A stretch of 63,198 nt of DNA, the filler included, from an uncultured Methanosarcinales archaeon (lineage in GTDB: Archaea > Nanobdellota > Nanobdellia > Woesearchaeales > JACPBV01): the NCBI GenBank assembly GCA_964492935.1. It is 3 parts of 3 records of this genome, joined end to end, with 100 filler letters (N's around TTAATTAATTAA, not from the genome) between each part and the next. Parts side by side here need not be neighbours in the genome. Positions count along the whole stretch, not along the records: positions 25,437 to 49,695 come from CAZBLF010000017.1; 2 more parts are not named here. The stretch is one strand, 5' to 3'. Positions 1-63,198 of this stretch are shown piece after piece; position 1 is the first letter of the stretch, and each line of letters begins with the position of its first letter. Below the pieces are notes generated by a model. It ran no database searches, was not told where the DNA came from, and saw only the letters and a list, made by a program, of their open reading frames with translations. The position numbers and the translations under genes were made by a program.

Positions 1-144
1 GCTTTACCGTCGATAAATTTAGTTTGGTTTTGAAGCTCTCATTATTTTCTTCTGACGGTGATTGGTTTTTTATTTTTTGAAAATGGAATTAATGGAATTG
101 TCTGCACCCCAAACCTTTTTATATTTCTAGCGTACTCAAAAGAG

Positions 145-657
145 ATGGTCGCACATCAAGGTCTTAATTTACCCGGACAACGCATGTTTGCGAGTCCTGC
201 TCTCTTATGGAAGCGGATGGCGGCTTTATTGTTGGATGGACTTGTTTTGAATTTCACTGTGTTGTTTCCATTTCGTAATGCGGTCCAGCGGACGTTGCCT
301 GCGTTTGAATCCATGAATGCGGCGTATAGCTATTTGATGACGCATCCTAGTATACAGGAGGCGTTGATGTTGTTGACGGTTGTGATGTCGTTGTTTGTGC
401 TTGCTTACTTTACGTTGATGGATTATCAGTTTAGTACGACGCCGGGTAAATCCTTATTGCGGATTGCGGTGTTAAGTGAAACTAAAAAGATGACGTTGTG
501 GCAGTCGCTGTTACGTAATATGTATGTGTTGCCTGTATTTCCCTTCTTTTTGTTGTGGATTATTGATCCTGCATGCTTATTATTCTCTCCTCATCGCCAG
601 CGTCTCTCGGAGATGTTGAGTAAAACACGAACGGTGGAATTCCATGCCCTCCAGTAA
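145..657 (+). CDS. RDD family membrane protein
   Basis: A-x-L-W-K-R-M-A-A-L-L-L-D N-terminal motif, TPGK-x-L-L-R-I-x-V, RN, and RQRLSEMLSKTRTV C-terminus. The ATG at 145 follows a TTTTTATAT box; the track start at 58 is probably too long. Confidence 0.85.
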   Translation: MVAHQGLNLPGQRMFASPALLWKRMAALLLDGLVLNFTVLFPFRNAVQRTLPAFESMNAAYSYLMTHPSIQEALMLLTVVMSLFVLAYFTLMDYQFSTTPGKSLLRIAVLSETKKMTLWQSLLRNMYVLPVFPFFLLWIIDPACLLFSPHRQRLSEMLSKTRTVEFHALQ

Positions 658-1576
658 GAAGGTGGTCGCTAGTAGAAGTCCCTTACGTTCGATGTTGTGG
701 ATTATTGTTTTTTTAACGTTAGGTAGTATGCTAGTTGCGAATTCGTTCTCGTTTTTGCAGGGCAGTCAGTTAAAGGAAGGTAATATTGCGGTGATTCCGG
801 TTAAAGGCATTATCTTGACGGATGACGCTAACTCGTTTTCTCAGGAGGTGACGCCCTCATCGGAGATTGTTTCCTTTATAGAAGATGCGGCTGCCGATGA
901 TTCGATTAAAGGCATCTTATTAGAGATTAATAGTCCAGGTGGTTCGGCGGTGGCTGCTGAAGAGGTTGCATATGCAATCGAACATGCTGGAAAACCTACC
1001 GTTTCATGGATTAGGGATATTGGAACGAGCGGGGCGTACTGGATTGCTTCGAGTACGGACCATATTGTTGCGAGTAGGATGTCGATTGTGGGCAGTATTG
1101 GTGTTACTGCTTCTTATTTGCAGTTTTCTGGGTTGTTATCGGACTATAATATTAGCTATCAGCGCCTGGTTGCTGGCAAATATAAGGATATTGGGAGTCC
1201 TTTGCGTTCTATGACTAGGGAGGAGCGTATTCTTTTGCAGCGGCAACTGGATATTGTGCATGGATTCTTTATTGATACGATTGCGGAGAATAGAAATTTA
1301 AGTCGGGTTTCGGTTGCTAAGATGGCTACCGGGATGTTTTATGTAGGTAGTGATGCTCATTCGAAAGGTTTAGTGGATACATTAGGTGGGAAAGCTGCGG
1401 CTATTACTTATTTAGAGAGTGAGATTGGGATGAATGGGACGTTACATGTGTATGCTCGCGATCGTTCATTTCTTGATTTGTTGTCTTCTGTATTCTCGGG
1501 GCAGTCGTTTTCGGTTGGACAGGGTATTGGAAGTGCGTTAGTTGAGAGAAATTCTGGTATAGACGTTAGGATTTAG
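644..1576 (+). CDS. sppA: Signal peptide peptidase SppA (S49, 36K type)
   Basis: N-terminal TM, INSPGGS, GTSGAYWIAS, GSIGV, GKYKD, GLVDTLG. Confidence 0.93.
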   Translation: MPSSKKVVASRSPLRSMLWIIVFLTLGSMLVANSFSFLQGSQLKEGNIAVIPVKGIILTDDANSFSQEVTPSSEIVSFIEDAAADDSIKGILLEINSPGGSAVAAEEVAYAIEHAGKPTVSWIRDIGTSGAYWIASSTDHIVASRMSIVGSIGVTASYLQFSGLLSDYNISYQRLVAGKYKDIGSPLRSMTREERILLQRQLDIVHGFFIDTIAENRNLSRVSVAKMATGMFYVGSDAHSKGLVDTLGGKAAAITYLESEIGMNGTLHVYARDRSFLDLLSSVFSGQSFSVGQGIGSALVERNSGIDVRI

Positions 1577-1595
1577 TTTGTTTGGGGTTGTTCTG

Positions 1596-2157
1596 GTGAC
1601 CTCCTCCCCGCACTTTAGTGCGGGGCTTCCTGTGGTTAAGCAAAAGCTACACCGTGGTGCTCCTCCTGATTCTCGATATAGTGAATCATCGAGTTCAGGT
1701 CATTGTACCCCACAGTCACTGAAAATCCTCCTGGACTCCAAAAATGTCCATTCGGGTATCGAAGCCTAAACTTCTCATTATTCCGAAAAATACAATATGA
1801 TGACCTTCCCTTGAGAAGCTGGAAGGCTTTAGAGTCAGTCATGTTGTGAGGCAAGGTCACGAGAGCATGTATATGCTCAGGAAGCACCTTGAGGTAGTGC
1901 ACCTTAATGCCATGCTCATGTGCTGCTTTTCTGATAGCAGCTTCCACAAGGTTTTTATTCTTAAGCTTCTGCATCATACAATAGCGGTACTTGGTGCACC
2001 ATTCAAGGTGCCAGAAGTTAAGGCCTAATTTGTGGCTGTAGTGCTTTGGTTTCGTGCTTATCATCTTTCGTCCTCCGCAAACGAAAGCTCACACTACTCT
2101 TGGTGGAGTAAATGAAAGCGCTGTTTCGTCCGCAGATTATTCTGCGGCGAAGCCGCA
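1596..2157 (-). mobile_element. IS200/IS605-family insertion sequence, tnpA only
   Basis: Y1 transposase ORF. Right-end hairpin CCCCGCAC-TAAA-GTGCGGGG (1606-1625) followed by AGGAGGTCAC on the minus strand. Left subterminal hairpins at 2130-2147 and 2144-2156. The left boundary is approximate. Confidence 0.8.
1636..2064 (-). CDS. tnpA: IS200/IS605 Y1 (HUH) transposase TnpA
   Basis: HLEWCTKYR, PEHIHAL (HUH), LKGRSS, FWSPG, catalytic YIENQ. Confidence 0.95.
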   Translation of the reverse strand: MISTKPKHYSHKLGLNFWHLEWCTKYRYCMMQKLKNKNLVEAAIRKAAHEHGIKVHYLKVLPEHIHALVTLPHNMTDSKAFQLLKGRSSYCIFRNNEKFRLRYPNGHFWSPGGFSVTVGYNDLNSMIHYIENQEEHHGVAFA

Positions 2158-2169
2158 ACAAAAAGTTTT

Positions 2170-2487
2170 CTAGAATAAACGCCCTAAAGGGCGGGGATTA
2201 AGACCCCAGTGCTCGCTACGCTCGCATACATAAAAGAAATCACTTCTGAGATCAAGCGACTTTCCATGTACGAGGACGGTTACTGTCTGACCAGTGATGC
2301 CTCCCCTCGATCTGGGCTCACTCGCTTTCTGCACCACGTACTGCGTAACGGGATCGAATCCTTTTGATTGGAATAATGCGTCTAAGGCTCCTCCTCCTTG
2401 TTGTACAGAACGCGTGACTGCCATTGGACTGTAGAACACGACTTGGCCTTCTTCAATGGAGACGTAATCTGAAGTAGCTTCGCTCAT
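2170..2487 (-). CDS. Hypothetical protein
   Basis: 105-aa ATG ORF with a TTTTTATA box ~22 nt upstream; no motif recognised. Confidence 0.5.
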   Translation of the reverse strand: MSEATSDYVSIEEGQVVFYSPMAVTRSVQQGGGALDALFQSKGFDPVTQYVVQKASEPRSRGGITGQTVTVLVHGKSLDLRSDFFYVCERSEHWGLNPRPLGRLF

Positions 2488-2635
2488 AGCTTTGGAATTT
2501 TATCTCTCTATAAAAATATTTGGCCCCCAAATCACAACCTTTCAAGACTTGCGTCTTGACAGTTGTGCTTTCTCAATCACAACCTTTAAATACTACCTTA
2601 TATAAAAAAAGATAAAGATATTTTAATTTATATAA

Positions 2636-2779
2636 ATGGCAAAAAAGATTATTTCGTTGAGCGTCGATGGGCGAGTGCATGCTGACTTCTCTAAGGAGTG
2701 TAGAGATAGGGGCTATGTTATTTCTAAATGGGTGGAGAACTTAATGCAGGCAGAGGTTGAAAAGTGGGAAAAGGAATAG
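2636..2779 (+). CDS. Small ribbon-helix-helix (CopG/Arc/MetJ-like) DNA-binding protein, not in the ORF track
   Basis: Hand translation: MAKKIISLSVDGRVHADFSKECRDRGYVISKWVENLMQAEVEKWEKE (47 aa). Alternating beta strand IISLSVD, helix, G-x-x-x-S turn, second helix. Overlaps the protease start. Confidence 0.7.
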   Translation: MAKKIISLSVDGRVHADFSKECRDRGYVISKWVENLMQAEVEKWEKE

Positions 2780-5700
2780 TTGCAATGTTGATTTTGTTGA
2801 TGCTGCCACTAGCTTTTGCGGGTTCGGTTGATAGCGAGGTTATGGATGCGCTTGAGGGGAAAGAACGAGTCAAGGTTATTGTGATGTTGAAGGATGCGCC
2901 GGTTGATACCTCTGTAGATACTGTTGGGGAGAGGTCAGAGGAACAGCAGGAGATGATTTCGGAGCAGCAGTGGGAGGTTTTGGATGCTTTTGGGTCTGGG
3001 GAATCGAGCATCTTTTCGGGGGAGCCGGACTTTATTCTTGATCACAAATATTCTAGTATTAATGCGCTGTCGGGAAGTGTGACGGCAGAGGGATTGGAAA
3101 CGTTAAAGGCGCAGGAGGAGGTTGCGTCGATTGTGTTGGAGGAAATTTATACGATTTCGCTGGATGGAAGTGTGCCACAGATAGGGGTGCCAGAGGTTCG
3201 CGGGGTGCGACCGGGAGGAATCAATTTGACCGGTATTAATCAGACGGTGTGTGTTATTGATACGGGTATTGATTATACGCATGCTAATTTGGGTAATTGT
3301 AGTACGGAGAATTTGACTAATGGTGCATGCGGTAAAGTATTAGCGGGACATGATTTTTGTGCGGATGATACTTCATGTGCGACCACGGATACCGATCCTA
3401 TCGATGTGCATGGGCACGGGACGCACGTTTCAGGGATTGTTGCGAGTAATCATTCTACCTATACTGGTGTTGCACCCGATGCTAGACTCATTGCACTGAA
3501 AGTGTGTAATAGTTCGGGCAGCTGTCCGAATTCAGATATTATTGCTGCATTAGATTGGTGTGTTACGAATAAGACGCTCTTCAATATTAGTGTTGTGACG
3601 ATGAGTTTGGGAGGAGGATTATTATCCAGTTCTTGTGATACTAATGCTGTTGCGAATGCATCGAACATTGCGGCTGGCGCAGGGATGTTTGTTACTGCTG
3701 CAACCGGGAATGATGACGCTACAAGTCAAATTGCTGCACCTGCGTGTGGTTCTAATGTAACGGCAGTTGGAAGTGTAACGAGTACCGACGCTATTGCTAG
3801 TAATTCAAACCGGGCGACGTTTGATACGATATTTGCTCCCGGAGATTCCATTACCTCACTACAAGTAGGTACCGATGGCACTTCCTCGCAATCGGGTACC
3901 TCAATGGCAACCCCTCATGTGGCGGGGGTTGCCGCCCTTCTCCTACAGTTCAATAGCTCCTTGACGGGGGCGGATATTAAATGGATTTTAAACGCGACGG
4001 GGAAACCGATTACGGATGGATCGAATACGTACTATCGGGTTAATGCGTCTGCGGCGTTGTACCATATTGATAGTTTGTCACCGGTGTTTTCATTTAATGG
4101 GTCGAATGCTACCTCTGTGAAATTCAATTATTCGGTGTTGTTCAATATGACGTTTAATGATACGGTGAATTTGAATTCATATACGTTTTCGTGGAATGAT
4201 TCGGGGTCGTGGGTTAATGCGTCAAATGGTACGTTTCGTGGTCAGAATCAGGTGATTAAACTTGCTAAGAATATTACTGCTACGCGTGGGGATGTTGTTG
4301 GGTGGAAGTTTCATGTAAATGATTCTGGGAGTAACAAGAATGTGACGATTGAAAGGATTTTTACGGTGCTGAATACGGCGCCGGTTGTTTCTGGGGGAGA
4401 TCTCAATGATAGTTCTTTGCTGGCTTCTGAGGATATCTCGGTTAATGCGACGTATACGGATGTGGATTCGGATGTGGGTAATGTGTCGTTCTTCTGGTTT
4501 AGAAATGGGACTGGGATTTATAACGAGACGTTTACCAGTATTGCGAGCGGGACGGTCATTTATTCCAATCTTTCTGCATCGAATTACAGTGTTGCGGATG
4601 TGATTAATGTGACTATTAATGCTTCAGATGCTACAGATTCATCATCTGTTCTTGCTAGTAGTCAGTTGACGGTTGTTAATTTGCTTGCGAATGCTACGTT
4701 GCAGCGTCCTGCTAATAGTTCGGTGTTAAGGATTAACAATACGTTGTTGAATTGGACGGCTATTGATGGAGATAACGATACGATGAACTGTTATGTGTAT
4801 GGTGATAATACGAGCAATCCAACTAATAGAATTAATTTTACTGGCAGTATTGTTAATGGAAGTAGCGTGACGTATAACTGGACGGATTTGAATGAGTCTA
4901 CCTACTATTGGAAGGTGCAATGTGATGATGGGGTGGCTAATGGAAGTAACTCGTCGATCTTTCAGTTTACGATAGCGATACCGCCGACTACTAGTGTTTC
5001 ATTAAACTCGGTCACGGATTATGATTCGGATGGAAATATTGAGATTAATTGGTCGGATGATGGGAATGAAACCAATGAACAGTATCGGATCTATCGTTTT
5101 AGTTCTCCTATTTTTTCTGTTAATAGCTCGGTGACGAATATTACGACTGGAGTGGTAGCAGGTACTCAATTTTATGAGGATGTTCTTACAGACAATGGAA
5201 CTACGTACTGGTATGCTGTGGTGACGGTGGACGATGCGGGCAATTATAACGATAGCGTTGTGTCAACAAGTTTGAATGGGAATGCTACTGATAGTATTAG
5301 GCCTGCAATGAGTACGTTGACGAATGTTACTTCGAGTAGCGGTGTTACGACGTTGAATTGGACGAATACTACTCTGGATATTGATGGCAATACGGATAAT
5401 TTTAGTTTGCGGTTTAAGATTTGGAATAAGGTAACGGCTGAGGCGAATTTTACGGCCCTGCATGTGAATGAAACTGCTAGCTTGGTGAAGACGGTGACGT
5501 ATGCGAGTGCGTGTAAGGATGGCTATTGTACGACGACTCATGATCTCAGTGATACTTCCTCCTATACGTATTATGTTACGACGATTGATGATGGTAATAA
5601 TGAGAATGTTACCTTGCAGCTTGGAGGTAGCGCAAATGCATTCAATATGACTGCCACAAAAGTGCCTAGCTCTTCGAGCAGCACTAGCTCCGGCGGTGGA

Positions 5701-6345
5701 GGTGGAAGTAGTGGTGGCGGTAGTGGTGGCGGTGCTGCTAAATCTGGGTTCACGTATGACTATACTGATAATAGTGACTTGAATGCGGGTGCGGCGACAA
5801 CGGTATCACCTACGCAGGGGTCTGGCTACAAATTCAAGGTTGCTGGAGCAGATCATACGCTTACGGTTTCGAAGTTGTATGAGGATCGAGTGGTGGTGGT
5901 GATTCAATCCGACCCTATCTCGGCAGTCTTTAAACCGGGTGAGGAGAAGGAATTTGATATTGATGAGGATACGGTGTTGGATCTGTATGTGAAATTGGAG
6001 AGTATTACTGGGGGAACCGCTCAGATTACGATGCGGAAGTTAAACTTGGCAGATGCGCCGATTGTTGTAGAGGAAGAGGTACAGGATGTGAGTGAGACAC
6101 TTGAATCGTTCCTTGAGGAGGATGTGCCGGAGGAGATTCAGGAAGAGAATAATCAGTTTTGGAAGTCAATTGTGGGGGCATTGATTGCTTTGTTGGTATT
6201 GGTGATTTTGTTGATCTTTAGGTTTAGGCCGAAGCATCATCATAACCATGAATCTCATTCGATCCATCACCATACTACTGAAATTTCTGAGGGGCATGCG
6301 TTGCGCGAACATTTTCATCATAAGGATCATCACAAAAAGCGCTGA
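2764..6345 (+). CDS. Large membrane-anchored S8 subtilisin-like serine protease
   Basis: Signal peptide and propeptide. Triad in VIDTG, HGHGTHVSG and GTSMATPHVAG. Beta-rich Ig/FN3-like region with many N-x-S/T sequons, Ser/Gly linker, C-terminal TM and His-rich tail. Confidence 0.93.
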   Translation: MGKGIVAMLILLMLPLAFAGSVDSEVMDALEGKERVKVIVMLKDAPVDTSVDTVGERSEEQQEMISEQQWEVLDAFGSGESSIFSGEPDFILDHKYSSINALSGSVTAEGLETLKAQEEVASIVLEEIYTISLDGSVPQIGVPEVRGVRPGGINLTGINQTVCVIDTGIDYTHANLGNCSTENLTNGACGKVLAGHDFCADDTSCATTDTDPIDVHGHGTHVSGIVASNHSTYTGVAPDARLIALKVCNSSGSCPNSDIIAALDWCVTNKTLFNISVVTMSLGGGLLSSSCDTNAVANASNIAAGAGMFVTAATGNDDATSQIAAPACGSNVTAVGSVTSTDAIASNSNRATFDTIFAPGDSITSLQVGTDGTSSQSGTSMATPHVAGVAALLLQFNSSLTGADIKWILNATGKPITDGSNTYYRVNASAALYHIDSLSPVFSFNGSNATSVKFNYSVLFNMTFNDTVNLNSYTFSWNDSGSWVNASNGTFRGQNQVIKLAKNITATRGDVVGWKFHVNDSGSNKNVTIERIFTVLNTAPVVSGGDLNDSSLLASEDISVNATYTDVDSDVGNVSFFWFRNGTGIYNETFTSIASGTVIYSNLSASNYSVADVINVTINASDATDSSSVLASSQLTVVNLLANATLQRPANSSVLRINNTLLNWTAIDGDNDTMNCYVYGDNTSNPTNRINFTGSIVNGSSVTYNWTDLNESTYYWKVQCDDGVANGSNSSIFQFTIAIPPTTSVSLNSVTDYDSDGNIEINWSDDGNETNEQYRIYRFSSPIFSVNSSVTNITTGVVAGTQFYEDVLTDNGTTYWYAVVTVDDAGNYNDSVVSTSLNGNATDSIRPAMSTLTNVTSSSGVTTLNWTNTTLDIDGNTDNFSLRFKIWNKVTAEANFTALHVNETASLVKTVTYASACKDGYCTTTHDLSDTSSYTYYVTTIDDGNNENVTLQLGGSANAFNMTATKVPSSSSSTSSGGGGGSSGGGSGGGAAKSGFTYDYTDNSDLNAGAATTVSPTQGSGYKFKVAGADHTLTVSKLYEDRVVVVIQSDPISAVFKPGEEKEFDIDEDTVLDLYVKLESITGGTAQITMRKLNLADAPIVVEEEVQDVSETLESFLEEDVPEEIQEENNQFWKSIVGALIALLVLVILLIFRFRPKHHHNHESHSIHHHTTEISEGHALREHFHHKDHHKKR

Positions 6346-6386
6346 TTAAGCGATAGGTTTTTTAATGAGGCTGGGATTTCTAGATT

Positions 6387-8141
6387 ATGGATGCTGCGAC
6401 GCTCAAGAAAAAATACCTTGATTTTTTTAAGGAGAAACAACACGCTGTTCTTAGCTCGAGCTCTTTGATTCCGGAACATGATCCTACTGTGTTATTTACG
6501 ACTGCGGGGATGCATCCTTTAGTTCCCTTCTTGATGGGGCAGCCGCATCCGCAGGGTAAGCGAGTTGCAGATGTGCAGAAATGTATTCGTACTGGTGATA
6601 TTGATGAGGTAGGAGATCCACATCACCTTACGTTTTTTGAGATGCTTGGTAATTGGAGTTTTGGTGACTATTTTAAGAAGGAAGCAATTGAATGGTCGTT
6701 TGAGTTTTTGACTTCTAAGAAATGGTTAGGGTTTGATGTTTCTCAATTACATATTACGTGTTTTGCCGGAGATGAGGATGCTCCTAAAGATGAGGAGGCT
6801 GCTTCTGTTTGGGAATCTCTAGGTATTTCTGAAGATAGAATTTACTTTTTGCCGAAAGAGGATAACTGGTGGGGCCCTGCTGGTACTACGGGTCCGTGTG
6901 GTCCGTGTACGGAGATGTTCATTGATACCGGTGTAGATGCGTGTGGTCATGATTGTGATCCGTCGTGTTCTTGTGGTAAGTACTTTGAGATTTGGAACGA
7001 TGTGTTTATGGAGTACAATAAGCAGGAAGATGGTAGTTTTGTTCCACTTTCTCAGAAAAACGTAGATACGGGGATGGGTGTTGAACGAACGGTTGCTATG
7101 TTGCTGGGAAAGAAAACGGTGTATGAGACTGATGCGTTTATTCCGATCTTAGATGCGATTAGTGCTCGAGCTTCAAAGAGTGATGATAAGAGTCTTCGTG
7201 TTATTGCAGATCATATTCGTGCTTCGGTCTTTATCTTAGGAGATGAACACGGTGTTGTGCCGTCGAATGTGGATCAGGGTTATATTTTGAGGCGTTTCAT
7301 TCGTCGTGCGGTTCGTCATGGGCGGAAGATGGGGATTGTGGATGCTTTTTGTGCTGAGATTGGTAAGGTGATTATTGACGTGAATGCTAAAGCGTGGCCA
7401 GAATTGAAGAAAAACGCGAAGCATATTCTTGCTGAACTTGCTAAAGAGGAAGAGACGTTTGCAAGTACTCTCGAGAAGGGAATCCGGAAATTTGAGCAGA
7501 TGACTTCGGATGGCAAGATTGATAGTACGGAGGCGTTTCTTTTGTTTCAATCGTATGGGTTTCCTATTGAGATGACTGAAGAATTAGCAGCGGAGAAAGA
7601 TATTACGGTAGACGTTGCTGGATTCTACAAGGAATTTGAACAGCATCAGGAGACGAGTCGGGCTGGAGCTGAGAAGCGGTTTAAGGGCGGGTTGGGTGAT
7701 CATTCTGAGGAGACTAGAAAATTACACACGGCTACTCATATGTTGAATGAGGCTCTCAAACAAGTTTTGGGTACAAGGGATATTCACCAGAAGGGTTCTA
7801 ATATTACTCCCGATAGACTGCGCTATGATTTTAACTTTGATCGGAAATTAACTCCTGAAGAGAAGGCTAAGATTGAAGATTTAGTAAATGCTAAGATTAA
7901 GGAAGGCTTAGCCGTTAGTTTTGAGGAGATGACGGTTGAGGAGGCTCAGGAGACTGGTGCCGAGGGTGCATTTGCGCACAAGTATGGGGAGAAGGTGTTT
8001 GTGTATTCGATCGGTGACTTTTCTAAAGAAATCTGTGGCGGCCCGCATGTGGATTCGACTTCGGATTTAGGTACGTTTAAGATTAAGAAGGAAGAATCGG
8101 TTGCGGCTGGTGTTAGACGGATTAAGGCTGTTTTGGTTTAG
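6387..8141 (+). CDS. alaS: Alanine--tRNA ligase, short form lacking the C-Ala domain
   Basis: LFTTAGM, QKCIRTGD, HLTFFEMLGNWSFGDYFK, DTGMGVER, editing motifs HTATH and CGGPH; ends at AGVRRIKAV. Confidence 0.96.
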   Translation: MDAATLKKKYLDFFKEKQHAVLSSSSLIPEHDPTVLFTTAGMHPLVPFLMGQPHPQGKRVADVQKCIRTGDIDEVGDPHHLTFFEMLGNWSFGDYFKKEAIEWSFEFLTSKKWLGFDVSQLHITCFAGDEDAPKDEEAASVWESLGISEDRIYFLPKEDNWWGPAGTTGPCGPCTEMFIDTGVDACGHDCDPSCSCGKYFEIWNDVFMEYNKQEDGSFVPLSQKNVDTGMGVERTVAMLLGKKTVYETDAFIPILDAISARASKSDDKSLRVIADHIRASVFILGDEHGVVPSNVDQGYILRRFIRRAVRHGRKMGIVDAFCAEIGKVIIDVNAKAWPELKKNAKHILAELAKEEETFASTLEKGIRKFEQMTSDGKIDSTEAFLLFQSYGFPIEMTEELAAEKDITVDVAGFYKEFEQHQETSRAGAEKRFKGGLGDHSEETRKLHTATHMLNEALKQVLGTRDIHQKGSNITPDRLRYDFNFDRKLTPEEKAKIEDLVNAKIKEGLAVSFEEMTVEEAQETGAEGAFAHKYGEKVFVYSIGDFSKEICGGPHVDSTSDLGTFKIKKEESVAAGVRRIKAVLV

Positions 8142-8148
8142 ATTTTGT

Positions 8149-8262
8149 TCATCTTAATACTAATAGAACTGCCATTACAGCTGTAACCAGTATAGCACCC
8201 AGACTGATGGTAATGATGAAGGTTTCCAGGATTCGCTCCTGATGAGCGTTTTTCCTGATCAT
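8149..8262 (-). CDS. Putative 37-aa single-TM microprotein, not in the ORF track
   Basis: Hand translation MIRKNAHQERILETFIITISLGAILVTAVMAVLLVLR; TATAAATA ~22 nt upstream on the minus strand. Confidence 0.35.
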   Translation of the reverse strand: MIRKNAHQERILETFIITISLGAILVTAVMAVLLVLR

Positions 8263-8306
8263 AGAAAGTGGTAATGAAGTAATCTATTTATAGTTTACGC
8301 GAAATA

Positions 8307-8900
8307 TTAGTGTTTGTAACGTCCGCGCATTTCTACGGTTTCTAATCGTTTGAGAATTGCTTTTGCGTCTGTTGCGTGTTTCTTGTAGGTAGTTAGGAAT
8401 GCTTTGTAGGCTTGTTCTGCTATCTTATGGTGTCTTGATTCTAGTGCTTCTTTTACTAAATGGATATCTACGGCTTTGTCTTCTACTTTGTGGGAGAAGA
8501 AGCTGAGGCCGAAGTCGATGAAATAGAGTTCTTTGTTGTAGATCATGTTGCTCGTGGTTAAATCGCCGTGAATGATGTTGTTGTTGTGGAGGATTGCTAG
8601 TTTTTTCCCGATTTCTTTTGTTAGTTTTGCGTAGTTCGTTTTGTTGAGGACGTCTCTTACTTGCTTTCCTTTCAGAAATTGCATCTCTATTGTCTGCTTT
8701 TGGTCGTCTTCAATTACTTGAGGGCAGGGGAATTTCAATTCTGTGAGTTTTTTGAGGACTTTTGCTTCTCTTTTTGTTCTTGATTTTCTCAGTTTGTTGT
8801 CGATTTGCTCTATTCTATATGTTTTTGGAAATCTGTCTTTTACTATAGAAGATGCTTTCTTGTAGATCTTGGCTTCTGCGCCCTGGGCGATGAGTTTCAT
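8307..8900 (-). CDS. bud32: KEOPS complex kinase Bud32
   Basis: QGAEA, RTKREAK, HGDLTTSN, IDFGL, EDKAVD, C-terminal RGRY. Confidence 0.93.
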   Translation of the reverse strand: MKLIAQGAEAKIYKKASSIVKDRFPKTYRIEQIDNKLRKSRTKREAKVLKKLTELKFPCPQVIEDDQKQTIEMQFLKGKQVRDVLNKTNYAKLTKEIGKKLAILHNNNIIHGDLTTSNMIYNKELYFIDFGLSFFSHKVEDKAVDIHLVKEALESRHHKIAEQAYKAFLTTYKKHATDAKAILKRLETVEMRGRYKH

Positions 8901-8941
8901 AGTAGGTTAGATTTGTTTTAGCTTTAAAAGTGTTTGTAGAA

Positions 8942-9259
8942 TTAACAGGCGACTTCGCAGGCCCTCAAGAGAGCAATACAGCCATCGATGTAGTCGGATC
9001 CGGCTTCAAAGCATTCTGCTGCTATGGGTCCAGAACTTTCGCAGGTGTTGAAGATTCGGTCTGAAGTGTCTAGGCATTGGTTGAGATCAATAGTGCAGGC
9101 GTCGGAACATGAGGTGTCGACTTCTATTGCTACTTGTGCTGCTCTGCCGGCTGGTTCGAATGAAATAGGATCGTTGTTGATGATACCTAGGAATCCAATG
9201 ACTGCGATTGCTAAAAATGCTACTGAGAATGCGTGAATTGCTTTGCTTGGCTTGTCCAT
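8942..9259 (-). CDS. Small membrane-anchored Cys-rich hypothetical protein
   Basis: Starts MDKPSKA; N-terminal TM, then 8 Cys. The upstream extension in the track runs into the tRNA and is spurious. Confidence 0.6.
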   Translation of the reverse strand: MDKPSKAIHAFSVAFLAIAVIGFLGIINNDPISFEPAGRAAQVAIEVDTSCSDACTIDLNQCLDTSDRIFNTCESSGPIAAECFEAGSDYIDGCIALLRACEVAC

Positions 9260-9334
9260 AGTATTTAACTGGAGTTTGTAGTATATAAATTTTTGTTTTT
9301 TGGGAAGGGAATATGGCGACTGAAGAAAAAGAAA

Positions 9335-9430
9335 TAGCCCCGGGCAGACTCGAACTGCCGTCCCGTGATCCAAAGTCACGGATGACTAGTCTCCTTGTTG
9401 CCAAGAATTTGACCACTACACTACGGGGCT
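9335..9430 (-). tRNA. tRNA-Gln(UUG) with a 23-nt intron in the D-arm (intron 9386-9408)
   Basis: Minus strand AGCCCCG-TA-GTGTAGTGGTCAA[ATTCTTGGCAACAAGGAGACTAG]TCAT-C-CGTGA-CTTTGGA-TCACG-GGAC-GGCAG-TTCGAGT-CTGCC-CGGGGCT-A. A1-U72 acceptor stem as in archaeal tRNA-Gln; CCA not encoded. Confidence 0.92.
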
Positions 9431-10107
9431 GTCATGCGGGTTAGAACCGCTTGCTTCCTTGGATTTGAAAAGCCGATATCTTTATAATATTTTCTTATTT
9501 GATCTTTCCTTGTTAGATAAACTCTATAACTTTTGTTGGGCTTTATATAGGTAACTTTAGAGGCTATGAATCCTAAAGATGCGAAGGCCCTGTGCAAATC
9601 CTTGACGAGAGTCAAATTGCGGTTATCGAATACTATCTGAAACAATCCTGGCCAATGAGATTTTAGTTCGTAAATAGACCCATCTGTGTCCATGAGGCCC
9701 CTAATTACTGCTCTCAGAAAACTCTTTTTCTCCCATATCCATTCTGGAATGGTAGTTTGATTCGCAATTTTGTTTCCTGGCTTTAGACCCATCCTTGTGC
9801 AGTAGTCAACTAATTTCCGACTGTGAACTATTACCATCAACTCATTGGCATTTTTTTGTTTGTAGAATTTTGCTTTCAACTCAAATAATTCTTCCATCAA
9901 ATTTGCTACATATCCTCTGAGATATTGATTGTCTCTGTTAGAATCTCCTGCAATTCTTACCATGTATGTGCCCACCTTTTTTCCTCGTTGGTAATGGTGT
10001 ATGTTTCCGTCGCCAAGAACTATTCCTATGAACTCTGCTAATTTGGACGATTTTCTGGGAGTCTTGATGTCCTTTAAACTTCCTTTACTTTTATTTGAAA
10101 TTGTCAT
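9421..10107 (-). CDS. Free-standing two-motif LAGLIDADG (DOD-type) homing endonuclease
   Basis: LAEFIGIVLGDG, GLKPGNK...IPEWI, FLRAVIRGLMDTDGS, IGFSNPRK. No intein splice residues. The stop codon lies within the tRNA 5' end. Confidence 0.88.
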   Translation of the reverse strand: MTISNKSKGSLKDIKTPRKSSKLAEFIGIVLGDGNIHHYQRGKKVGTYMVRIAGDSNRDNQYLRGYVANLMEELFELKAKFYKQKNANELMVIVHSRKLVDYCTRMGLKPGNKIANQTTIPEWIWEKKSFLRAVIRGLMDTDGSIYELKSHWPGLFQIVFDNRNLTLVKDLHRAFASLGFIASKVTYIKPNKSYRVYLTRKDQIRKYYKDIGFSNPRKQAVLTRMTAP

Positions 10108-10272
10108 CGGGGGGCGTTTGGCAATTTGAATAAATAGAAGTTGTTTATATACCCTGTGGCTGCACCTGGCAAGTGGCAAGTGCAAGACGAAAAGCGCTAA
10201 GAGGTAGGAATTTATTCTTGATAAAGGTTGACAGACTGGACAGCTCAATAGATCATTTGTTCCCTTAACTCC

Positions 10273-11724
10273 TTACTTGAGATGCTTTTGTAGAATGGAT
10301 GCGGCTTCCTTGCCGTCAATTTTTCCTTTGAACTTGGCCATGAGCATACCCATATAGGCGCCTTGGTTGAGGTCGGGTTTTTCTTTGATGAGTTCTTTGA
10401 CTGCTTGCTCTAGATCGATGTCCTCTAGCTTGAAGTGTTCTAGATTGAGCTTTCCGGTTTTGGAAATGTCGGCTAAGATGTCTATTAGTGAGTCTTTTGC
10501 TATTTCTTTCTTTTCTACTGCTTCGAAGATTTGTTCTAGATGTATGGGTGTAATTTTGAGTGGATCTGCGCCTTTGTGCTTTTTCTGGAGTTCTGAGGGA
10601 TACGATAGAAGGGTGTCGGCGATGAAGACGGGTTTCAGTGAAGGAGCTTTCTTAATTGCTTGTTCGAAGACTGCTAATTTGGTTATTTCTAGCGAGGTGT
10701 CCTTCATCAGATTCTTAATTTTTTCTTTGGGTATCTCGTATTTTTTCTCGAGTTCTTCCATTTCTTGTTTTAATAGCTTGGGAAGTTTGATGGCGTTGCT
10801 CATTTCTTCTGTGATTCTGATGGGTGAGACGTCGGTTTCTGGATAGAGTCTTGCTGCGCCGGGCATTGGTCTTAGGAATGTTGTAGAAAAATCTTGCTCT
10901 GCCTTGCGGACTTCTTGTTCTATTTTTTTTCCTTTCTTTATGAGATTTTGTTGACGTTCTACTTCGTGTTCGATGACTTTCGGGATGCTTTTGAGATCTT
11001 GAAATCCCTTGACTTCGGTTCTAGCTCCTCCTTTGATGGAGATATTGACGTCTTGTCGTATCGTTCCGAGTCCTCGTTTTACGCCGGGAACTGAACGTAG
11101 GACCATTCCTAGATAGGCAGCTACTTCTTTGGCATGTTGTGGTGATTGGATTTCTGGTCCGGTTGCGATTTCTATTAAGGGTATGCCTAGACGATTGAGT
11201 TGGTAGGTGATAGCATCATCGCTTTCTTTTACTTTCTTTGCGGATTCCTCTTCGATACAGATATTGGGGATGGTTACGGTGCCACCGTCAGTTTCGATGA
11301 ATCCGTCGATTGCTATTAATGAGGTTCTTTGGAATCCTGAAACGTTGCTGCCATCTACCACGGTCTTTCTCATGACCTGGATTTCGTCGATGAGTTTTGC
11401 GTTTAGTAATTTGGCTACGGTTAATGCTGTTAGTAATGCATCTGCATTCATGGGATCGGGCGGTGTTTCGTCTAACTCCATTAATCCGACGTCGCTATTG
11501 CTGCCGGTGTAGATTATCTTTTTCCTTTTGGTCATCTCGTGCTTTGCTGCCTGGTCGATTTCTCCGGTTTCACCTGCGACTGCTCTTAGGCGTCTCTGTA
11601 CTTTGAAATCGGGCGGTGCGTCAGAATTTGATGTGGGTGATTCGCAGAAAAGTTTCTTTCCTTCTAATTGCTGGTGAATTTCAAGACCGCATTTGAATCC
11701 TAATGCGGCGTAGTCGATGGTCAT
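10273..11724 (-). CDS. gatE: Glu-tRNA(Gln) amidotransferase subunit GatE, compact form
   Basis: CGLEIHQQL, MRKTVVDGSNVSGFQRT, RLGIPLIEIAT, RGLGTIRQDVNISI, RPMPGAARLYPETD. Confidence 0.93.
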   Translation of the reverse strand: MTIDYAALGFKCGLEIHQQLEGKKLFCESPTSNSDAPPDFKVQRRLRAVAGETGEIDQAAKHEMTKRKKIIYTGSNSDVGLMELDETPPDPMNADALLTALTVAKLLNAKLIDEIQVMRKTVVDGSNVSGFQRTSLIAIDGFIETDGGTVTIPNICIEEESAKKVKESDDAITYQLNRLGIPLIEIATGPEIQSPQHAKEVAAYLGMVLRSVPGVKRGLGTIRQDVNISIKGGARTEVKGFQDLKSIPKVIEHEVERQQNLIKKGKKIEQEVRKAEQDFSTTFLRPMPGAARLYPETDVSPIRITEEMSNAIKLPKLLKQEMEELEKKYEIPKEKIKNLMKDTSLEITKLAVFEQAIKKAPSLKPVFIADTLLSYPSELQKKHKGADPLKITPIHLEQIFEAVEKKEIAKDSLIDILADISKTGKLNLEHFKLEDIDLEQAVKELIKEKPDLNQGAYMGMLMAKFKGKIDGKEAASILQKHLK

Positions 11725-11866
11725 GATTGAGTTTAGTTGGAGGAGGTTTAAAAATATTTGTGTTTGGTGTGTAGGGATTTGGGCGATGCTGAGGCACGGT
11801 GCACTTATGAGATTCAGAAGGAATCTCATGCACCTCCATGGGCGTCAGCAACGCTCCGATACTCTC

Positions 11867-12601
11867 TTAGTCTTCTTCAATCCAACCATAGCCTTTTTCT
11901 TCTAGCTTATCTACTAGTTTCCCGGTGCCTTCTAGGGCTATCTTTCCGTTTACTAAGATAACTAGCTTGTCGGGTTTTACGTGTTCAAGAATTCTTTTGT
12001 AGTGGGTGATGATTAAGATGGCCTTGTCTTTGTTCATGAACGCATTTACTCCTTCGGCAACTGCTTTGAGTGCATCGATATCTAATCCGGAATCGGTTTC
12101 GTCTAGAATTGCTAGTTTGGGGTCGAGCATCAGCATTTGTAGTATTTCTGCTCGCTTTTTTTCTCCGCCAGAGAATCCTTCGTTGAGATATCTCTTGAGG
12201 AATGATTTGTCCATTTTTAGGAGTGCTAATTTTTCTTGGACGAGTTTCATGTAGGCGGGAATGGGAATTTTTTCTTTTCTTTGTGCGTCGATTGCCGTTC
12301 GTAGGAAATTGGAGATGGTGATGCCTGCTATCTCGCTTGGATATTGGAATGACATGAAGAGTCCTGCTTTTGCTCTTTCGTCTGGACTGAGCTTGGTGAT
12401 GTCTTTCTTGTTAAAAAGGATTTTTCCTTTCGTTACTTTGTATTTGGGGTTGCCCATGATGACGTTTGCTAGTGTTGATTTTCCTGAACCATTAGGACCC
12501 ATGAAGGCGGTAATCTTTCCCAGATCTAGCTTAAGCGAGACTCCTTTGAGAATTTCTTTGTCCTCAATACTTACGTGAAGATCTTTTATTTCTAATATCA
12601 T
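11867..12601 (-). CDS. sufC: Fe-S assembly ATPase SufC
   Basis: GPNGSGKST, FQYPSEI, NEGFSGGEKKRAEILQ, LDETDSGLDIDAL, ITHY. Confidence 0.96.
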   Translation of the reverse strand: MILEIKDLHVSIEDKEILKGVSLKLDLGKITAFMGPNGSGKSTLANVIMGNPKYKVTKGKILFNKKDITKLSPDERAKAGLFMSFQYPSEIAGITISNFLRTAIDAQRKEKIPIPAYMKLVQEKLALLKMDKSFLKRYLNEGFSGGEKKRAEILQMLMLDPKLAILDETDSGLDIDALKAVAEGVNAFMNKDKAILIITHYKRILEHVKPDKLVILVNGKIALEGTGKLVDKLEEKGYGWIEED

Positions 12602-12888
12602 GCCAGCCCCAACATCATTTTTACTTCCTCGGAAGGTTCCCATGGCGGGTTGAAGGTGAATTCCATCTCGGGTTCGGTGAAGCCGCGAGTTTTCAATCCT
12701 GCTTTGATGGATGCGACTAGTTGGGGTGCGTACGGACAGGTTGGAGAGGTAAAGGTCATGGTGACTTTGATGTCTTTTTTCTTTATTTTAATTTCTCTGA
12801 TGAGTCCTAGGGTGTAGACATCTATCGCTAGCTCGGGGTCTTGAATTTGCTTTAACACTTCAACGGCGTCTTTTTTTGTTAGGGTCAT
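12598..12888 (-). CDS. DUF59/SufT-like metal-sulfur cluster assembly factor
   Basis: DPELAIDVYTLGLI, MTFTSPTCP, PPW. Confidence 0.9.
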   Translation of the reverse strand: MTLTKKDAVEVLKQIQDPELAIDVYTLGLIREIKIKKKDIKVTMTFTSPTCPYAPQLVASIKAGLKTRGFTEPEMEFTFNPPWEPSEEVKMMLGLA

Positions 12889-14057
12889 GCCATTGCCTCC
12901 ACGACTGCTTTTTGGATCTTTTCTGCTAGTTGTTCGTCTTTGAATTTGCTGTAGATGGGAGTGAAATAGCCTTCGACGATCTTTTGTACTGCTTGCTTTT
13001 TGGTTAGGCCGCGAGACATTAGGTAGAATACAATTTCTTTGTCGATCTGTCCTACGGTTGAGCCGTGAGAACATTTGACATCGGGATTGTGGATCTCTAG
13101 ATTGGGAATTGCGTCGGCCTCGGCTTTATCGCTTAATAATAATGCATCTTGGGTTTCGTAGCCGTTGGATTCTGATGCGTTTTTGTTAATTTTTACTAGG
13201 CCTCTGCTTAAGGCTTTGGCTTGGTCGTTGATGACGCCTTTCGTTACGATCTTTGAACTGGTGTTTTTTCCTACATGGATGGAGTCGGTTGTAAGGTCTA
13301 GGCGTTGTTTGTTCTTTGCTAGATAGACGGCGGTGTTGGTTGAGGATGAGCCTTGGCCTTCTAAATTTGTGGTGATATTTGCTTTGGTGAATTGCGAACC
13401 TAGGGATGCATCTACAAAATTAACCGTTGCATCGTTTTTTGTGATTGCTTGTCGGCTGATGACCTGGATGGTTTTTTCACTTAACGTTTGTAGGGAGGCG
13501 AAGGTGATTTGGGCATTTGATTCTGCGAGTATTCTGGTTTCTTCTCCTACATAGTTTGCGGTGCCTTCCTTTCTTAAGAGGATGGTTGCTTTTGTATTTT
13601 TCTCTGCGTGGATGAAGAGTGTGGAGTTTACGGGCCCTTCATTTGCTTTCATGGTGATGATGATTGGTTTTTTTACTTCTTTTGTGATGTGGAGTAACAG
13701 GAAATTGTTGGTGAAGGCTTGGTTGAAGGTGTAGAGTTTCTCTGCCTCTTTTGGAATGGTCCAGTCTTTTGTTGTAAATAATTTGATTCTGTTTTCGCCT
13801 TCCTTCTCGGTTTTTCCAATATCTCTGCCTTGAAAAAAGCGAATTCCTTGTTCGTTGTTCGTTTCTATATTGATTTCTGCTTTGGGGTGGGTGTTTGGAT
13901 GCAGATCGGTTAACGGTGATTGGGGTCGTAACGATATGTTGAGGCCGTGTTTGAATGTGGGTTCTTTTGATTTCTCAAATACCTTGAATGCTTGCTTACG
14001 GTATGTTTTGATGCACTTTGGCTCGTCAAATGATTGTTCGAATGTTTTGAAGTTCAT
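12885..14057 (-). CDS. sufD: Fe-S assembly protein SufD
   Basis: Beta-helix; LLLSDKAEADAIPNLEIHNPDVKCSHGSTVG, FYLMSRG. Confidence 0.9.
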   Translation of the reverse strand: MNFKTFEQSFDEPKCIKTYRKQAFKVFEKSKEPTFKHGLNISLRPQSPLTDLHPNTHPKAEINIETNNEQGIRFFQGRDIGKTEKEGENRIKLFTTKDWTIPKEAEKLYTFNQAFTNNFLLLHITKEVKKPIIITMKANEGPVNSTLFIHAEKNTKATILLRKEGTANYVGEETRILAESNAQITFASLQTLSEKTIQVISRQAITKNDATVNFVDASLGSQFTKANITTNLEGQGSSSTNTAVYLAKNKQRLDLTTDSIHVGKNTSSKIVTKGVINDQAKALSRGLVKINKNASESNGYETQDALLLSDKAEADAIPNLEIHNPDVKCSHGSTVGQIDKEIVFYLMSRGLTKKQAVQKIVEGYFTPIYSKFKDEQLAEKIQKAVVEAMA

Positions 14058-15472
14058 CCTAGGGAGCCCTCCATCTCTAATTCGATTAATTTGTTTAATT
14101 CTACTGCGTATTCTAGTGGTAATTCTTTGACGATCGGTTCGATGAACCCTGCTACGATCATTTGCTTTGCCTGTTCTTCGGTTAATCCTCGGGACATTAC
14201 ATAGAAGATTTGTTCGTCGCTGATTTTGCCGACGGTTGCTTCGTGGGCTAGGTCGGTTGTTGGTTCTTTCACATCCATATACGGGAACGTATTTGATTGG
14301 GATTTGTTGTCGATCATTAAGGCGTCACATTCTACGTTTGCTTTTGCATTCGTTGCTCCTTTCTTGATGCTTAAGAGTCCCCGGTAGGTTGTTATTCCGC
14401 CGCCTTTGCTGATGGATTTTGAAATTATTGTGGAGGATGTGTTGCGTCCTATCTGCGTTACCTTGCAGCCGGTGTCTTGGTTTTGGTCTTTTCCTGCAAA
14501 CGCTATTCCTATGAAGTGTGACTTGGAGTTGTCGCCAATGAGCATGGATGCGGGGTAGAGCATTGTTACGTTGCTTCCCATGTTTCCGTTGACCCATTCG
14601 ATGATTCCGTCTTTTTGGACTACTGCTCTTTTTGTGTTGAGATTGTACGTGTTTTTAGACCAGTTTTCTATGCTTGAGTATCTGGCTCTGGCGCCTTTGA
14701 GAACATGAATTTCAACGCAGCCTGCGTGTAGCGAGTTTGCGGTGTACTGTGGGGCAGAACAGCCTTCAATGTATTGTAGTTCGGCACCTTCGTCTACGAT
14801 GATGAGGGTGTGCTCGAATTGGCCTCCTTTTTTTGCGTTCATTCTGAAATAGGCTTGCAAGGGTGCTTTTACTTTGACCCCTTTCGGAACGTAGATGAAG
14901 GTTCCTCCGGACCAGACGGCTGCGTGTAGTGCGGTGTATTTGTGGAGTTTGATTGGAACGCAACTTGTCATAAAATATTTCTTCATTAATTCTGGGTACT
15001 GTTTTAGGGCTTCATCGGTGTCTAGGAATACTACTCCTTCTTTTTCCCACTCTTCCTTTAATTTGTGGTAAATGACAGAACTTTCGTATTGTGCGCCTAC
15101 TCCACCCAGTGCTTCTCGTTCTGCTTCGGGGATTCCTAGCTTTTCGAAGGTTTGCTTTATGTCGTCCGGTACTTCATCCCAGGACTCTGCATTCTTTTTT
15201 GCTTCGGGAAGCATGTAGTAGTGGATGTCATCAAGGTTGAGTTTCTTTAGGCTCGGACCCCAGGTAGGTGTTTTGAGTTCGTTGAATGCTCGCAATCCTT
15301 GTAATCTCTTTTTTAACATCCATTCTGGCTCTTCTTTGTCTTTTGAGATTGCTCTGACTAGTTTTTCTGAGACTCCTGGTTCTGAACGGAACTTTAGATT
15401 TTCCTTGTTGAAATTGTCATAGGTAGACCTGTCTATTTCGAATTTACTCATGCTTTGTGTTGCTGTTGCCAT
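14054..15472 (-). CDS. sufB: Fe-S assembly protein SufB
   Basis: LGIPEAE, WSGGTFIYVPKG, GQFEHTLI, YIEGCSAP, LHAGCVE, HEATVGKI. Confidence 0.96.
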   Translation of the reverse strand: MATATQSMSKFEIDRSTYDNFNKENLKFRSEPGVSEKLVRAISKDKEEPEWMLKKRLQGLRAFNELKTPTWGPSLKKLNLDDIHYYMLPEAKKNAESWDEVPDDIKQTFEKLGIPEAEREALGGVGAQYESSVIYHKLKEEWEKEGVVFLDTDEALKQYPELMKKYFMTSCVPIKLHKYTALHAAVWSGGTFIYVPKGVKVKAPLQAYFRMNAKKGGQFEHTLIIVDEGAELQYIEGCSAPQYTANSLHAGCVEIHVLKGARARYSSIENWSKNTYNLNTKRAVVQKDGIIEWVNGNMGSNVTMLYPASMLIGDNSKSHFIGIAFAGKDQNQDTGCKVTQIGRNTSSTIISKSISKGGGITTYRGLLSIKKGATNAKANVECDALMIDNKSQSNTFPYMDVKEPTTDLAHEATVGKISDEQIFYVMSRGLTEEQAKQMIVAGFIEPIVKELPLEYAVELNKLIELEMEGSLG

Positions 15473-15548
15473 AAAGTTAACGATTGTTAAGTATCGCTGT
15501 TTTGTTTATAAAGATTGTGTAGAAATGGGTTTCGCTGATGTATATTAT

Positions 15549-16631
15549 TTAGCCAAATCTCCCTGTCCAATTGGCAAAGTTGCGGTCATAGGATCTGTTG
15601 ACCGTGTCTGCGCCTATTAATCGGTCCATCTCAGTCATGTTGAGTCCTTGTCTTCCGACAATGGTTTGTTCTCTTAGTATTCTCAGGAGTTCTTTTCCTT
15701 CGCTCGTTAGAAAGGGGAAGGGGTTGACTCTGATTTCTACTCCGTCACCTAGTTCATGTGTTTCGCGCATGCGTCTAGCACTCTCATCGTAGCCGCAGAT
15801 GGCGTAGGCGGTGAAGAATACACTTTTTGCTTCCCGTTGTTGGTGTGCTTGTCCACGATAGCCGGCATCAGGGATTCTGTCGTTAACATCTAATTTTCTC
15901 CATTCGGAATGTTGACGTTTGTCTTTAGCACCGAATGCAGGGATGTGAAGAATCCAATAATCGTAGATTTTGTCTTTCTTTGTTTGTGAGGGTACGGTTA
16001 CCTTCATGGTTTTTCCGTAAAATTCTTTATCTAATTCCATCTCAAAATTACCTTGGGTGTACTGAGAAAATAATTCGTGGCCCTTAATGGATCTGGACCA
16101 GGTTATTACTCGGGGTCTTCCATCGCCAGGTACCCAATACATTCCTACTGGGGGATCGGTTCTTTTTTGAGCGGTGGCGGCTTTAATTTGGTAATAGGGA
16201 TATAAGCCTCCTGCCTGAGCAACTTTATCACTCATTCGGGTGATGTCTGCTATTGATTTTCCATCTGGCAGTTCCCAGTGTGTCCCTTCAATTTCTGCGT
16301 GGTCTCTCGCCAAAACTAAGGCATCCTGAATGACGTTAGGGGAATCGAGATGGAGGTAGTGGCGAGGACTTACTTTCTTGATGATTTTGTTGCCCTTATC
16401 CCTGTCTATTCGATGCTCAAGAGGGAGTACTACAACTCTCTCTCCTGCGTTCCTCAGTTGATGGGCTGCTTCGTAGGGATTTGAGGAGGGTGTAAATGCT
16501 AATTCCTCGTCAATAAGTCTTGCTATAACGTCGTCTGTTAATTGTTTGGGCATTTCATCGAATTTTTTAGATCGAGGAATGACTTTTTCAACAATAGCTC
16601 TTGCTCCCAATGAACCAGATGCTTCTTTCAT
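15549..16631 (-). CDS. Hypothetical protein
   Basis: 360-aa soluble ORF with a TATA-like box upstream; no family recognised. Confidence 0.7.
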   Translation of the reverse strand: MKEASGSLGARAIVEKVIPRSKKFDEMPKQLTDDVIARLIDEELAFTPSSNPYEAAHQLRNAGERVVVLPLEHRIDRDKGNKIIKKVSPRHYLHLDSPNVIQDALVLARDHAEIEGTHWELPDGKSIADITRMSDKVAQAGGLYPYYQIKAATAQKRTDPPVGMYWVPGDGRPRVITWSRSIKGHELFSQYTQGNFEMELDKEFYGKTMKVTVPSQTKKDKIYDYWILHIPAFGAKDKRQHSEWRKLDVNDRIPDAGYRGQAHQQREAKSVFFTAYAICGYDESARRMRETHELGDGVEIRVNPFPFLTSEGKELLRILREQTIVGRQGLNMTEMDRLIGADTVNRSYDRNFANWTGRFG

Positions 16632-16709
16632 ATTGGATTAGAATGAAATTTCGTTTATAACTATTTCCATTGGAAAAGACTTATATAGGTTGTAGGAGTA
16701 GTTTTCATT

Positions 16710-17075
16710 ATGAAACAGATGATGCCGCAGGAAGTTGAGGTCTTTTATTTGATTCCTGCTTTGCGTAAGGAACTTGCTCAGTTGTTTGTATCTGCTCATG
16801 ATTTGAGTCAGCGGGAGGCTGCTGCTCTATTGGGGTTGACAGAAAGTGCTATCTCTCAGTATTTGAAGGATAAGCGTGCTAGTGGTATTACGTTTACTGC
16901 GGAAGAGAAGAAGATTGTTGCTAAGGGGGCTAAGAAGATTCTTGAGGACAAGGGAAATGCTTCTCAGCATATTTTTGATTTGACGGTTAAGTTACGGGGT
17001 AGCAAAAGCATGTGTGATTTGCATAAGTCGTTAGATTCTGCTGTGGATAAGAACTGTGATATTTGTTGTCATTGA
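16710..17075 (+). CDS. Archaeal HTH transcriptional regulator with C-terminal Cys/His cluster
   Basis: PQEVEVFYLIPALRKELA, SQREAAALLGLTESAISQY (HTH), CDLH...CDICCH. Confidence 0.85.
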   Translation: MKQMMPQEVEVFYLIPALRKELAQLFVSAHDLSQREAAALLGLTESAISQYLKDKRASGITFTAEEKKIVAKGAKKILEDKGNASQHIFDLTVKLRGSKSMCDLHKSLDSAVDKNCDICCH

Positions 17076-17968
17076 AGTGAGGCTTTTAATTCTTGGATGG
17101 TGTGTTGGTAGTGTTGTTTGTTGAGGTCAGCGAATCGTTCTTCTTGTAACACTCTCTTGAAGTGGAGGTAGTCGGTTGCACGCCAGTATCTATTCCAGAG
17201 TTCTACTCGCTTTTTTAGGGTAGGATCGGGATGGTGCTTTTGGTATTCGTCTAGGAAGAAGTTAATTTGTTCTGAATCGAGTTTAGCGGACCACGGTGGA
17301 CAGTAGCAGTTTTCGTAATAGAGTCTTGCTGGATCTTCAGCATTATCGCGGAAGGTGCTCCACTCCCAGTCGATGTAGTTGATGTTTCCATTGTGATGTA
17401 GGATATTTGAATTGCAGCAGTCTCCGTGGATTAATGAGAATTCCTTTATTTCGGTGAAGAGTTCTAGGTGTTGATGGAGGATGCTTGCAGTTTTCTTGAT
17501 GATTGCTTTGTCATCTGCATCGTGCTTGCCGCCAATGTGGCGTACGTCGCTGAGAAATGACTTTTCTATGTCGAACATTCTGTTTTTTTGTTCGAAGCCC
17601 CAGAATTTGGATTTTGTTTTGTTTAAATTTGCGAGTTGCTTTGCATGAAGGGCTAGCTCTTCATTAGTCCAGGTTTCTTTTTGCTTGCCTTCGGTGTAGG
17701 AAAGGATGGAAAAGGGTTTTTCTAGTGAAGTGGTATCTAGATGGAGCGGTTTTGGGGCGTTTGTCTTAATTTTCTTAAGCCACTTGAACTCTCTTGTGAG
17801 GTATTTCTCTGAGAGATTCATTAATCCTATTCTTAAGACTAGTTGGTTATTGATGAGATAGTTTTGGTTTCTTTCGCCAGTTCCTAATGGCTCGATGGTG
17901 AGTTGCTCGTTTATGTTGATGAGCTCATTCTCTACTAGGATTTTTTTGAGTTCTTGTTCGTTGACCAT
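17069..17968 (-). CDS. Aminoglycoside phosphotransferase/choline kinase-like protein
   Basis: LGTGERNQNY, LIHGD..NSN (Brenner motif), IDWE. Confidence 0.85.
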   Translation of the reverse strand: MVNEQELKKILVENELININEQLTIEPLGTGERNQNYLINNQLVLRIGLMNLSEKYLTREFKWLKKIKTNAPKPLHLDTTSLEKPFSILSYTEGKQKETWTNEELALHAKQLANLNKTKSKFWGFEQKNRMFDIEKSFLSDVRHIGGKHDADDKAIIKKTASILHQHLELFTEIKEFSLIHGDCCNSNILHHNGNINYIDWEWSTFRDNAEDPARLYYENCYCPPWSAKLDSEQINFFLDEYQKHHPDPTLKKRVELWNRYWRATDYLHFKRVLQEERFADLNKQHYQHTIQELKASLQ

Positions 17969-18002
17969 GGTGCTATTGATGGTGGTGCGTTTAAAAACGT
18001 GT

Positions 18003-18464
18003 TTATAGAAGGGTGCTTACGATGTAAAAGACTAGGAATCCTAGAAGGTAGCCGCCGATGACGTCTTTCCAGAAGTGTTTTTTGAGTTGGATTCGGGTGA
18101 TGCCTACGGTGATGGGGAGTAGGATGAAAATCCAGCCTAGCCAGAGGGTTGTTGTTGAAAAGAGGAATAATGCGGTAAAGGTTGAACGTGCTGTATGGAC
18201 GGATGGAAAACTTGAGGAGAGGATGCGCTCGTAGAAGTTTGCGTGGTGTTCTTTGTTGGGTCTGTCTTTGAACCAGAGTGCCTTTATGATAATAGATATG
18301 CCATCTACGAGGAGGAGTCCTAGGATTCCCAGCGTGAGGGTGCGAGGTACTATTGCGAAGAGTAATAAGAGGATGGCATTGATGGGGAGACTTCCGAAAC
18401 TGGTGAAGTCTCTTGTGATTTCGTCTTTGACCTTTGTTATGACTCTCTGATATTTTTCTAACAT
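18003..18464 (-). CDS. PAP2-family membrane phosphatase
   Basis: K-x6-RP, SFPSVH, TR-x5-H-x3-DV..G. Confidence 0.9.
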   Translation of the reverse strand: MLEKYQRVITKVKDEITRDFTSFGSLPINAILLLLFAIVPRTLTLGILGLLLVDGISIIIKALWFKDRPNKEHHANFYERILSSSFPSVHTARSTFTALFLFSTTTLWLGWIFILLPITVGITRIQLKKHFWKDVIGGYLLGFLVFYIVSTLL

Positions 18465-18624
18465 GAGTTGATTTTGTTTGTGTCCTATAAAAAAGTATCT
18501 GCAATTTTGCTTTGAAACTTTATAGCAAAGTATAAAAACTTGGTTTTTTTCCTTTTTCTTATGATTACGAGGTGCTTAGAAATATAATTTCTGGCACCTC
18601 TTCGTAAACTCAGAGGTGGTTTAT

Positions 18625-19623
18625 ATGACAATACAAGAAGTTGCGGCAGCGATGGTTGCTGATGGAAAGGGAATATTGGCTATGGACGAGAGTTCGGGTA
18701 CTATTGAGAAGAGATTTACTGCATTGGGCGTTGAAAGTACTGAACATACACGCTGGTCGTATCGGTATTCGCTGGTTTCGGTAAAAGGTCTTGGCCAGTT
18801 TATTTCTGGTGCTATCTTATTTGATGAGACTATTCGTTCTAAAGATAAAGAGGGTGTTGCTTTTACTGAATTGCTTGCTCGAGAGGGTATTCTCCCTGGG
18901 ATTAAGGTTGATATGGGTGCAAAGGATTTTGCAGGGCATCCTGGCGAGAAGAATACGATCGGATTAGATGGATTGCCTATGAGATTAACTGAGTATGCTT
19001 CTCTTGGTGCGAAGTTTGCTAAATGGCGAGCTGTTATAACCATTGGCTCGGGTATTCCCACGGATGATTGTATTGCCGCGAATGCTGAAGGCTTAGCTAA
19101 ATATGGCAAGATGTGTCAGGATGCAGGTATCGTTCCTATTATCGAACCCGAGGTTCTTTTGGATGGAGATCATACGATCGAAGAAAGCTTTGAGATCACT
19201 AAGAAAACGCAGGAGCAGGTTTTTATGGCTCTGAAGCAGGAAGGAGTTGCTTTTGATGGGATGGTTTTGAAGCCTTCGATGGTCATTTCTGGAAAAGATT
19301 GTTCTTCGCAAGCTAGTGCTGAGGATGTTGCTTCTAAAACAGTTGAATGTTTAAAGGCTACTGTTCCGGTAGGTGTTCCTGGGTGTGCTTTTTTATCAGG
19401 TGGGCAGACTGATGACCAGGCAGCTTCACATCTGAATCTTATGAACAAAAATCATCCTGATGTTCCGTTCAAGCTGACGTTTTCTTATGGCAGAGCGTTG
19501 CAGCGAGAGGCTATGGCTGCTTGGGCGGGAAAGGATGAGAATCAGGATCTTGCTAGGGCAGCGGTCTTGAAGAAAGCTGAGATCTATTCAAAGGCTTCTA
19601 AAGGAGAGTATCAGGAGAGTTAG
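18625..19623 (+). CDS. Fructose-bisphosphate aldolase class I (eukaryote-like type)
   Basis: GKGILAMDES, GIKVD, FAKWRAV, PIIEPEVLLDG, LKPSMV, FLSGGQ, FSYGRALQ; RBS GAGGTG upstream. Confidence 0.95.
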   Translation: MTIQEVAAAMVADGKGILAMDESSGTIEKRFTALGVESTEHTRWSYRYSLVSVKGLGQFISGAILFDETIRSKDKEGVAFTELLAREGILPGIKVDMGAKDFAGHPGEKNTIGLDGLPMRLTEYASLGAKFAKWRAVITIGSGIPTDDCIAANAEGLAKYGKMCQDAGIVPIIEPEVLLDGDHTIEESFEITKKTQEQVFMALKQEGVAFDGMVLKPSMVISGKDCSSQASAEDVASKTVECLKATVPVGVPGCAFLSGGQTDDQAASHLNLMNKNHPDVPFKLTFSYGRALQREAMAAWAGKDENQDLARAAVLKKAEIYSKASKGEYQES

Positions 19624-19664
19624 TTATCCAAACCTATTTAAATATTGAAGGCTTGAGACTCTTT

Positions 19665-20348
19665 ATGTCAAAAAAGCAGCGGCTGCAACCTTCTGAAAAT
19701 CAATGGTTTAAAAGGAAAACTACCCGTATCTTTATTTTGCTTGGAACACTGTTCCTCTCTCTCTTAGGTGGGAGGAGTATTGCGCTTCCCTGGACATTTC
19801 ATCAGTATCTCAATAGTGAAAAGATGAGAAATCGGGTCCATGAAGAATTCTATAAGGAAGGAAGAGCAACCGTTCTCAAGGAATTGGAACTTGGAGCTGG
19901 AACTCGGTTTGCGTTGTCTTTGTTGAAAGGAAGGACAATTGAGGAGCGTCGAAAGGAAGCAAATTCTGCTTATCTTGAATTCTTACGCAGAGAGTTTTTC
20001 GATAGGAAATCCATTAAGATTGAGGTTATGGAAGATCCTTCCTTTTTTCATCCACATCGATTGCCAAAATATAAAATTGGTATTTACTGGTATAGAGATC
20101 TCATTGTGAGTTTTCGTCCTGATTCCAATGGTGAGGTTATGGATGGGTCTTTGAAACAGAATAAAGATTCTTCTTTTGTTAAGGAAGCTCGGGAATACAT
20201 CACAGATCGTGCTGGCGGTGTTTGGAAGTCTAAGCGCATGAAAGAGATACGGAAAGAATGGAAATCTAAAAATCAAAAGTCTAAAATGAATGATAAGCGA
20301 GTTAGGTTTGGCAAGCCCGGTAGACATGTTGCCAGGGGGAGGAAGTGA
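19665..20348 (+). CDS. Hypothetical basic protein with an N-terminal hydrophobic segment
   Basis: Long ORF, one TM/signal segment; TTTAAATA upstream. Confidence 0.55.
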   Translation: MSKKQRLQPSENQWFKRKTTRIFILLGTLFLSLLGGRSIALPWTFHQYLNSEKMRNRVHEEFYKEGRATVLKELELGAGTRFALSLLKGRTIEERRKEANSAYLEFLRREFFDRKSIKIEVMEDPSFFHPHRLPKYKIGIYWYRDLIVSFRPDSNGEVMDGSLKQNKDSSFVKEAREYITDRAGGVWKSKRMKEIRKEWKSKNQKSKMNDKRVRFGKPGRHVARGRK

Positions 20349-20352
20349 GATC

Positions 20353-21036
20353 ATGATTTCAGTGAAAGACATTACGGTTAGTGGTATTAAAAAAGATTCT
20401 TTGAAAGAGGATCTTCCTGAGCTGTATGAATTACAGAAAGTAGTTGAGAGGAGTGCTTGGCATCAGGATTGGTCGGTATTGGATCATACATTAGCTGTTA
20501 TGGATCAGTTGCAGCAGGTGATGGATGGTGCTCCAGAAAAAGTTTCTAAATACTTGAATGAGAAGGTTGAGAAGCATACCCGCAGAGAGTTACTTATGGT
20601 AGTGGGAATGCTACATGATATCGGCAAGAAAGAGACGATCAAAGAGGTCGGTGATGAGATCAGATGTCCAGGGCATGAGGATCGGGGTGCGCTAAAGGCA
20701 CAGGTGTTGCTGCCGAAATTTGATCTGACGGAAGCGGAGCAGGCTATTGTGGTTGAACTGATCAAACATCATGGCCATGTGCACGATATTATTACTCCCG
20801 GGAATACAGAAAGGGATGTACAACTAGGAGCTTTGAAGAAGGCTGCTCCTCACTTGTTTTGGATGTTATTGGTGTTTTGTCAGGCGGATACGATGGGAAG
20901 TCAGCTGCAGAAGACGATTCCCATAGAGTATCACAAACGGATAGATTTTTACAAGAAGGCTGTTGCTGGATTTGATTTAATTTCTAAGGAGAAAAAGAAG
21001 TCTTCTGAGGAAGAGACTAGCGAGCATTCAGAGTAG
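20353..21036 (+). CDS. HD-domain phosphohydrolase
   Basis: WH...VLDHTL, LHDIGK, GHEDRGA, LIKHH, QADTMGS; resembles the HD domain found on CCA-adding enzymes. Confidence 0.85.
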   Translation: MISVKDITVSGIKKDSLKEDLPELYELQKVVERSAWHQDWSVLDHTLAVMDQLQQVMDGAPEKVSKYLNEKVEKHTRRELLMVVGMLHDIGKKETIKEVGDEIRCPGHEDRGALKAQVLLPKFDLTEAEQAIVVELIKHHGHVHDIITPGNTERDVQLGALKKAAPHLFWMLLVFCQADTMGSQLQKTIPIEYHKRIDFYKKAVAGFDLISKEKKKSSEEETSEHSE

Positions 21037-21759
21037 TTGCTTGATTTTTATGGGTTTGTAGATGCTGTCTGCTATGATGTAGGCTTCGAAGTTGTCGATG
21101 TTTGATGGCATTAAGGGGCTGAGTCTTGCTTGTTTGAGGAGATCGGTTCCTTCGGTTACTAAATTACAACTCGGTAGGACGATTAAGGTTTTCTTCTGAT
21201 AGTTTCCTTTCAAGAAACATTTGAAGGTTTCTACTCTTGCCCCATCTTGTATTGAAATGGCTGGATGTTCGTGGCCGATGATGATGGTGTTAATGTTTTC
21301 TAATAGATTATCTTCTGGGATGATGTCGCCGTGTATTAGAAGGATATCTCCTAGGATTTTGAAGTCTACGGGTTGTACGTTACGTTTCTTTGCAATCGGT
21401 CCTAGGATGGTGTCGTGGTTGCCCCTTACCAGAATGATCTCATCGGTGTGTTTGTTGAGGAAATCTAGCAGTTTGAGGGTGTGGCGCCACTCTTGCTCTG
21501 AGATTCTTCCGAATTCGTGTTTTAGGTCGCCATTGATGATGACGGACTTGAAGTTTTGGATGTTTTGTTCTTTCTTTATGGTCTCGATGACTTTTTCCAG
21601 ACGTTGCATGATTTCCTTGAATTGGAATCTCGGTATTAAGAGTCCTTGCTTGTTTAATGACTCTTCGAAGCCCATATGGACGTCTGAGAAGATTAAGGCT
21701 TGATGGTGCTTACTATACAGGCAGAGATCGTAGATGTGGAGGTCGGGAGTTATGTTCAT
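21028..21759 (-). CDS. Calcineurin-like metallophosphoesterase (ICC-like archaeal family)
   Basis: SDVHMG, NGDLKH, RGNHD, HGD, GHEHPA. Confidence 0.92.
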   Translation of the reverse strand: MNITPDLHIYDLCLYSKHHQALIFSDVHMGFEESLNKQGLLIPRFQFKEIMQRLEKVIETIKKEQNIQNFKSVIINGDLKHEFGRISEQEWRHTLKLLDFLNKHTDEIILVRGNHDTILGPIAKKRNVQPVDFKILGDILLIHGDIIPEDNLLENINTIIIGHEHPAISIQDGARVETFKCFLKGNYQKKTLIVLPSCNLVTEGTDLLKQARLSPLMPSNIDNFEAYIIADSIYKPIKIKQLL

Positions 21760-21761
21760 TG

Positions 21762-22106
21762 TTATCTTCGGGGGACGGGGTAGGCAACCATATCTTCTTT
21801 GGGTTGGAATTTTGAGTACGGTAGGCCTGCGAGCCTGGCAATATGCTCGGGGACTGCTATTCCTGAATGTAGCTGTGCATAATCTGCATATTCAATTGTT
21901 CCTGCAATCTGAACGGGCCAGCCTCCTCTTTGGGTTATTATCGGCACTATGATTGCTACTCCCTCGAAATGTTCTTTCCCTGCATCGGAACCTAGGATCT
22001 GAAATTCTTCTCCTAAATCGAACGTGAGGTGGTCTTCGCTGTTTTCGATTACTGCTGGCTTGAAGACTCTCCCTATTCGGTTCAAGATGTATTCTAATCG
22101 CTCCAT
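21762..22106 (-). CDS. Hypothetical protein
   Basis: 114-aa ORF directly upstream of the phosphoesterase; TTTATAAA box upstream. Confidence 0.55.
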   Translation of the reverse strand: MERLEYILNRIGRVFKPAVIENSEDHLTFDLGEEFQILGSDAGKEHFEGVAIIVPIITQRGGWPVQIAGTIEYADYAQLHSGIAVPEHIARLAGLPYSKFQPKEDMVAYPVPRR

Positions 22107-22240
22107 ACGTTAAGAAGATAGTATTCTGTTTATAAACCTGTACTCGACTTAGTCTCATAATAATCAACGTTCAATAGGATATGTCAAAGGCTAAAGTGAA
22201 CATTGATATAAAGAAAAAAAAGAAAAAAAGGTGAACGCAG

Positions 22241-22591
22241 TTACGCGTTCTGTCCTAGATTCCAAATGTCCTTCAAAGCAACTACTACAGTTGCAGGAAC
22301 GACGAAAGCTAGTACCTGACTAAAAACTCCACTAAGGTATGCGCCGATGTAGCTTACACCACCTAAGGTGTTAGATGCTCCACCAAGTGCAGCTGCGATT
22401 ATTAAAACCGTAGCTACCGTAAGGAATTCTTTTGTTTCTTTGCCTGTTACATTTAGGAATCCAACAATTAGACCCAAAACGACTAACAGAGATGTTAGCC
22501 AGGGAGTTGCTGAACCTAATGAAACAAGACCTAAAACAATAGCCAATATAACTCCGATTGTAAAGGAGTAATTACCTAGTTTTTTGTCCAT
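22241..22591 (-). CDS. Small multi-TM membrane protein
   Basis: GLIVGFLNVTGKETKEFL, AFVVPA; 4 hydrophobic segments; RBS GAGGTGA. Confidence 0.75.
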   Translation of the reverse strand: MDKKLGNYSFTIGVILAIVLGLVSLGSATPWLTSLLVVLGLIVGFLNVTGKETKEFLTVATVLIIAAALGGASNTLGGVSYIGAYLSGVFSQVLAFVVPATVVVALKDIWNLGQNA

Positions 22592-22805
22592 TGTTGTTTC
22601 ACCTCGTTTTTCTTTTTTGATTAACTTCACTTACTCTCGGATGGGTTATTTATTGCGGTGTACGCAGTGGCCCTATCGTTAAGAGTATTGATAATCAATA
22701 GCGCATATCAACTATATAAACCTTTGCTTTCTATCGATAAGCAATTTGAACAACATTTAAATATCAGCGTCGGTTCTAATCTTGTATACCAGTTCGGGGT
22801 GGACT

Positions 22806-23459
22806 ATGGCATTTACAACGGATATACAACAGAAAATCATAGATTTTATCAAAAGGAGCCCTATTGGGGTCACTTCTAGTGAAATAGCCAAGTATTTGGG
22901 CTTGAATCGGATGACGATCATCAAATATCTTGCTATTATTCAGCAGCGCGCTCTTGTTGATTTCAAACAGTTAGGGATGGCTAAACTATGGTATATCCCG
23001 GTAACGCTGACTCGAGAGGGCTATTTTGATGATCTTTTGGTGGAATTGAGTGGATTGTTACCGAAAGATGCTCACGTTTTGGTAAAGAAGGCTGGTATCA
23101 AGGCGGCGCAGCATATTGATCTTTCGTATAAGCGCTTTCATGGGGTTGAGACGCTTTCTGTGGAGCAAGTTGTTGCTGCTTTGAAGGATGCTTATCGTAA
23201 GATTGGTGGCGAGTTGGAGGTTGTGGAACGGACTCAGTCTCTTATTATTATTAGATCTCTGAAAACTCCGTTTGGGGATGCGATTAAGGACTCTCCTGCA
23301 CTATGGGAGACGGTTTCTGCACTTTGTGGTGTTCTTGTGGCTAAGAATCTTGGCTATAGTCGAGTTGAGATGAAGAATGTTTCAGCTGCTACACCTCAGG
23401 AACGTTTATTCTTTATTCACTTGGAGAAAGAAGGCAAGAAGACTGACGGGGAGTATTAG
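22806..23459 (+). CDS. HTH regulator fused to a V4R/MetOD1-like ligand-binding domain
   Basis: N-terminal wHTH (SSEIAKYLGLNRMTIIKYL...GMAKLWY); C-terminal KIGGELEVVE...TPFG...SPAL...G...AKNLGYSRVE. Confidence 0.7.
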   Translation: MAFTTDIQQKIIDFIKRSPIGVTSSEIAKYLGLNRMTIIKYLAIIQQRALVDFKQLGMAKLWYIPVTLTREGYFDDLLVELSGLLPKDAHVLVKKAGIKAAQHIDLSYKRFHGVETLSVEQVVAALKDAYRKIGGELEVVERTQSLIIIRSLKTPFGDAIKDSPALWETVSALCGVLVAKNLGYSRVEMKNVSAATPQERLFFIHLEKEGKKTDGEY

Positions 23460-23926
23460 AATTTTTTACTTAGTGCTATCTCAACGTTCTTAGGAACCAT
23501 GCCGTCTAATTTTGCTTTTAATTGTGCGGCCTCTTTGACGATTGAAGAAGAAAGGTAGGAATACATGCCGCGCGTCATGATGAAGACGGTTTCAATTTCT
23601 TTGTTTAATTTTCTATTCATTAATGCAAGTTGGAATTCGTGATCGAAATCGGATACTGCGCGAAGTCCACGTACGATGGCGGTTGCCTTTTCTTGTTCGG
23701 CGAAGTCTACTAGTGTTCCTTTGAAGTGTTTAACTTCGACTTCTAAATGTTTTGTGGCTTCTTGTATTAGGGTAACACGCTCTTCTGCATTGAAGAGATA
23801 GTTCTTGTCTTTTTGTTCTCCTACGGCAATGATGATCTTGTCGAAGATTTTTAGGGCTCGTTCTAGGACATCTAGATGACCGTTGGTGATGGGGTCAAAG
23901 CTTCCTGGATAGATTGCTACTTTCAT
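23456..23926 (-). CDS. coaD: Phosphopantetheine adenylyltransferase, bacterial type
   Basis: YPGSFDPITNGH, RGLRAVSDFDHE, SSSIVKE. Confidence 0.96.
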   Translation of the reverse strand: MKVAIYPGSFDPITNGHLDVLERALKIFDKIIIAVGEQKDKNYLFNAEERVTLIQEATKHLEVEVKHFKGTLVDFAEQEKATAIVRGLRAVSDFDHEFQLALMNRKLNKEIETVFIMTRGMYSYLSSSIVKEAAQLKAKLDGMVPKNVEIALSKKF

Positions 23927-23949
23927 ATGCCTTGTTAATAGAATTCTCT

Positions 23950-24513
23950 TTATAAAGATTGTAGTATAACGTCTACCTGTAATTTGAGATCATCGCTGTT
24001 GCCGTTATTTTGTATGGTGAAATCTGCTAGCTCTTCTTTCTTTTCTTGCGGCCATTGCGCTTTATTGATATTGTCGAGGTCTTCTTGCTCCCAGTCATTA
24101 TCCTTTGCTCTTGCTTCTTGGAGGGCTGGTGTTATCGTAACTGCAATGACTTTATCGCAGATGTCTTGGAGATTGGTTTCGAATAGGAGGGGTGCATCAA
24201 GAACTATGTTTTCTTCTTTGTCTTGCGTTTTTTTTCTAATGGTCTCTAGAATTTTGGGATGGACAATGGTGTTTAATTGTTGGAGTGACTCGGGTAGTTT
24301 AAAGGCTCTCCGTCCTAGCTTTTTTCTGTTGATGAAACCGTCGTCTAGGATTCCAGGTCCGAATGTTTGTACTAGGCGCTCTTTGATTAAGGGTTCATCA
24401 AGCACTTCATGTCCTATTGCGTCTGCGTCGATATGAGTGTAGCCCTTAGATGTAATTAATTGTGCTACGGTTGTTTTTCCTGCCTGGAAAATTCCTGTTA
24501 TGCCGATTATCAT
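23950..24513 (-). CDS. coaE: Dephospho-CoA kinase, bacterial type
   Basis: IGITGIFQAGKTT, IDADAIGH, INRKKLG, IVHP, DAPLLFE, ADFTIQNNG. Confidence 0.92.
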   Translation of the reverse strand: MIIGITGIFQAGKTTVAQLITSKGYTHIDADAIGHEVLDEPLIKERLVQTFGPGILDDGFINRKKLGRRAFKLPESLQQLNTIVHPKILETIRKKTQDKEENIVLDAPLLFETNLQDICDKVIAVTITPALQEARAKDNDWEQEDLDNINKAQWPQEKKEELADFTIQNNGNSDDLKLQVDVILQSL

Positions 24514-24549
24514 GGATTTGGTAATGAAGGATGGTTTAAAAAGATGCTG

Positions 24550-25335
24550 TTACTCTTTGAAGAGTTGAGCAGGTATGATTTTGTACCCTCTGTAGGCCCA
24601 GTTTATTCCGAATTCAGCAATCTTTTTCTGCATTCGGGGTACCCGATCGTAGCGGGGATCGCCCTTGGCGTAGTGAGTATGGCTTTTCTCTTTTGAGAAC
24701 CCTAGCTTTTGCGCATTTTCGGAAATGTAATGCTCCACTAATCCGTGAACGACTGACTCCTCCTTGTGCAGCCATCCAGTACTGATGGTTGCGAAATCTT
24801 TCTTCTTTTGTTGCATTGATCTTTTTGACTGTCCAGGCAAATTGTTTAATTCCTCCTGAATGTGACTCAGGGTCGCATCACGAAGCATGTAGTGGAGTGT
24901 TTCCGAAAGAAGAGATCCTAATACTCTTTTTGAATCCTCCTGGGCAGCTATAAGGATTGGCAGATTCTTATCGAGATTTACTTTTAATCTATCCTTCTCT
25001 TCAGAATAGCTGTAGAATAAGTCATACCTCCCATATACGGTGTGCTCATTTGATGCGTCGATATTAAGCACTCCCTTCTCACGCCGTACCTTGTAGTTGC
25101 AGGTATTGGTAGACATAATGGTTCCTGCTAAGAATATGTGGGCCTGTTGCCTTGATTGGGGTTTCACTGCTGTTGATGGCTTCCACAGATGAACATTCCA
25201 CTGAGGAGTCTCCCTTTCGTTTAGAAAATCATAAAACGATTTTAGCTCTTTTCGGATCCGCGCTCGCCATCGGAACTGTGCAGGATTATCTAATGGTACA
25301 GAGGTAAATTTTGATCCTCCCCTGTAACCTGAGCG
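24550..25335 (-). CDS. Hypothetical protein, 5'-truncated by the contig end
   Basis: The frame stays open from the GTG at 25167 back to the gap. Confidence 0.6.
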   Translation of the reverse strand, partial: RSGYRGGSKFTSVPLDNPAQFRWRARIRKELKSFYDFLNERETPQWNVHLWKPSTAVKPQSRQQAHIFLAGTIMSTNTCNYKVRREKGVLNIDASNEHTVYGRYDLFYSYSEEKDRLKVNLDKNLPILIAAQEDSKRVLGSLLSETLHYMLRDATLSHIQEELNNLPGQSKRSMQQKKKDFATISTGWLHKEESVVHGLVEHYISENAQKLGFSKEKSHTHYAKGDPRYDRVPRMQKKIAEFGINWAYRGYKIIPAQLFKE

Positions 25336-25336
25336 A

Positions 25337-25436
25337 NNNNNNNNNNNNNNNNNNNNNNNNNNNNNNNNNNNNNNNNNNNNTTAATTAATTAANNNNNNNN
25401 NNNNNNNNNNNNNNNNNNNNNNNNNNNNNNNNNNNN
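25337..25436. other. Artificial contig linker (N44-TTAATTAATTAA-N44)
   Basis: All-frame-stop spacer between N runs. Confidence 0.98.
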
Positions 25437-26692
25437 TTTTCTGTTTTAACAGGTTCGTCACTTTTCTCAGCAACCACTTCCGCCGGTTTCTCAGCAATCG
25501 TTTCTACAGCAGGAGTTTCAGCAGGCTTCTCAGCTACAGGAGTCTCACTTACCGTTTCCGCCGGTTTCTCAACAGCAGGCGCAGCAACAACCTCTTCCTC
25601 AACAGGAGCACCAATCGGCGCATTCACAATCTCCATTTCCGGCTCCTCAGCTTTCTCAACAACCACTTCAGCAACTTTCTCAACAACCACTTCAGCTTCA
25701 ATTCTAGCCAATTCCGCCTTCGGATCGGGCTTAGTATCAACATCATTCGCCACAAACTCTAAACGTTCAAACATCTCATTTTTCTTAACCTTTCCCGTCA
25801 ACTTAACAATGTGCCCCAGCAATTCAGTCTTCACCTGCTCAAACTGATCGGGAGCATCCTTATACTGCATCATCTCTTCTTTCGATTTCCCAATCAATTC
25901 CTGTGCCTGGTCTCTAAAAAAAACAGCTCTAATCGTTTCAGTACCATCATCTAACACCGCATTCATCACATACGAAAAGTCAGGAGTAATCTGATTGCCA
26001 GTTGCATCTCTAAAAATACCCTCTCCATCCGGTCTCGACCTTCTTCCAGTAGTAGGATCAACCTCGAAAAAGCGTGGCTCAAATACTTGCACGACCGTAC
26101 CCATTAATTCAACATGATCGTCCGTTTCCGTTAACGCAGCGATACTTTTACGACTAGCAGGCTTACTCTGCTGCGTCGCCTTAACTTCGCCCATCGTCAC
26201 ACCCTCAGGATTAACAACAACTCCACTCTTATCATTCAGATGAATCTCAATCTTACCGTTATTCTCCCGAACATAACCAGAACTCACCTTAAGAATATCC
26301 TGCTCCTTAAATGTTGTAGTCAAATCAGCATGATCGCCCCACAATACAACCCTAATCGAGCCCGTCTCATCTGCAAGTACTACATTAGCAACCTTTCCTG
26401 GAGCGCCATCCTTCCTCTGAAACGTAGAAATTTGCGAAATGTTCAACACCTTTCCATCAACCTCAACATCGCGCATCCCCTCAAGGATATTCTCAATCTG
26501 TAATTTTCCAGTAACCGCATCAAATAATTTAACACTCAATTCGTTAGCAATAATATGTGCCGCACCCTCCTTACTGATCAATCCAGAAAGCTCCTCCATC
26601 TTAGCATCAATCTTCGCGTTCAATTCAGCGTCGGCAATACCACTATGTTCCTTAATCTTAGCAATAATCTGCTCTATCGGCATCTTTATCAT
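25437..26692 (-). CDS. Replication protein A-like OB-fold ssDNA-binding protein, 3'-truncated
   Basis: SGLISKEGAAHIIANEL, ADETGSIRVVLW, LDDGTETIRAVFF; acidic E/P/A/K-rich tail with AEKPAE repeats. Confidence 0.88.
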
Positions 26693-26743
26693 GAAAACAG
26701 CTAACTCACAACTTTTTATATACTTTTAGGTTGTTGAGAACTA

Positions 26744-28228
26744 TTAATTAATCGGTGGAGCAATATATGTAGTGTATGCACCCTCTCCAAAGTTACCAAA
26801 CTCATTAAGACTGCCCGCATCGTCCTCCGCAATAATGACGAAACACGTTTCTTTGAGCAAATCCAGTTTCCTCTCAGTTTCCCCTAATGTAATTCCACTC
26901 TCCTGGAAGGGGAAAAACAACGGATCAAAATACGGCTCATCCTTTTCGGAGTCATACTCAATTTCTCTGAACGGTAGCACCAACGTCTCCCCCTCAGAAC
27001 ACTTGCCTTCCCTCTTCTGTTTAGCATAGAGTATAATCTTCTTCACATCAGACGACGGATTCTTGTCCCAAATCAATCTACCTGTCTTTGTACCCTCAAC
27101 CTCTTCCTGCTCGAATCCAGTATAGGCGAGTGGCTTAAAACTATCCCAAAACTGCATCCCAATCTTGATCGAAACCGGCGTTCCATCCCACCGATGACTA
27201 AAAGAATCATCAGTTATCTCAAAAACCAGCACATAGTCTTGCTTATTATCCGTCGGTGTTACTGTAAACGCACTAAATTCCGAGACCATGCGAGCAAGCG
27301 TAGGTTCTCCCTCAACACCATCTTTTTCTCCCAGGATCGCACCAGTACACCATTCGATATCGCTACCTTCGTGCACAACATTATAATCTTTTGCCTGCAA
27401 CAAACACTGCTCAAACTCCCCTTTGTACAGCTCTACAGCACCCTTCACCCGATCCATCCCCTTCAAAAAGTCATAATCCGAACTAATTCTAAATGCCGGC
27501 TTAATCGCATACACAACAGGCTCTATCTCTCGACACATATCCTCCCAATAACATCCCAATGTGCAAGGATCAAAGTCACACTGTATCTCATTGAGGTAAT
27601 CATCACATTCATTAGATTTTTTTGTACATATCTGCTCCGCCGAATCCTTACTACGACGAGCGGCATTCTGTCGCTTCAATCCAATGCCGGCCTCATTAAT
27701 CAAAGAGGCAGCTCTAGCTGAGGGAAAAACCGCATCTTTCGTCCCAATGCCAACCACTTCAAGCCCACTCCCTTTTTCCTCGTACACCAAATCAAAGTTA
27801 TCGAGGGGAATATTTTTTCCGGGAAAACGAAGTAGGTAACTATCTAATCGAGTATTAAATAATCCTTCAAAAGACTCCTGTAAGGCACCCTCCGTAGGAG
27901 TGCATCGGTGACGTTTCCTATCTTCCATCGATTTACTTCGTTCACTCTCGTCAATAGACTCCCAAACACCGTTTTCACATATTCCTCCGGCCTTAGTAAA
28001 AAACTCAGTTATCGTATCCTGGAGCACATACTCTGCACTCTGATCGACATACAGTAATGCCTTATGGCCTGAAGCGATTGCTTTGAGCTGCTCACTCTGC
28101 AACTCTCCTGTCTGCCCAGTATAAGGAACGATCTTTTGAGACATCTGTAGCGAGAACATCATCAAGAGTATAGAAGTAAATACAATCAAACTCAAACCCA
28201 TGGCAATCAATCCTTTTTTGTCCTTCAT
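26744..28228 (-). CDS. Pilin-like (class III signal) protein with a Cys-rich insert and C-terminal FN3-like domain
   Basis: MKDKKG/LIAMGLSLIVF; CxxxxxxC..C..C...C cluster; LIWDKNPSSDVKKIILY...CFVIIAEDDAGS. Confidence 0.65.
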   Translation of the reverse strand: MKDKKGLIAMGLSLIVFTSILLMMFSLQMSQKIVPYTGQTGELQSEQLKAIASGHKALLYVDQSAEYVLQDTITEFFTKAGGICENGVWESIDESERSKSMEDRKRHRCTPTEGALQESFEGLFNTRLDSYLLRFPGKNIPLDNFDLVYEEKGSGLEVVGIGTKDAVFPSARAASLINEAGIGLKRQNAARRSKDSAEQICTKKSNECDDYLNEIQCDFDPCTLGCYWEDMCREIEPVVYAIKPAFRISSDYDFLKGMDRVKGAVELYKGEFEQCLLQAKDYNVVHEGSDIEWCTGAILGEKDGVEGEPTLARMVSEFSAFTVTPTDNKQDYVLVFEITDDSFSHRWDGTPVSIKIGMQFWDSFKPLAYTGFEQEEVEGTKTGRLIWDKNPSSDVKKIILYAKQKREGKCSEGETLVLPFREIEYDSEKDEPYFDPLFFPFQESGITLGETERKLDLLKETCFVIIAEDDAGSLNEFGNFGEGAYTTYIAPPIN

Positions 28229-28689
28229 CGATATAGCTCCAGCCGATACTCCAAAGGCACTCGATCTCGTTGAGGCAACACAAAATCAAAAGAGTAGTCT
28301 TTCTTAGAAGCATAACATCCCTTAGTGCATTTTTTAGTAAGGAGACTATCTCCCAAATAAAGTTTGAATTTCTTATAAGAGGTTGTTTCAACTAATACCT
28401 TAAGCAATGCCTCATTTATTTCTGTAGAACGATCAACTCCCGTCGTCCCATCAATAGGCTCATAACTCAATATTTCGCGCAAGGGTTTAGTACCTACTTC
28501 GTACTCCAACAATCCTAGCAATAAAACAGTATCAGTATGTTCATCAAATGAAACTTTAATTGCAACCTCCTCCTTTCCGGCGATCTGAGGCTTTATACAT
28601 TGGGTCATCAGGACAAAAATGAAGAGCACAAATATCCAAAACATCACAAAGACTGCACGATCCGCACCCGTCCCTCTTTTCGATTTCAT
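28225..28689 (-). CDS. Pilin-like (class III signal) protein
   Basis: MKSKRG/TGADRAVFVMFWIFVLFIFV; translationally coupled to its neighbours. Confidence 0.6.
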   Translation of the reverse strand: MKSKRGTGADRAVFVMFWIFVLFIFVLMTQCIKPQIAGKEEVAIKVSFDEHTDTVLLLGLLEYEVGTKPLREILSYEPIDGTTGVDRSTEINEALLKVLVETTSYKKFKLYLGDSLLTKKCTKGCYASKKDYSFDFVLPQRDRVPLEYRLELYR

Positions 28690-29168
28690 CGGTAAAACAT
28701 AACCCCCTCAGTCAAATGAAGAGTCTTACCTGCAACAACAACCGGATACCTCAACTGAGTCCCACCAAAAACATTCCCGTTCTGATACACCGCAGAAGCA
28801 GCCCGATAAAGCTCAAGATTAAATCCCACAGGGTTCTGGCCCTGAAGTGTTAAAGCACCTGCAAAATCAGGATCTCCCAAGAACAATTTCTCAACCTGAT
28901 CCTGTGTAATCTTTTCCGAGTCAACAATCCAAGGATAGGTCCTTCCTGTAAGATTATCCTCCAGAAAAATAGAATCTCCACTAAATGCCAATCTGCTAGA
29001 GTACAGATAATGCTCCATATTGTAGGTATCGGCAGATCCCTTAAAGACAGAGAAAAACAAAACCGCGAATAATCCTAAGATAACAACAATGCCGACCATG
29101 TACCCCATGATATAGAAAACTAAATCAGACAACCCTCTCTTATTATTAAACAGCCTAGACAATTGCAT
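28686..29168 (-). CDS. Pilin-like (class III signal) protein
   Basis: NNKRG/LSDLVFYIMGYMVGIVVILGLF. Confidence 0.65.
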   Translation of the reverse strand: MQLSRLFNNKRGLSDLVFYIMGYMVGIVVILGLFAVLFFSVFKGSADTYNMEHYLYSSRLAFSGDSIFLEDNLTGRTYPWIVDSEKITQDQVEKLFLGDPDFAGALTLQGQNPVGFNLELYRAASAVYQNGNVFGGTQLRYPVVVAGKTLHLTEGVMFYR

Positions 29169-30234
29169 CCTGGATAACCCCTGGCAATTGCGATTTAGTT
29201 TGTGTACTCGTAAGTTCAGCATAACTAGCCTCATCGCGCAGGCTGCCAATTTCAAGAATCAAGCCGGCAACGTCAGGTCTGAGAAGCGGAACGAATCCCT
29301 CTCCCTCGCCACCTATAAGTTGAGCCTCATCAAGGGGAATAAGAGCAACTCCCTCAAGGCTAAGACTAGGAACATCCAAGAGATTATTCAGAATCTCACA
29401 TCCAAGACCTTTAGAAACTTCCAGAATCTCCTTAGGAGAATTCTTAAGATAATATGCTTTGATCGTTTTCCCAGCGAACGCCGAGCCAACGTGAATACTT
29501 ACAATTAAATCAACCTCCTTTTTTTGGCTAGCAGCCTGGATATCATTCGTAGACTTCCTCCGACCATCCTGCATTCGAGTGTAAAAAACATCCTCGATCT
29601 GAGTAGAAAGCAGCAGTTCCAAACTACTACCAAAGACATGAGTGAGTTCAGATTCTCTACGCCCATTGTAAACATGCCCATCATCTGCACCATGAGCAGC
29701 ATCAACTATAATGTGCTTAAAACCATGTTTACCTACCTCACAATCAAGGCTATGCAAGGAATAAGCGCGAGATCCATCTCCTTGATCCATAAACAATCCA
29801 TCATTAATGCGCGCAAACACCGGTTTCACCTTAGTCTTCTCAACGAGATTAGTAGAAATCTTCTCGCCAGCAAACCGTGGCGCCAAACTACCTTCATTGA
29901 CCGTTGCATGTCGATCGGCAAGAAAAGGATAGCTTGCTAGTTCAGTAATCGGCCTTGTTTCATCGTGAATTCCAACTACATTATCCTTAATGCGCAAACC
30001 AAACCATTTCATATTTTTATCATACGTAACAATCATATTCCCGGGAGAGGCATACAACGTATTAATCACCATCGCAACATCCCGTGCAAGAAAATTAGCC
30101 TCAAATCCTACTTCCTCAGTAATATTGACAATCTCCTTCATAATCGGTAGAAAATAAAACGCCGCAATCAACAAAAGACCAAAAATAGCTATAGGAATAA
30201 CGGCAGGTATCTCGCTTTGGCCCCTCTTTCCCAT
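29155..30234 (-). CDS. Pilin-like protein fused to an N-acetylmuramoyl-L-alanine amidase (Amidase_3) domain
   Basis: MGKRG/QSEIPAVIPIAIFGLLLIAAF. Amidase motifs IIVDAAHG, GRRESEL, VFYTR, DLIVSIH, LLR...GLILEIG give the H-E-H-E set. Confidence 0.8.
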   Translation of the reverse strand: MGKRGQSEIPAVIPIAIFGLLLIAAFYFLPIMKEIVNITEEVGFEANFLARDVAMVINTLYASPGNMIVTYDKNMKWFGLRIKDNVVGIHDETRPITELASYPFLADRHATVNEGSLAPRFAGEKISTNLVEKTKVKPVFARINDGLFMDQGDGSRAYSLHSLDCEVGKHGFKHIIVDAAHGADDGHVYNGRRESELTHVFGSSLELLLSTQIEDVFYTRMQDGRRKSTNDIQAASQKKEVDLIVSIHVGSAFAGKTIKAYYLKNSPKEILEVSKGLGCEILNNLLDVPSLSLEGVALIPLDEAQLIGGEGEGFVPLLRPDVAGLILEIGSLRDEASYAELTSTQTKSQLPGVIQDAIV

Positions 30235-30272
30235 AGACCCTCCCTCGAAGAAATGAGTTTATATATCTTATG

Positions 30273-30806
30273 TTATTTTTTCAATGTACTTAACGTAATC
30301 AAGGTATGTTGCACCTTAGAATTATCTTTACTAGCATCAACTTTCTTTTCAATAGAAAACCCCAGATCTACAGTCGCAATCTTATCATCTCCCTCCTTGA
30401 AATCAAAATCAACAATCTCTCCCTCCTTGCTCAAAATCTGGTGACAATACGGAGCTATTTTTTCGGCTCCCGTCGACTGCAAACACATCTTCGGCTCAGA
30501 TGCACAGTCAACCCCGCGTACCTGACTAGCCTCCGTACAGCGAGAGTAAAGCCTAATAATATTATTTGTGGTGAGAGCTAAAGGAATACTCGACGCCTGA
30601 CCCTTATGAAACTGAGTAACATATTCTGCAATTGAATCAAACGTCTCATAATTCACATTTTGAATATGTGCTTTTTGAGACTGACTGCACCATTTAGCAA
30701 CTGCAGGAATAAACACTATCAGAAAGACTACCAATATCGTCATCTGCAAGACTTCAGTCCAGGGCTGGTCGACAACACTCCCTTTCTTATTTTTTCTTAG
30801 CCCCAT
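30273..30806 (-). CDS. Pilin-like (class III signal) protein
   Basis: KNKKG/SVVDQPWTEVLQMTILVVFLIVF; Cys pairs. Confidence 0.6.
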   Translation of the reverse strand: MGLRKNKKGSVVDQPWTEVLQMTILVVFLIVFIPAVAKWCSQSQKAHIQNVNYETFDSIAEYVTQFHKGQASSIPLALTTNNIIRLYSRCTEASQVRGVDCASEPKMCLQSTGAEKIAPYCHQILSKEGEIVDFDFKEGDDKIATVDLGFSIEKKVDASKDNSKVQHTLITLSTLKK

Positions 30807-30817
30807 CTTTGGCTGGC

Positions 30818-31135
30818 TCAGTTATTTACTATAGGAGAACTCTGATAGCAATCCTTATCTCCACAATCACTAAAGGTGCCTGTAACCTTTTCCCAAGTTC
30901 TCCCGTTAGCAGGAGTGGGAGGCGTATCAGCACATTTTCTATTAGTATCAAAAAGACTCTTACATGCAGTTCCATCAGCCTGATTTAAAGCAGAATCAGC
31001 AGTTGTTTTGTAACCTTTAGTATATGTAAGAATACTCTCCTTGAAAATAAAACCAACAATAATCAATACCAACACCCCTAACGAGGCGATGATAATCATC
31101 GTAAACGAAAGCCCCTGACCCTTTTTCCGAACCAT
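30818..31135 (-). CDS. Small type IV pilin-like protein
   Basis: MVRKKG/QGLSFTMIIIASLGVLVLIIVGFIF; 4 Cys; own TATA box (31158-31165). Confidence 0.8.
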   Translation of the reverse strand: MVRKKGQGLSFTMIIIASLGVLVLIIVGFIFKESILTYTKGYKTTADSALNQADGTACKSLFDTNRKCADTPPTPANGRTWEKVTGTFSDCGDKDCYQSSPIVNN

Positions 31136-31213
31136 ACACAAAAACTCCATTTTCAAATATTTAAACCTTTGCAAAGGGAAAGCTATTTATACAGAAAATC
31201 CAGTATAGCAGCA

Positions 31214-31828
31214 ATGAACAAAAAAGCGATTGTTTGGTTGGTAATAGCGCTTGTAGTGATGGTCGCAGCAAGTTTCTGGCTCTTCGGAGAGCCAGGTATC
31301 AATGAAGCCGACCCAGAAACGTGGATCATACGAACTTCTCAAACACAAGCGGGTGTCGATTTGCAGGGCGCAACGGCGGGCAAGAGCTTCCTCAACGAAC
31401 AAGGGCTGCAATACCTTTCCGCTACTACCGCAACCACATTTGCCTTAGAAGGATGGTATCAAGGTAAACATTTCAGGCAAGTGTATGCTGATCAAGACGG
31501 GAGAGTTCAAATGAGAATCACCCCGAAGATGCAACCTTACGATGGTATCCCAGAAGGATTCATTTTGCAAAAGTTAGATCCTCCTGAGGCCTACATTTTC
31601 CTTGACCTAGACTGGAAGGAGAAGTATCCACAATCCGTGATCTACTGGGGACGCTTCTTCGAAAATGAACAGGCAGTTGATTTTTCCTCAGAAGTAAAAG
31701 GGATATATATAGACCGAATAGAAGATGACATTTCAAGATTCCAGGAGAACTTCAATATCCATGACGGTGGAGTGATGGTGGGAATTCTAAACGAGGATGA
31801 AACTTCTACGCTTATCCGATTGTCCTAA
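31214..31828 (+). CDS. Membrane-anchored hypothetical protein, on the opposite strand within the pilin array
   Basis: MNKKAIVWLVIALVVMVAASFWLF, then a beta-rich domain. Confidence 0.7.
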   Translation: MNKKAIVWLVIALVVMVAASFWLFGEPGINEADPETWIIRTSQTQAGVDLQGATAGKSFLNEQGLQYLSATTATTFALEGWYQGKHFRQVYADQDGRVQMRITPKMQPYDGIPEGFILQKLDPPEAYIFLDLDWKEKYPQSVIYWGRFFENEQAVDFSSEVKGIYIDRIEDDISRFQENFNIHDGGVMVGILNEDETSTLIRLS

Positions 31829-34800
31829 GTTTTTCCAATACTAAGTGTGCCCCACCCGCTCTTCTGCCATTCCTGAATCTCTTTTGAATCACGAGACGTA
31901 TCTCCGGTACCTCCAAAGCAAGCAGACACGGAAGGGATATGTCGAGGCCAAGCACCACATTTTTGTAATGCATATGAACCCGCTACAGCACCTAGTTCGA
32001 CACCTGAGACTGCAAGGGTCACAACGGCACCTGCCGATGTACCTCCCGAAATAGGAATCAGCGCTACAGCTGCGATTATCGCTGCCACATTAGCTGCAGT
32101 CGTAGCATATTCAAGATTAAGATTTCTTCCAGTATAGCAAAAATTGTTACCCCCATTCCAGTTAGAGTAGGAATCGAGGCGCGGAGTTGCAGAAACGCAA
32201 GGAATAGTAACTCTTCTTGATCCAGAGAACCGATTCGTCTTCGTAGGGACGAAAGTCTGCACGACGTCGGTTTCCCTACATACCTTGACTGCATTGACTT
32301 GTTCTGCGGTGGGCTGAGCTACAATATAGTTCCGAGGTAAAATATCCTTAATGAGATCATCAAGATAATCACTCTTGAGAAATCGTTTCATTTGCATCTT
32401 ATAAATGAGCTTACTGGTAGATTTGAACCAAACTAAGTTTCCATAATTGTTAGCTGGAGAATTGAGGAACAAGGGAAGATTTCTTTCTCGTCGATCCTGC
32501 AATCTTGACCATTCCAACTGAATCTTTGAAAAAACAAATGTCTCATCTGGAGAACTATAGAGGTATGTTAAACTAGTAGGGTCTTCAATGGGCCCTCTAT
32601 GACTAAAAATATTATTGAGCCGTTCATGACGCTCAGTATTTCTCATAAGGTCCCAATTAATTTCTAATACATCGCTTGGCTTCTCCCTAGGGTTTTTCCA
32701 AAATCTCTTAGAAAAGGGTAACCTCCAGACAGATTTAAAAGTTTGGGGGAGATCAAACGAGTCAATGTTGGGATTTTCATAAAAGAGCCCTCGTACGAGA
32801 TGTGCTAGTTCCTCCTTATCCCAATCATCAAGAGAAAGTTCACCTGAAACGATGGAGACAGAAGTAAGGTCGGAGACGAAATTGCTAGAAAAAACCTCGA
32901 GAAATCGCCGAAACCGTACCTCGTCCAGATCAAGAAGAGGAGTTAATTCAAGAAGGAATTCAATCTTATCATTTTTTCCATAAGGAGTTCCTACATGGTT
33001 TACAGATCCCGAGAACAATACATGCCCCATCATCATCACAAAAGTCTCCGCATCAGGAAAGAGAAACTTAAAAAGCTCGGTTCTCTCTAACACCAAGGGA
33101 TCTTTTTCTAAAAATCTGTTTTTTGGTAGGAGTTGATTGATGCGGGACTCGAGTCCATATCTCTGACTCACAGTCTTTTTGAAGGACCAGTCTTTGACTG
33201 TAAGGTATTCCTTCTTCTCTTCAGCGCTAAACGTATCCCACACGGTTTCGACAGTCTTTTCCACCCCAATTGCCTCAATAGGTTGTATTCGATTACCTTT
33301 TCCATCTTCACCTGAAAAATAGTAACCAAAATCTCCATCATTCATCTGACAGGAGCAGTAGTTCTTTGCGATTAGTAAATCTGCCTTACAAGGACTAGCC
33401 ATAAAAAATCGCTCAGGAGGTTGGCTAGGATCCTTATTCATTGTAAGGTACAGATTCTCAATTCCTACCGGATCGTACGGTTTTGGGGGGATCTTATAGG
33501 GTTTGGGCTTAGCAACACCAATGGTGTTTGGTCCCATTGGCACGAATGCTTGATTCCTACTTTCCTCAAGATTGTAGAGCATTCCAAAACCAATAGCCAC
33601 AGGTAAATAATTATACCGTAGGAATTTCATACATCCAGTAGCAGAACGAAAGGGACCATTGAAAACCCAGCTCAAGGGAGTTCCTTTTATGAGGAGTGTA
33701 GCCGCACCCACACCAGCACCCACAGCAACAGTACCATCACTAATAAATTGAGAGGCAACGCCTGCAGCAATGATAAATCCACCTACAGTAATGCAGTTGC
33801 CAATGCTTTTAGCACTATTTTTCGCCCAGAGCGTCCCAGCCAAACGAAACTCATCAGCACTTTTTGTATTGGATTTAACTGCAGTAACGAACTTGCTGTT
33901 CCAGATCCCTTTTGCAGACTCGTCAAGGTTACCTATGATGGCCTTTGCAGCTACCTCATCTGCCTGTGAAAGCCCAGTTAAATCTTTAGTCCACATTTGT
34001 TTAAGTACTTCATCTGAAGACCTAAGTCTTTTTGAAAGTGTGATCCCTCCAATATCATCAAAAGTCGCAAATTGCTTCTGGAGTGTCTCGATAGTATCAT
34101 CCCAATGGCCCGACTTGAAAAGCACCTCAGAAAAAGCTTCAGCATTGTTTCGCTTAATAATCAGTTCAAGTGCTTCAGCCGCCCTTTTATTAGAGACTCC
34201 TTCAGTAACCTCCTTCATTGTTTGCTTCAAGGCGTGCTTGGAGATGTAAGTCTTTCGTGTAGCATCAGTTAATTTTCCGATAACTCTTTTAACAGTACCG
34301 TCAATGATGTCATTCCCAAATCCAGCCCTTTGTAATTCACCACGTAAAATAGTTTCCATAGCATCCAGCCCTTTTTTCTTCGTCCCATGTTTAGTTGAGA
34401 TAGCTACATTAAGGAGATCATCCTTCACCCAGGTCTTTGAACTTTTTCCTTGTCGTTTGTAAGCATCAAAGACAAAATCAACAGCATCGTCAATCTTCTT
34501 CAGCTGCTCCTTTGCGAGATAAGGAGATGCATCACTGACACTTTCAGCCACCTGCGAAATAGTCTTACCTACCACCCCTCCACTTTTACCGAGATTTTTA
34601 GTTTTTGCAAGCAATTCTCCAGCTTCGTCGAAATTATCAACTGAGTTCGCAGCCTTTGCCAGAGCTCCTGCAGCAGCTTCGCCCGCTGCTTTAGTCCCTC
34701 GCAGAGCCTTCACAGCTGGACCAATAGCAGGCACAAACGCGAAAACTCCCTGGACAACAAGTCCAACATTAATCCAAAAGAAATCATGGGTCTGCCAGGA

Positions 34801-35976
34801 AGCTTTTTCTTTTTCCGGAAATTTCTCATAGTATACGAGATACTCAGGATCTCCAAGATTAGGGATATAATTGCTGAGCTTAGATGTATCTTGGGGAAGC
34901 TCAAATCCAGAGAGAGTGCAGACCGCTCCGCGCTGTTCAACATTTTGAGGGAGATTCTTATCAGTGAAGACAAATCGGTTTCCCTTCTGCAAGATGAGAT
35001 AGATTTCCCTTCCATATGATCGCGAATCGAGTTGATTTTTATCAGAAACGTAATGCATATCAAAGGAGATATGATCTTTCTTTAATCCCAACTGGCGATC
35101 CGAATCGGTAAAGAGGAGCTGAGAAGTAAAAAATCTGCTACTTGGAAGTTCCAATACTGCAACCGAGTTCTCTTTGAAGATCCGTTGTTTCCTTGAATCG
35201 ACCAGCGGTTCCAGAATCTCAATGCGTTGAACTGCATCTTTGCGCTCTCGCTCAATCTCAACCAATCGTGCTTTTCTTTCAGAAGCAATTTCCGGAAATT
35301 GGAATTCGGTGGCGAGTTCTTCTGAGATTTTCTCTTCCTCTTTAAGAAGCGCATCCAAACTGGCTGTCAAAGCCGACAATTCAGCAATCTCATCACCGAG
35401 TTCTTCAGAAACTCTTGCCGTATCTAATTCTATTCTTTTTGACAAGAGCTCACGCTTCCAAGGAGCAAAGGTAAGTCGAGCACAAAGCACCGGATTAGAA
35501 ATACGGTTATGTTTTCGCAGGCATGATCTCATTGCGTCTGTAATACTAGCGGCATTGTCTACAATCTTTGTTCCAAGCGGAAGTGTAGGGGTAACCTCGC
35601 AGTTCACGCATTTATCAGTTCCAAATAGTACTCCTTCACAACTCGCCTTCTCAGAGTCGGATGATTCGTCTTTGTCAGGAGTCTTTGATCCAAGACACCA
35701 AGAAGGATCTACAGATCCCTTAGCAACAGAAGAAAAAGCACACATCAAAGCATTCATAGAATCATCAATAATATGCTCCTCTGCAGTAAACACCGCTTTA
35801 TACGGGGTAAATTTAGTCTTCCCGGTAAAGTCCGCGCGAGTATTATTGAGGAGCTTTTTCGAGGAAGAAAAAGCATCAGGATACACTGCAAAAATAATCA
35901 ATCCAAGAACAATCGCACCAATAACTATCTCGACTACGTTAGACCATACCAAAAAACCCCTTTTATTGCGCATCAT
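31825..35976 (-). CDS. Giant pilin-like (class III signal) protein with a coiled coil and several internal Gly/Ala-rich hydrophobic segments
   Basis: MMRNKRG/FLVWSNVVEIVIGAIVLGLIIF; heptad region; hydrophobic segments near 34790-34700, 33790-33570 and 32110-31970; scattered Cys pairs. Confidence 0.75.
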   Translation of the reverse strand: MMRNKRGFLVWSNVVEIVIGAIVLGLIIFAVYPDAFSSSKKLLNNTRADFTGKTKFTPYKAVFTAEEHIIDDSMNALMCAFSSVAKGSVDPSWCLGSKTPDKDESSDSEKASCEGVLFGTDKCVNCEVTPTLPLGTKIVDNAASITDAMRSCLRKHNRISNPVLCARLTFAPWKRELLSKRIELDTARVSEELGDEIAELSALTASLDALLKEEEKISEELATEFQFPEIASERKARLVEIERERKDAVQRIEILEPLVDSRKQRIFKENSVAVLELPSSRFFTSQLLFTDSDRQLGLKKDHISFDMHYVSDKNQLDSRSYGREIYLILQKGNRFVFTDKNLPQNVEQRGAVCTLSGFELPQDTSKLSNYIPNLGDPEYLVYYEKFPEKEKASWQTHDFFWINVGLVVQGVFAFVPAIGPAVKALRGTKAAGEAAAGALAKAANSVDNFDEAGELLAKTKNLGKSGGVVGKTISQVAESVSDASPYLAKEQLKKIDDAVDFVFDAYKRQGKSSKTWVKDDLLNVAISTKHGTKKKGLDAMETILRGELQRAGFGNDIIDGTVKRVIGKLTDATRKTYISKHALKQTMKEVTEGVSNKRAAEALELIIKRNNAEAFSEVLFKSGHWDDTIETLQKQFATFDDIGGITLSKRLRSSDEVLKQMWTKDLTGLSQADEVAAKAIIGNLDESAKGIWNSKFVTAVKSNTKSADEFRLAGTLWAKNSAKSIGNCITVGGFIIAAGVASQFISDGTVAVGAGVGAATLLIKGTPLSWVFNGPFRSATGCMKFLRYNYLPVAIGFGMLYNLEESRNQAFVPMGPNTIGVAKPKPYKIPPKPYDPVGIENLYLTMNKDPSQPPERFFMASPCKADLLIAKNYCSCQMNDGDFGYYFSGEDGKGNRIQPIEAIGVEKTVETVWDTFSAEEKKEYLTVKDWSFKKTVSQRYGLESRINQLLPKNRFLEKDPLVLERTELFKFLFPDAETFVMMMGHVLFSGSVNHVGTPYGKNDKIEFLLELTPLLDLDEVRFRRFLEVFSSNFVSDLTSVSIVSGELSLDDWDKEELAHLVRGLFYENPNIDSFDLPQTFKSVWRLPFSKRFWKNPREKPSDVLEINWDLMRNTERHERLNNIFSHRGPIEDPTSLTYLYSSPDETFVFSKIQLEWSRLQDRRERNLPLFLNSPANNYGNLVWFKSTSKLIYKMQMKRFLKSDYLDDLIKDILPRNYIVAQPTAEQVNAVKVCRETDVVQTFVPTKTNRFSGSRRVTIPCVSATPRLDSYSNWNGGNNFCYTGRNLNLEYATTAANVAAIIAAVALIPISGGTSAGAVVTLAVSGVELGAVAGSYALQKCGAWPRHIPSVSACFGGTGDTSRDSKEIQEWQKSGWGTLSIGKT

Positions 35977-35978
35977 GT

Positions 35979-36122
35979 TCAAAAAAAACTACCGATATCT
36001 TTAAGCAGACTAGTCCCTTCATTCTGTGCCTGAAAAACATAAAACAACAAAAAGACCAAAGCGATGCCCGCTAAGATAAACAAGACCAGTTGATTAAATG
36101 CTAAACCTTTCTTCAATCTCAT
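35979..36122 (-). CDS. 47-aa micro-pilin, not in the ORF track
   Basis: Hand translation MRLKKG/LAFNQLVLFILAGIALVFLLFYVFQAQNEGTSLLKDIGSFF. ATGA overlap with the upstream gene; its stop is 2 nt before the giant gene's ATG. Confidence 0.75.
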   Translation of the reverse strand: MRLKKGLAFNQLVLFILAGIALVFLLFYVFQAQNEGTSLLKDIGSFF

Positions 36123-37168
36123 TTCACTTTCGCCTCCACTTCTTTAAGCTTACAGCTAACCTGGTACTGATCAAGCGGCATCAGCTGAACGACATCAAAA
36201 ATCTCCTCGGGAGGACTGCCTGAAAACCGTCGTGCAATTTCAGCCGATAGCTGACTAAGTTGTTGCTTATTAAACCGCTTATACACCACAGCAAGATCGT
36301 TGTTTTTAAGCTTATCAGTCGAAGATTTTTTCTCAATATCATAGGGATAGCTTGTAAAAAAGTCACTCACTAGAGAATCATCTTTAATATACTCCCAAAA
36401 ACTCTCTGTGCTAACTCTACTGGTAGGATTATTCTTCAGGAAGGCATCCATAGTAGACCCACCAGCAAATAGAGTAGCGACATCATCTCTGAATTGAATA
36501 ACCTCACACAAATCACAATAGATAACGGTGGAGGCACCAGTAATTTCATCAAAAATACCTGCATCGTGCCATTGTTTTCCAATAGGCAGATCTCCCTGCC
36601 CATTTCGTCCCCAACACCGCTTCATCGCCTTTGCTATAGCTTCCTCAAAACGATATTCAACCAAAAAAGGAACCCTGCCATTTTTCCCAAGTAAAGGATC
36701 CTTATTAGTGAGATATTCGGCAATGCCTCCCGGACCGTCAAATTTATCTTTCTTCATGCGATCATTCTGATCCTCTAAACTATCCCTCGGCTCATTATAC
36801 CACTTAGCAATATTTTTAATGTCAGCTTTCGCAAACGGATCGTTAAGATCAACAACACTAGGATCATCAGAATCACCCACCAAAGAGAGTGTATGGAAAA
36901 TGGGAGTACAACTAGCACCCCACACAGTGATACCTGCTATCGGAATCTTAGTATAGGCACTAACCACTTTCTTAGCCAAACAAAAGAAATAATCCTCCCC
37001 TATACCTCTCATCAACGCAAATGCTGACGAATAAAATCGCAAAGCAATAATCATAATCACGGCCATCATAATAACCGTAACAATAATACCTTCAGACATT
37101 CCTTTCTTATTCTCAGGAAAAAGGTACTGCTTAAATCTCAATAACCAAGAATCTTTTTCCTTACTCAT
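36119..37168 (-). CDS. Pilin-like (class III signal) protein
   Basis: ENKKG/MSEGIIVTVIMMAVIMIIAL; IAKAMKRCW..G.G and YCDLC motifs. Confidence 0.7.
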   Translation of the reverse strand: MSKEKDSWLLRFKQYLFPENKKGMSEGIIVTVIMMAVIMIIALRFYSSAFALMRGIGEDYFFCLAKKVVSAYTKIPIAGITVWGASCTPIFHTLSLVGDSDDPSVVDLNDPFAKADIKNIAKWYNEPRDSLEDQNDRMKKDKFDGPGGIAEYLTNKDPLLGKNGRVPFLVEYRFEEAIAKAMKRCWGRNGQGDLPIGKQWHDAGIFDEITGASTVIYCDLCEVIQFRDDVATLFAGGSTMDAFLKNNPTSRVSTESFWEYIKDDSLVSDFFTSYPYDIEKKSSTDKLKNNDLAVVYKRFNKQQLSQLSAEIARRFSGSPPEEIFDVVQLMPLDQYQVSCKLKEVEAKVK

Positions 37169-37302
37169 TTGAATGGGTTCAATTCAGCCATCTGACCTCT
37201 TAACAAAAATATTGCAACCGCAAAGATAAATGCGAGGGATACCAAGATCAATATCCACCCCATAGGCAAGCCTGTCTCTGTTGCCTGCCCTCTCTTATCC
37301 AT
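37165..37302 (-). CDS. 45-aa micro-pilin
   Basis: MDKRG/QATETGLPMGWILILVSLAFIFAVAIFLL; TTTATAAA 23 nt upstream; the track start at 37428 is too long. Confidence 0.75.
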   Translation of the reverse strand: MDKRGQATETGLPMGWILILVSLAFIFAVAIFLLRGQMAELNPFK

Positions 37303-37396
37303 ACCACTACCTGTAGAAACCAAGTTTATAAACATTTGTTTTCCACCGAGAGATGAACGAGGAAAGAAAATACACTCTCGCAACACCAGAAATGTC

Positions 37397-37534
37397 TTAT
37401 GACAACCCAACCGCATCCAAAATAACAAACGTATCGTTAAAAAGAACCAGTTTCTGTATCATCATCCAAAGAATAGCTAACAACACTAACAAAATAATAA
37501 TCTTAAATGCAGAAACATCATTAATCTTTAACAT
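37397..37534 (-). CDS. Putative 45-aa hydrophobic microprotein, not in the ORF track
   Basis: Hand translation MLKINDVSAFKIIILLVLLAILWMMIQKLVLFNDTFVILDAVGLS; pilin-like hydrophobic core but no K-G cleavage motif. Confidence 0.35.
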   Translation of the reverse strand: MLKINDVSAFKIIILLVLLAILWMMIQKLVLFNDTFVILDAVGLS

Positions 37535-37549
37535 AAAAAGGAAAAAAAA

Positions 37550-37822
37550 TTAGAACTGCGTACAGCAGATCTTACCATCAGCCAAGTTAAAGCTTCCAGC
37601 GATTTTTGAGCCTGTTGGACATCCACCCTCGGCGTCAGCATCCTGTACAACTCCACCGATAGCTGCACTATCGCAAGTTAATCCTTCCTGCTGCTCATCC
37701 AATCCCTTATTGAAAGCTCCCATTCTACCCGTAAAGATTGCCCAAAGAACAACCAATACAATAAGAACAATAGCTGCAATAATAACCGTGTTAAGACTTA
37801 GTCCCTGTGCTTTCTTTTTCAT
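37550..37822 (-). CDS. Small type IV pilin-like protein (candidate major pilin)
   Basis: MKKKA/QGLSLNTVIIAAIVLIVLVVLWAIFTG; C..GG..C..CC tail; RBS GAGGTG and TATA box. Confidence 0.85.
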   Translation of the reverse strand: MKKKAQGLSLNTVIIAAIVLIVLVVLWAIFTGRMGAFNKGLDEQQEGLTCDSAAIGGVVQDADAEGGCPTGSKIAGSFNLADGKICCTQF

Positions 37823-37951
37823 ATATGACACCTCTGAATATATTCCAAGATATTGATAGATACAAATCAGCTCAAGTAGTATATAAACCTTTTGGAAATC
37901 GGAGATTTCCAATGGTACCAGAAATGGAATTTCTATGTACCTTTCGATAAC

Positions 37952-38212
37952 TTAGAATAAACGCTTCCGTCGCCTAAAGATGGGAATGAACGGTATAAAT
38001 CCACCTAAAATATCTGTTGGAAGCCCAGTAAGTGCTCCCGTATCATCCACATCGATGCCATCCACATTATCTTGGGCCTTCGTAGCCTTTTCACTGAATG
38101 TACCAGCCCGACCCGTAAAAATAACCCAAATCACAACCAATACTAACAACACAATAATCGCCAGAATAATAACATTCAACGGCAAGCCCTGACCTTTTTT
38201 AGTAAATTTCAT
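37952..38212 (-). CDS. Small type IV pilin-like protein
   Basis: KKG/QGLPLNVIILAIIVLLVLVVIWVIFTG; hydrophobic plus RRRKR C-terminus. Confidence 0.85.
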   Translation of the reverse strand: MKFTKKGQGLPLNVIILAIIVLLVLVVIWVIFTGRAGTFSEKATKAQDNVDGIDVDDTGALTGLPTDILGGFIPFIPIFRRRKRLF

Positions 38213-38234
38213 TTCCAAACTTCTTCAATCAATA

Positions 38235-38513
38235 CTATATGGCTACTTTTGGAACACATTTTGCGGCTTTAATCTCACAGTTGGCGGCCTTAAAGCAGGC
38301 ACCATCTTGCGTTACATCAGTAATAGCACTACAAACTCCCAAAATATTAGCAATCTTATCAGTTTCTAATTCGTTCTCCTGCTCCACAACCTTAGTACTA
38401 AATGTACCAATCCTACCCGTAAAAATAACCCAAATCACAATCAACACCAACAGAACAATGACTGCTATGATGATAACGTTCAACGGTAACCCCTGTCCCT
38501 TTTTCTTCATCAT
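38235..38513 (-). CDS. Small type IV pilin-like protein
   Basis: KKKG/QGLPLNVIIIAVIVLLVLIVIWVIFTG; 4 Cys; TATA box 38532-38540. Confidence 0.85.
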   Translation of the reverse strand: MMKKKGQGLPLNVIIIAVIVLLVLIVIWVIFTGRIGTFSTKVVEQENELETDKIANILGVCSAITDVTQDGACFKAANCEIKAAKCVPKVAI

Positions 38514-38560
38514 CTTATTTCCATGAATTTGTTATATAAATGTTTTGGATATTTCTGAAA

Positions 38561-38935
38561 TTAAGTATTAGGAATCCACTCACAAGGAGAGCTACAACTT
38601 CCCCTAGTCCGCTCAGAAGAACAGGACGGAAAATTACAGGTAGTATCAAAAGTTCCAGAATTATCTATACATCCAGAAGGACATCTCCTAGAACCCAAGT
38701 TACCAATAGGATCACAACCTCCAACCTTCTGCCTACAAGTACCATCACTACTACCACCGAAAATGTCCTCAATCTCTCCCTTAAGACCTTCTCTCTCACC
38801 TTCCTGCTTTTCCAAATCTTTAGCAAAATTCGTCGAAGAGCCCTTAAAAATCACAAACACCACAACAAGAACAACTAATACAATAATGCCGATGATAATA
38901 ACCTGCCACGGCAATCCCTGACCTTTTTTATCCAT
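38561..38935 (-). CDS. Small type IV pilin-like protein, Cys-rich
   Basis: MDKKG/QGLPWQVIIIGIIVLVVLVVVFVIF; 8 Cys; TATA box 38958-38967. Confidence 0.85.
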   Translation of the reverse strand: MDKKGQGLPWQVIIIGIIVLVVLVVVFVIFKGSSTNFAKDLEKQEGEREGLKGEIEDIFGGSSDGTCRQKVGGCDPIGNLGSRRCPSGCIDNSGTFDTTCNFPSCSSERTRGSCSSPCEWIPNT

Positions 38936-38974
38936 ACAATCACACCGATATTTCTAGTATTTAAATATTTCCGT

Positions 38975-39457
38975 TCAATCACAAATATCCATCTTCAAAA
39001 TCAGAGTATTCAACCCCGTCGTATCCAAAGGAATCGGATACGGTTTACTCTTAAACCCAGCCGGACAACCTGGGCCAGCTTTCAACACCGAAAATCCGGC
39101 CTGCGTTGCAGCTGTAAATCTAAACTTAACCCTCCACTGATCAAACGTCGCATTAAAAATCAACGGAACCTCCCGCTCCAAAAAGTCACAGGTCGTTTCG
39201 CCAGAGCAAATCAAAGCATTCCCCTGATTCTTAGCACAGTGCTGGAACACCTCCTCAAACGTCATCTTGTTACAATTCACCACCGTAGTCCGCAAGATCG
39301 AACTCAACATATTAGAAGCCATCTCCGTCTGCGTAAACGACTGCTTATAGGATGCCGGCTCCTTCAACACCACAAAACGGATTGCAAACAGCATCGCCAC
39401 CGAGATCAATATCACAATAACCGCAAGCCCCATAATCTCCATCTGACCGCGCCTCAT
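38975..39457 (-). CDS. Minor pilin-like (class III signal) protein
   Basis: MRRG/QMEIMGLAVIVILISVAMLF. Confidence 0.8.
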   Translation of the reverse strand: MRRGQMEIMGLAVIVILISVAMLFAIRFVVLKEPASYKQSFTQTEMASNMLSSILRTTVVNCNKMTFEEVFQHCAKNQGNALICSGETTCDFLEREVPLIFNATFDQWRVKFRFTAATQAGFSVLKAGPGCPAGFKSKPYPIPLDTTGLNTLILKMDICD

Positions 39458-39954
39458 GAGTACACCTCAACCACCAACACGCCCATATTAAAATTCCCGG
39501 TGGTAGCATCGTACAAGGAAGTAGGAATAAACGTAGACAATTTATCGGTGAACGTTGCAGGAACATTTTCATAAATCAACAAATCTCCGCCCGAAGGAAA
39601 CAATTGCTGAACCGTTACCCGACTAAACCCAAATAAATCAAAATAATGCAATTGATTATCAGGAACAATTTCATCGATATGCGACAACTTAAACAAATCA
39701 ATACAATTTTCCTTCCGCACATTATCTCTAGAACATTGCAATTCCGGTAAAAAAGAAACTCTCTGCGCAACCCCAATCGCCTGCAGCTGGATATTCTCCT
39801 GAAACTCCGCCTGAGAGCTGCTCCCCAAGATCTTCATGTAAAACACAAAACCAAACACAATCAGAATAAAGAAGACAAAGAGGATAGCAACACTTTCCCC
39901 CATCTGTATTTGTCCCTTCCTTTTCGCAGATATGCGGAATGCTGGCTTCATCAT
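39454..39954 (-). CDS. Minor pilin-like (class III signal) protein
   Basis: KRKG/QIQMGESVAILFVFFILIVFGF; PELQCS..NCID. Confidence 0.8.
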   Translation of the reverse strand: MMKPAFRISAKRKGQIQMGESVAILFVFFILIVFGFVFYMKILGSSSQAEFQENIQLQAIGVAQRVSFLPELQCSRDNVRKENCIDLFKLSHIDEIVPDNQLHYFDLFGFSRVTVQQLFPSGGDLLIYENVPATFTDKLSTFIPTSLYDATTGNFNMGVLVVEVYS

Positions 39955-41009
39955 CAGTAAATCAACTCGCAACTCAATAACTGTAACTGCCGGTTCTGAT
40001 CATTCTTCAAACTTACCATATTGTCCTGAATATTCGAAAGAGGAGTTATCCCTGTTCGATGCGGATACGAAACACTCAAGTCAGTAGCAATAGACTCAAG
40101 CACACTCAAAAACCGATCGTGATGAAACGTAAAGCATCCTCCAGAACCATAAAACTTCTGCAACTCCAAACTGCGATTAACGTAAATGCTACTCACCAAC
40201 GCCAACCGCGAAAACGCATTACGCATCGCACAATTATAGTTTTCAGCCGTCCCAGAGTAGATCGCACCAAACAACGCATCATCGTTCATGTAAAATGTTT
40301 TTGCAGGAGGATCTTCAAAGGCAGAACCCTCTTTCCTATAAAACTCCACATTCCCAAACCGTGGAATACTATCCTTGCCCTGCAAGTCAGGAAAGGCAAC
40401 CGCACTAATTTTTTCATCATCCACATTCAACAATGAATTTTGAAAAACATCACCATTTACCGCTCCCAAAAAAATAAACCGAATGTGCGGATCATTCCGA
40501 TCTTCTAATCCAGCAAAATCAACCACATCAATAACCTCTTTATTCATCTCCCTTGGAAGAGTATCAAAAATCTTTTTCCCCAAATCCTTACTATTATTCA
40601 CAATAATATACCGAATCACCGGATCCGTCAGATACAGAAAGTTCATCACTCTGTACGGAACACTCCAATCGCGCGCCCACGTGATCATCTTTCGACCCTC
40701 TATCCGAGTAGGAGCAAAAACAACATTATCTCCCGTCTGCTTTCGAACACTCCCAATCGCGTAACTCCCACATTCAAAATCTACCGTGGTCTGCGGCAGA
40801 TCAAATACGTTAACCGTATTAGTAGAAATTTCAGCACCAGTGAAGATAGATGCTAAGCTAGTAGCAACCGAAGCACTTGTACGAAGTGCAGAAACATCCC
40901 TCTGTTTGTTCACCACCGTGATAAAAAAAGTGAGAATAAGCCCGCCAGCTATCAAAACAAAGATCCAATTAAACTGTATCTCTATCTGCCCTCTTTTTTT
41001 TCGTAACAT
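39954..41009 (-). CDS. Minor pilin-like (class III signal) protein
   Basis: RKKRG/QIEIQFNWIFVLIAGGLILTFF; ends NRQLQLLSCELIY. Confidence 0.8.
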   Translation of the reverse strand: MLRKKRGQIEIQFNWIFVLIAGGLILTFFITVVNKQRDVSALRTSASVATSLASIFTGAEISTNTVNVFDLPQTTVDFECGSYAIGSVRKQTGDNVVFAPTRIEGRKMITWARDWSVPYRVMNFLYLTDPVIRYIIVNNSKDLGKKIFDTLPREMNKEVIDVVDFAGLEDRNDPHIRFIFLGAVNGDVFQNSLLNVDDEKISAVAFPDLQGKDSIPRFGNVEFYRKEGSAFEDPPAKTFYMNDDALFGAIYSGTAENYNCAMRNAFSRLALVSSIYVNRSLELQKFYGSGGCFTFHHDRFLSVLESIATDLSVSYPHRTGITPLSNIQDNMVSLKNDQNRQLQLLSCELIY

Positions 41010-41113
41010 ATAGGTAAACCTACACAATGATAACTTCAGCAGTACTGGTTTATTAAACTAACCCTCAAAAAGCGATAGACAAATTTATATACTCCTGCCC
41101 CAAGAAAAAGAAA

Positions 41114-41908
41114 ATGGCGAGATACGGATATTTGTTGGTCATCACGCTTCTTTTTCTTACAAGTACAAGCATAGCAGAACCGCAAATAACGGCTTCAGAA
41201 ACCATCACTGGAAACCTCGTTCAGGTATCCCCTCCCAGAAGCAGAGCAGCATGCTGCCCACAGTGCTATAGTGCCATCATTCCAAATTACATAGAACTTG
41301 GACTGCTAAGTTCGGAGGTATCTCAAAGCGAACGTGATGATTTCTGCAATACGAGATGTGAGGAGTTCTACCAAATAGGAGAACCAGCACCCATATACAT
41401 AAAAGAAAACCCTTATGGCATATTACCTTGTTCAGGAGAAACCTTCCATCCCAACTGCCTCGAAGGAGCTGCATATCGCTGCAAGCGTACCTGTTGCTCA
41501 AAGAGAAAAGTAGTTTATTACGGAAACGGAAATTTCCAAATGTTTCCAGGGGAACGATGCTACACTCCAGAAGCTGGAGATGGATCTTCCACAGATCCGT
41601 TCGGTGTACGAGGAGTCTGCCTAGGAAACAGCCAATGTGCAACCCTCTTTAAATTAACGAATGGAGAAATGATTGCACCGCCACCAACTACTCCTGTGTT
41701 GATAGGCTCCGGCTCCGGCCAAGGGGAAGCCGCACTAGAAGATGCCGTGCAGAGTTTCGGAAACAGATTTTTGCCAGGTGATTGTATTTTGGGCGTAGAC
41801 ATGATAAATCCCACAGGCCAGAATCTAGAGGACAGAGGAGATTATTTTGAACTACAGGGAGACGGAGAGGGATACATAAGCATCTCCATCGGATTCCCCT
41901 TTCCATAG
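41114..41908 (+). CDS. Secreted Cys-rich hypothetical protein
   Basis: Sec signal peptide, then ~14 Cys. Confidence 0.7.
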   Translation: MARYGYLLVITLLFLTSTSIAEPQITASETITGNLVQVSPPRSRAACCPQCYSAIIPNYIELGLLSSEVSQSERDDFCNTRCEEFYQIGEPAPIYIKENPYGILPCSGETFHPNCLEGAAYRCKRTCCSKRKVVYYGNGNFQMFPGERCYTPEAGDGSSTDPFGVRGVCLGNSQCATLFKLTNGEMIAPPPTTPVLIGSGSGQGEAALEDAVQSFGNRFLPGDCILGVDMINPTGQNLEDRGDYFELQGDGEGYISISIGFPFP

Positions 41909-41911
41909 AAA

Positions 41912-42271
41912 ATGAAAAAGAAACTATTGATCATAACAATAATGCTGCTCATTCCCGCAGCATTAGCAGAGGATCGTGGCTACTGGGACAGCTTCACCAC
42001 ACTCGATGAACTTACGGCTGCATCAGTTACCTTCGAAGAATCAGATCATGAAGAGTACATAGAAAAATTAACCGAGCTCATCTTCGAGGAAGTCCTGGAT
42101 GGAGATCCTAACCAGGTATTCGAGTACCAGATCTGGGAAGGCCCTGGCGGAATCACACTAAGGGTACGAAAGGAAGGCGCCACCGCAGAGTCCCTTCTTG
42201 TAAGAAAGATTCAAGATTGGTTATCAAGCTCTGTTACTCTTACAGACCTTTTCGACTTAATCAAAAGTTAA
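41912..42271 (+). CDS. Secreted acidic hypothetical protein
   Basis: MKKKLLIITIMLLIPAALA signal peptide. Confidence 0.65.
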   Translation: MKKKLLIITIMLLIPAALAEDRGYWDSFTTLDELTAASVTFEESDHEEYIEKLTELIFEEVLDGDPNQVFEYQIWEGPGGITLRVRKEGATAESLLVRKIQDWLSSSVTLTDLFDLIKS

Positions 42272-42675
42272 TCTTTACCAACAACCGTGACTACAATCTC
42301 TCTTCCACTTCTAGGCCCATCTAACTCAAAGAACGTAATCGCCTGCCACCGACCTAACACCAATTTCCCAGCAGCTACCGGAATCGTCTGCGAAGCGCCA
42401 ATGATTGCCGCCTTAATATGAGCATCCGCATTCCCATCGACTACATCATGTTTCCAGCCGCCAGCAGGGATAACTTTGTCTAAGCAAGTAATAATATCAT
42501 CACAGATCTTCGGATCATAATTCTCATTAATGATAATCGCAGCCGAAGTATGCTTACAATACACATGACATACCCCTTCAGAAAAACCCGACGAAGCAAC
42601 AACCGCAGCTACCTTCTCAGTAACATCGATCATTTCTTGTTTCTGCGAAGAATCTAAAGCAATAGTCTTTTGCAT
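42268..42675 (-). CDS. yjbQ: YjbQ/UPF0047 family protein
   Basis: HTSAAIIINEN.DP, GNADAHIKA, LGRWQ...ELDGPR. Confidence 0.92.
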   Translation of the reverse strand: MQKTIALDSSQKQEMIDVTEKVAAVVASSGFSEGVCHVYCKHTSAAIIINENYDPKICDDIITCLDKVIPAGGWKHDVVDGNADAHIKAAIIGASQTIPVAAGKLVLGRWQAITFFELDGPRSGREIVVTVVGKD

Positions 42676-42746
42676 ACAACCGCTAACATACAACACTTTT
42701 AAAATATTGCGGCAATTATTATAAAGGAGAAAGATAAAAAGCAAGT

Positions 42747-43298
42747 ATGATACTCATTATAGCGAATTTTTTCACCGATTGGCTAGGGATAACGAAAAGA
42801 AGAAGAAAAGCCACAGAACAAGAACAAGATTCCATCCGAGAGGCACGCAGACATGATCGCAGTCTCATATTTATCGAAGCAGGACTGCTCAAAGACCTAG
42901 AGAGAACAGCCTTAAAAGAGATCGACAAATATGTTGAAGAAATGACAGAATCAGGAATGGCAGCACATATGCAGTTAACACCCCATGATATAGGGCGGTG
43001 CAAGCACGCAGTAGAGGACAAGATACGCGATCTCCGCAGCATGCCTCTGAAAGAAAGACTTGTCTTTTATCAAGGCGCCCAATCACCAGGTTCCTATGGC
43101 ATGCACCGAGTAATCCCCAGCAACATCCCCTTTGGACCGCCACAGAAAAAGACGATCGAAAAGCTTATTGAGACAGTCAACGAAAGAATAATGTGGTCGG
43201 AGAAAGTAACCGATATAGAGGAGGCGCCAGATCGAGAACTGGAAGAGTTTCATGAAAGGAAACTCCCAAAGAGAGAAACAGGGAAGAGAGCCGCATAA
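42747..43298 (+). CDS. Hypothetical protein
   Basis: 183-aa charged ORF; no motif recognised. Confidence 0.55.
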   Translation: MILIIANFFTDWLGITKRRRKATEQEQDSIREARRHDRSLIFIEAGLLKDLERTALKEIDKYVEEMTESGMAAHMQLTPHDIGRCKHAVEDKIRDLRSMPLKERLVFYQGAQSPGSYGMHRVIPSNIPFGPPQKKTIEKLIETVNERIMWSEKVTDIEEAPDRELEEFHERKLPKRETGKRAA

Positions 43299-43409
43299 CT
43301 TCTACCTACCTTAAACCTTACGAAAATTATAAATTTTCTAAGGTCTTGAAAATCTCTGATTTTCAAAACCTTTCAAAACCCTTTTAAACAAGGTAACAAC
43401 AATACTACC

Positions 43410-44024
43410 ATGGCAAAAGAATCATTCGTGCTAGTAAGTTTACAAGAAGACAAAGCAAAAGCCCTAGCCCAAGTCATCAGCAACGACTCCTGTAGAAAAA
43501 TTCTCGATTATCTAGCAGACAAGCAAGACACCACGGCCTCAGACCTAGCAAAGAAACTAACCATCCCCCTCCCCACCGTACATTACAATCTCAAACATCT
43601 CATGCAGGCAAAATTAATAGAATCAGACGAATATCATTACTCAGAAAAAGGCAAGGAAGTCAATCACTACAAATTAGCAAATAAATATGTGATTATTGCA
43701 CCCAAAACCACGCACGGCCTCAAAGAAAAGCTAAGATCAATCCTCCCCGTTGCACTCATTTCGGGACTAGCAGCTTCAACCATCCCCTTTCTACAAAAAG
43801 TAACGCAACCTACTCAAACATCTCTCGCAGCAGCCCCTACAGCATTCGCAAAATCCGCAGACTCATTCCAAGAAGCAGCCGTTGCACCTGCACAACTCAT
43901 CGCAGAATCTGCCCCAACGATAGTAACAGAACCCAACCTAGCGCTCTGGTTCCTCTTCGGATCACTCTTCGCAATAGCCATCATGCTCCTAGTAGAATGG
44001 ATTCGTTCTAAAAACAAAAAGTAA
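43410..44024 (+). CDS. ArsR-like wHTH regulator with C-terminal membrane anchor
   Basis: LAQVISNDSCRKILDYL, TASDLAKKL.IPLPTVHYNL, YSEKGKEV; C-terminal TM plus basic tail. Confidence 0.85.
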   Translation: MAKESFVLVSLQEDKAKALAQVISNDSCRKILDYLADKQDTTASDLAKKLTIPLPTVHYNLKHLMQAKLIESDEYHYSEKGKEVNHYKLANKYVIIAPKTTHGLKEKLRSILPVALISGLAASTIPFLQKVTQPTQTSLAAAPTAFAKSADSFQEAAVAPAQLIAESAPTIVTEPNLALWFLFGSLFAIAIMLLVEWIRSKNKK

Positions 44025-44050
44025 ATAAACGCATCAACCAAGAAACCAGT

Positions 44051-44365
44051 ATGCGAACCATAATCATCCTTCTTTCAGTAATACTTCTCCTTACTGCTTG
44101 CGAGGTACAAGACGAACCCGAACCTCAAAACATTCCAGAAGAACCGAATCCTGACGCAGAATGCCAAACCGATGCAGACTGCATGACCTCCGGCTGCTCC
44201 TCCACCGTCTGCAAGAAAGCAAACGACAATCCATCATACACCACCTGCGAATGGAAGGAGGAATATGCCTGCTATCGACAAATTACTTGTGGCTGCAACC
44301 AAGGGAAATGCAACTGGCAAGAAACCGAAGAGTTCAAGACCTGCATCCAAGAGAACAAAATCTAG
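44051..44365 (+). CDS. Lipoprotein with an eight-cysteine-cluster domain
   Basis: Lipobox LTAC; C-x-T-D-A-D-C-x-x-S-G-C-S-x-x-V-C...TTCEW..EYACY...CGC..GKC.W. Confidence 0.85.
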   Translation: MRTIIILLSVILLLTACEVQDEPEPQNIPEEPNPDAECQTDADCMTSGCSSTVCKKANDNPSYTTCEWKEEYACYRQITCGCNQGKCNWQETEEFKTCIQENKI

Positions 44366-44400
44366 CAACGCTTTTATACTGCATCTTATTCTAAAACATC

Positions 44401-44892
44401 ATGAAGACCGTCATCATCACCGGATCCGTAGGCTCAGGAAAAACCACACTAGCCAACAATCTAAGAAAAATACTCAAGTACAAGCATCTCCACGTCGACA
44501 CATTATTACGAAAAAACAACCTAAAAGATGACTACGACAAAAAGCGAAAGTGTCATGTCATCGACACCAAAGAACTCAACAAAATCCTACTGCAGGAAAT
44601 TAAAGACGCTAAAGACGAAAAAGGAGTAATCATCGACTCCCATCTCGCCCACCATCTACCAAAAAAAGTAGTAGATACCTGCATCGTAACCATCTGCAAA
44701 ATCGAAAAGCTCGCAGCAAGACTTAAAAAAAGAAAGTATCACCAACAGAAGATAAAAGAAAACATCGAGTGTGAAATTTTCCACGTCTGTCTCGAAGAAG
44801 CAAGAAAACGCCACAAAAAAGTCATCGTTGTCGACACCACTAAAGGCGTCAACAAAGCAGAACTTTCAAAACTAGCAAGAAAACTACAATGA
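44401..44892 (+). CDS. AK6/AdkA-type nucleoside monophosphate kinase
   Basis: ITGSVGSGKTT, IIDSHLAH, RLKKRKY..KIKENIECEI. Confidence 0.88.
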   Translation: MKTVIITGSVGSGKTTLANNLRKILKYKHLHVDTLLRKNNLKDDYDKKRKCHVIDTKELNKILLQEIKDAKDEKGVIIDSHLAHHLPKKVVDTCIVTICKIEKLAARLKKRKYHQQKIKENIECEIFHVCLEEARKRHKKVIVVDTTKGVNKAELSKLARKLQ

Positions 44893-46151
44893 ATCCACAA
44901 GCAGAGGAATTAAACAAACAAATCGAGTCCACGAATCCAGCTATTCTTGAACTATTATCTGAGCGCGGCAAAAACATCTTCTACCCCAAAGCAGGAATCC
45001 TCGCCCAAACCACAGACGCAAAAACAAAATCAATCAACGCCACCATCGGCATCGCAATTGACGATGATAACGTCCCGATGCACCTCCCCTCTACAAAACA
45101 ACACATCACTCTCGAACCTAAAGAAATCTATCCCTATGCCCCTAGTCAAGGCCCCCCAGCATTAAGGAAAACATGGAAAGACCTCACCAAAAAAAAGAAT
45201 CCATCATTAACGGCAGCGACATCACTACCACTAGTAACTAATGGATTAACCAATGCACTTTCCATTACCGGCTATCTCTTTGCCGACAACAAAACCATCC
45301 TCACCCCCGACCTCTTCTGGGGAAACTACAAATTAACATTCGCGCAAGCCTATAATGCAACCCTAGAACCATTCAATACCTTCCAAAACAATAAATTCGA
45401 CACCGAAGCCCTCAAACAAGCTCTCGAAAAGCAAGATTCCCCTATTCTTCTTCTCAATTTCCCAAACAACCCCACTGGCTACATGCCATCGAAAGAAGAG
45501 TGCCAAGACATAGCAGACACCATCAAAGCAGCAGCCGAAACGAAGAAGATACTAGTAATACTAGACGACGCCTACATCGACCTCATCTACGAACAACCCC
45601 AAGAATCTCTTTTCTCCTATCTCGCAGACCTCCACGAAAACCTCTTAACCATAAAAATCGATGGAGCCACAAAAGGAGACTATGCCTGGGGCTTTCGCGT
45701 AGGATTTCTAACCTTCAACAGCAAAGGTGCAACAACAGAAACGTACGAAGCACTAGAACACAAAGCAGCCGGCGCCATTCGAGGAAATATTTCCAACGCC
45801 TCAAATCTGAGCCAAAACATACTACTAAAAGCCTATCAAAGCGACACCTACGATCAAGAAACAAAGCAAAATTTCGACATCCTAAAAGAACGCTACGAAC
45901 AAGTCAAACACGTTCTCAAAGAACACAAAGAATTCGAGCAACAATTTACCACACTACCCTTTAACGCCGGCTACTTCATGTGTATTACATTAAAAAACCA
46001 CGATGCAGAAACAATAAGGCAAAAATTACTCAAGGAATACGATATGGGTATCATCGCACTAGGCGACAAAATAAGAATTGCATTCTCGGCCATACCCAAA
46101 AATAAAATAGAGCAAGCATTTATAAACATCTATGAGGCATGCAGCCAATGA
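44889..46151 (+). CDS. PLP-dependent aminotransferase class I/II
   Basis: NATIG, NFPNNPTGY, DDAY, DGATK (PLP Lys)...WGFRVGF, NAGYF. Confidence 0.92.
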   Translation: MNPQAEELNKQIESTNPAILELLSERGKNIFYPKAGILAQTTDAKTKSINATIGIAIDDDNVPMHLPSTKQHITLEPKEIYPYAPSQGPPALRKTWKDLTKKKNPSLTAATSLPLVTNGLTNALSITGYLFADNKTILTPDLFWGNYKLTFAQAYNATLEPFNTFQNNKFDTEALKQALEKQDSPILLLNFPNNPTGYMPSKEECQDIADTIKAAAETKKILVILDDAYIDLIYEQPQESLFSYLADLHENLLTIKIDGATKGDYAWGFRVGFLTFNSKGATTETYEALEHKAAGAIRGNISNASNLSQNILLKAYQSDTYDQETKQNFDILKERYEQVKHVLKEHKEFEQQFTTLPFNAGYFMCITLKNHDAETIRQKLLKEYDMGIIALGDKIRIAFSAIPKNKIEQAFINIYEACSQ

Positions 46152-46723
46152 GAAAATTCTTTGGAATCATCATGGCAATCCTTGCAGTACTAGCAATCAT
46201 CGCAGTATTTGGTGCAACCTATTTCTTAGTCATCGAACCGAACAACATCAATAAACCAGACATCCCAAAGCCACTTCTTCCAGAGAACGCAGCCGAGCTT
46301 GCAGAACAAGGACAATCCGTCATTACACCAACCCATCTCACCTATCTCCTCAACGAAATGGACGGCTACAAATTAAAAGCAGCCCCCATCAGCAAGAATC
46401 CTGCAGTCATGGAGTTCTATCTCACCGATACCCAAACCTATTTCACCACCGTCGTAACCGACAACATACCTGAAACCATGGCCGGCAAAGCAGTAAGTCC
46501 AGACGTCCGTCTCTCAGGTACACAACAAACCATCTCAAAGTTCTTAGAAAATAACCCAAACGCAAAAGTTGAAAAAATTAACCTCCCTGACTTAAAAACA
46601 TCAGAAGCAATAAAAGAATTCAATAAGGTAACCTACAACCAACAAACAAAAAACTGTTTAAGAATCTGGCCGCAAGATAACGATACCGAAGGTTTTTTTG
46701 TGACCAAAATTAGAAAATTATAG
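46148..46723 (+). CDS. Apparent chimera: membrane-anchored hypothetical N-terminus joined to the C-terminal tail of an RsmB/NOP2 m5C RNA methyltransferase
   Basis: The last ~62 aa (FLENNPNAKVEKINLP...CLRIWPQDNDTEGFFVTKIRK) match the NOL1/NOP2/Sun C-terminus; no SAM-binding or Cys motifs are present. Confidence 0.6.
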   Translation: MRKFFGIIMAILAVLAIIAVFGATYFLVIEPNNINKPDIPKPLLPENAAELAEQGQSVITPTHLTYLLNEMDGYKLKAAPISKNPAVMEFYLTDTQTYFTTVVTDNIPETMAGKAVSPDVRLSGTQQTISKFLENNPNAKVEKINLPDLKTSEAIKEFNKVTYNQQTKNCLRIWPQDNDTEGFFVTKIRKL

Positions 46724-46874
46724 AATGTCACAAAAAATACCCAGAAAACAGATATAGACGGTCTGTTGGTTTTCGCTGGTTTTTTCATAACAGAAATAAA
46801 AAAACCATAAAATCACCATTTTTACTACCAAATAATAGTAAAATATTTAAACTCAATAGTATTCACTATATACT

Positions 46875-47444
46875 ATGTCAAGATTAGAAGACTGGTTATT
46901 TGAACTCCATAACAAATGGGGAAGAAAAATAAGAAATTTTACAGAAGGCTATAGATGGCGTTCTGCCCATAAAAGAGCAAGTCGAGAATTTCAAGAAGAA
47001 ACTGCAGAAATCGAAGCAGATAATAGACCGTATTCTAAAGTATTAGAAGATTACAAAGGTTGCCAAGTAGTCATTGAAGAAAAAGATGGCACATTAGTCG
47101 GTGAAATTAATAAAATTGAAAATACCGGAAATGGAGCTATCGTACATTTCTCATGGTTAGCTCAAGAACTAGCTATCCCTAAAGAAGGCTACCACTGGGA
47201 AAAATATGAGGGAGAACCATTCACGCTTGACATAGGAGCGAGCATACAAGTAACTGACAGGCATGCCACAGGAGAAATTCGAGTAATTAATCCGTACTTG
47301 AACGACCAAAAGTATACCGTCCTTCCAAGAGGAGAGCAAAGAGTAGACCCCACACGAGTAAAAGGATTAGCAACAGCTGCAGAGATTATAGCCGAGTTAG
47401 ATGGAGCTAGAGAAAACACTGCTCCCGATACGTATAGGCAATAA
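46875..47444 (+). CDS. Hypothetical protein
   Basis: 189-aa ORF with a TATA box upstream. Confidence 0.65.
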   Translation: MSRLEDWLFELHNKWGRKIRNFTEGYRWRSAHKRASREFQEETAEIEADNRPYSKVLEDYKGCQVVIEEKDGTLVGEINKIENTGNGAIVHFSWLAQELAIPKEGYHWEKYEGEPFTLDIGASIQVTDRHATGEIRVINPYLNDQKYTVLPRGEQRVDPTRVKGLATAAEIIAELDGARENTAPDTYRQ

Positions 47445-47475
47445 GAGAGTTACTGTTCTACCCTCTTAACTAATG

Positions 47476-47946
47476 CTACTTCTTACAACACCTACAACTT
47501 TCTTCCCAACACTCAGAAATCAACAAATTACTTTCATCCGTAGTCCAACTCTCAACCTTACCCCTACACGCACTATACACACACTGATGCAACGTTAAAT
47601 CATCATTCACCAAACAATGATCAGCAATCGGCCAAAACGGCGTCAGGGGAGGCTCACCATCCCCCACTGAACACGTAGAAACATCCCACTCCTTAGCAAA
47701 AAAACGATGACGCAATGAACTTTGCTCATCAAAAGCATTTCCAAAAGAATCTTTTTCATCATCCCACTCCCACGCAAACGTTAACGATAACAATTCTGCC
47801 TCAACTGCTTTCCCAACTGTTGCAATATTCCCAGAAACCACATACAACAACACAATCAATGCCCCAATCACCGCAAGAGCAGCAAACGTTCTATCGATGT
47901 GATGAGGTAAATGCTTATGCACTAAATGTTTTTTCTTCTTTGCCAC
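47476..47946 (-). CDS. Membrane-anchored Cys-containing hypothetical protein
   Basis: Basic/His N-terminus, one TM, TVGKA, Cys-rich ectodomain. Confidence 0.6.
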   Translation of the reverse strand: MAKKKKHLVHKHLPHHIDRTFAALAVIGALIVLLYVVSGNIATVGKAVEAELLSLTFAWEWDDEKDSFGNAFDEQSSLRHRFFAKEWDVSTCSVGDGEPPLTPFWPIADHCLVNDDLTLHQCVYSACRGKVESWTTDESNLLISECWEESCRCCKK

Positions 47947-48026
47947 ACACTAACCATAACAAGTAACGTATATTAATGTTTCTTTTTTAAGTAAGTATTA
48001 TAAACAAAAAAACCAATAACCTCTCT

Positions 48027-49695
48027 ATGTTGAAAAAAGGGACATTAGTTCTAGTTATGGTACTATGTATATTTCAATTAGTCTTCCTAACCCCCAATAC
48101 CTTAGCTTCATTAGTGGATCTTCAAGACTTTACTCAAACAGGTCAAGGACAATTTGTTGTTACAGAAAACACAGCATCCATAACCTCATCAGGAAACAAG
48201 GCCTGGAGCGGCCCCTCACTGACAAAAATCCTAGAGACCAAATATACTGATTTTACCATAAGTCTCTCAATTACCATGGATGCCGAGGATGCTGGAGGAG
48301 AAACAGGAAAGAATAAACGAGGAGGGATTACAGTATATGACACTCAATCTAATGCTATCAGCATAGGCATAGGTGAAGATGGATCTAATCGTTGGAAGAA
48401 CCAGGTATGTTACTCGGGCGGATGTACAGGCAACGTAGGGAGCCGCGAAGACGGAGAAACCATCCATTTCACCATCAACAAAATAGGAAATAGGTTGAGA
48501 GTACTGGTCGACGAGAATACCTATTGGGATAGAGCTTCTCCTCTTACAGATCTAAACAAGGTTGTTCTGAAGCAGGCTGGAGACGATGAGCCTCCTGAAT
48601 TCACAGTGACCTTTGAGGATTTGATAATTGCCGAAGACTGCATCGACAAAGACGGAGATGGTTTCTGCGGAACAAGTAATGGAATAATTGTAGATTGTGA
48701 GGACAACCTTGAAAATAATTACTGCCAGGAAAGAGTATGCTGCCAGCACACCCAAAATGATGATGAATTTATGTGGGGAATAAAAACAAAAATTTGGGGA
48801 ATAATGCAAACAAAATACACCTGCAATCGGGACCCGAATTGGAAACCCGCAGATAAGATCGACAAGTGCCAGAATAGAGCAAGACAAACAGATATGAAAG
48901 ACTCCTTAGAAGAGATCTGCTCAAATGAATTATTCAAAGGATGTTCTTATTGTATCAACCCAGGCATATCTGAAGACGGATGCGGCGTAGATAGAAACTG
49001 CGATGGAACCATATCAACAAACACCGACGAGAAAAACTGTGTTATATATGGGACAGGCACCGGAAAAGGGCATGGGTACACCTCTGGAGACTGGGAGTGT
49101 ACATTTAAGCCAGCCAGGGAAGAAGAACATGCAGATTGCAGCGCATACCAAGATGCTACACTGACAAGTTTAAACCCAAAACTATTTACTTGCTTCCCTG
49201 AATCTGAACAGATAGTACTTGATGAAAATCAGCAAAGCAGATTTGCTGGATTAGACATTGAGAAATTTTCAAATCCCCAAATAGGAGCATTAAAAAATCC
49301 CTGTTCGGATCTAGCACTCCTTGATCATCAAAAACCACCGAACAATAAATTTTGGAAAACAACATTAGTGGAACCAGATCTTTGCCTTAATGGGCTGGAT
49401 GACGATGGAAAAGAAAACTTGTTCAATATCCTCGAAAAATGGGGGATTGAAAATAAGAAGATCGTTCTCAAAGAATCCGGCACTGAATTAGGTGGAAACG
49501 AGGTCCTCGTCCACTTAAGTGATGTGGATGATCCTGACTGCTATGATGCGGTGAATCTAAAAAAGAAAGATGCTGAAGGAAATCCTATGCCGTATTGTCT
49601 GGATCTTGATGAGGATTTATTCTGTGATACCGAAGAGGACTATGTCAAAGCAGATAAAACGTTTCAGACAAATATAGACGAACAGGAAGTAAAAA
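48027..49695 (+). CDS. Large secreted Cys/Asp-rich surface protein, 3'-truncated
   Basis: Signal peptide, beta-sandwich-like N-domain, repeated C-x-D-x-D-x-D-x-F/Y motifs (CIDKDGDGFC, CINPG..E..CGVDRNCDG, CLNGLDDDG, CLDLDEDLFC) that are putative metal-binding repeats. Confidence 0.75.
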
Positions 49696-49795
49696 NNNNN
49701 NNNNNNNNNNNNNNNNNNNNNNNNNNNNNNNNNNNNNNNTTAATTAATTAANNNNNNNNNNNNNNNNNNNNNNNNNNNNNNNNNNNNNNNNNNNN
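49696..49795. other. Artificial contig linker (N44-TTAATTAATTAA-N44)
   Basis: Same spacer as at 25337. Confidence 0.98.
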
Positions 49796-50568
49796 CCGGT
49801 GGCGTCTCGATGATACTTTCCGAATTCAGCTACTTTCTTTATCTGGTCTTGATCTAGTACTGGTCCTTCAATGCACATTCGCCATCCTGTTGGATCTACG
49901 CAGCAACTGCCACATATTCCTATTCCGCACTTCATGTATCTTTCTAGGGATATTTCGCATTGTTTATTGTGTTCAATTGCGAGGTCAAATACTGCACGTT
50001 CCATCATTTCGGGTCCTACACAGTAGATCATGTCGACTTCTTCTATGATTTCTTTTAGGGCATCGGTGACACGGCCTTCCTTTCCTTGGCTTCCGTCATC
50101 TGTGGTGATGTGGATGTTGACGCCAATGGTTTTCATACGTTGTTCGAATAATAATAGTTCTTTGGTTCTGGCTCCGATGATGTAGTGGATGTTTGCTGGC
50201 TTGTACTTTTCCCAGACTGCTTTTTCTGCTAGGAATGCCATGGGGCCTGCGCCGTAGCCTCCAGCGACTAATGCTATTTTTTCTCCCTTCAGATTGAAGT
50301 GTGTTCCAAGAGGGCCGCGAATTCCTATGGTGTCTTGCTCTTTTATGTCCTGCATGGCTTTTGAGAAAGGGCCTACACCCGAGATGGTGATTTGGAATTC
50401 CTCTCCTGAATCAGCTGCAATCGACATGGGTTTCTCTCCTAGTCCGGGAAGCCAGATCATGACGAACTGTCCGGGTTGCGAATTGAGTTTGTGGTTGAAG
50501 AAAAAGGACTTTGTTCCAGGATATTCCTCTTTTATTTTAGCTACTTTGAGCATGATTACTTCGGTCAT
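49796..50568 (-). CDS. pyrK: Dihydroorotate dehydrogenase electron transfer subunit, 3'-truncated
   Basis: PGQFVM, RGPLG, AGGYG, TDDGS.G..G, ERYMKCGIGICGSC...C.EGPV. Confidence 0.93.
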
Positions 50569-51503
50569 TGTTTGTTCTCCTTCTTATGCGCTAGACCGAT
50601 GAGTTCGCTTATTGTGGAGTAGTTGTTTTCTTGCATGAACTCTTCGATTTCCTTGTTGATCTTGTCGAATACTTCTATGCCTCTTGTGTAGACTGCTGTT
50701 CCGATGCCTACTGCAACGGCTCCGGCCATCAGTTGCTCGATGGCGTCATTTCCGGTGGTTACACCGCCCGTACCTAGGATGGGGATGTTTACTGCTTTGT
50801 AACATTCGTAGATTGCTTTGACTGCGACTGGTTTGATGGCTGCTCCGGATAAACCACCTACTTTGTTGCTGATTAATGGCTGGGTAGTTTTCGTTTCGAT
50901 GACCATTCCGCCAATGGTATTGATGCAGGTGATGGCGTCTGCGCCTGCTTTTTCTACGGCTTTTGCTATTACAGTGATATTTGCTACATTCGGTGAGAGT
51001 TTGACGATGATTGGGATGTTGGTATTTGCTTTTACTTCCTTCGTTACTTGCGCCGCTAGCTCGGGATCGCAGGCGAAGGGTTTGCCGTGTTCGTCGTCTA
51101 CATTGGGGCAGGACATGTTGACTTCGATGAGGTCGGGATTGCCTTTAGATATTGTTTTCGCACAGATTCCGAAGTCTTTTACGGTGAAGGCTACGATGTT
51201 GGCGATGATCGGTTCTTTTGTTCTCGCTTTCGCTTGCTTTATTTCTTCTGCCCCTAGTTCCATTCCGGGATTGCTCAATCCTACAGCGTTGATCATGCTG
51301 TCTTTTCCTATTGCATGGAGAATGGGCTCTTTGTGGCCGGGTCTGGGTTCTGGAGAGATGGATTTTATGATGACTGCGCCTGCTCCATTCTTTAGTGCGT
51401 ATACGAGAGCTGATGCTGTTGTGTCAACGATTCCGGATGCGAGAACTAAGGGATTTCTTAATTTGACGCCGACTAAACTTGTAGACAGATTTACGTTTTC
51501 CAT
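50565..51503 (-). CDS. pyrD: Dihydroorotate dehydrogenase 1B catalytic subunit
   Basis: NPLVLASG, NAVGLSNPG, EVNMSCPN, VKLSPN, INT, GGLSG.AIKP, GTGGV. Confidence 0.95.
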   Translation of the reverse strand: MENVNLSTSLVGVKLRNPLVLASGIVDTTASALVYALKNGAGAVIIKSISPEPRPGHKEPILHAIGKDSMINAVGLSNPGMELGAEEIKQAKARTKEPIIANIVAFTVKDFGICAKTISKGNPDLIEVNMSCPNVDDEHGKPFACDPELAAQVTKEVKANTNIPIIVKLSPNVANITVIAKAVEKAGADAITCINTIGGMVIETKTTQPLISNKVGGLSGAAIKPVAVKAIYECYKAVNIPILGTGGVTTGNDAIEQLMAGAVAVGIGTAVYTRGIEVFDKINKEIEEFMQENNYSTISELIGLAHKKENKQ

Positions 51504-51573
51504 GTGTCTTCAAGAATAGTATGTATCAATGAATTGTATATAAATGTTTGTAGTTTTTATTTTGTTGAGTGGC

Positions 51574-52050
51574 TTAACTCATCCCCATGAAATCAAATAC
51601 CATTTGCAACTCTGTTTCCGGTACGCCCATCTCTTTGAAGATTGCTTTGCATTGGCTATAGACTTTTTCTTTTTGATCTTTCGTGAAAGTAAACTTCTTG
51701 TTGATGCTTCTGAGCATAGTTTTTGTTTTTTTTGCAATCTTATTATCGGGACCAAATAATTTTGCTAGATGTTGCGGTTTATCGACATACGTTCTTAGGG
51801 AGAAATTGGTCAATTTCGTTGGGCCCTTGAATTCATCTTTGTCGTAATCATGTTTTAGTATTTCCAATATCTTTTTACAACCGGATATCATATGACCTTT
51901 ACTCATATCTTGATGCGAGTTGTTGTGTGTCCAATAGAGAATTCCCTTTACCGTATCCTTAATCTCGTTTTCCTCTCTAATGACTTCCATCAGATGGGTT
52001 TCTTTTTCACTTTCCAGCAATTGTTTCTTGTAGCTAGGTAGCATTTGCAA
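51574..52050 (-). CDS. Hypothetical protein
   Basis: 158-aa ORF overlapping the stop of the upstream gene. Confidence 0.6.
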   Translation of the reverse strand: MQMLPSYKKQLLESEKETHLMEVIREENEIKDTVKGILYWTHNNSHQDMSKGHMISGCKKILEILKHDYDKDEFKGPTKLTNFSLRTYVDKPQHLAKLFGPDNKIAKKTKTMLRSINKKFTFTKDQKEKVYSQCKAIFKEMGVPETELQMVFDFMGMS

Positions 52051-53047
52051 CTCTCAGTGATAATTTAGGGCCCCAATCAGTTATGAATGCGTAGAGAGGT
52101 CCACTTACTAGTGCGAATCCACCCGAGGTTATGAATCCTAATGCAGAAAATCCTTTTGCAATACCAAATATGGCGCCTATCCCGCCAAGTGTACTTGCTA
52201 CGGCGAAAAGCGCACCAACCGTTGATAAGAGCAAGAACGAGACTCCGATACCATATAGTACTTTTGGATGTCTCATATTTAATTCTCGATAGTTTGTAGC
52301 TATAGTATTAACCACGGTTGCGTCACCTAGACCTTTCTTCAACACTTTAAGCTCTCTGTCTACATCACGGGACAATCCCTTGTACTTGTTTTGTATTTTT
52401 TTGAGCTCTGCTTTTAAGTCCGTCTCAATAGATTGAATGCCCTCATACATATTGAAGAATCCCCTTATTCTTTTTTCGGGGAGCTCCTTTTTTGGTAGGT
52501 ATTGTTGCAGGATACTTCGAGATAGGATGTCTTGCATACCATTTGCCCTATTTCTGATCCCAATAATCCATTTAGAGATTCTTCCCCTCATTTCTCCTAT
52601 TACCGTTCTCTCTTCCGAAATACCTTTTTTGTCTCCAGCAGATAGGGGAGTTTCTTTTTCTTCCAATTGTTCAAATGCTTCTAGGTTACTCAGCTGATGG
52701 TCTACAAGATCGATAAAAATCTTGATTGCGAAACCAAAGCGTTGTCCATGCGCTGAAAGTTTTTCGAGTGTTTCAAAAACTTCAGGGTAGCTTTCCTCTG
52801 GTTTGAAAATGAGATCTGCTGAAATTGCATTTTTTAGATTAGTCATTTCTTCAAGCATTTCCTTTTCTGCATGCCTTTTGGACTTGCCGATTTTCTTTGC
52901 TTGGGCCAGGTAGGTTTCCATAATTCGAGATTCCTCCTCAACTTCTTGAGCCTCCTTTTTGAGAAGACCTCTAAGGGCTCCATCAATTTCACCAGAAATT
53001 CTACTTAAGTCCTCTAGATTAAAGACGTTTTTCTTTCTTTCGAACAT
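52034..53047 (-). CDS. Helical/coiled-coil protein with a C-terminal Gly-rich hydrophobic hairpin
   Basis: E/K-rich helices, then VLYGIGVSFLLLSTVGALFAVASTLGGIGAIFGIAKGFSALGFITSGGFALVSG. Confidence 0.7.
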   Translation of the reverse strand: MFERKKNVFNLEDLSRISGEIDGALRGLLKKEAQEVEEESRIMETYLAQAKKIGKSKRHAEKEMLEEMTNLKNAISADLIFKPEESYPEVFETLEKLSAHGQRFGFAIKIFIDLVDHQLSNLEAFEQLEEKETPLSAGDKKGISEERTVIGEMRGRISKWIIGIRNRANGMQDILSRSILQQYLPKKELPEKRIRGFFNMYEGIQSIETDLKAELKKIQNKYKGLSRDVDRELKVLKKGLGDATVVNTIATNYRELNMRHPKVLYGIGVSFLLLSTVGALFAVASTLGGIGAIFGIAKGFSALGFITSGGFALVSGPLYAFITDWGPKLSLRVANAT

Positions 53048-53090
53048 GAATGTTCTTCATTTCTTAGGTATATAAACTTTTTTATATCTT

Positions 53091-53224
53091 GTATGTGCAT
53101 AGCATCACCAGGTCGAAATTCATTGATACCTCAGAATTAAGTGCGTTGCGCGGGGTTGCCCCATCCGGGGACGCAGCACCTTCAGAAGTCAAGAGCAAGA
53201 ATTTCGAAGGTGCTATGCACATAC
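53091..53224. mobile_element. MITE-like non-autonomous element, 134 bp
   Basis: Perfect 14-bp TIRs GTATGTGCATAGCA (53091-53104) and TGCTATGCACATAC (53211-53224), flanked directly by an 8-bp direct repeat TATATCTT (53083-53090 and 53225-53232). Confidence 0.8.
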
Positions 53225-53297
53225 TATATCTTGTTTGCTTGGTTTTCCTTTTTTAGAATAGGATAAGTTTTATATACCGATATTCTTTAGGAGATGT

Positions 53298-53749
53298 ATG
53301 TCTCAGACATTTTTTGCGCAAGTTATCTCTGTAGTAGTTGTTTGCATTCTGTTTGCATCTTTATTGCTAGCGAAGAAAAAGCACTATGTTATTTCAGGAT
53401 TGTTTCTGATTTCATTGGGTTTATTGCCGCTGCTTCAAGATTTGGAAGTTATTTCTTTTGACATTACTGCGTACCCCGTGTATGGTTATGCTGCTGTTTT
53501 TCTGATTATTTTTGCAGGCAAGGATCTCTTTAAGGAGGCGTTTAAAGAAAAAGATAGTAAGCTGAAATGGCCTTCATTTGCCATAGGTACACTCCTAATT
53601 TCTTCGGTGACTATACCTCAACTCCATAGGGCAGAGATTATAGATTTTTTGCTTGCCTATCCCCCTTTGTAGATTATGTTTTGTATATTATTGCAGGAGT
53701 TTTTCTTATTGTGGGAGCATTTACGCTTCTGGCAACTAATGAACTTTAG
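53298..53749 (+). pseudogene. Multi-TM membrane protein with a frameshift at ~53665
   Basis: The frame ends YPPL* at 53672. The -1 frame continues FVDYVLYIIAGVFLIVGAFTLLATNEL* (a further TM) to 53749, and one extra C in the C5 run joins the two. Confidence 0.6.
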
Positions 53750-53804
53750 GCGGGTTGGGGTGCTGGAACTTGATCATTTATTGATTCTTCTTTTTTCATT
53801 GTAT

Positions 53805-54407
53805 TTATAGGAGTGTTTCCACTACATCATTGATGAATTGTTCTTCTGGGTTAGGATTAGTTTTTAGAATACTGGAGGTGCCCGTTAATTGTTCAGGTAT
53901 TCTATTTTTGCTTTTATAGGATGTTTCCATTTTCCCACTAGAATTATCCCATCTCTCCCAAAAAAAGCGTTCGAAAACTTCTGATTGGCTATTACCCTTG
54001 TCTTGATCGAACTTGAGGAATTTCCGATATTCGTCAGGTAGTCTTTCGTCAACTTGAACCCCCCAAGCATCAATGCTTGGATCTGAAAGGCTGTAAGCAC
54101 GTAGAAAGAGACCGTCTCCATTCAAGTTTTTTTGGCTGTTAAAGTAATAGACTATGGTGGTGGCCTTTTCACTGTATCTTCCCCCAAAGCCGTGGATTTC
54201 TCCATCAAGATTTACTGAGACGTAATTTCTCATTGTGTATTCAAAGAGAAATCGCAATTTATGTTCGTATGATGCTAGCATTAGGAGTTCTTTTATTTGT
54301 TCGTACTTTTTTTTCTGCTGAAAACCCAATACTACGCCGGCCGCTCCAATAGCTAGGCCGGCCTTTATAACGAACTCTCTTCTTGATTGGTCTTTATTGG
54401 GTTTCAT
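53805..54407 (-). CDS. Hypothetical protein with a twin-arginine-like N-terminus
   Basis: SRREFVIKAGLAIGAAGVVLG. Confidence 0.65.
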   Translation of the reverse strand: MKPNKDQSRREFVIKAGLAIGAAGVVLGFQQKKKYEQIKELLMLASYEHKLRFLFEYTMRNYVSVNLDGEIHGFGGRYSEKATTIVYYFNSQKNLNGDGLFLRAYSLSDPSIDAWGVQVDERLPDEYRKFLKFDQDKGNSQSEVFERFFWERWDNSSGKMETSYKSKNRIPEQLTGTSSILKTNPNPEEQFINDVVETLL

Positions 54408-54422
54408 TTTATATCAAACAAA

Positions 54423-55070
54423 TTATCTTTTCCCAGGTTTTTTTCGGTTGTAAGGGTTTCTTTTTGCTTTGGCTTTGAACCGCGCATAATCAGAATCCCA
54501 TCCTTTTCTCACTCCAGGCGAAACATCTCCTCGATATTTTACATGTTCAGGTTTTTGGTTAAAGGCATCTAAGACGTTATCTGAGAAAATACTTCCACCC
54601 TCACCTGTAACATACATATCTACCTTTCCATCAGCCTTATAATCAAAGAAAGCCCGTACTTCAGAATTAAATAATCCATGTTTCAGGGGAACACTTCTTT
54701 GTTGGGCACCTAATTCGTGTCCGCCGAAATTATAAATTTCCCCTCTGAATGTAACCTTTACTGGGCCTCCAGACCAACTTGTTTGGCTATATCCTACGTT
54801 TTCACCTTTTTCATTTTCGATAGGAGTACTTTTTGTATGGGCCGGGATGTGTCTAAATTCAAACCATAACCCGTCAGCCACTTTACTAATATCTCCTTCC
54901 TCTAGGTTGTTCAATTGATCCATTACTACTTGATCTATTTTTTCTTCGTTTTCTTTCCTAAAGATTTCTTCTGGTTTCTGGTTTTTGAATTCACATCCTG
55001 TTGTCGCGATTATTGCGGTCGCTGCAAGTGCTCTTGCAATTCCTTGGTATTTGTTGTTTTCGTATTTCAT
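54423..55070 (-). CDS. Putative lipoprotein
   Basis: ARALAATAIIATTG-C lipobox-like; RBS GGAGG. Confidence 0.65.
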   Translation of the reverse strand: MKYENNKYQGIARALAATAIIATTGCEFKNQKPEEIFRKENEEKIDQVVMDQLNNLEEGDISKVADGLWFEFRHIPAHTKSTPIENEKGENVGYSQTSWSGGPVKVTFRGEIYNFGGHELGAQQRSVPLKHGLFNSEVRAFFDYKADGKVDMYVTGEGGSIFSDNVLDAFNQKPEHVKYRGDVSPGVRKGWDSDYARFKAKAKRNPYNRKKPGKR

Positions 55071-55088
55071 GTTGATTCCTCCAATTTT

Positions 55089-56198
55089 TTATAATCCATA
55101 TGGTGTAATTACTACCAGTGACATTTTTCCCGGGGTTCCGCCGTTTTGCCGGATTTTTCTTTTGTACGCATAATTCTGATCCATTTTCGAGTTATGATCA
55201 GCAATATTGTCTTTTCTTGAAAGCATTTTATTAGAAAATAACATTTTTAGTACTCCCCAAGTTGACAGGGGAAGCTTATCTTTTATTCTTTTTTTGTAGG
55301 CATCCCCACAAGTTTCAACTCCACCAAAGACATGGGCTGCTCCGTAAATTACAGGTGCCATGAATTGGCCTTCAGCCATTACTCTTTGGAGAATATAATC
55401 TTCTCTTTCTTCGATGATTCTTTGAAAAAAGAGGTCGTCATTTTTATTATCAGATATTGCATTAATTGCCTTAATGTAATAATTACGCGGTTGCCGATCT
55501 AATGTCTGTTTTAATTGTACTTTTCCTTCTTTTGCAAGCATACCTGTTGCACCAAAATAGTACATGATTGTGTGATCATGCAAGACCTCATACGTTTTTT
55601 TTGAGTTTTGTTTTTTTACATCAAATCTACCAATACCCTCCTGAAACACACCATCCTTGTGATATTTATTAACAATAAATTCCGTTATTTTTTTGATGTT
55701 TTCCTGACATTTGATTGTTTTTTTCCAGCTTTTTTTGGGTTCTGGTAAATTTTGCACTCCGTTTTCAGAATAATCGAATGGATCGGCGTGTCGTTGTCGG
55801 ATGTGGATTAAGCAATAACGAGCCCCTTTTGTCGGATATTTTTCTACAGACTTAGCGCCTGGAATTTTTTCGGGAAATGATTTTGCTAAAAATTCTCCAG
55901 GAGGTAAAGCGTCAGGCATATCAAATAGATCATCTATGTTGACAGAATCCCTTTGCGAATGATATCTGAATTGAGATTGAGGGACATTTGATAATTCGGG
56001 ACTTTCATTTATATGGGGTTTTTGAATTAAACCCTTATCTAGGTTTGTTAATTCGTCTATTGTTATTGAGAGAGCAAGTTTCTCGCGTCTTGATGCAGCT
56101 GCTCCAATGGAAATGGGTTTTCCTTCGAAAATTGCTTCAGGTATTGTATGATCTGGGGATTCTTCAAAATTCACTCTTTTGGGGCAAGTTATCTTCAT
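55089..56198 (-). CDS. Hypothetical protein, possible TIKI/ChaN/EreA-like fold
   Basis: LIHIRQRH, VFQEG, REDYIL, VIYGAAH in the expected order. Confidence 0.55.
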   Translation of the reverse strand: MKITCPKRVNFEESPDHTIPEAIFEGKPISIGAAASRREKLALSITIDELTNLDKGLIQKPHINESPELSNVPQSQFRYHSQRDSVNIDDLFDMPDALPPGEFLAKSFPEKIPGAKSVEKYPTKGARYCLIHIRQRHADPFDYSENGVQNLPEPKKSWKKTIKCQENIKKITEFIVNKYHKDGVFQEGIGRFDVKKQNSKKTYEVLHDHTIMYYFGATGMLAKEGKVQLKQTLDRQPRNYYIKAINAISDNKNDDLFFQRIIEEREDYILQRVMAEGQFMAPVIYGAAHVFGGVETCGDAYKKRIKDKLPLSTWGVLKMLFSNKMLSRKDNIADHNSKMDQNYAYKRKIRQNGGTPGKMSLVVITPYGL

Positions 56199-56463
56199 AC
56201 CATTCTTTTGTTGCTTGATTGGTCACCTGTAGAGAATTTTCTTGCCTAGAACCTTGTATTAATTCGATATCTTCTGCTATCTGTTCTGTTCGAATTTCAG
56301 ATGCATAATTTTGTTGAGTTGGAGAATCAAATTGTTTAGCGATATATACATTTGATGCTACAAAGGCAATTACTGCGCTTGCTGTAATTCCCAAAGATTG
56401 CAAGGGTTTATTTTCGATGTATCGAATCAATCTCTCCCCTACACTTTTTTTTCTTTGTCCCAT
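56164..56463 (-). CDS. Single-TM hypothetical protein
   Basis: Basic N-terminus, one TM segment. Confidence 0.5.
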   Translation of the reverse strand: MGQRKKSVGERLIRYIENKPLQSLGITASAVIAFVASNVYIAKQFDSPTQQNYASEIRTEQIAEDIELIQGSRQENSLQVTNQATKEWYEDNLPQKSEF

Positions 56464-56608
56464 TGTTATCACTATGTAGTAGGTTCATATAATGTCCTTT
56501 TTGTTACCATTCATGAGTAATAATGAGTACTCATTTAAAAAGGTAACTATTACACCACAGTAATCAGGAGAGTTAGGATTTAAGTGTAGGATGTCATTTA
56601 TTAGAGAA

Positions 56609-58150
56609 TTAATGTCTAAACAATCTGATATCGGTAAAGACCATAGCCATGTCGTGCTCGTTACAGGCGTCGATGACTTCTTGATCGCGAATGGAGCCGC
56701 CGGGTTGGATGATCGCTTTAATGCCTGCTTTATGGGCTTCGTCTACTCCATCTCTAAACGGGAAGAAGGCGTCGCTTGACAATACTCCATTGTTTGCTCT
56801 CTTATTTGCTTTTCTTTTGGCGATGATGGTTGAATCTACACGGGACATCTGGCCTACTCCTAATCCATAGGCTGTTTTGTCTTTACAGAAGATTACTGAA
56901 TTAGATTTTGTATGTTTATTTACTTTCCAGGCAAACTTAAGGTCTTCTAATTCTTTTTTTGTGGGCTTTCGTTTTGTTGCCGTTTCTAATTTGATGACGT
57001 CTACATCTGGCCAGTTTCTGGTTTGGATTAAGGTGCCGCCCGTTACTTTCTTTAGATTGTAGCCGAGGTTTGATTTGGTTAATTTGCCCGTCTCAATCAT
57101 TCTGAGCTTTTTCTTGTTTTCTTTGAGATATTCTAGTGCTGATTTTTCGAATTCTGTAGCTATTAGGACTTCAACGAATTTCTTTTTTGTTGCTTTCGCA
57201 ATGTCTAGCGTGCATTTTCCGTTTATTGCGATGATGCAGCCGTATGCGCTTAATGGATCTACGTTATAGGCATCTTCGAATGCCTGTTTGATGGTGTTTC
57301 TTTCTGCGACACCACAGGGATTGGCGTGCTTCATGACTACACAGGCTGGATTTTTGAATTCCTTTACCAATTCGAGTGCTGCATCCGCATCTAGGATGTT
57401 GTTGTAGCTTAATTCCTTTGTCCCGTGCATTACTGCATTTGCGATGCAGGTTTCCTGGATGAATTCATCTCTATAGAATGCTCCTCGTTGGTGAGGGTTT
57501 TCCCCATAGCGTAGATCTTGAGCTTTTAGGAAGGAGAGGTTGATAATTGAGGGGAATCTGTTTTCGTCTTGTGCTGTTGAGAGATAATCTCCAATGAGTG
57601 CGTCATATCTAGCGGTGTGTTTGAAGGCTCGCGTTGCGAGTTTTCTTCTGTAATTTTCCTTGAAGGGTAGTTTTTCTTTAAGATGGTGGAGAATACTATT
57701 GTATTCGTTGGGATCGGTTGCTACGATGACCTCTCGATAATTCTTGGCTGCGGATCTAATTAATGTTGGACCGCCAATATCGATATGTTCTATCGCTTGC
57801 TCGTGCTTTACGGTCTTTACCGAGATTGTTTCTTTGAATGGGTAGAGATTGGCTACTACTAGATCTATTAGTGTGATTCCATGCTTTTTTGATTGTGCAA
57901 GGTGTTCTTTATTATCTCTTAGTGCTAGAATTCCACCGTGTACCTTAGGGTGTAGGGTTTTAATTCTTCCATCCATCATTTCGGGGAAACCGGTGTAGTC
58001 GGAGACGTCCTGTACCTTTATCTTATGTTCTCTCAGTAATTTAGCAGTTCCGCCTGAAGAAAGAATGTTAATCTTTAGAGTAGCAAGCCCCTTCGCAAAC
58101 TCTACGATGCCTTCCTTGTTGGAGACAGAGATAAGGGCTGTTTTCACCAT
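56609..58150 (-). CDS. purH: Bifunctional AICAR transformylase/IMP cyclohydrolase, bacterial type
   Basis: ALISVSNK, GRIKTLHP, IDIGGPTLIRSAAKN, LRYGENPHQ, KHANPCG, SDAFFPF, IIQPGGS, RLFRH. Confidence 0.97.
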   Translation of the reverse strand: MVKTALISVSNKEGIVEFAKGLATLKINILSSGGTAKLLREHKIKVQDVSDYTGFPEMMDGRIKTLHPKVHGGILALRDNKEHLAQSKKHGITLIDLVVANLYPFKETISVKTVKHEQAIEHIDIGGPTLIRSAAKNYREVIVATDPNEYNSILHHLKEKLPFKENYRRKLATRAFKHTARYDALIGDYLSTAQDENRFPSIINLSFLKAQDLRYGENPHQRGAFYRDEFIQETCIANAVMHGTKELSYNNILDADAALELVKEFKNPACVVMKHANPCGVAERNTIKQAFEDAYNVDPLSAYGCIIAINGKCTLDIAKATKKKFVEVLIATEFEKSALEYLKENKKKLRMIETGKLTKSNLGYNLKKVTGGTLIQTRNWPDVDVIKLETATKRKPTKKELEDLKFAWKVNKHTKSNSVIFCKDKTAYGLGVGQMSRVDSTIIAKRKANKRANNGVLSSDAFFPFRDGVDEAHKAGIKAIIQPGGSIRDQEVIDACNEHDMAMVFTDIRLFRH

Positions 58151-58252
58151 TGATTTCAATTTACGTGGGTTTTGGTGCATTTAAATAGTTTTTGGAATGG
58201 GCCGATATCCTTGTAAACGCAGCCTTTAAAAATTTGGGAATTTCTCAAATGT

Positions 58253-59005
58253 ATGATTCGTAAGACGTTTTCTTTTTTACCTGGGATTGAAGCTAAAACT
58301 GAGGCTTCTTTGAACTTGCAAGGGATTAACGATTGGCATGATTTTTTGAATTCTTCTTCTGTAACGGGGATGAGTTCTAAGCGGAAGTCGTTTTATGATA
58401 GAAAATTGGCCGAGGCAGGTAATGAGTTGAAATATGGGAATGCTGCTTATTTTGCTTCTTCATTGAAGATTGATGACCACTGGAGGTTGTATGATCACTT
58501 TAAGGATGAGGCTTGCTTTTTGGATATTGAGACTACTGGTTTAAGTCATCAGTCTTCTGTTACGGTTGTTGGGTTGTTTGATGGGTTTAAGACGAAGTCG
58601 ATGATTCGTGGAATTAATTTGGATGTTGATGCGTTGAAGGAGGAATTATCTCGGTATAAGATGTTGGTTACGTTTAATGGCTCTGTGTTCGATGTTCCTT
58701 TTCTTGAACGTCGGTTTCCCGGTTTAGTTCCTGCAATACCGCACATGGACTTGCGGTTTGTGTGCAAGAAGGTTGGTTTAGTTGGAGGGTTGAAGGCAAT
58801 TGAGAAGGAGATGGGTATTTCTCGTGGCGATATTGTTGGTGACATGAGTGGAGGTGATGCTGTTACTCTTTGGCGGATGTATCGTTCGACGGGTGATGAT
58901 CATTATCTGAATTTGCTGGTTGAGTATAATGAAGAAGATGTTGTGAATTTGAAAAGAATTGCGGATACGGTGTATGGTAAGTTGAGTACTAGTTATGGAT
59001 CCTAA
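58253..59005 (+). CDS. RNase H-like (YprB/DnaQ-like) exonuclease
   Basis: FLDIETTGL, VTFNG..FDVPFL, HMDL, GGLKAIEK, YNEEDV. Confidence 0.9.
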   Translation: MIRKTFSFLPGIEAKTEASLNLQGINDWHDFLNSSSVTGMSSKRKSFYDRKLAEAGNELKYGNAAYFASSLKIDDHWRLYDHFKDEACFLDIETTGLSHQSSVTVVGLFDGFKTKSMIRGINLDVDALKEELSRYKMLVTFNGSVFDVPFLERRFPGLVPAIPHMDLRFVCKKVGLVGGLKAIEKEMGISRGDIVGDMSGGDAVTLWRMYRSTGDDHYLNLLVEYNEEDVVNLKRIADTVYGKLSTSYGS

Positions 59006-59501
59006 CTTCATATTTCTCTGCTAATTCAGCTAATGCAGGCCTATTCTCTTCTGTTGCGATTACTAGTGTGGGTTGAAGTTCATCTGGTCTTGATTCCGCT
59101 TGTCTCATATGTCTACGTAGTCCTCTAGCAATAAGATTGGACTCTCCACCGAGGACTGTTACGAACTTAAAGCGAGAGGTTTCGTTTTCATTGAGTTGTT
59201 TGTACGTATATAGGCCATCACCTTCCGCTAACAGAACCATTTGATACTCAGTGAGTCGGTGTTGTGAAGTTAGACCTAAATCAGTAAGAAGTTTTGTTAG
59301 CTCTTGAGCGGTTACTTCTGGATGACATTTAGTTGTTTCTTTGAGATTTTCTAACGTTTTGAGATAGTGTTCCCGATTTATCCTGTCCCTAGGATTTTTT
59401 GCGAATTCGTCACTATAGTCTACTCCCAGGGGTTGCTTAGTTTCTGCAATACTCTCCAATTCCACTTGTGGAGGTTTTTCTGCTATATATGCTTCAATCA
59501 T
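58989..59501 (-). CDS. Hypothetical protein
   Basis: 170-aa ORF with a TATA box upstream. Confidence 0.6.
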   Translation of the reverse strand: MIEAYIAEKPPQVELESIAETKQPLGVDYSDEFAKNPRDRINREHYLKTLENLKETTKCHPEVTAQELTKLLTDLGLTSQHRLTEYQMVLLAEGDGLYTYKQLNENETSRFKFVTVLGGESNLIARGLRRHMRQAESRPDELQPTLVIATEENRPALAELAEKYEVRIHN

Positions 59502-59570
59502 ACTGCTTTAGAGTGCATCTTTATTTATAAATGTTCCCTTAATTAGTACTTATAAGTAGTTACTTTTGAC

Positions 59571-60140
59571 CTACTTAGAGAATTTCTTCAAAACTTCTAC
59601 AAAGCCTTCGCCTTCTAGTTTTTGGACTTTTGCTTTGAGGGATTCGGCAGTTTCTTCGGGTTCGATTTCGCATTTCTTTTGTAGTATGATCTCGCCGGTG
59701 TCGACGCCTGCATCTACGTAGTGGATGGTCATGCCGGACTCTTTTTCATCTGAATCTAGGACTGCTTGATGGACATTGAGATCCATATTTGCGGCGAACT
59801 TGGGTAATAATGAGGGATGGACATTGAGAATTTTTCTTTTCCAGGTGGTTACAAATTCTTTTGAGAGGATTTTCATGTAGCCAATTAGGAGGATGAGTTC
59901 TACTTTCTTTTCTTGTAGTATTTTGGAGATTTCTTGATCGTAGGCTTCCTTTTCTTTGTCTTTTGGTGAAAGGTGAAGTGCTTCGATATCGTGGTTTGAG
60001 GCTAGCTCTAGGATGCCTGAATGTTCTTTGTTGCTGATGACTACTGCCACTTCGATGTTCTTTAATCTGTCATCTTCGATGGCATCTATGATGTATTGTA
60101 GGTCGGTGCCTTTCGTTGAACCAAGGATTGCTATTTTCAT
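59571..60140 (-). CDS. purN: Phosphoribosylglycinamide formyltransferase
   Basis: GSTKGTDLQ, GYMKIL, LNVHPSLLP, SGMTIHYVDAGVDTGEII. Confidence 0.95.
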   Translation of the reverse strand: MKIAILGSTKGTDLQYIIDAIEDDRLKNIEVAVVISNKEHSGILELASNHDIEALHLSPKDKEKEAYDQEISKILQEKKVELILLIGYMKILSKEFVTTWKRKILNVHPSLLPKFAANMDLNVHQAVLDSDEKESGMTIHYVDAGVDTGEIILQKKCEIEPEETAESLKAKVQKLEGEGFVEVLKKFSK

Positions 60141-60982
60141 GCCATATCCCTCTGTAACGCTAGACAGATTAAAGTGTTTTCTAATAATGAAGTGATGGTC
60201 ATTGGGCCTACGCCGCCGGGTACGGGTGTGATGAAGCCGGCTACGTCTTGGACTTCTTCGAAGTCTACGTCGCCTACAAGGGTATCATAGACTTTGTTGA
60301 TTCCGACGTCTATGACGATTGCACCGGGTTTTACCATTTCTTTTGTTATCATTTTTGGTTTTCCTACTGCGACTACTAGGATATCTGCTTGTTTTGTGAT
60401 GGATTCTAGATGTGCTGTTTTGGAGTGGCAGATGGTTACGGTGCAGTTTTCTTGTAGTAAGAGTGTTGCAACTGCTTTTCCTACATGTGGTGAGCGGCCT
60501 AGAATTACTGCGTGCTTGCTTGGGAGGTCTTGTTTTGTGCTTTTGATAAGGGTGATGATGCCTTTGGGGGTTGCAGGTACTAATCTATTGTCATCGCTGA
60601 ACATGGATCCTAGGTTGACTGGATTGAATCCGTCTGCGTCCTTGTAGGGGAGAATTGCATCGATTATGAGTTGTTTGTTGAGGTGTTTTGGTAATGGTAG
60701 TTGCACAATCATGCCGTTGATTTTTGGATCTTGGTTTAATTCCTGAATAGTATCTAGAAGCTCTCCTACCGTAACGTTTTCATCCATTCGTCTTACGTCT
60801 GAGTGGAAGCCGACTTCTTCACAGGCTTTGATTTTGTTTTTTACGTAAATATGGGATGCGGGATCTTCTCCCACTAGAACAACGGCGAGGCCAGGTTGGG
60901 TTGGTAGTTCTTTAACACGCTGTTTGATCTGTTTTCTGATAGATGCGGCAATGGCTCGGCCATCGATGAGGGTTGCAGTCAT
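60137..60982 (-). CDS. folD: Methylene-THF dehydrogenase/cyclohydrolase
   Basis: IDGRAIA, YVKNK, VQLPLP, KDADG, DVGIN, GDVDF, TPVPGGVGPMT. Confidence 0.97.
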   Translation of the reverse strand: MTATLIDGRAIAASIRKQIKQRVKELPTQPGLAVVLVGEDPASHIYVKNKIKACEEVGFHSDVRRMDENVTVGELLDTIQELNQDPKINGMIVQLPLPKHLNKQLIIDAILPYKDADGFNPVNLGSMFSDDNRLVPATPKGIITLIKSTKQDLPSKHAVILGRSPHVGKAVATLLLQENCTVTICHSKTAHLESITKQADILVVAVGKPKMITKEMVKPGAIVIDVGINKVYDTLVGDVDFEEVQDVAGFITPVPGGVGPMTITSLLENTLICLALQRDMA

Positions 60983-62289
60983 TGTAAGATTCCCATACCA
61001 GGATAGATGGGGAATTTTTTAACGAGTTCTTTGATTTCTTGGTTGATGGATTCTAATTTTGCTTTGTCTTCGTAGTTGTCGATGACTTTCGCTATGCTTT
61101 CTCCGATGACTTTCATTTCGGATTGTTTCATGCCTCTCGTTGTGACGGCAGGCGTTCCTAGTCTTAATCCTGAAGGGTTGAATGGTGATGCTTCGTCGAA
61201 CGGTACTGAGTTTTTGTTTAGGGTAATTCCGGCTGCGTCCATTGCGTTTTGGAGCTCCTTACCTTTGCCCGTTAATCCTTTCGGGCGCATATCAATAAGA
61301 ATAAGATGATTGTCGGTGCCATCTGTTACTAGTTTGATGCCTTTATCCATTAGTGTGTCGGCAAGTACTTTCGCATTCTTGACGATTTGCTTTGCATATG
61401 TTTTGAAGTCGGGTTGTAGCGCTTCTTGGAAGGCGACTGCTTTTGCTGCGGTGATGTGATCGTGCGGTCCTCCTTGTAATCCGGGGAACACGGCTGAGTC
61501 GATGAGCTTTGCTAGGTTTTTCTTGGACGCTTTATGATAGAGATCGTGGAATTTGTCTTCTTCCTTGCACATGATCATTGCTGAACGTGGGCCACGTAAT
61601 GTTTTGTGAGTGGTTGTGGTGACGACATCTGCTAACTTAACGGGTGATTCGTGGGCACCGCCAGCTATCAATCCTGCGATGTGTGAGATATCGGCGAAAT
61701 GGTACGCATCGACTTCGTCACAGACCTCTTGGAAGCCTTTGAAGTCTAGTTTTCTTGGGTATGCCGTTAAACTTGAGATAATCATCTTTGGTTTTGCTAC
61801 TTTGGCTTGTCGTTTTACTTCATCGAGGTCGATCATCTCTGTTTTCTTGTCGACGTAGTAGGAAGTGCAGTTGTAGTGCTTTCCGGAGAAGTTGACGGGT
61901 GAACCATGCGTCAGGTGGCCGCCACAGTTAAGGTCGAGACCCATGAAGTTGTCTTTTAATTCTAGTAAGGCGAAAAAGACGGCTTGGTTTGCAGGTGAGC
62001 CGGAATACGGCTGTACATTGACGTGTTCGGCACCGAAGAGTTTCTTTGCTCGTTCGATTGCGAGTTCTTCGACGTCATCGACGAACTCCTGGCCGCCATA
62101 GTATCTCTTTCTCGGATAGCCTTCTGAGTATTTATTGGTGAAGACAGAACCAATGGCTTGGAGTACTGCTTTAGAAACGAAGTTTTCAGAGGGAATTAAT
62201 TCTACTCCTTCTTCGATGCGTTTGGCTTCATTATCGATGATAGCAGAAACTGCGGGATCTTTGTCCTGGATATTTTGCATAAAATCCAT
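60979..62289 (-). CDS. glyA: Serine hydroxymethyltransferase
   Basis: LIPSEN, NKYSEGYP..RYYGG, GGHLTHG, TTTTHKTLRGPR, FPGLQGGP, SGLRLGT. Confidence 0.97.
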   Translation of the reverse strand: MDFMQNIQDKDPAVSAIIDNEAKRIEEGVELIPSENFVSKAVLQAIGSVFTNKYSEGYPRKRYYGGQEFVDDVEELAIERAKKLFGAEHVNVQPYSGSPANQAVFFALLELKDNFMGLDLNCGGHLTHGSPVNFSGKHYNCTSYYVDKKTEMIDLDEVKRQAKVAKPKMIISSLTAYPRKLDFKGFQEVCDEVDAYHFADISHIAGLIAGGAHESPVKLADVVTTTTHKTLRGPRSAMIMCKEEDKFHDLYHKASKKNLAKLIDSAVFPGLQGGPHDHITAAKAVAFQEALQPDFKTYAKQIVKNAKVLADTLMDKGIKLVTDGTDNHLILIDMRPKGLTGKGKELQNAMDAAGITLNKNSVPFDEASPFNPSGLRLGTPAVTTRGMKQSEMKVIGESIAKVIDNYEDKAKLESINQEIKELVKKFPIYPGMGILQ

Positions 62290-62377
62290 TTTATAAAAAA
62301 TATGGATTGTGGTCAGTTTAAATAGTTTTCGTGTGAGCAACTGGTACTTTTTTATAGACTGAGGATTTAGCAGTTGT

Positions 62378-63181
62378 ATGGGGGAACAGGTTGAGGTTTC
62401 TGAGGATAAGCTGATTGAGTTAGTGTTGGAACTGAAAAAGCAGCGGAATGCGGTTATTTTGGTGCACAACTATCAGGATCCTGTTATGTTTAAGATTGCG
62501 GATTTCGTTGGAGATTCTCTTGGTTTGAGTAAAAAGGCGATGGAAACAGATGCAGATGTTATTTTGTTTTGCGGTGTGAAGTTTATGGCGGAAACGGCTA
62601 AGATTTTGAATCCTTCTAAGAAAGTGTTATTGCCTCCATTTGCGGCTGGATGTTCGTTGGCGGATATGGCTACGGTTTCGCAATTGGAGGCTGTTAAGTT
62701 GAAACATCCTAATGCTGCGGTTGTTTCTTATGTGAACACTAATGCTGATATTAAGGCGTTATCTGATATGTGTTGTACTTCATCGAATGCGGTTGATGTG
62801 GTTAATTCAGTGGATGCTGATGAGGTCATCTTTCTTCCGGATAAGAATTTGGGTCGTTATGTGCAATCGCAGACTTCTAAAAAGATCATTCTTTGGGATG
62901 GGCACTGTTTTGTGCACGATAAGTTGGATGCTGAAACTCTTCGTCGCGTTAAATTAGAGCATCCTGGTGCTAAGGTGATTGCGCATCCTGAAGCGCGGAG
63001 TGAATTGCTTGCGGAGGCGGATCATGTGTGTGGTACGGGTGGAATGGCAGACTTTGCAAACTCTAATGGTACTTCGGATTTTATTGTGGTGACGGAATGT
63101 GGGATGACTTCTCGATTGCAGGAGGAGTTGCCGGAGCAGAATTTTTACTCGTTTTGCAATGTGTGTCCGTTTATGAAGTAG
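62378..63181 (+). CDS. nadA: Quinolinate synthase NadA, with a probably premature TAG
   Basis: HNYQ, GDSL, FCGVKFMAET, AGCSLA, YVNT, TSSNA, PDKNLG, CFVH, AHPE, CPFMK; all three Fe-S Cys present. Confidence 0.92.
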   Translation: MGEQVEVSEDKLIELVLELKKQRNAVILVHNYQDPVMFKIADFVGDSLGLSKKAMETDADVILFCGVKFMAETAKILNPSKKVLLPPFAAGCSLADMATVSQLEAVKLKHPNAAVVSYVNTNADIKALSDMCCTSSNAVDVVNSVDADEVIFLPDKNLGRYVQSQTSKKIILWDGHCFVHDKLDAETLRRVKLEHPGAKVIAHPEARSELLAEADHVCGTGGMADFANSNGTSDFIVVTECGMTSRLQEELPEQNFYSFCNVCPFMK

Positions 63182-63198
63182 AACTCTCTTCGTTTGGT

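Follow-up and report, generated by a model that had tools for sequence, protein, structure and literature searches.

Pilins specific to the archaeal type IV filament system 1 (Epd-type pili, as in Methanococcus) are found in 1990 genomes of DPANN archaea in which, according to the account of DPANN in PMC13705601, the ATPase and platform genes are adjacent and the pilins are scattered elsewhere. Class III signals are established also for non-pilin surface proteins, those of the Sulfolobus bindosome, and are proposed, in the same source, for many archaeal substrate-binding proteins (PMC13705601). Bacterial modular type IV pilins, such as PilB and PilC of Streptococcus sanguinis, comprise more than 1,200 proteins with 264 architectures, one of them a peptidase; the PilB/PilC type is thought to reside at the filament tip, and the same article discusses the parallel with minor pilins that are co-encoded with a large, tip-presented protein outside the shaft (Raynaud et al. 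2021, PMC8179133). The words "archaea" and "hydrolase" are absent from its text. Finally, murein hydrolases of DPANN, among the peptidoglycan hydrolases known from archaea and the large lytic-transglycosylase proteins found in Woesearchaeota and Pacearchaeota, are interpreted as tools against bacteria or for binding them in PMC12352652, PMC9723730 and PMC8204110, whose sections on these enzymes treat them as single secreted proteins and mention neither pilin-type N-termini nor a pilin-like operon. Neither PMC12352652 nor PMC8204110 uses the word "pilin" in its main text; one supplementary file of the latter has it twice, in a non-DPANN genome.

The gene cluster described here, for which no published description was found in the literature, comes from an uncultured Methanosarcinales archaeon (GTDB Woesearchaeales; JACPBV01; GCA_964492935.1), a tiny marine archaeon with a source genome of 1.15 Mb that is 84.8% complete. 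The stretch of DNA that we analyzed, the window, consists of 63,198 nt from three joined contigs, and the cluster is contained wholly in contig C17 (CAZBLF010000017.1, positions 25,437-49,695). The make-up of the cluster hints at a bacterium-directed surface appendage. The original prediction listed 17 co-oriented, tightly packed ORFs with class III signals at 26744-41009, and all 17 are indeed present on the minus strand (Table 1), encoding proteins of 45-1383 aa in the order given there: three GQ types, four QGL types, a micro-pilin, a 349-aa protein, another micro-pilin, the giant, a fifth QGL type and five more. Each protein was read from the Met that precedes the basic leader, and leaders were scored by a custom regular expression, not by FlaFind or SignalP6, that sought [KR][KR][G/A] within the first 30 residues and an uncharged run after it. 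All 17 proteins pass, with uncharged helix runs of 17-28 residues, and the +1 residue is Gln in 10 of them, as we take it to be in Epd pilins. Under the same strict test, 50 of the 1368 greedy non-overlapping ORFs in the genome are positive, 16 of these within the 14.3 kb of the cluster (1.2% of the genome) and 34 across the other 1.14 Mb, a background of about 0.4 positives per 14.3 kb; the enrichment of leaders in the cluster is far above chance. The Pfam and NCBIfam pilin models match no member of the cluster, and the 17 proteins are best described as type IV pilin-like, with class III-signal-like N-termini, as judged from sequence.

Seven junctions in the array are overlaps of 1-14 nt and six are gaps of 2-47 nt; three gaps are wider (129, 247 and 689 nt). 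The widest is filled by a conserved plus-strand gene, gP, that was not listed previously, so that co-orientation holds for the 17 ORFs but not for the array as a whole; with gP, the module totals 18 genes. Class III-type leaders, several pilin paralogs and very small headless pilins are common to this module and the system 1. The module differs from that system in that it has no Pfam or NCBIfam pilin matches and includes no ATPase or platform gene, whereas it adds the Cys-rich giant, gP and enzyme-bearing members, and its order is conserved over 38 loci, in contrast to the DPANN pilins described as scattered in the relevant part of PMC13705601.

Table 1. Genes of the module, in transcription order of the minus strand; positions are those of the window.
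Gene	Position	Strand	Length (aa)	Description
g01	39954..41009	-	351	leads conserved trio; leader MLRKKRG, mature N-terminus QIEIQFNW
g02	39454..39954	-	166	in trio; leader end KRKG, then QIQMGE
g03	38975..39457	-	160	in trio; MRRG, then QMEIMG
g04	38561..38935	-	124	small QGL-type pilin-like protein
g05	38235..38513	-	92	small QGL-type pilin-like protein
g06	37952..38218	-	88	small QGL-type pilin-like protein; TTG start
g07	37550..37822	-	90	small QGL-type pilin-like protein; MKKKA, then QGL
g08	37165..37302	-	45	micro-pilin, leader and helix only
g09	36119..37168	-	349	Cys-rich pilin-like protein
g10	35979..36122	-	47	micro-pilin immediately ahead of giant gene
g11 (giant)	31825..35976	-	1383 (1385 from upstream TTG)	pilin-like N-terminus, conserved Cys-rich islands
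gP	31214..31828	+	204 from ATG 31214 (219 from TTG 31169)	ORF 31169-31828, likely start 31214
g12	30818..31135	-	105	fifth QGL-type small pilin-like protein
g13	30273..30806	-	177	pilin-like protein
g14	29155..30234	-	359	conserved carrier module (~1-170) and Amidase_3 (175-358)
g15	28686..29168	-	160	pilin-like protein
g16	28225..28689	-	154	pilin-like protein
g17	26744..28228	-	494	conserved N-terminal module (~1-200, Cys pair) and C-terminal part without known family

The same gene order recurs in 38 loci from 38 Woesearchaeota-type genomes, so that the homologs are clustered, as anticipated, and not scattered. The blocks g01-g03, the small pilins, g09-giant-gP and g14-g17 remain adjacent despite rearrangement, also in the loci with an inverted or relocated g14-g17 block (L035, L044, L045, L053 and L055). 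The module would be one functional unit and, as part of the best explanation, we hold with moderate confidence that the 17 genes together with gP were vertically inherited as one module of Woesearchaeales-type DPANN archaea. The lytic enzymes and the giant may bring phage tail or lysis modules to mind, but derivation from an integrated virus or mobile element encoding pilin-like and lytic proteins is exceedingly improbable: PHROGs match 0 of the 18 module proteins, the G+C content of the cluster is like that of its flanks, the module is followed by an OB-fold RPA gene both here and at 10 or more further loci, a constant neighbor across many genomes, and inspection of the flank ORF lists by eye revealed neither an integrase nor repeats.

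The leader motif is kept across these loci, in 31/32 orthologs of g14, 29/31 ortholog rows of g17 (30 loci), 28/30 orthologs of g15 (31 loci) and 29/33 of g09 (33 of the 38 loci). Orthologs of g01, a protein with no match in Pfam, NCBIfam or PHROGs, occur in 9 loci, each time adjoining g02 and g03, which themselves have orthologs in 10 loci (motif in 9/10) and 15 loci (motif in 10/15, some of the remaining rows starting at the locus end and looking cut), respectively. Sequence relatives of g13 and g16 are found in only 3 and 7 loci, and in most loci these slots are occupied by class III-motif ORFs of ~150-190 and ~130-200 aa. Many loci have such an ORF of about 40-58 aa upstream of g09, in the g08 slot, and most have one of 44-61 aa between g09 and the giant, in the g10 slot. 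Among the small proteins, g04 is similar in its N-terminal 30-60 residues to small proteins at the equivalent place in related loci, and g07 is 59% identical to L017:13252-13533.

The giant is represented in 37 of the 38 loci, the remaining one being cut at gP, and gP is its constant neighbor; these are core parts of the module, perhaps an adhesin and its anchor. Pfam, NCBIfam and PHROGs yield no match for the giant, and 27/38 family rows, some cut ones counted in, show the pilin-like N-terminus. The proposal that it is membrane-active is not supported: apart from the N-terminal helix and one hydrophobic segment close to the C-terminus, the hydrophobic stretches are not conserved in the family. 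The structure model of the giant (pLDDT 49.1) is unusable. The gP model (pLDDT 94.1) combines an N-terminal membrane anchor with an all-beta domain that has no clear fold match among PDB structures. A loose class III motif is found in only 12/37 gP orthologs, an internal contrast to the 17 pilin-like proteins; gP is probably a membrane-anchored partner without a pilin-type leader. It matches 237 clusters at E<=1e-10 among 1.84 billion representatives. Jointly, g01-g03 and the giant resemble the logic by which a large adhesin is combined with a set of minor pilins (fimU-pilVWXY1E in type IVa pili; GspH-K in type II secretion); the likeness seen is one of gene logic, and the giant has a pilin-like N-terminus of its own, which PilY1 is not known to have. 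The Cys-rich protein g09 has no sequence relative in the PDB, and in its family four Cys residues are invariant and two more nearly so. Proteins of the g09 type are present in 251/401 sampled genomes of the phylum compared to 31/401 with strong gP matches, and this far wider spread suggests that the ancestral role may be that of a general envelope structure.

As predicted, the assembly ATPase and the prepilin peptidase have no match in the window and are encoded elsewhere: the only matches are one FlaI/TadA-type ATPase (805 aa, contig C12, FlaI match 5.1e-38) and one A24 peptidase (310 aa, contig C1). The T2SSF platform family has no match in the window or anywhere else in the genome; the 738-aa polytopic membrane protein encoded directly after the ATPase is not recognized as T2SSF/FlaJ even at E<=1. 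Both the peptidase and the ATPase families are present in 4/4 near-complete module-bearing genomes, the ATPase gene and the module being 35 to about 300 kb apart in near-complete relatives and the peptidase being unlinked as well, and none of the 13 loci searched by BLAST has assembly genes inside the module. The ATPase is not module-specific: G029, a complete relative without a strong match to gP (the module marker), still has ATPase and peptidase. The ATPase locus has neighboring surface proteins of its own, which could be clients of the ATPase.

The absence of assembly genes from these 13 loci, the very wide spread of g09-type proteins and the apparent membrane anchoring of gP and the giant all fit a bindosome-like or envelope complex that forms no filament, in which the class III-type N-termini are only processed membrane anchors and a membrane-near surface layer holds enzymes and Cys-rich proteins, for debris scavenging or as a DPANN envelope structure. 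In the bindosome of Sulfolobales (BasEF; sugar-binding proteins), too, functional non-pilin proteins carry pilin-type N-termini, which the class III peptidase processes, and rely on a filament-type base machine whose genes lie elsewhere, as outlined in PMC13705601. Bindosome cargo, however, consists of substrate-binding proteins adjoining ABC transporters, as opposed to hydrolases in a dedicated 18-gene module, and Pfam detects no substrate-binding-protein domain in the cluster. Moreover, five tandem small pilin-like paralogs and two helix-only proteins of 45-47 aa resemble a polymer shaft and are unneeded for anchoring enzymes. We consider this alternative rather unlikely, and it overlaps with a filament-based reading because the bindosome itself relies on a type IV filament base machine, according to the same part of PMC13705601.

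The predicted amidase fusion is real: Pfam identifies Amidase_3 in g14 (E 7.8e-13; bit score 49.3, cut-off 27), the sole match of this family in the genome, with matches in 0/4 archaeal control genomes. A profile built from 4 g14 orthologs matches CwlV (1jwq; E 2e-10), and the alignment brings together the DAGHG, SIH and LE.G stretches. Residues H181, H248 and E328, presumably the metal ligands and the catalytic residue, are invariant in the 4 orthologs and aligned to the CwlV motifs; the amidase looks active. As to the "FN3-like" protein, Pfam confirms fn3 for no protein of the window, and g17 residues ~250-494 yield weak fn3/Ig structural leads (TM 0.35-0.41). The expectation of conserved core slots with variable cargo is borne out by the g14 and g17 slots, in which a conserved N-terminal pilin-like module is joined to a C-terminal enzyme that varies between genomes; the g14 carrier is present in 32 loci, and some orthologs are the carrier alone (147-169 aa). 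Counting C-terminal or next-gene domains across the 32 loci with the g14-g17 block, the murein hydrolases are Amidase_3 (the window, L017, L021, L041), Amidase_2 (L019, L020, L042), 3D (L027, L037), M23+NlpC/P60 (L030), NlpC/P60+SLT (L035, L044), M23 followed by GH25 (L052) and NlpC/P60+Amidase_6 (L050), and three further loci have DUF2272, Peptidase_C39_2 or NAGPA+GDSL as cargo. Sister lineages on the gP tree differ in cargo (L044/L053, support 100/97; L019/L027, 93/75). A recognizable murein hydrolase is thus encoded in only 14/32 loci, so wall cutting may be an accessory rather than the core function. As in PilB and PilC, a small pilin carrier bears a functional C-terminal graft; g14 and g17 differ from these in being archaeal, in a carrier whose sequence shows no relation to the bacterial IPR012902 motif, and in that the modules are murein hydrolases exchanged between lineages.

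Such cargo diversity would be compatible with an arms race and hence with a type II-secretion-like piston that frees hydrolases into the medium and kills competitors without cell contact. Killing of bacteria by archaeal peptidoglycan hydrolases is documented, and the recognized Sec/Tat signal in only 32% (67/210) of the archaeal homologs surveyed in PMC12352652 leaves room for another export route. In the module, however, the hydrolases themselves bear the pilin-type N-terminus and conserved carrier, which type II secretion substrates do not, and no release mechanism is evident, making this scenario improbable. The enzymes could also act on the archaeon's own murein-like wall, cutting it so that the appendage passes through, in the manner of lytic enzymes of bacterial secretion and flagellar systems. 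The genome does contain a single Mur-ligase-type ORF (Mur_ligase_M), but the same is true of some murein-free archaeal control genomes, no transpeptidase was found in the genome at 84.8% completeness, and the cargo families vary too freely for housekeeping; we regard own-wall remodeling as very improbable. With no sign of murein synthesis by the archaeon, the target should be a bacterial wall. Against a bacterial target counts the fact that all cultivated DPANN, as described in the relevant part of PMC11291902, have archaeal and not bacterial hosts.

We favor, with an about even chance of being correct, a type IV-filament-like appendage that displays murein hydrolases on modular pilins and is aimed at bacteria. 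The single A24 peptidase would cut off the short basic leaders, and the FlaI/TadA-type ATPase with its polytopic neighbor would extract the proteins from the membrane and assemble them as a short filament or pseudopilus on the cell surface. The shaft would be built from the five small QGL proteins and the two of 45-47 aa, with the g01-g03 trio as a putative initiating or tip complex. The "modular pilins" g14 and g17 would each show a swappable C-terminal module on the conserved N-terminal carrier, here the Amidase_3 murein amidase, in which the metal-binding and catalytic positions are conserved. The appendage could then hold a bacterial cell and make a local opening in its sacculus, whether to attach, to feed or to kill. 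The earlier interpretation is partly supported; that the proteins form one filament and that the structure breaches another cell are proposals in both readings.

With respect to transcription, g12 opens a second unit that is divergent from gP, and the 78 nt between the gP and g12 starts contain AT-rich TATA-like boxes, as judged by eye.

The 17 minus-strand open reading frames (ORFs) of the original prediction, g01 to g17 in transcription order, are all present and lie wholly within one contig, C17, of the source genome (1.15 Mb in 57 contigs, three of which form the window as a scaffold; 84.8% complete). When the start is set at the Met preceding the basic leader and the motif is scored with a custom pattern, each of the 17 proteins, including the giant g11 (1383 aa), carries [KR][KR][G/A] within the first 30 residues and then an uncharged stretch of 17-28 residues. 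All 17 likewise have the form of a class III signal, that is, a short positive leader ending in G, A or S and then a hydrophobic stretch of about 20 residues; the leader motif is kept in the orthologues, and Gln occupies position +1 in 10 of the 17. In a strict, genome-wide version of the motif test, 50 of 1368 non-overlapping ORFs pass, and because 16 of these 50 fall in the 14.3 kb of the cluster, the motif array is real rather than a product of chance. The genes overlap at seven junctions and are separated by 2-47 nt at six more. The array was described as co-oriented, which holds for the 17 genes, but the 689-nt "gap" that separates g12 from the giant gene contains a plus-strand gene, gP (204 aa), so that the array comprises at least three transcription units. 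The start of gP is 78 nt from that of g12, and AT-rich, TATA-like boxes can be read by eye between them. We refer to the 17 genes and gP together as the module. Outside the cluster, class III-like ORFs encode, among others, a QGL-type paralogue of 56 aa and three larger proteins (671, 399 and 348 aa). The positions of these and other features are collected in the table.

Positions of the features discussed, in the window or on contigs (C) of the source genome
Feature	Location	Strand	Remark
Cluster g01-g17	window 26744-41009	-	
gP	window ORF 31169-31828, probable start 31214	+	ends 4 nt inside the stop of the giant gene
27-nt in-frame insertion	window 32767		inside the giant gene; contigs of run X1
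Contig breaks	window ~37.7-38.9 kb		tandem small-pilin region; contigs of all four DNA runs
RPA-like gene	window 25385-26692		OB-fold; tRNA_anti-codon + Rep_fac-A_C; follows the module
Two small secreted-looking proteins	window 41114-42271	+	divergent from g01; 264 aa (Cys-rich; no Pfam or NCBIfam match) and 119 aa
134-bp element	window 53091-53224		terminal inverted repeats
A24 prepilin peptidase domain	C1:39927-40277		PF01478
ATPase locus (L003)	C12:62-10281		
Class III-like ORF outside the cluster	C8:23743-23913		
Class III-like ORF outside the cluster	C43:1883-3898		
Class III-like ORF outside the cluster	C33:8715-9914		
Class III-like ORF outside the cluster	C3:60025-61071		
Class III-like ORF outside the cluster	C2:20528-20860		

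None of the 17 proteins matches a curated pilin family model in Pfam (E<=0.01), and the sole pilin-named row in NCBIfam (E<=0.1) is a weak match of g07 (E 0.0047, 16.6 bits against a cut-off of 40). For gP and the 16 proteins other than g14, Pfam and PHROGs give no match and NCBIfam gives rows at chance level only; among the 18 proteins of the module, g14 alone matches a known family. Residues 175-358 of g14 match Amidase_3 (PF01520; E 7.8e-13, 49.3 bits against a cut-off of 27), the only such domain in the source genome, which has no SLT domain. A profile of the four Amidase_3-bearing orthologues matches CwlV (1jwq, E 2e-10) and Cwp6, with the DAGHG, SIH and LE.G stretches aligned in the CwlV comparison, and H181, H248 and E328, which we take to be the conserved His and catalytic Glu positions of the family, are invariant in all four. 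Score and conserved positions thus place the C-terminal domain of g14, as judged from its sequence, in the Amidase_3 family. Bacterial modular pilins, as defined by Raynaud et al. 2021 (PMC8179133) in the portion of that article available to us, combine an N-terminal pilin-type module with a distinct functional domain. The architecture of g14 is the same: its conserved module, which is about 170 aa long and has a class III-like N-terminus, is followed by Amidase_3, and it is by this architecture that we assign g14 to the modular pilins.

Both g14 and g17 consist of a conserved N-terminal module and a variable remainder; the C-terminal part of the window's g17 gives weak fn3/Ig leads only. With domain thresholds of 1e-3 or 1e-4, a standard murein hydrolase is found in g14, g17 or the next gene in 14 of the 32 loci that have the g14-g17 block. 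The g14 slot carries Amidase_3 in four loci, whereas the g17 slot carries Amidase_2 in three (one of them also with SLT in the next gene), 3D in two, NlpC/P60 + SLT in two and M23 + NlpC/P60 in one; one further locus has M23 in g17 and then GH25 in the next gene, and another has NlpC/P60 + Amidase_6 + Beta-lactamase2 in the next gene. Three more loci encode DUF2272, Peptidase_C39_2 or NAGPA+GDSL, and fifteen of the 32 have no recognisable cargo domain. Cargo differs between sisters in the gP tree, where Amidase_2 and Amidase_3 are each found at separate positions. The anticipated pattern of core slots that are kept while the cargo varies is therefore observed both across genomes and between sisters. 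Because the type of cargo changes between sister lineages, the module offers a host-range marker.

The reading that we favour, at about even odds, is a type IV filament-like appendage in which modular pilins present murein hydrolases to bacterial walls. Here we infer the cleavage of the leaders, the polymerisation, the positions of the subunits, the roles of the giant and gP, and the target. The main rival, which we consider possible although doubtful, is a bindosome-like surface complex that does not form a filament. The bindosome (Bas) consists of substrate-binding proteins with class III signals that are tied to ABC transporters; the module shares the class III-like N-termini, but none of its 18 proteins contains a substrate-binding-protein or ABC domain. 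The hydrolases might instead remodel the wall of the archaeon itself. However, we found no transpeptidase and only one Mur-ligase-type ORF in the source genome, and self-directed murein hydrolysis is therefore unlikely; own-wall remodelling was accordingly set aside as very improbable.

The module is conserved as a unit. Relatives of the giant are present in 8 of 41 related genomes, the window's own included, and BLAST of all window proteins against seven giant-bearing loci recovers the same genes in the same order. A five-row alignment of gP retrieved 10 named loci, of which six are labelled Candidatus Woesearchaeota, two Nanoarchaeota and two "uncultured Methanosarcinales" (third-party bins). 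Of the 401 genomes of the phylum that were sampled, 31 match the gP profile strongly (E<=2.3e-16; 29 of 399 without two flagged as unpublished), and all 31 come from the taxonomic order of the window; 16 others, whose weak matches almost all lie in the profile's N-terminal part, were not counted. Iterated profiles were applied to 38 loci from 38 genomes, many of which end at contig or frame edges, and found gP, the probe, in all 38, the giant in 37 (the 38th locus is cut at gP), g09 in 33, g14 in 32, g15 in 31, g17 in 30, g03 in 15, g02 in 10 and g01 in 9. The common order is [g01 g02 g03], 2-5 small pilins (QGL types such as g04-g07), (micro-pilin, as g08) g09, micro-pilin (as g10), giant and gP, followed by a small pilin (as g12), a protein of about 155 aa, g14, g15, a protein of about 150 aa and g17. 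The g14-g17 block is inverted or moved in five loci, yet still adjoins the rest, and the homologues are thus clustered in conserved order over the loci rather than scattered, as the original prediction demanded.

An RPA-like gene follows the module in the window and also follows g17 in the related loci L036, L037, L038, L040, L041, L042, L045, L047, L051 and L052, that is, here and in at least ten other genomes, so that the module keeps a fixed chromosomal address beside a replication gene. Origin from a virus or mobile element, which we regard as barely credible, is rejected given that the G+C content resembles that of the flanks and that PHROGs matches number 0 of 18. Taken by itself, the g09 family has a far broader distribution: it is present in 251 of the 401 sampled genomes (248 of 398 when the flagged ones are excluded), extends to further orders of the class in which gP has no strong match, and frequently occurs as 2-4 adjacent copies. 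The gP/giant module has the look of an elaboration, in one lineage, of a DPANN surface gene set with a much broader distribution.

The model of gP (pLDDT 94.1) consists of a membrane helix and an all-beta domain. Foldseek gives no match to solved structures at E<=0.001, an absence that does not show a new fold, and in a wide VIA structure search the best rows match the N-terminal helix only, the best beta-domain row having Z 5.0. The family comprises 237 clusters at E<=1e-10 among 1.84 billion representatives. The giant has no match in Pfam, NCBIfam or PHROGs, retrieves only 2 proteins, one being its own cluster, in a word-index protein search, and scores no higher than 0.83 in a protein atlas. 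Its residues 294-1385, modelled by AlphaFold2 with 32 sequences, have a mean pLDDT of 49.1, too poor for a fold search. The features that recur in the giant family are the N-terminal helix, a hydrophobic segment near the C-terminus and conserved Cys-rich islands, and because no other hydrophobic stretch recurs family-wide, the suggestion that the giant is membrane-active finds no support. In g09, four cysteines are invariant and two nearly so; its profile yields only chance-level rows against PDB sequences (E>=0.15). A derivation of g09 and the giant as duplicates of one cassette in the source genome was rejected, hhalign having matched the N-terminal 31 columns only (probability 82%).

Assembly machinery is encoded elsewhere in the genome, as anticipated. 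There is one A24 prepilin peptidase (50.4 bits against a cut-off of 26.5), a 310-aa ORF among housekeeping genes with a weak Arc_PepC_II tail (E 1.1e-3), and one T2SSE-family ATPase (PF00437, 51.1 bits), an 805-aa ORF that matches NCBIfam FlaI at E 5.1e-38, below the equivalog cut-off. No platform protein of PF00482 (PilC/TadC/FlaJ) was matched in the 84.8%-complete genome; the ATPase gene overlaps at its end with the gene for a polytopic membrane protein of 738 aa, which is a platform candidate by position only and is not recognised as a platform by any model. The contigs of the window have no ATPase or platform match, in line with the original prediction, and BLAST finds none inside 13 related loci. 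The A24 peptidase and ATPase families occur together in all four near-complete module-bearing genomes, 35 to ~300 kb from the module, and a complete relative that lacks a strong gP match also has both; nothing ties the two specifically to the module. A secretion pseudopilus is in our view improbable. On the side of the ATPase locus opposite the 738-aa gene are genes for five secreted or anchored proteins, among them two paralogues (234 and 262 aa) that have a hydrophobic helix at the N-terminus but lack a K/R-G motif and one 637-aa cadherin/Ig-like protein, which may be the ATPase's own filament or surface set.

Woesearchaeota are abundant. The module, a conserved surface set with enzymes specific to bacterial murein, provides a concrete genetic handle on the question of whom they live on and how, names candidate contact proteins and predicts that the partners are bacteria. 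More tentatively, it could be a DPANN-specific organelle for cross-domain contact, derived from type IV filaments, in which a pilus-like shaft would bear interchangeable murein hydrolases as tip subunits, and the giant, disulfide-rich protein with its membrane partner gP would form the core that docks onto a bacterial host and opens its envelope. In that case, many Woesearchaeota of marine and groundwater habitats would live as episymbionts or predators of bacteria, with the module as the apparatus that sets their host range.

According to the abstract of PMC11291902, every cultivated DPANN archaeon has an archaeal host. Murein hydrolases of Woesearchaeota and Nanoarchaeota are described, in those parts of PMC12352652, PMC9723730 and PMC8204110 that we could consult, without a pilin context; the module may explain why, for many archaeal peptidoglycan hydrolases, no Sec/Tat signal is recognised (PMC12352652). 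The accessible sections of PMC13705601 state that an ordered type IV filament locus is rare in DPANN, the ATPase and platform genes being adjacent and the pilins scattered, and propose filaments functionalised by substrate-binding proteins. In the Epd or "system 1" pili of the same excerpts, an ATPase and two platform genes lie beside the pilins, whereas the module has no such neighbours. With the module, the concepts of the "modular pilin" and of the "functionalised type IV filament" reach beyond binding modules to lytic enzymes, and beyond bacteria and Sulfolobales to DPANN. Literature searches on the combination found no published description of this cluster.

The stretch is nearly identical in 20 runs of 17 studies, all marine, seawater, aquatic or hydrothermal-vent metagenomes; none of the 23 runs listed is an RNA run. 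The contigs of four DNA runs span the cluster with almost no differences and are uninformative about function; their breaks among the tandem small pilins are expected from near-repeats or strain variation. The 134-bp element folds at -30 kcal/mol (z -5.2) and contains no tRNA; with copies of 99-100% identity on at least 8 further contigs of the source genome, it looks like a MITE-type repeat.

Follow-up and report, generated by a model that had tools for sequence, protein, structure and literature searches.

The DNA analyzed here, a window of 63,198 nt, was composed of three contigs with N spacers between them and came from a tiny marine DPANN archaeon, whose genome is 84.8% complete with an estimated contamination of 0.13%. 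On the middle contig (C17, window 25437-49695), we identified a cluster of 14 co-directional genes (26744..41027, minus strand), each coding for a protein with a prepilin-like leader (motif present in 14/14). The cluster included a giant gene of 1385 aa (31825-35982, minus strand) and three small tandem paralogs resembling major pilins (37550-38935, minus strand), all with such leaders. The fourth gene (29155..30234, minus strand), which started with ATG, encoded a pilin-like protein of 359 aa that ends in an Amidase_3 domain, as judged from the ORF, a Pfam match and inspection of individual codons. The order of proteins around it (about 176, about 360, about 160 and about 150 aa) recurred in related genomes, orthologous loci were present both in other genomes of the family and in other genomes of the order, and orthologs of the giant gene were located near the amidase-fusion gene in two of them (L017 and L018). 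No tRNA genes or Rfam families were found within the window. The gene was also recovered from four public runs that carry no possible-source mark, in contigs matching it at ≥99%, with zero indels and zero base differences within the gene in the covered stretches; thus, it is not an assembly artifact.

A preliminary description of this DNA had proposed a peptidoglycan amidase fused to a pilin-like N-terminus on the basis of short motifs, all of which were present in the translation (MGKRGQSE, IIVDAAHG, RRESEL, VFYTR, LIVSIH(VG) and LILEIG), and the profile and structure searches it suggested supported the C-terminal assignment. The Amidase_3 domain (residues 174-358, 29161..29715, minus strand) matched PF01520 with an E-value of 7.8e-13 and 49.3 bits (curated cut-off 27), which is far above chance for a profile match, and the genome search agreed. 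The domain was full-length, with residues 175-358 aligned to profile positions 1-172 of 174. When an AF2 model of the full-length protein (mean pLDDT 74.9) was compared with PDB using Foldseek, the best matches were exclusively Amidase_3 enzymes (E about 1e-10 to 1e-8), headed by 4rn7 (target TM-score 0.76) and followed by 7rag, 8c0j, 5emi and 1jwq; all matches listed with E <1e-5 belonged to this family (target TM-score 0.58-0.76, single-domain chains). The predicted fold resembled those of CwlD, CwlV, AmiB and LytH.

Sequence identity to the solved Amidase_3 chains was only 12-22% in the Foldseek matches, and a phmmer search of PDB sequences with the single protein gave no match at E ≤0.01, so that a family profile was needed. 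This profile detected Cwp6 (1.4e-17), CwlD (1.7e-13) and CwlV (3.6e-13), and in the resulting alignment the DAGHG, EK, SIH and LE(I/V)G blocks lined up with those of the three enzymes. Within these blocks were the predicted zinc ligands His181 (codon 29692-29694), Glu194 (29653-29655) and His248 (29491-29493) and the predicted catalytic Glu328 (29251-29253), all on the minus strand. In the CwlV, CwlD and Cwp6 structures, the corresponding residues are the zinc-binding His, Glu and His and the catalytic Glu. Taken together, Pfam, Foldseek, the profile alignment and the codon check supported an Amidase_3 fold in which all four catalytic positions are present.

The closest known systems are minimal bacterial Amidase_3 enzymes, which share a domain of ∼185 aa with the same fold (CwlV, 1jwq; CwlD, 7rag and 4rn7; LytH, 7tj4; Nostoc AmiC2, 5emi; Cwp6, 5j72) and have the H-E-H and Glu residues at the same alignment positions despite the low identity. 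LytH and CwlD are also tethered to the membrane. The tether in the present protein consists of a prepilin-like leader and a pilin-like domain, not of a plain transmembrane helix or a lipobox. Other differences from the bacterial enzymes include a Cys pair specific for the archaeal family, no known wall-binding domain, catalytic decay in half of the archaeal family, and a host that is an archaeon in which no genes for murein synthesis were found.

The N-terminal part of the protein was consistent with the pilin-like assignment of the preliminary description. A class III (prepilin-like) leader, MGKRG/QSE, and a hydrophobic helix occupied residues 1-35 (30130..30234, minus strand), in which the [KR]G motif was followed by an 18-residue hydrophobic window (MGKRG followed by QSEIPAVIPIAIFGLLLIAAFYF); the cleavage site would be located after KRG. 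The short Pfam class III signal model did not match the protein at E up to 1. A [KR][GA] leader with a hydrophobic helix was observed in 129 of 145 family members. In keeping with a pilin-like protein, the genome also encoded a prepilin peptidase of the Peptidase_A24 type and a T2SSE-type ATPase. The pilin-like domain itself (residues 1-152, 29779..30234, minus strand) was modeled by AF2 with a pLDDT of 85.8 and a pTM of 0.73 when taken alone, and had a helix (residues 12-62) packed on a β-sheet. It is separated from the amidase domain by a linker (residues 153-173, 29716..29778, minus strand), which contained Cys165 (codon 29740-29742) and had low pLDDT in the full-length model (<50 at residues 154-157).

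A hydrophobic helix on a small β-sheet, as modeled here, is also found in GspI/EpsI (2ret, 3ci0), XcpV (5bw0), PilE, PilV and PilX, which were the best structural neighbors of the N-domain, but this resemblance was weak: in VIA-align, Z was 3.3-4.0 with these proteins, with a maximum of 4.0 for EpsI and GspI, and 3.0-3.8 with many other pilins, below the trustworthy level. Foldseek detected no match to the N-domain at E 1e-3 or better, which is not proof of a new fold. Streptococcus sanguinis PilB (7b7p), a modular minor pilin, likewise carries an additional functional module at its C-terminus. Unlike bacterial minor pilins, the present protein had an archaeal-type leader ([KR]G, then Gln at +1), and no sequence similarity to these pilins was detectable. 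To our knowledge, Amidase_3 modules have not been described in bacterial minor pilins.

The archaeal origin of the organism also agreed with what had been proposed. The named relatives carrying the locus (4 loci, identified by a closer-alignment search) were Woesearchaeota or Nanoarchaeota, and searches of the genome, which is 84.8% complete, revealed neither PBP transpeptidase nor SEDS genes. We rejected the possibility that the contig is bacterial or mis-binned in view of its RPA-type gene, its 14 archaeal-type prepilin genes, the orthologous loci within the family and the order, and the low contamination. A search for related loci with the single protein confirmed 0 of 599 candidate stretches. 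The genome encoded a second, unrelated murein amidase on contig C2, an Amidase_2 protein (73.8 bits) with a Tat-like signal, whose gene adjoined an Rpr2 gene for archaeal RNase P. This second amidase, the missing PBP transpeptidase and SEDS genes and the 3D domain of one ortholog (L031) favor peptidoglycan as a foreign substrate. A search of the genome for SLT domains gave no match.

We further examined the occurrence of this architecture in other genomes. A word-index search gave 3 proteins, and an exhaustive profile search uncovered a family with 145 representatives. Of 301 genomes of the phylum, 246 had a match to the N-domain profile, in either a short or an amidase-fused form. The amidase domain is old within the order. 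Pfam-detectable Amidase_3 domains were present in only 28 of these 301 genomes, and only 11 had one above the cut-off in frame with the N-domain. Among 30 N-domain orthologs, 10 had an Amidase_3 domain above the cut-off, 2 had a weak one, 1 (L031) had a 3D domain and 17 had no Pfam match; hhalign showed that 7 of these 17, all 7 being long forms, were decayed but still full-length amidase homologs. Decay of the amidase domain, rather than its replacement by other domains, was thus observed in this set.

The complete H-E-H-E set was kept in only 67 of the 145 representatives (68 by MAFFT), and one or more of these residues were missing from the remaining 78. On the tree, the distribution of intact and decayed sites requires 29 changes, of which well-supported branches force no fewer than 14. 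In the nearest relative (P0002, 63% identity), a 3-residue deletion removed His181. Glu328 was kept more often (126/145 in the HMM alignment, a fraction of 0.869; 127/145 by MAFFT). The preliminary description had cautioned that SIHVG replaces SIHAN, which is correct as sequence and minor beside the family-wide decay of the active site. A Cys pair was better conserved than the active site: Cys165 was present in 88% of the 145 members and Cys279 (codon 29398-29400, minus strand, within the Amidase_3 domain) in 96%. Both occurred together in 127/145, and 111/145 had exactly two Cys residues, in keeping with an exported, structural domain. Gly330, Asn283 and Asp178 were conserved as well as or better than His181 and His248. 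The loss of catalytic residues in half of the relatives, including the closest one, suggests that binding to bacterial wall may be no less important than cleaving it. A purely catalytic, weapon-like function is opposed by the 67 intact members of 145, the 14 to 29 changes of state and the deletion in P0002, and the loss of the tetrad across the family shows that activity cannot be assumed for every member. Overall, the interpretation in the preliminary description was supported in part; display at the end of a filament, enzyme activity and a bacterial host or prey are to be regarded as predictions.

Our preferred reading, which we consider about evenly balanced between right and wrong, is that the gene product acts at the cell surface as a minor-pilin-like subunit, binding bacterial peptidoglycan and probably also cleaving it. 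It would be exported as part of a type IV pilus-like apparatus conserved across Woesearchaeota-type DPANN archaea. The precursor would be cut after KRG by the prepilin peptidase of this genome (Peptidase_A24, 50.4 bits, contig C1), and the long hydrophobic helix would then serve as an anchor, either within the membrane or within the filament core. The Amidase_3 domain would be displayed outside the cell, where a disulfide between Cys165 and Cys279 would probably fasten it to the linker. Since neither the catalytic Glu nor any of the three zinc ligands has been lost here, this domain would most likely bind the MurNAc-peptide junction of bacterial peptidoglycan and, at points of contact between the archaeon and a bacterium, hydrolyze the amide bond between MurNAc and L-Ala, by which the wall may be opened or gripped, or muropeptides released. 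Loss of the catalytic site is frequent across the family, in contrast to the fold and the Cys pair, which persist; the conserved core role of the domain is therefore probably in wall recognition or structure, and hydrolysis may be an additional function retained in certain lineages, including this one.

A less probable possibility, but one to be taken seriously, is that the amidase-fold domain serves mainly as a non-catalytic recognition or structural module in this protein too, and that its tetrad is an unselected remnant. The domain would then resemble a lectin for the bacterial wall or for another glycopeptide. A comparison may be drawn with the PGRPs of animals, a family of the Amidase_2 fold in which catalytic and non-catalytic, receptor-like versions occur together; this is an analogy only, as PGRPs are not Amidase_3 proteins, belong to an animal lineage and have no filament context. 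Such a role is consistent with the incomplete tetrads of 78 representatives, the scatter of these losses over the tree, the otherwise close similarity of the relative that lost His181, the conservation of the Cys pair and of several non-catalytic positions, which equals or exceeds that of His181 and His248, and the decayed long forms that are still full-length homologs. On the other hand, the tetrad was invariant in the 10 closest full-length homologs in spite of only 30-44% identity, and the catalytic codons were unchanged where they were covered by contigs of the runs without a source mark. Glu328 was also retained in most members.

The preferred reading as a minor-pilin-like subunit also supposes that the protein is built into a filament. 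It is unlikely, in our view, that the prepilin-like leader serves solely to fix the protein in the membrane or to bring it to the surface, and that the amidase is a cell-bound ectoenzyme outside any filament. A model for such an arrangement is the Sulfolobus bindosome, in which sugar-binding proteins carry class III signals. Evidence pointing in this direction is the weak resemblance of the N-domain to solved pilins. The T2SSE-type assembly ATPase gene (51.1 bits) was located on a different contig (C12), and a search of the genome, at its completeness of 84.8%, gave no PilC/TadC platform protein (T2SSF, PF00482). However, the N-domain has the helix-plus-sheet build of pilins, its best (if weak) structural neighbors are tip-forming minor pilins and pseudopilins, and the operon context, with 13 other prepilin-like genes including the three small major-pilin-like paralogs, favors a filament subunit.

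The least probable alternative, which we regard as improbable, is an active enzyme with a substrate other than murein: either the envelope or pilus glycoproteins of the archaeon itself, in which amide cleavage would serve maturation or remodeling of the apparatus, or the wall of an archaeal host, such as pseudomurein; the near-universal, single-copy occurrence of the N-domain protein (246/301 genomes) would fit a housekeeping role in assembly, the SIHVG sequence and other drifted consensus positions would fit a changed specificity, and cultivated DPANN archaea live on other archaea according to the available text of PMC11291902. Against this, the Amidase_3 family, to which all Foldseek matches with E <1e-5 belonged, is named for MurNAc-L-Ala cleavage, the same genome has the second, unrelated murein amidase with an export signal, and the ortholog L031 adds a 3D domain. 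The locus was recovered from seawater, marine and vent metagenomes, and methanogens with pseudomurein are uncommon in most of these habitats. Decay of the active site in half of the lineages is also not what one would expect of a housekeeping enzyme.

Murein hydrolases are already known in DPANN archaea. Large SLT/GH23 proteins occur in Woesearchaeota and Pacearchaeota (PMC8204110, PMC9723730), and modular peptidoglycan hydrolases were reported in 175 of 3,706 archaeal genomes (PMC12352652). In the available text of these sources, wall-degrading domains in archaea without murein of their own, prominent in Nanoarchaeota, are read as a sign of interaction with bacteria (PMC8204110, PMC9723730, PMC12352652). 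The hydrolases described there are either lytic transglycosylases or proteins combining catalytic and wall-binding domains with Sec/Tat signals, from both of which the present protein differs: its genome had no detectable SLT domain, and the filter of the PMC12352652 survey, as described in that text, would miss it for want of a known wall-binding domain. In the same texts, the words pilin and pili were absent from PMC12352652 and PMC9723730, and pili was absent from PMC8204110. No published description of a pilin-fused amidase was found among titles and abstract openings retrieved for DPANN/Woesearchaeota, pili, peptidoglycan and amidase; the supplementary tables of PMC12352652 and PMC8204110 may list the family.

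A surface subunit with a peptidoglycan-specific module would offer a testable handle on physical interaction between Woesearchaeota and bacteria, and the protein could serve as a bait or as a probe in the search for partner cells. Built-in controls come with the naturally occurring range of intact and decayed active sites, which also illustrates how, in a single family of filament subunits, an enzyme has repeatedly turned into what is probably a binding module. More tentatively, and with considerable doubt, we suggest that Woesearchaeota-type DPANN archaea possess a lineage-wide pilus-like machine, in which a minor-pilin-like subunit with a murein amidase module alternates in evolution between cutting and binding-only forms, such that the organelle may recognize, hold and, in some lineages, breach bacterial walls. 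Hosts are known for only a minority of DPANN archaea, and those in cultivation all live on other archaea. If correct, this proposal would describe a device for cross-domain attachment or predation, and would provide direct evidence at the molecular level that, in the sea, many DPANN archaea live on bacteria and not on archaea. Eighteen studies of marine, seawater and vent metagenomes included runs with DNA nearly identical to the locus; no RNA runs were among those listed. With an organism this widespread, any interaction with bacteria would matter ecologically.

The open reading frame at 29155–30234 (−) encodes a 359-aa product with an ATG start, and its translation contained all of the motifs named in the preliminary description (MGKRGQSE, IIVDAAHG, RRESEL, VFYTR, LIVSIHVG and LILEIG). 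The Pfam Amidase_3 profile (PF01520) matched residues 175–358 over profile positions 1–172 of 174 (49.3 bits; curated cut-off, 27 bits; E-value 7.8e-13). When a full-length AlphaFold2 model (11 homologues as input, mean pLDDT 74.9) was compared with PDB structures by Foldseek, the best matches were exclusively Amidase_3 enzymes (E-values of ~1e-10 to 1e-6), including 4rn7 (target TM-score 0.76), CwlD (7rag), AmiB (8c0j), AmiC2 (5emi), CwlV (1jwq), Rv3717, LytH, PlyPSA and others. A phmmer search of PDB with the single protein sequence found no chain; the family profile detected Cwp6 (1.4e-17), CwlD (1.7e-13) and CwlV (3.6e-13), and in the family-profile alignments the DAGHG, E-K, SIH and LE-G blocks of the family aligned with those of the solved enzymes. 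The four catalytic positions are His181 (codon 29692–29694), Glu194 (29653–29655), His248 (29491–29493) and Glu328 (29251–29253), all on the (−) strand. The reported occurrence of a pilin-like/Amidase_3 protein in an archaeon was therefore borne out by the open frame, the Pfam match, the predicted fold and these residues.

The window is composed of three contigs and is not a single molecule. The spacers (25337–25436 and 49696–49795) each consist of two runs of 44 N flanking TTAATTAATTAA, and the ORFs listed across them (25385–26692 and 48027–49751) are broken at contig ends. The middle contig (25437–49695, C17), which carries the amidase gene, belongs to a 1.15-Mb genome of 57 contigs with an estimated completeness of 84.8% and contamination of 0.13%. 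This contig is archaeal rather than bacterial, as judged from an RPA-type gene at its edge (OB-fold/Rep_fac-A_C), 14 archaeal prepilin-type leaders and related archaeal loci, two of which were from Candidatus Woesearchaeota archaeon and one each from Nanoarchaeota archaeon and uncultured Methanosarcinales archaeon. Near-identical DNA was detected in 20 runs of 18 studies, annotated as metagenomes of marine, seawater, aquatic or hydrothermal vent origin; five of these rows possibly represent the window's own source. Contigs from four runs not flagged as a possible source matched the stretch at 99% or better, with neither an indel nor a base difference in the gene; they covered the codons of His181 and Glu194 in three runs, His248 in all four and Glu328 in two.

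An exhaustive profile search identified 147 cluster representatives at an E-value of 1e-30 or better, most of which matched the family profile end to end (310–380 aa). The alignment included 145 of the best 150 proteins, leaving out the short fragments P0019, P0020, P0055, P0142 and P0146. An intact H-E-H-E tetrad was present in 68 of these 145 sequences in the MAFFT alignment and 67 in the HMM alignment, and the residues kept at each position (MAFFT) were 84 for the first His, 111 for the first Glu, 86 for the second His and 127 for the second Glu. On a FastTree tree of the same 145 proteins, the intact or decayed state changed 29 times compared to a shuffled mean of 48, a count that is soft because of many long branches, and at least 14 changes were forced by well-supported branches. 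Seven long orthologues had no Pfam match, and the idea that they contain other domains was ruled out by hhalign, which aligned them with the family over the whole length (99.5%, E-value 2.5e-23) and identified them as decayed amidases. The family member closest to the window's protein, P0002 (280 aa, marine metagenome sources, 63% identity), reads VDA---ADDG versus VDAAHGADDG, so that an in-frame loss of three residues has taken away the first zinc-ligand His; P0002 retains Glu194, His248 and Glu328 and was called from an internal Met. Either its gene is decaying or it can do without the catalytic site. The ten closest full-length homologues (30–44% identity) kept all four catalytic residues, which sit among just 32 invariant columns.

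A pair of cysteines was retained regardless of the active site. The window's protein has only two cysteines, Cys165 within the linker and Cys279 on a helix of the amidase domain. Both are present in 127 of the 145 members (63 of the 67 intact and 64 of the 78 decayed ones); 111 of the 145 have exactly two cysteines, and no position of the family is better conserved than Cys279 (96%). Judging from this pattern, the two residues probably form a disulfide pinning the amidase domain to the linker. Such a putative bond would be in keeping with a protein located outside the cell and selected for its fold, whether it is catalytic or not. The conserved role across the family is more likely to be structural or in wall recognition, with hydrolysis kept in a minority of members. 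In the window's genome, the domain probably functions as a zinc amidase and would cleave bacterial murein between MurNAc and L-Ala at sites of contact. That it serves only for binding in this genome as well is the strongest alternative, although an unlikely one: the loss of a zinc ligand in P0002 agrees with it, and the intact tetrads of the window's protein and its ten closest full-length homologues argue for catalysis.

The N-terminal domain is distributed far more widely than the amidase. Its profile matched 246 of 301 genomes across the phylum (245 of 300 among those at least 90% complete), usually once per genome, and the N-domain protein is therefore a conserved core component of the apparatus. 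Two genomes flagged as unpublished (G005 and G278) are among those in the tallies and counts given here. Open-frame sizes were tallied by hand from 150 N-domain matches listed, with 102 more matches beyond these: 81 frames were at least 260 aa, two were intermediate (217 and 241 aa) and 67 were below 200 aa. Among the matches listed, all 15 from other orders of the class were short (117–168 aa), and the C-terminal extension was restricted to the order to which the window belongs. Amidase_3 detectable with Pfam occurred in only 28 of 301 genomes, 26 of them above the cut-off; 11 genomes, the window's included, had it above the cut-off in one open frame with an N-domain match, and the remaining matches belong to other architectures. 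The best Amidase_3 match of the phylum sample (147.8 bits; G108:C20:26052–26657 (−), same class) was in a 2515-aa open frame and further matches were in frames of 440–726 aa; Amidase_3 is therefore also carried by giant surface proteins of the phylum. In genome G020, the orthologue (L036:1677–2920 (−)) consists of a 123-aa N-domain ORF and a separate 291-aa ORF with Amidase_3 (40.9 bits, profile positions 1–118 only), which reflects a frameshift or a naturally split gene.

When residues 1–170 were modelled alone with 29 orthologues, the model was confident (pLDDT 85.8, pTM 0.73) and showed a helix (residues 12–62) packed on a β-sheet, an arrangement like that of type IV pilins. Foldseek found no match to this model at an E-value of 1e-3 or better. 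Exhaustive VIA-align searches gave weak matches (best Z 4.0, no chain at Z 5 or higher), the top rows of which contained many minor pilins and pseudopilins: EpsI (2ret) and GspI (3ci0) with Z 4.0, PilA4 and PilE with 3.8, XcpV with 3.5, and PilV, PilX and others with 3.0–3.3. A structure search of the ESM Atlas returned small archaeal hypothetical proteins (TM 0.58–0.65) as well as bacterial clusters of T2SS protein I, PilV and PilX. With these structural matches taken as leads and not as proof of a pilin fold, the N-domain is described here as pilin-like, probably of the minor-pilin type. The initial interpretation was supported in part: the Amidase_3 identity and the archaeal contig stand, and the N-domain is pilin-like but its matches to solved pilins are weak.

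The amidase gene is the fourth from the downstream end of a cluster of 14 co-directional genes (26744–41027), all of whose products start with a basic residue followed by Gly/Ala and a hydrophobic helix, many with Gln at +1 (KKG/QGL, RRG/QME, KRG/QIE). Besides the amidase, the cluster genes had only sub-threshold Pfam matches, none reaching the gathering cut-off. Three tandem small paralogues (~90–124 aa, 37550–38935 (−)) with near-identical KKG/QGLP leaders and Cys-rich C-termini look like major pilins and are likely the major subunits of the filament. A 1385-aa giant (31825–35982 (−)) combines a prepilin-like leader with a stretch resembling a coiled coil, several hydrophobic segments in its interior and a hydrophobic region at the C-terminus. 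It matched neither a Pfam nor an NCBIfam family, and its orthologues (1375 and 1139 aa) were found close to the amidase gene in two Woesearchaeota contigs (L017 and L018). The local order of genes encoding ~176 aa, the amidase-bearing ~360 aa, ~160 aa and ~150 aa is kept in related genomes. Genes for a Peptidase_A24 prepilin peptidase and a T2SSE-type ATPase are located elsewhere in the genome, and no T2SSF platform protein was detected in this 84.8%-complete assembly; that the giant stands in for it is speculation.

On the reading with the most support, the A24 peptidase would cut the precursor after Gly5, leaving a mature protein that begins at Gln6 and is held through its hydrophobic helix either by the membrane or by the core of a pilus-like filament. 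The protein probably acts as a low-copy, tip-type subunit, and the Amidase_3 module would be displayed outside the cell. A cell-bound ectoenzyme merely using a prepilin-type anchor, a rival on location and not on chemistry, appears improbable; the weak pilin matches and the missing platform protein agree with it, and the cluster of prepilin-like genes with candidate major subunits points to a filament.

Searches for PBP transpeptidase, SEDS protein and SLT domain, which were positive in bacterial control genomes, found none in the 84.8%-complete genome. On contig C2 of the same genome, adjoining an archaeal RNase P Rpr2 gene, we identified a second, unrelated murein amidase (Amidase_2, PF01510, 73.8 bits; 384 aa, L040:1345–2499 (+)) with a twin-arginine-like signal at the N-terminus and two repeats in its C-terminal half, which has no Pfam match. 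A 617-aa N-domain orthologue in genome G048 (L031:997–2850 (−)) had a C-terminal 3D domain (PF06725, 50.2 bits) and a weak amidase-like stretch, and was the only one of 30 scanned N-domain orthologues with a second wall-related domain. The 3D domain occurs in MltA-type lytic transglycosylases. Together, the Amidase_2 gene and this 3D domain support peptidoglycan as a type of molecule handled extracellularly by the lineage, and a substrate other than murein, which the drifted consensus would allow, is the least probable alternative. A link of the proposed murein amidase to bacterial partners is suggestive, testable and unproven.

Murein hydrolases in DPANN archaea are already known, and the general idea of a bacterial link is already in the literature. 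Two reports describe large SLT/GH23 proteins from Woesearchaeota and Pacearchaeota (PMC8204110, PMC9723730). A survey that required a wall-binding domain beside the catalytic domain found peptidoglycan hydrolases of modular build in 175 of the 3,706 archaeal genomes it covered, calls them 'particularly prominent' in Nanoarchaeota, and showed that a haloarchaeal enzyme kills a bacterium; its text mentions neither pili nor pilins (PMC12352652). The terms amidase, peptidoglycan, murein and DPANN are absent from a survey of type IV pili in archaea published in 2016 (PMC4858521). Full-text searches, judged by titles and abstract openings, found no published description of an archaeal amidase fused to a pilin. 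The new elements are the carrier, which is a minor-pilin-like and nearly universal component of a DPANN surface apparatus, and the evolutionary pattern of repeated active-site decay with the conserved cysteine pair retained.

Two additional genes were observed on the first contig (C16). A free-standing LAGLIDADG_3 ORF (275 aa, 9421–10248 (−)) is located directly downstream of a GatB/GatE-type gene. A 1193-aa subtilase (2764–6345 (+)), with Peptidase_S8 at residues 159–412 followed by a long C-terminal region without an assigned family, may be another large exported protein.
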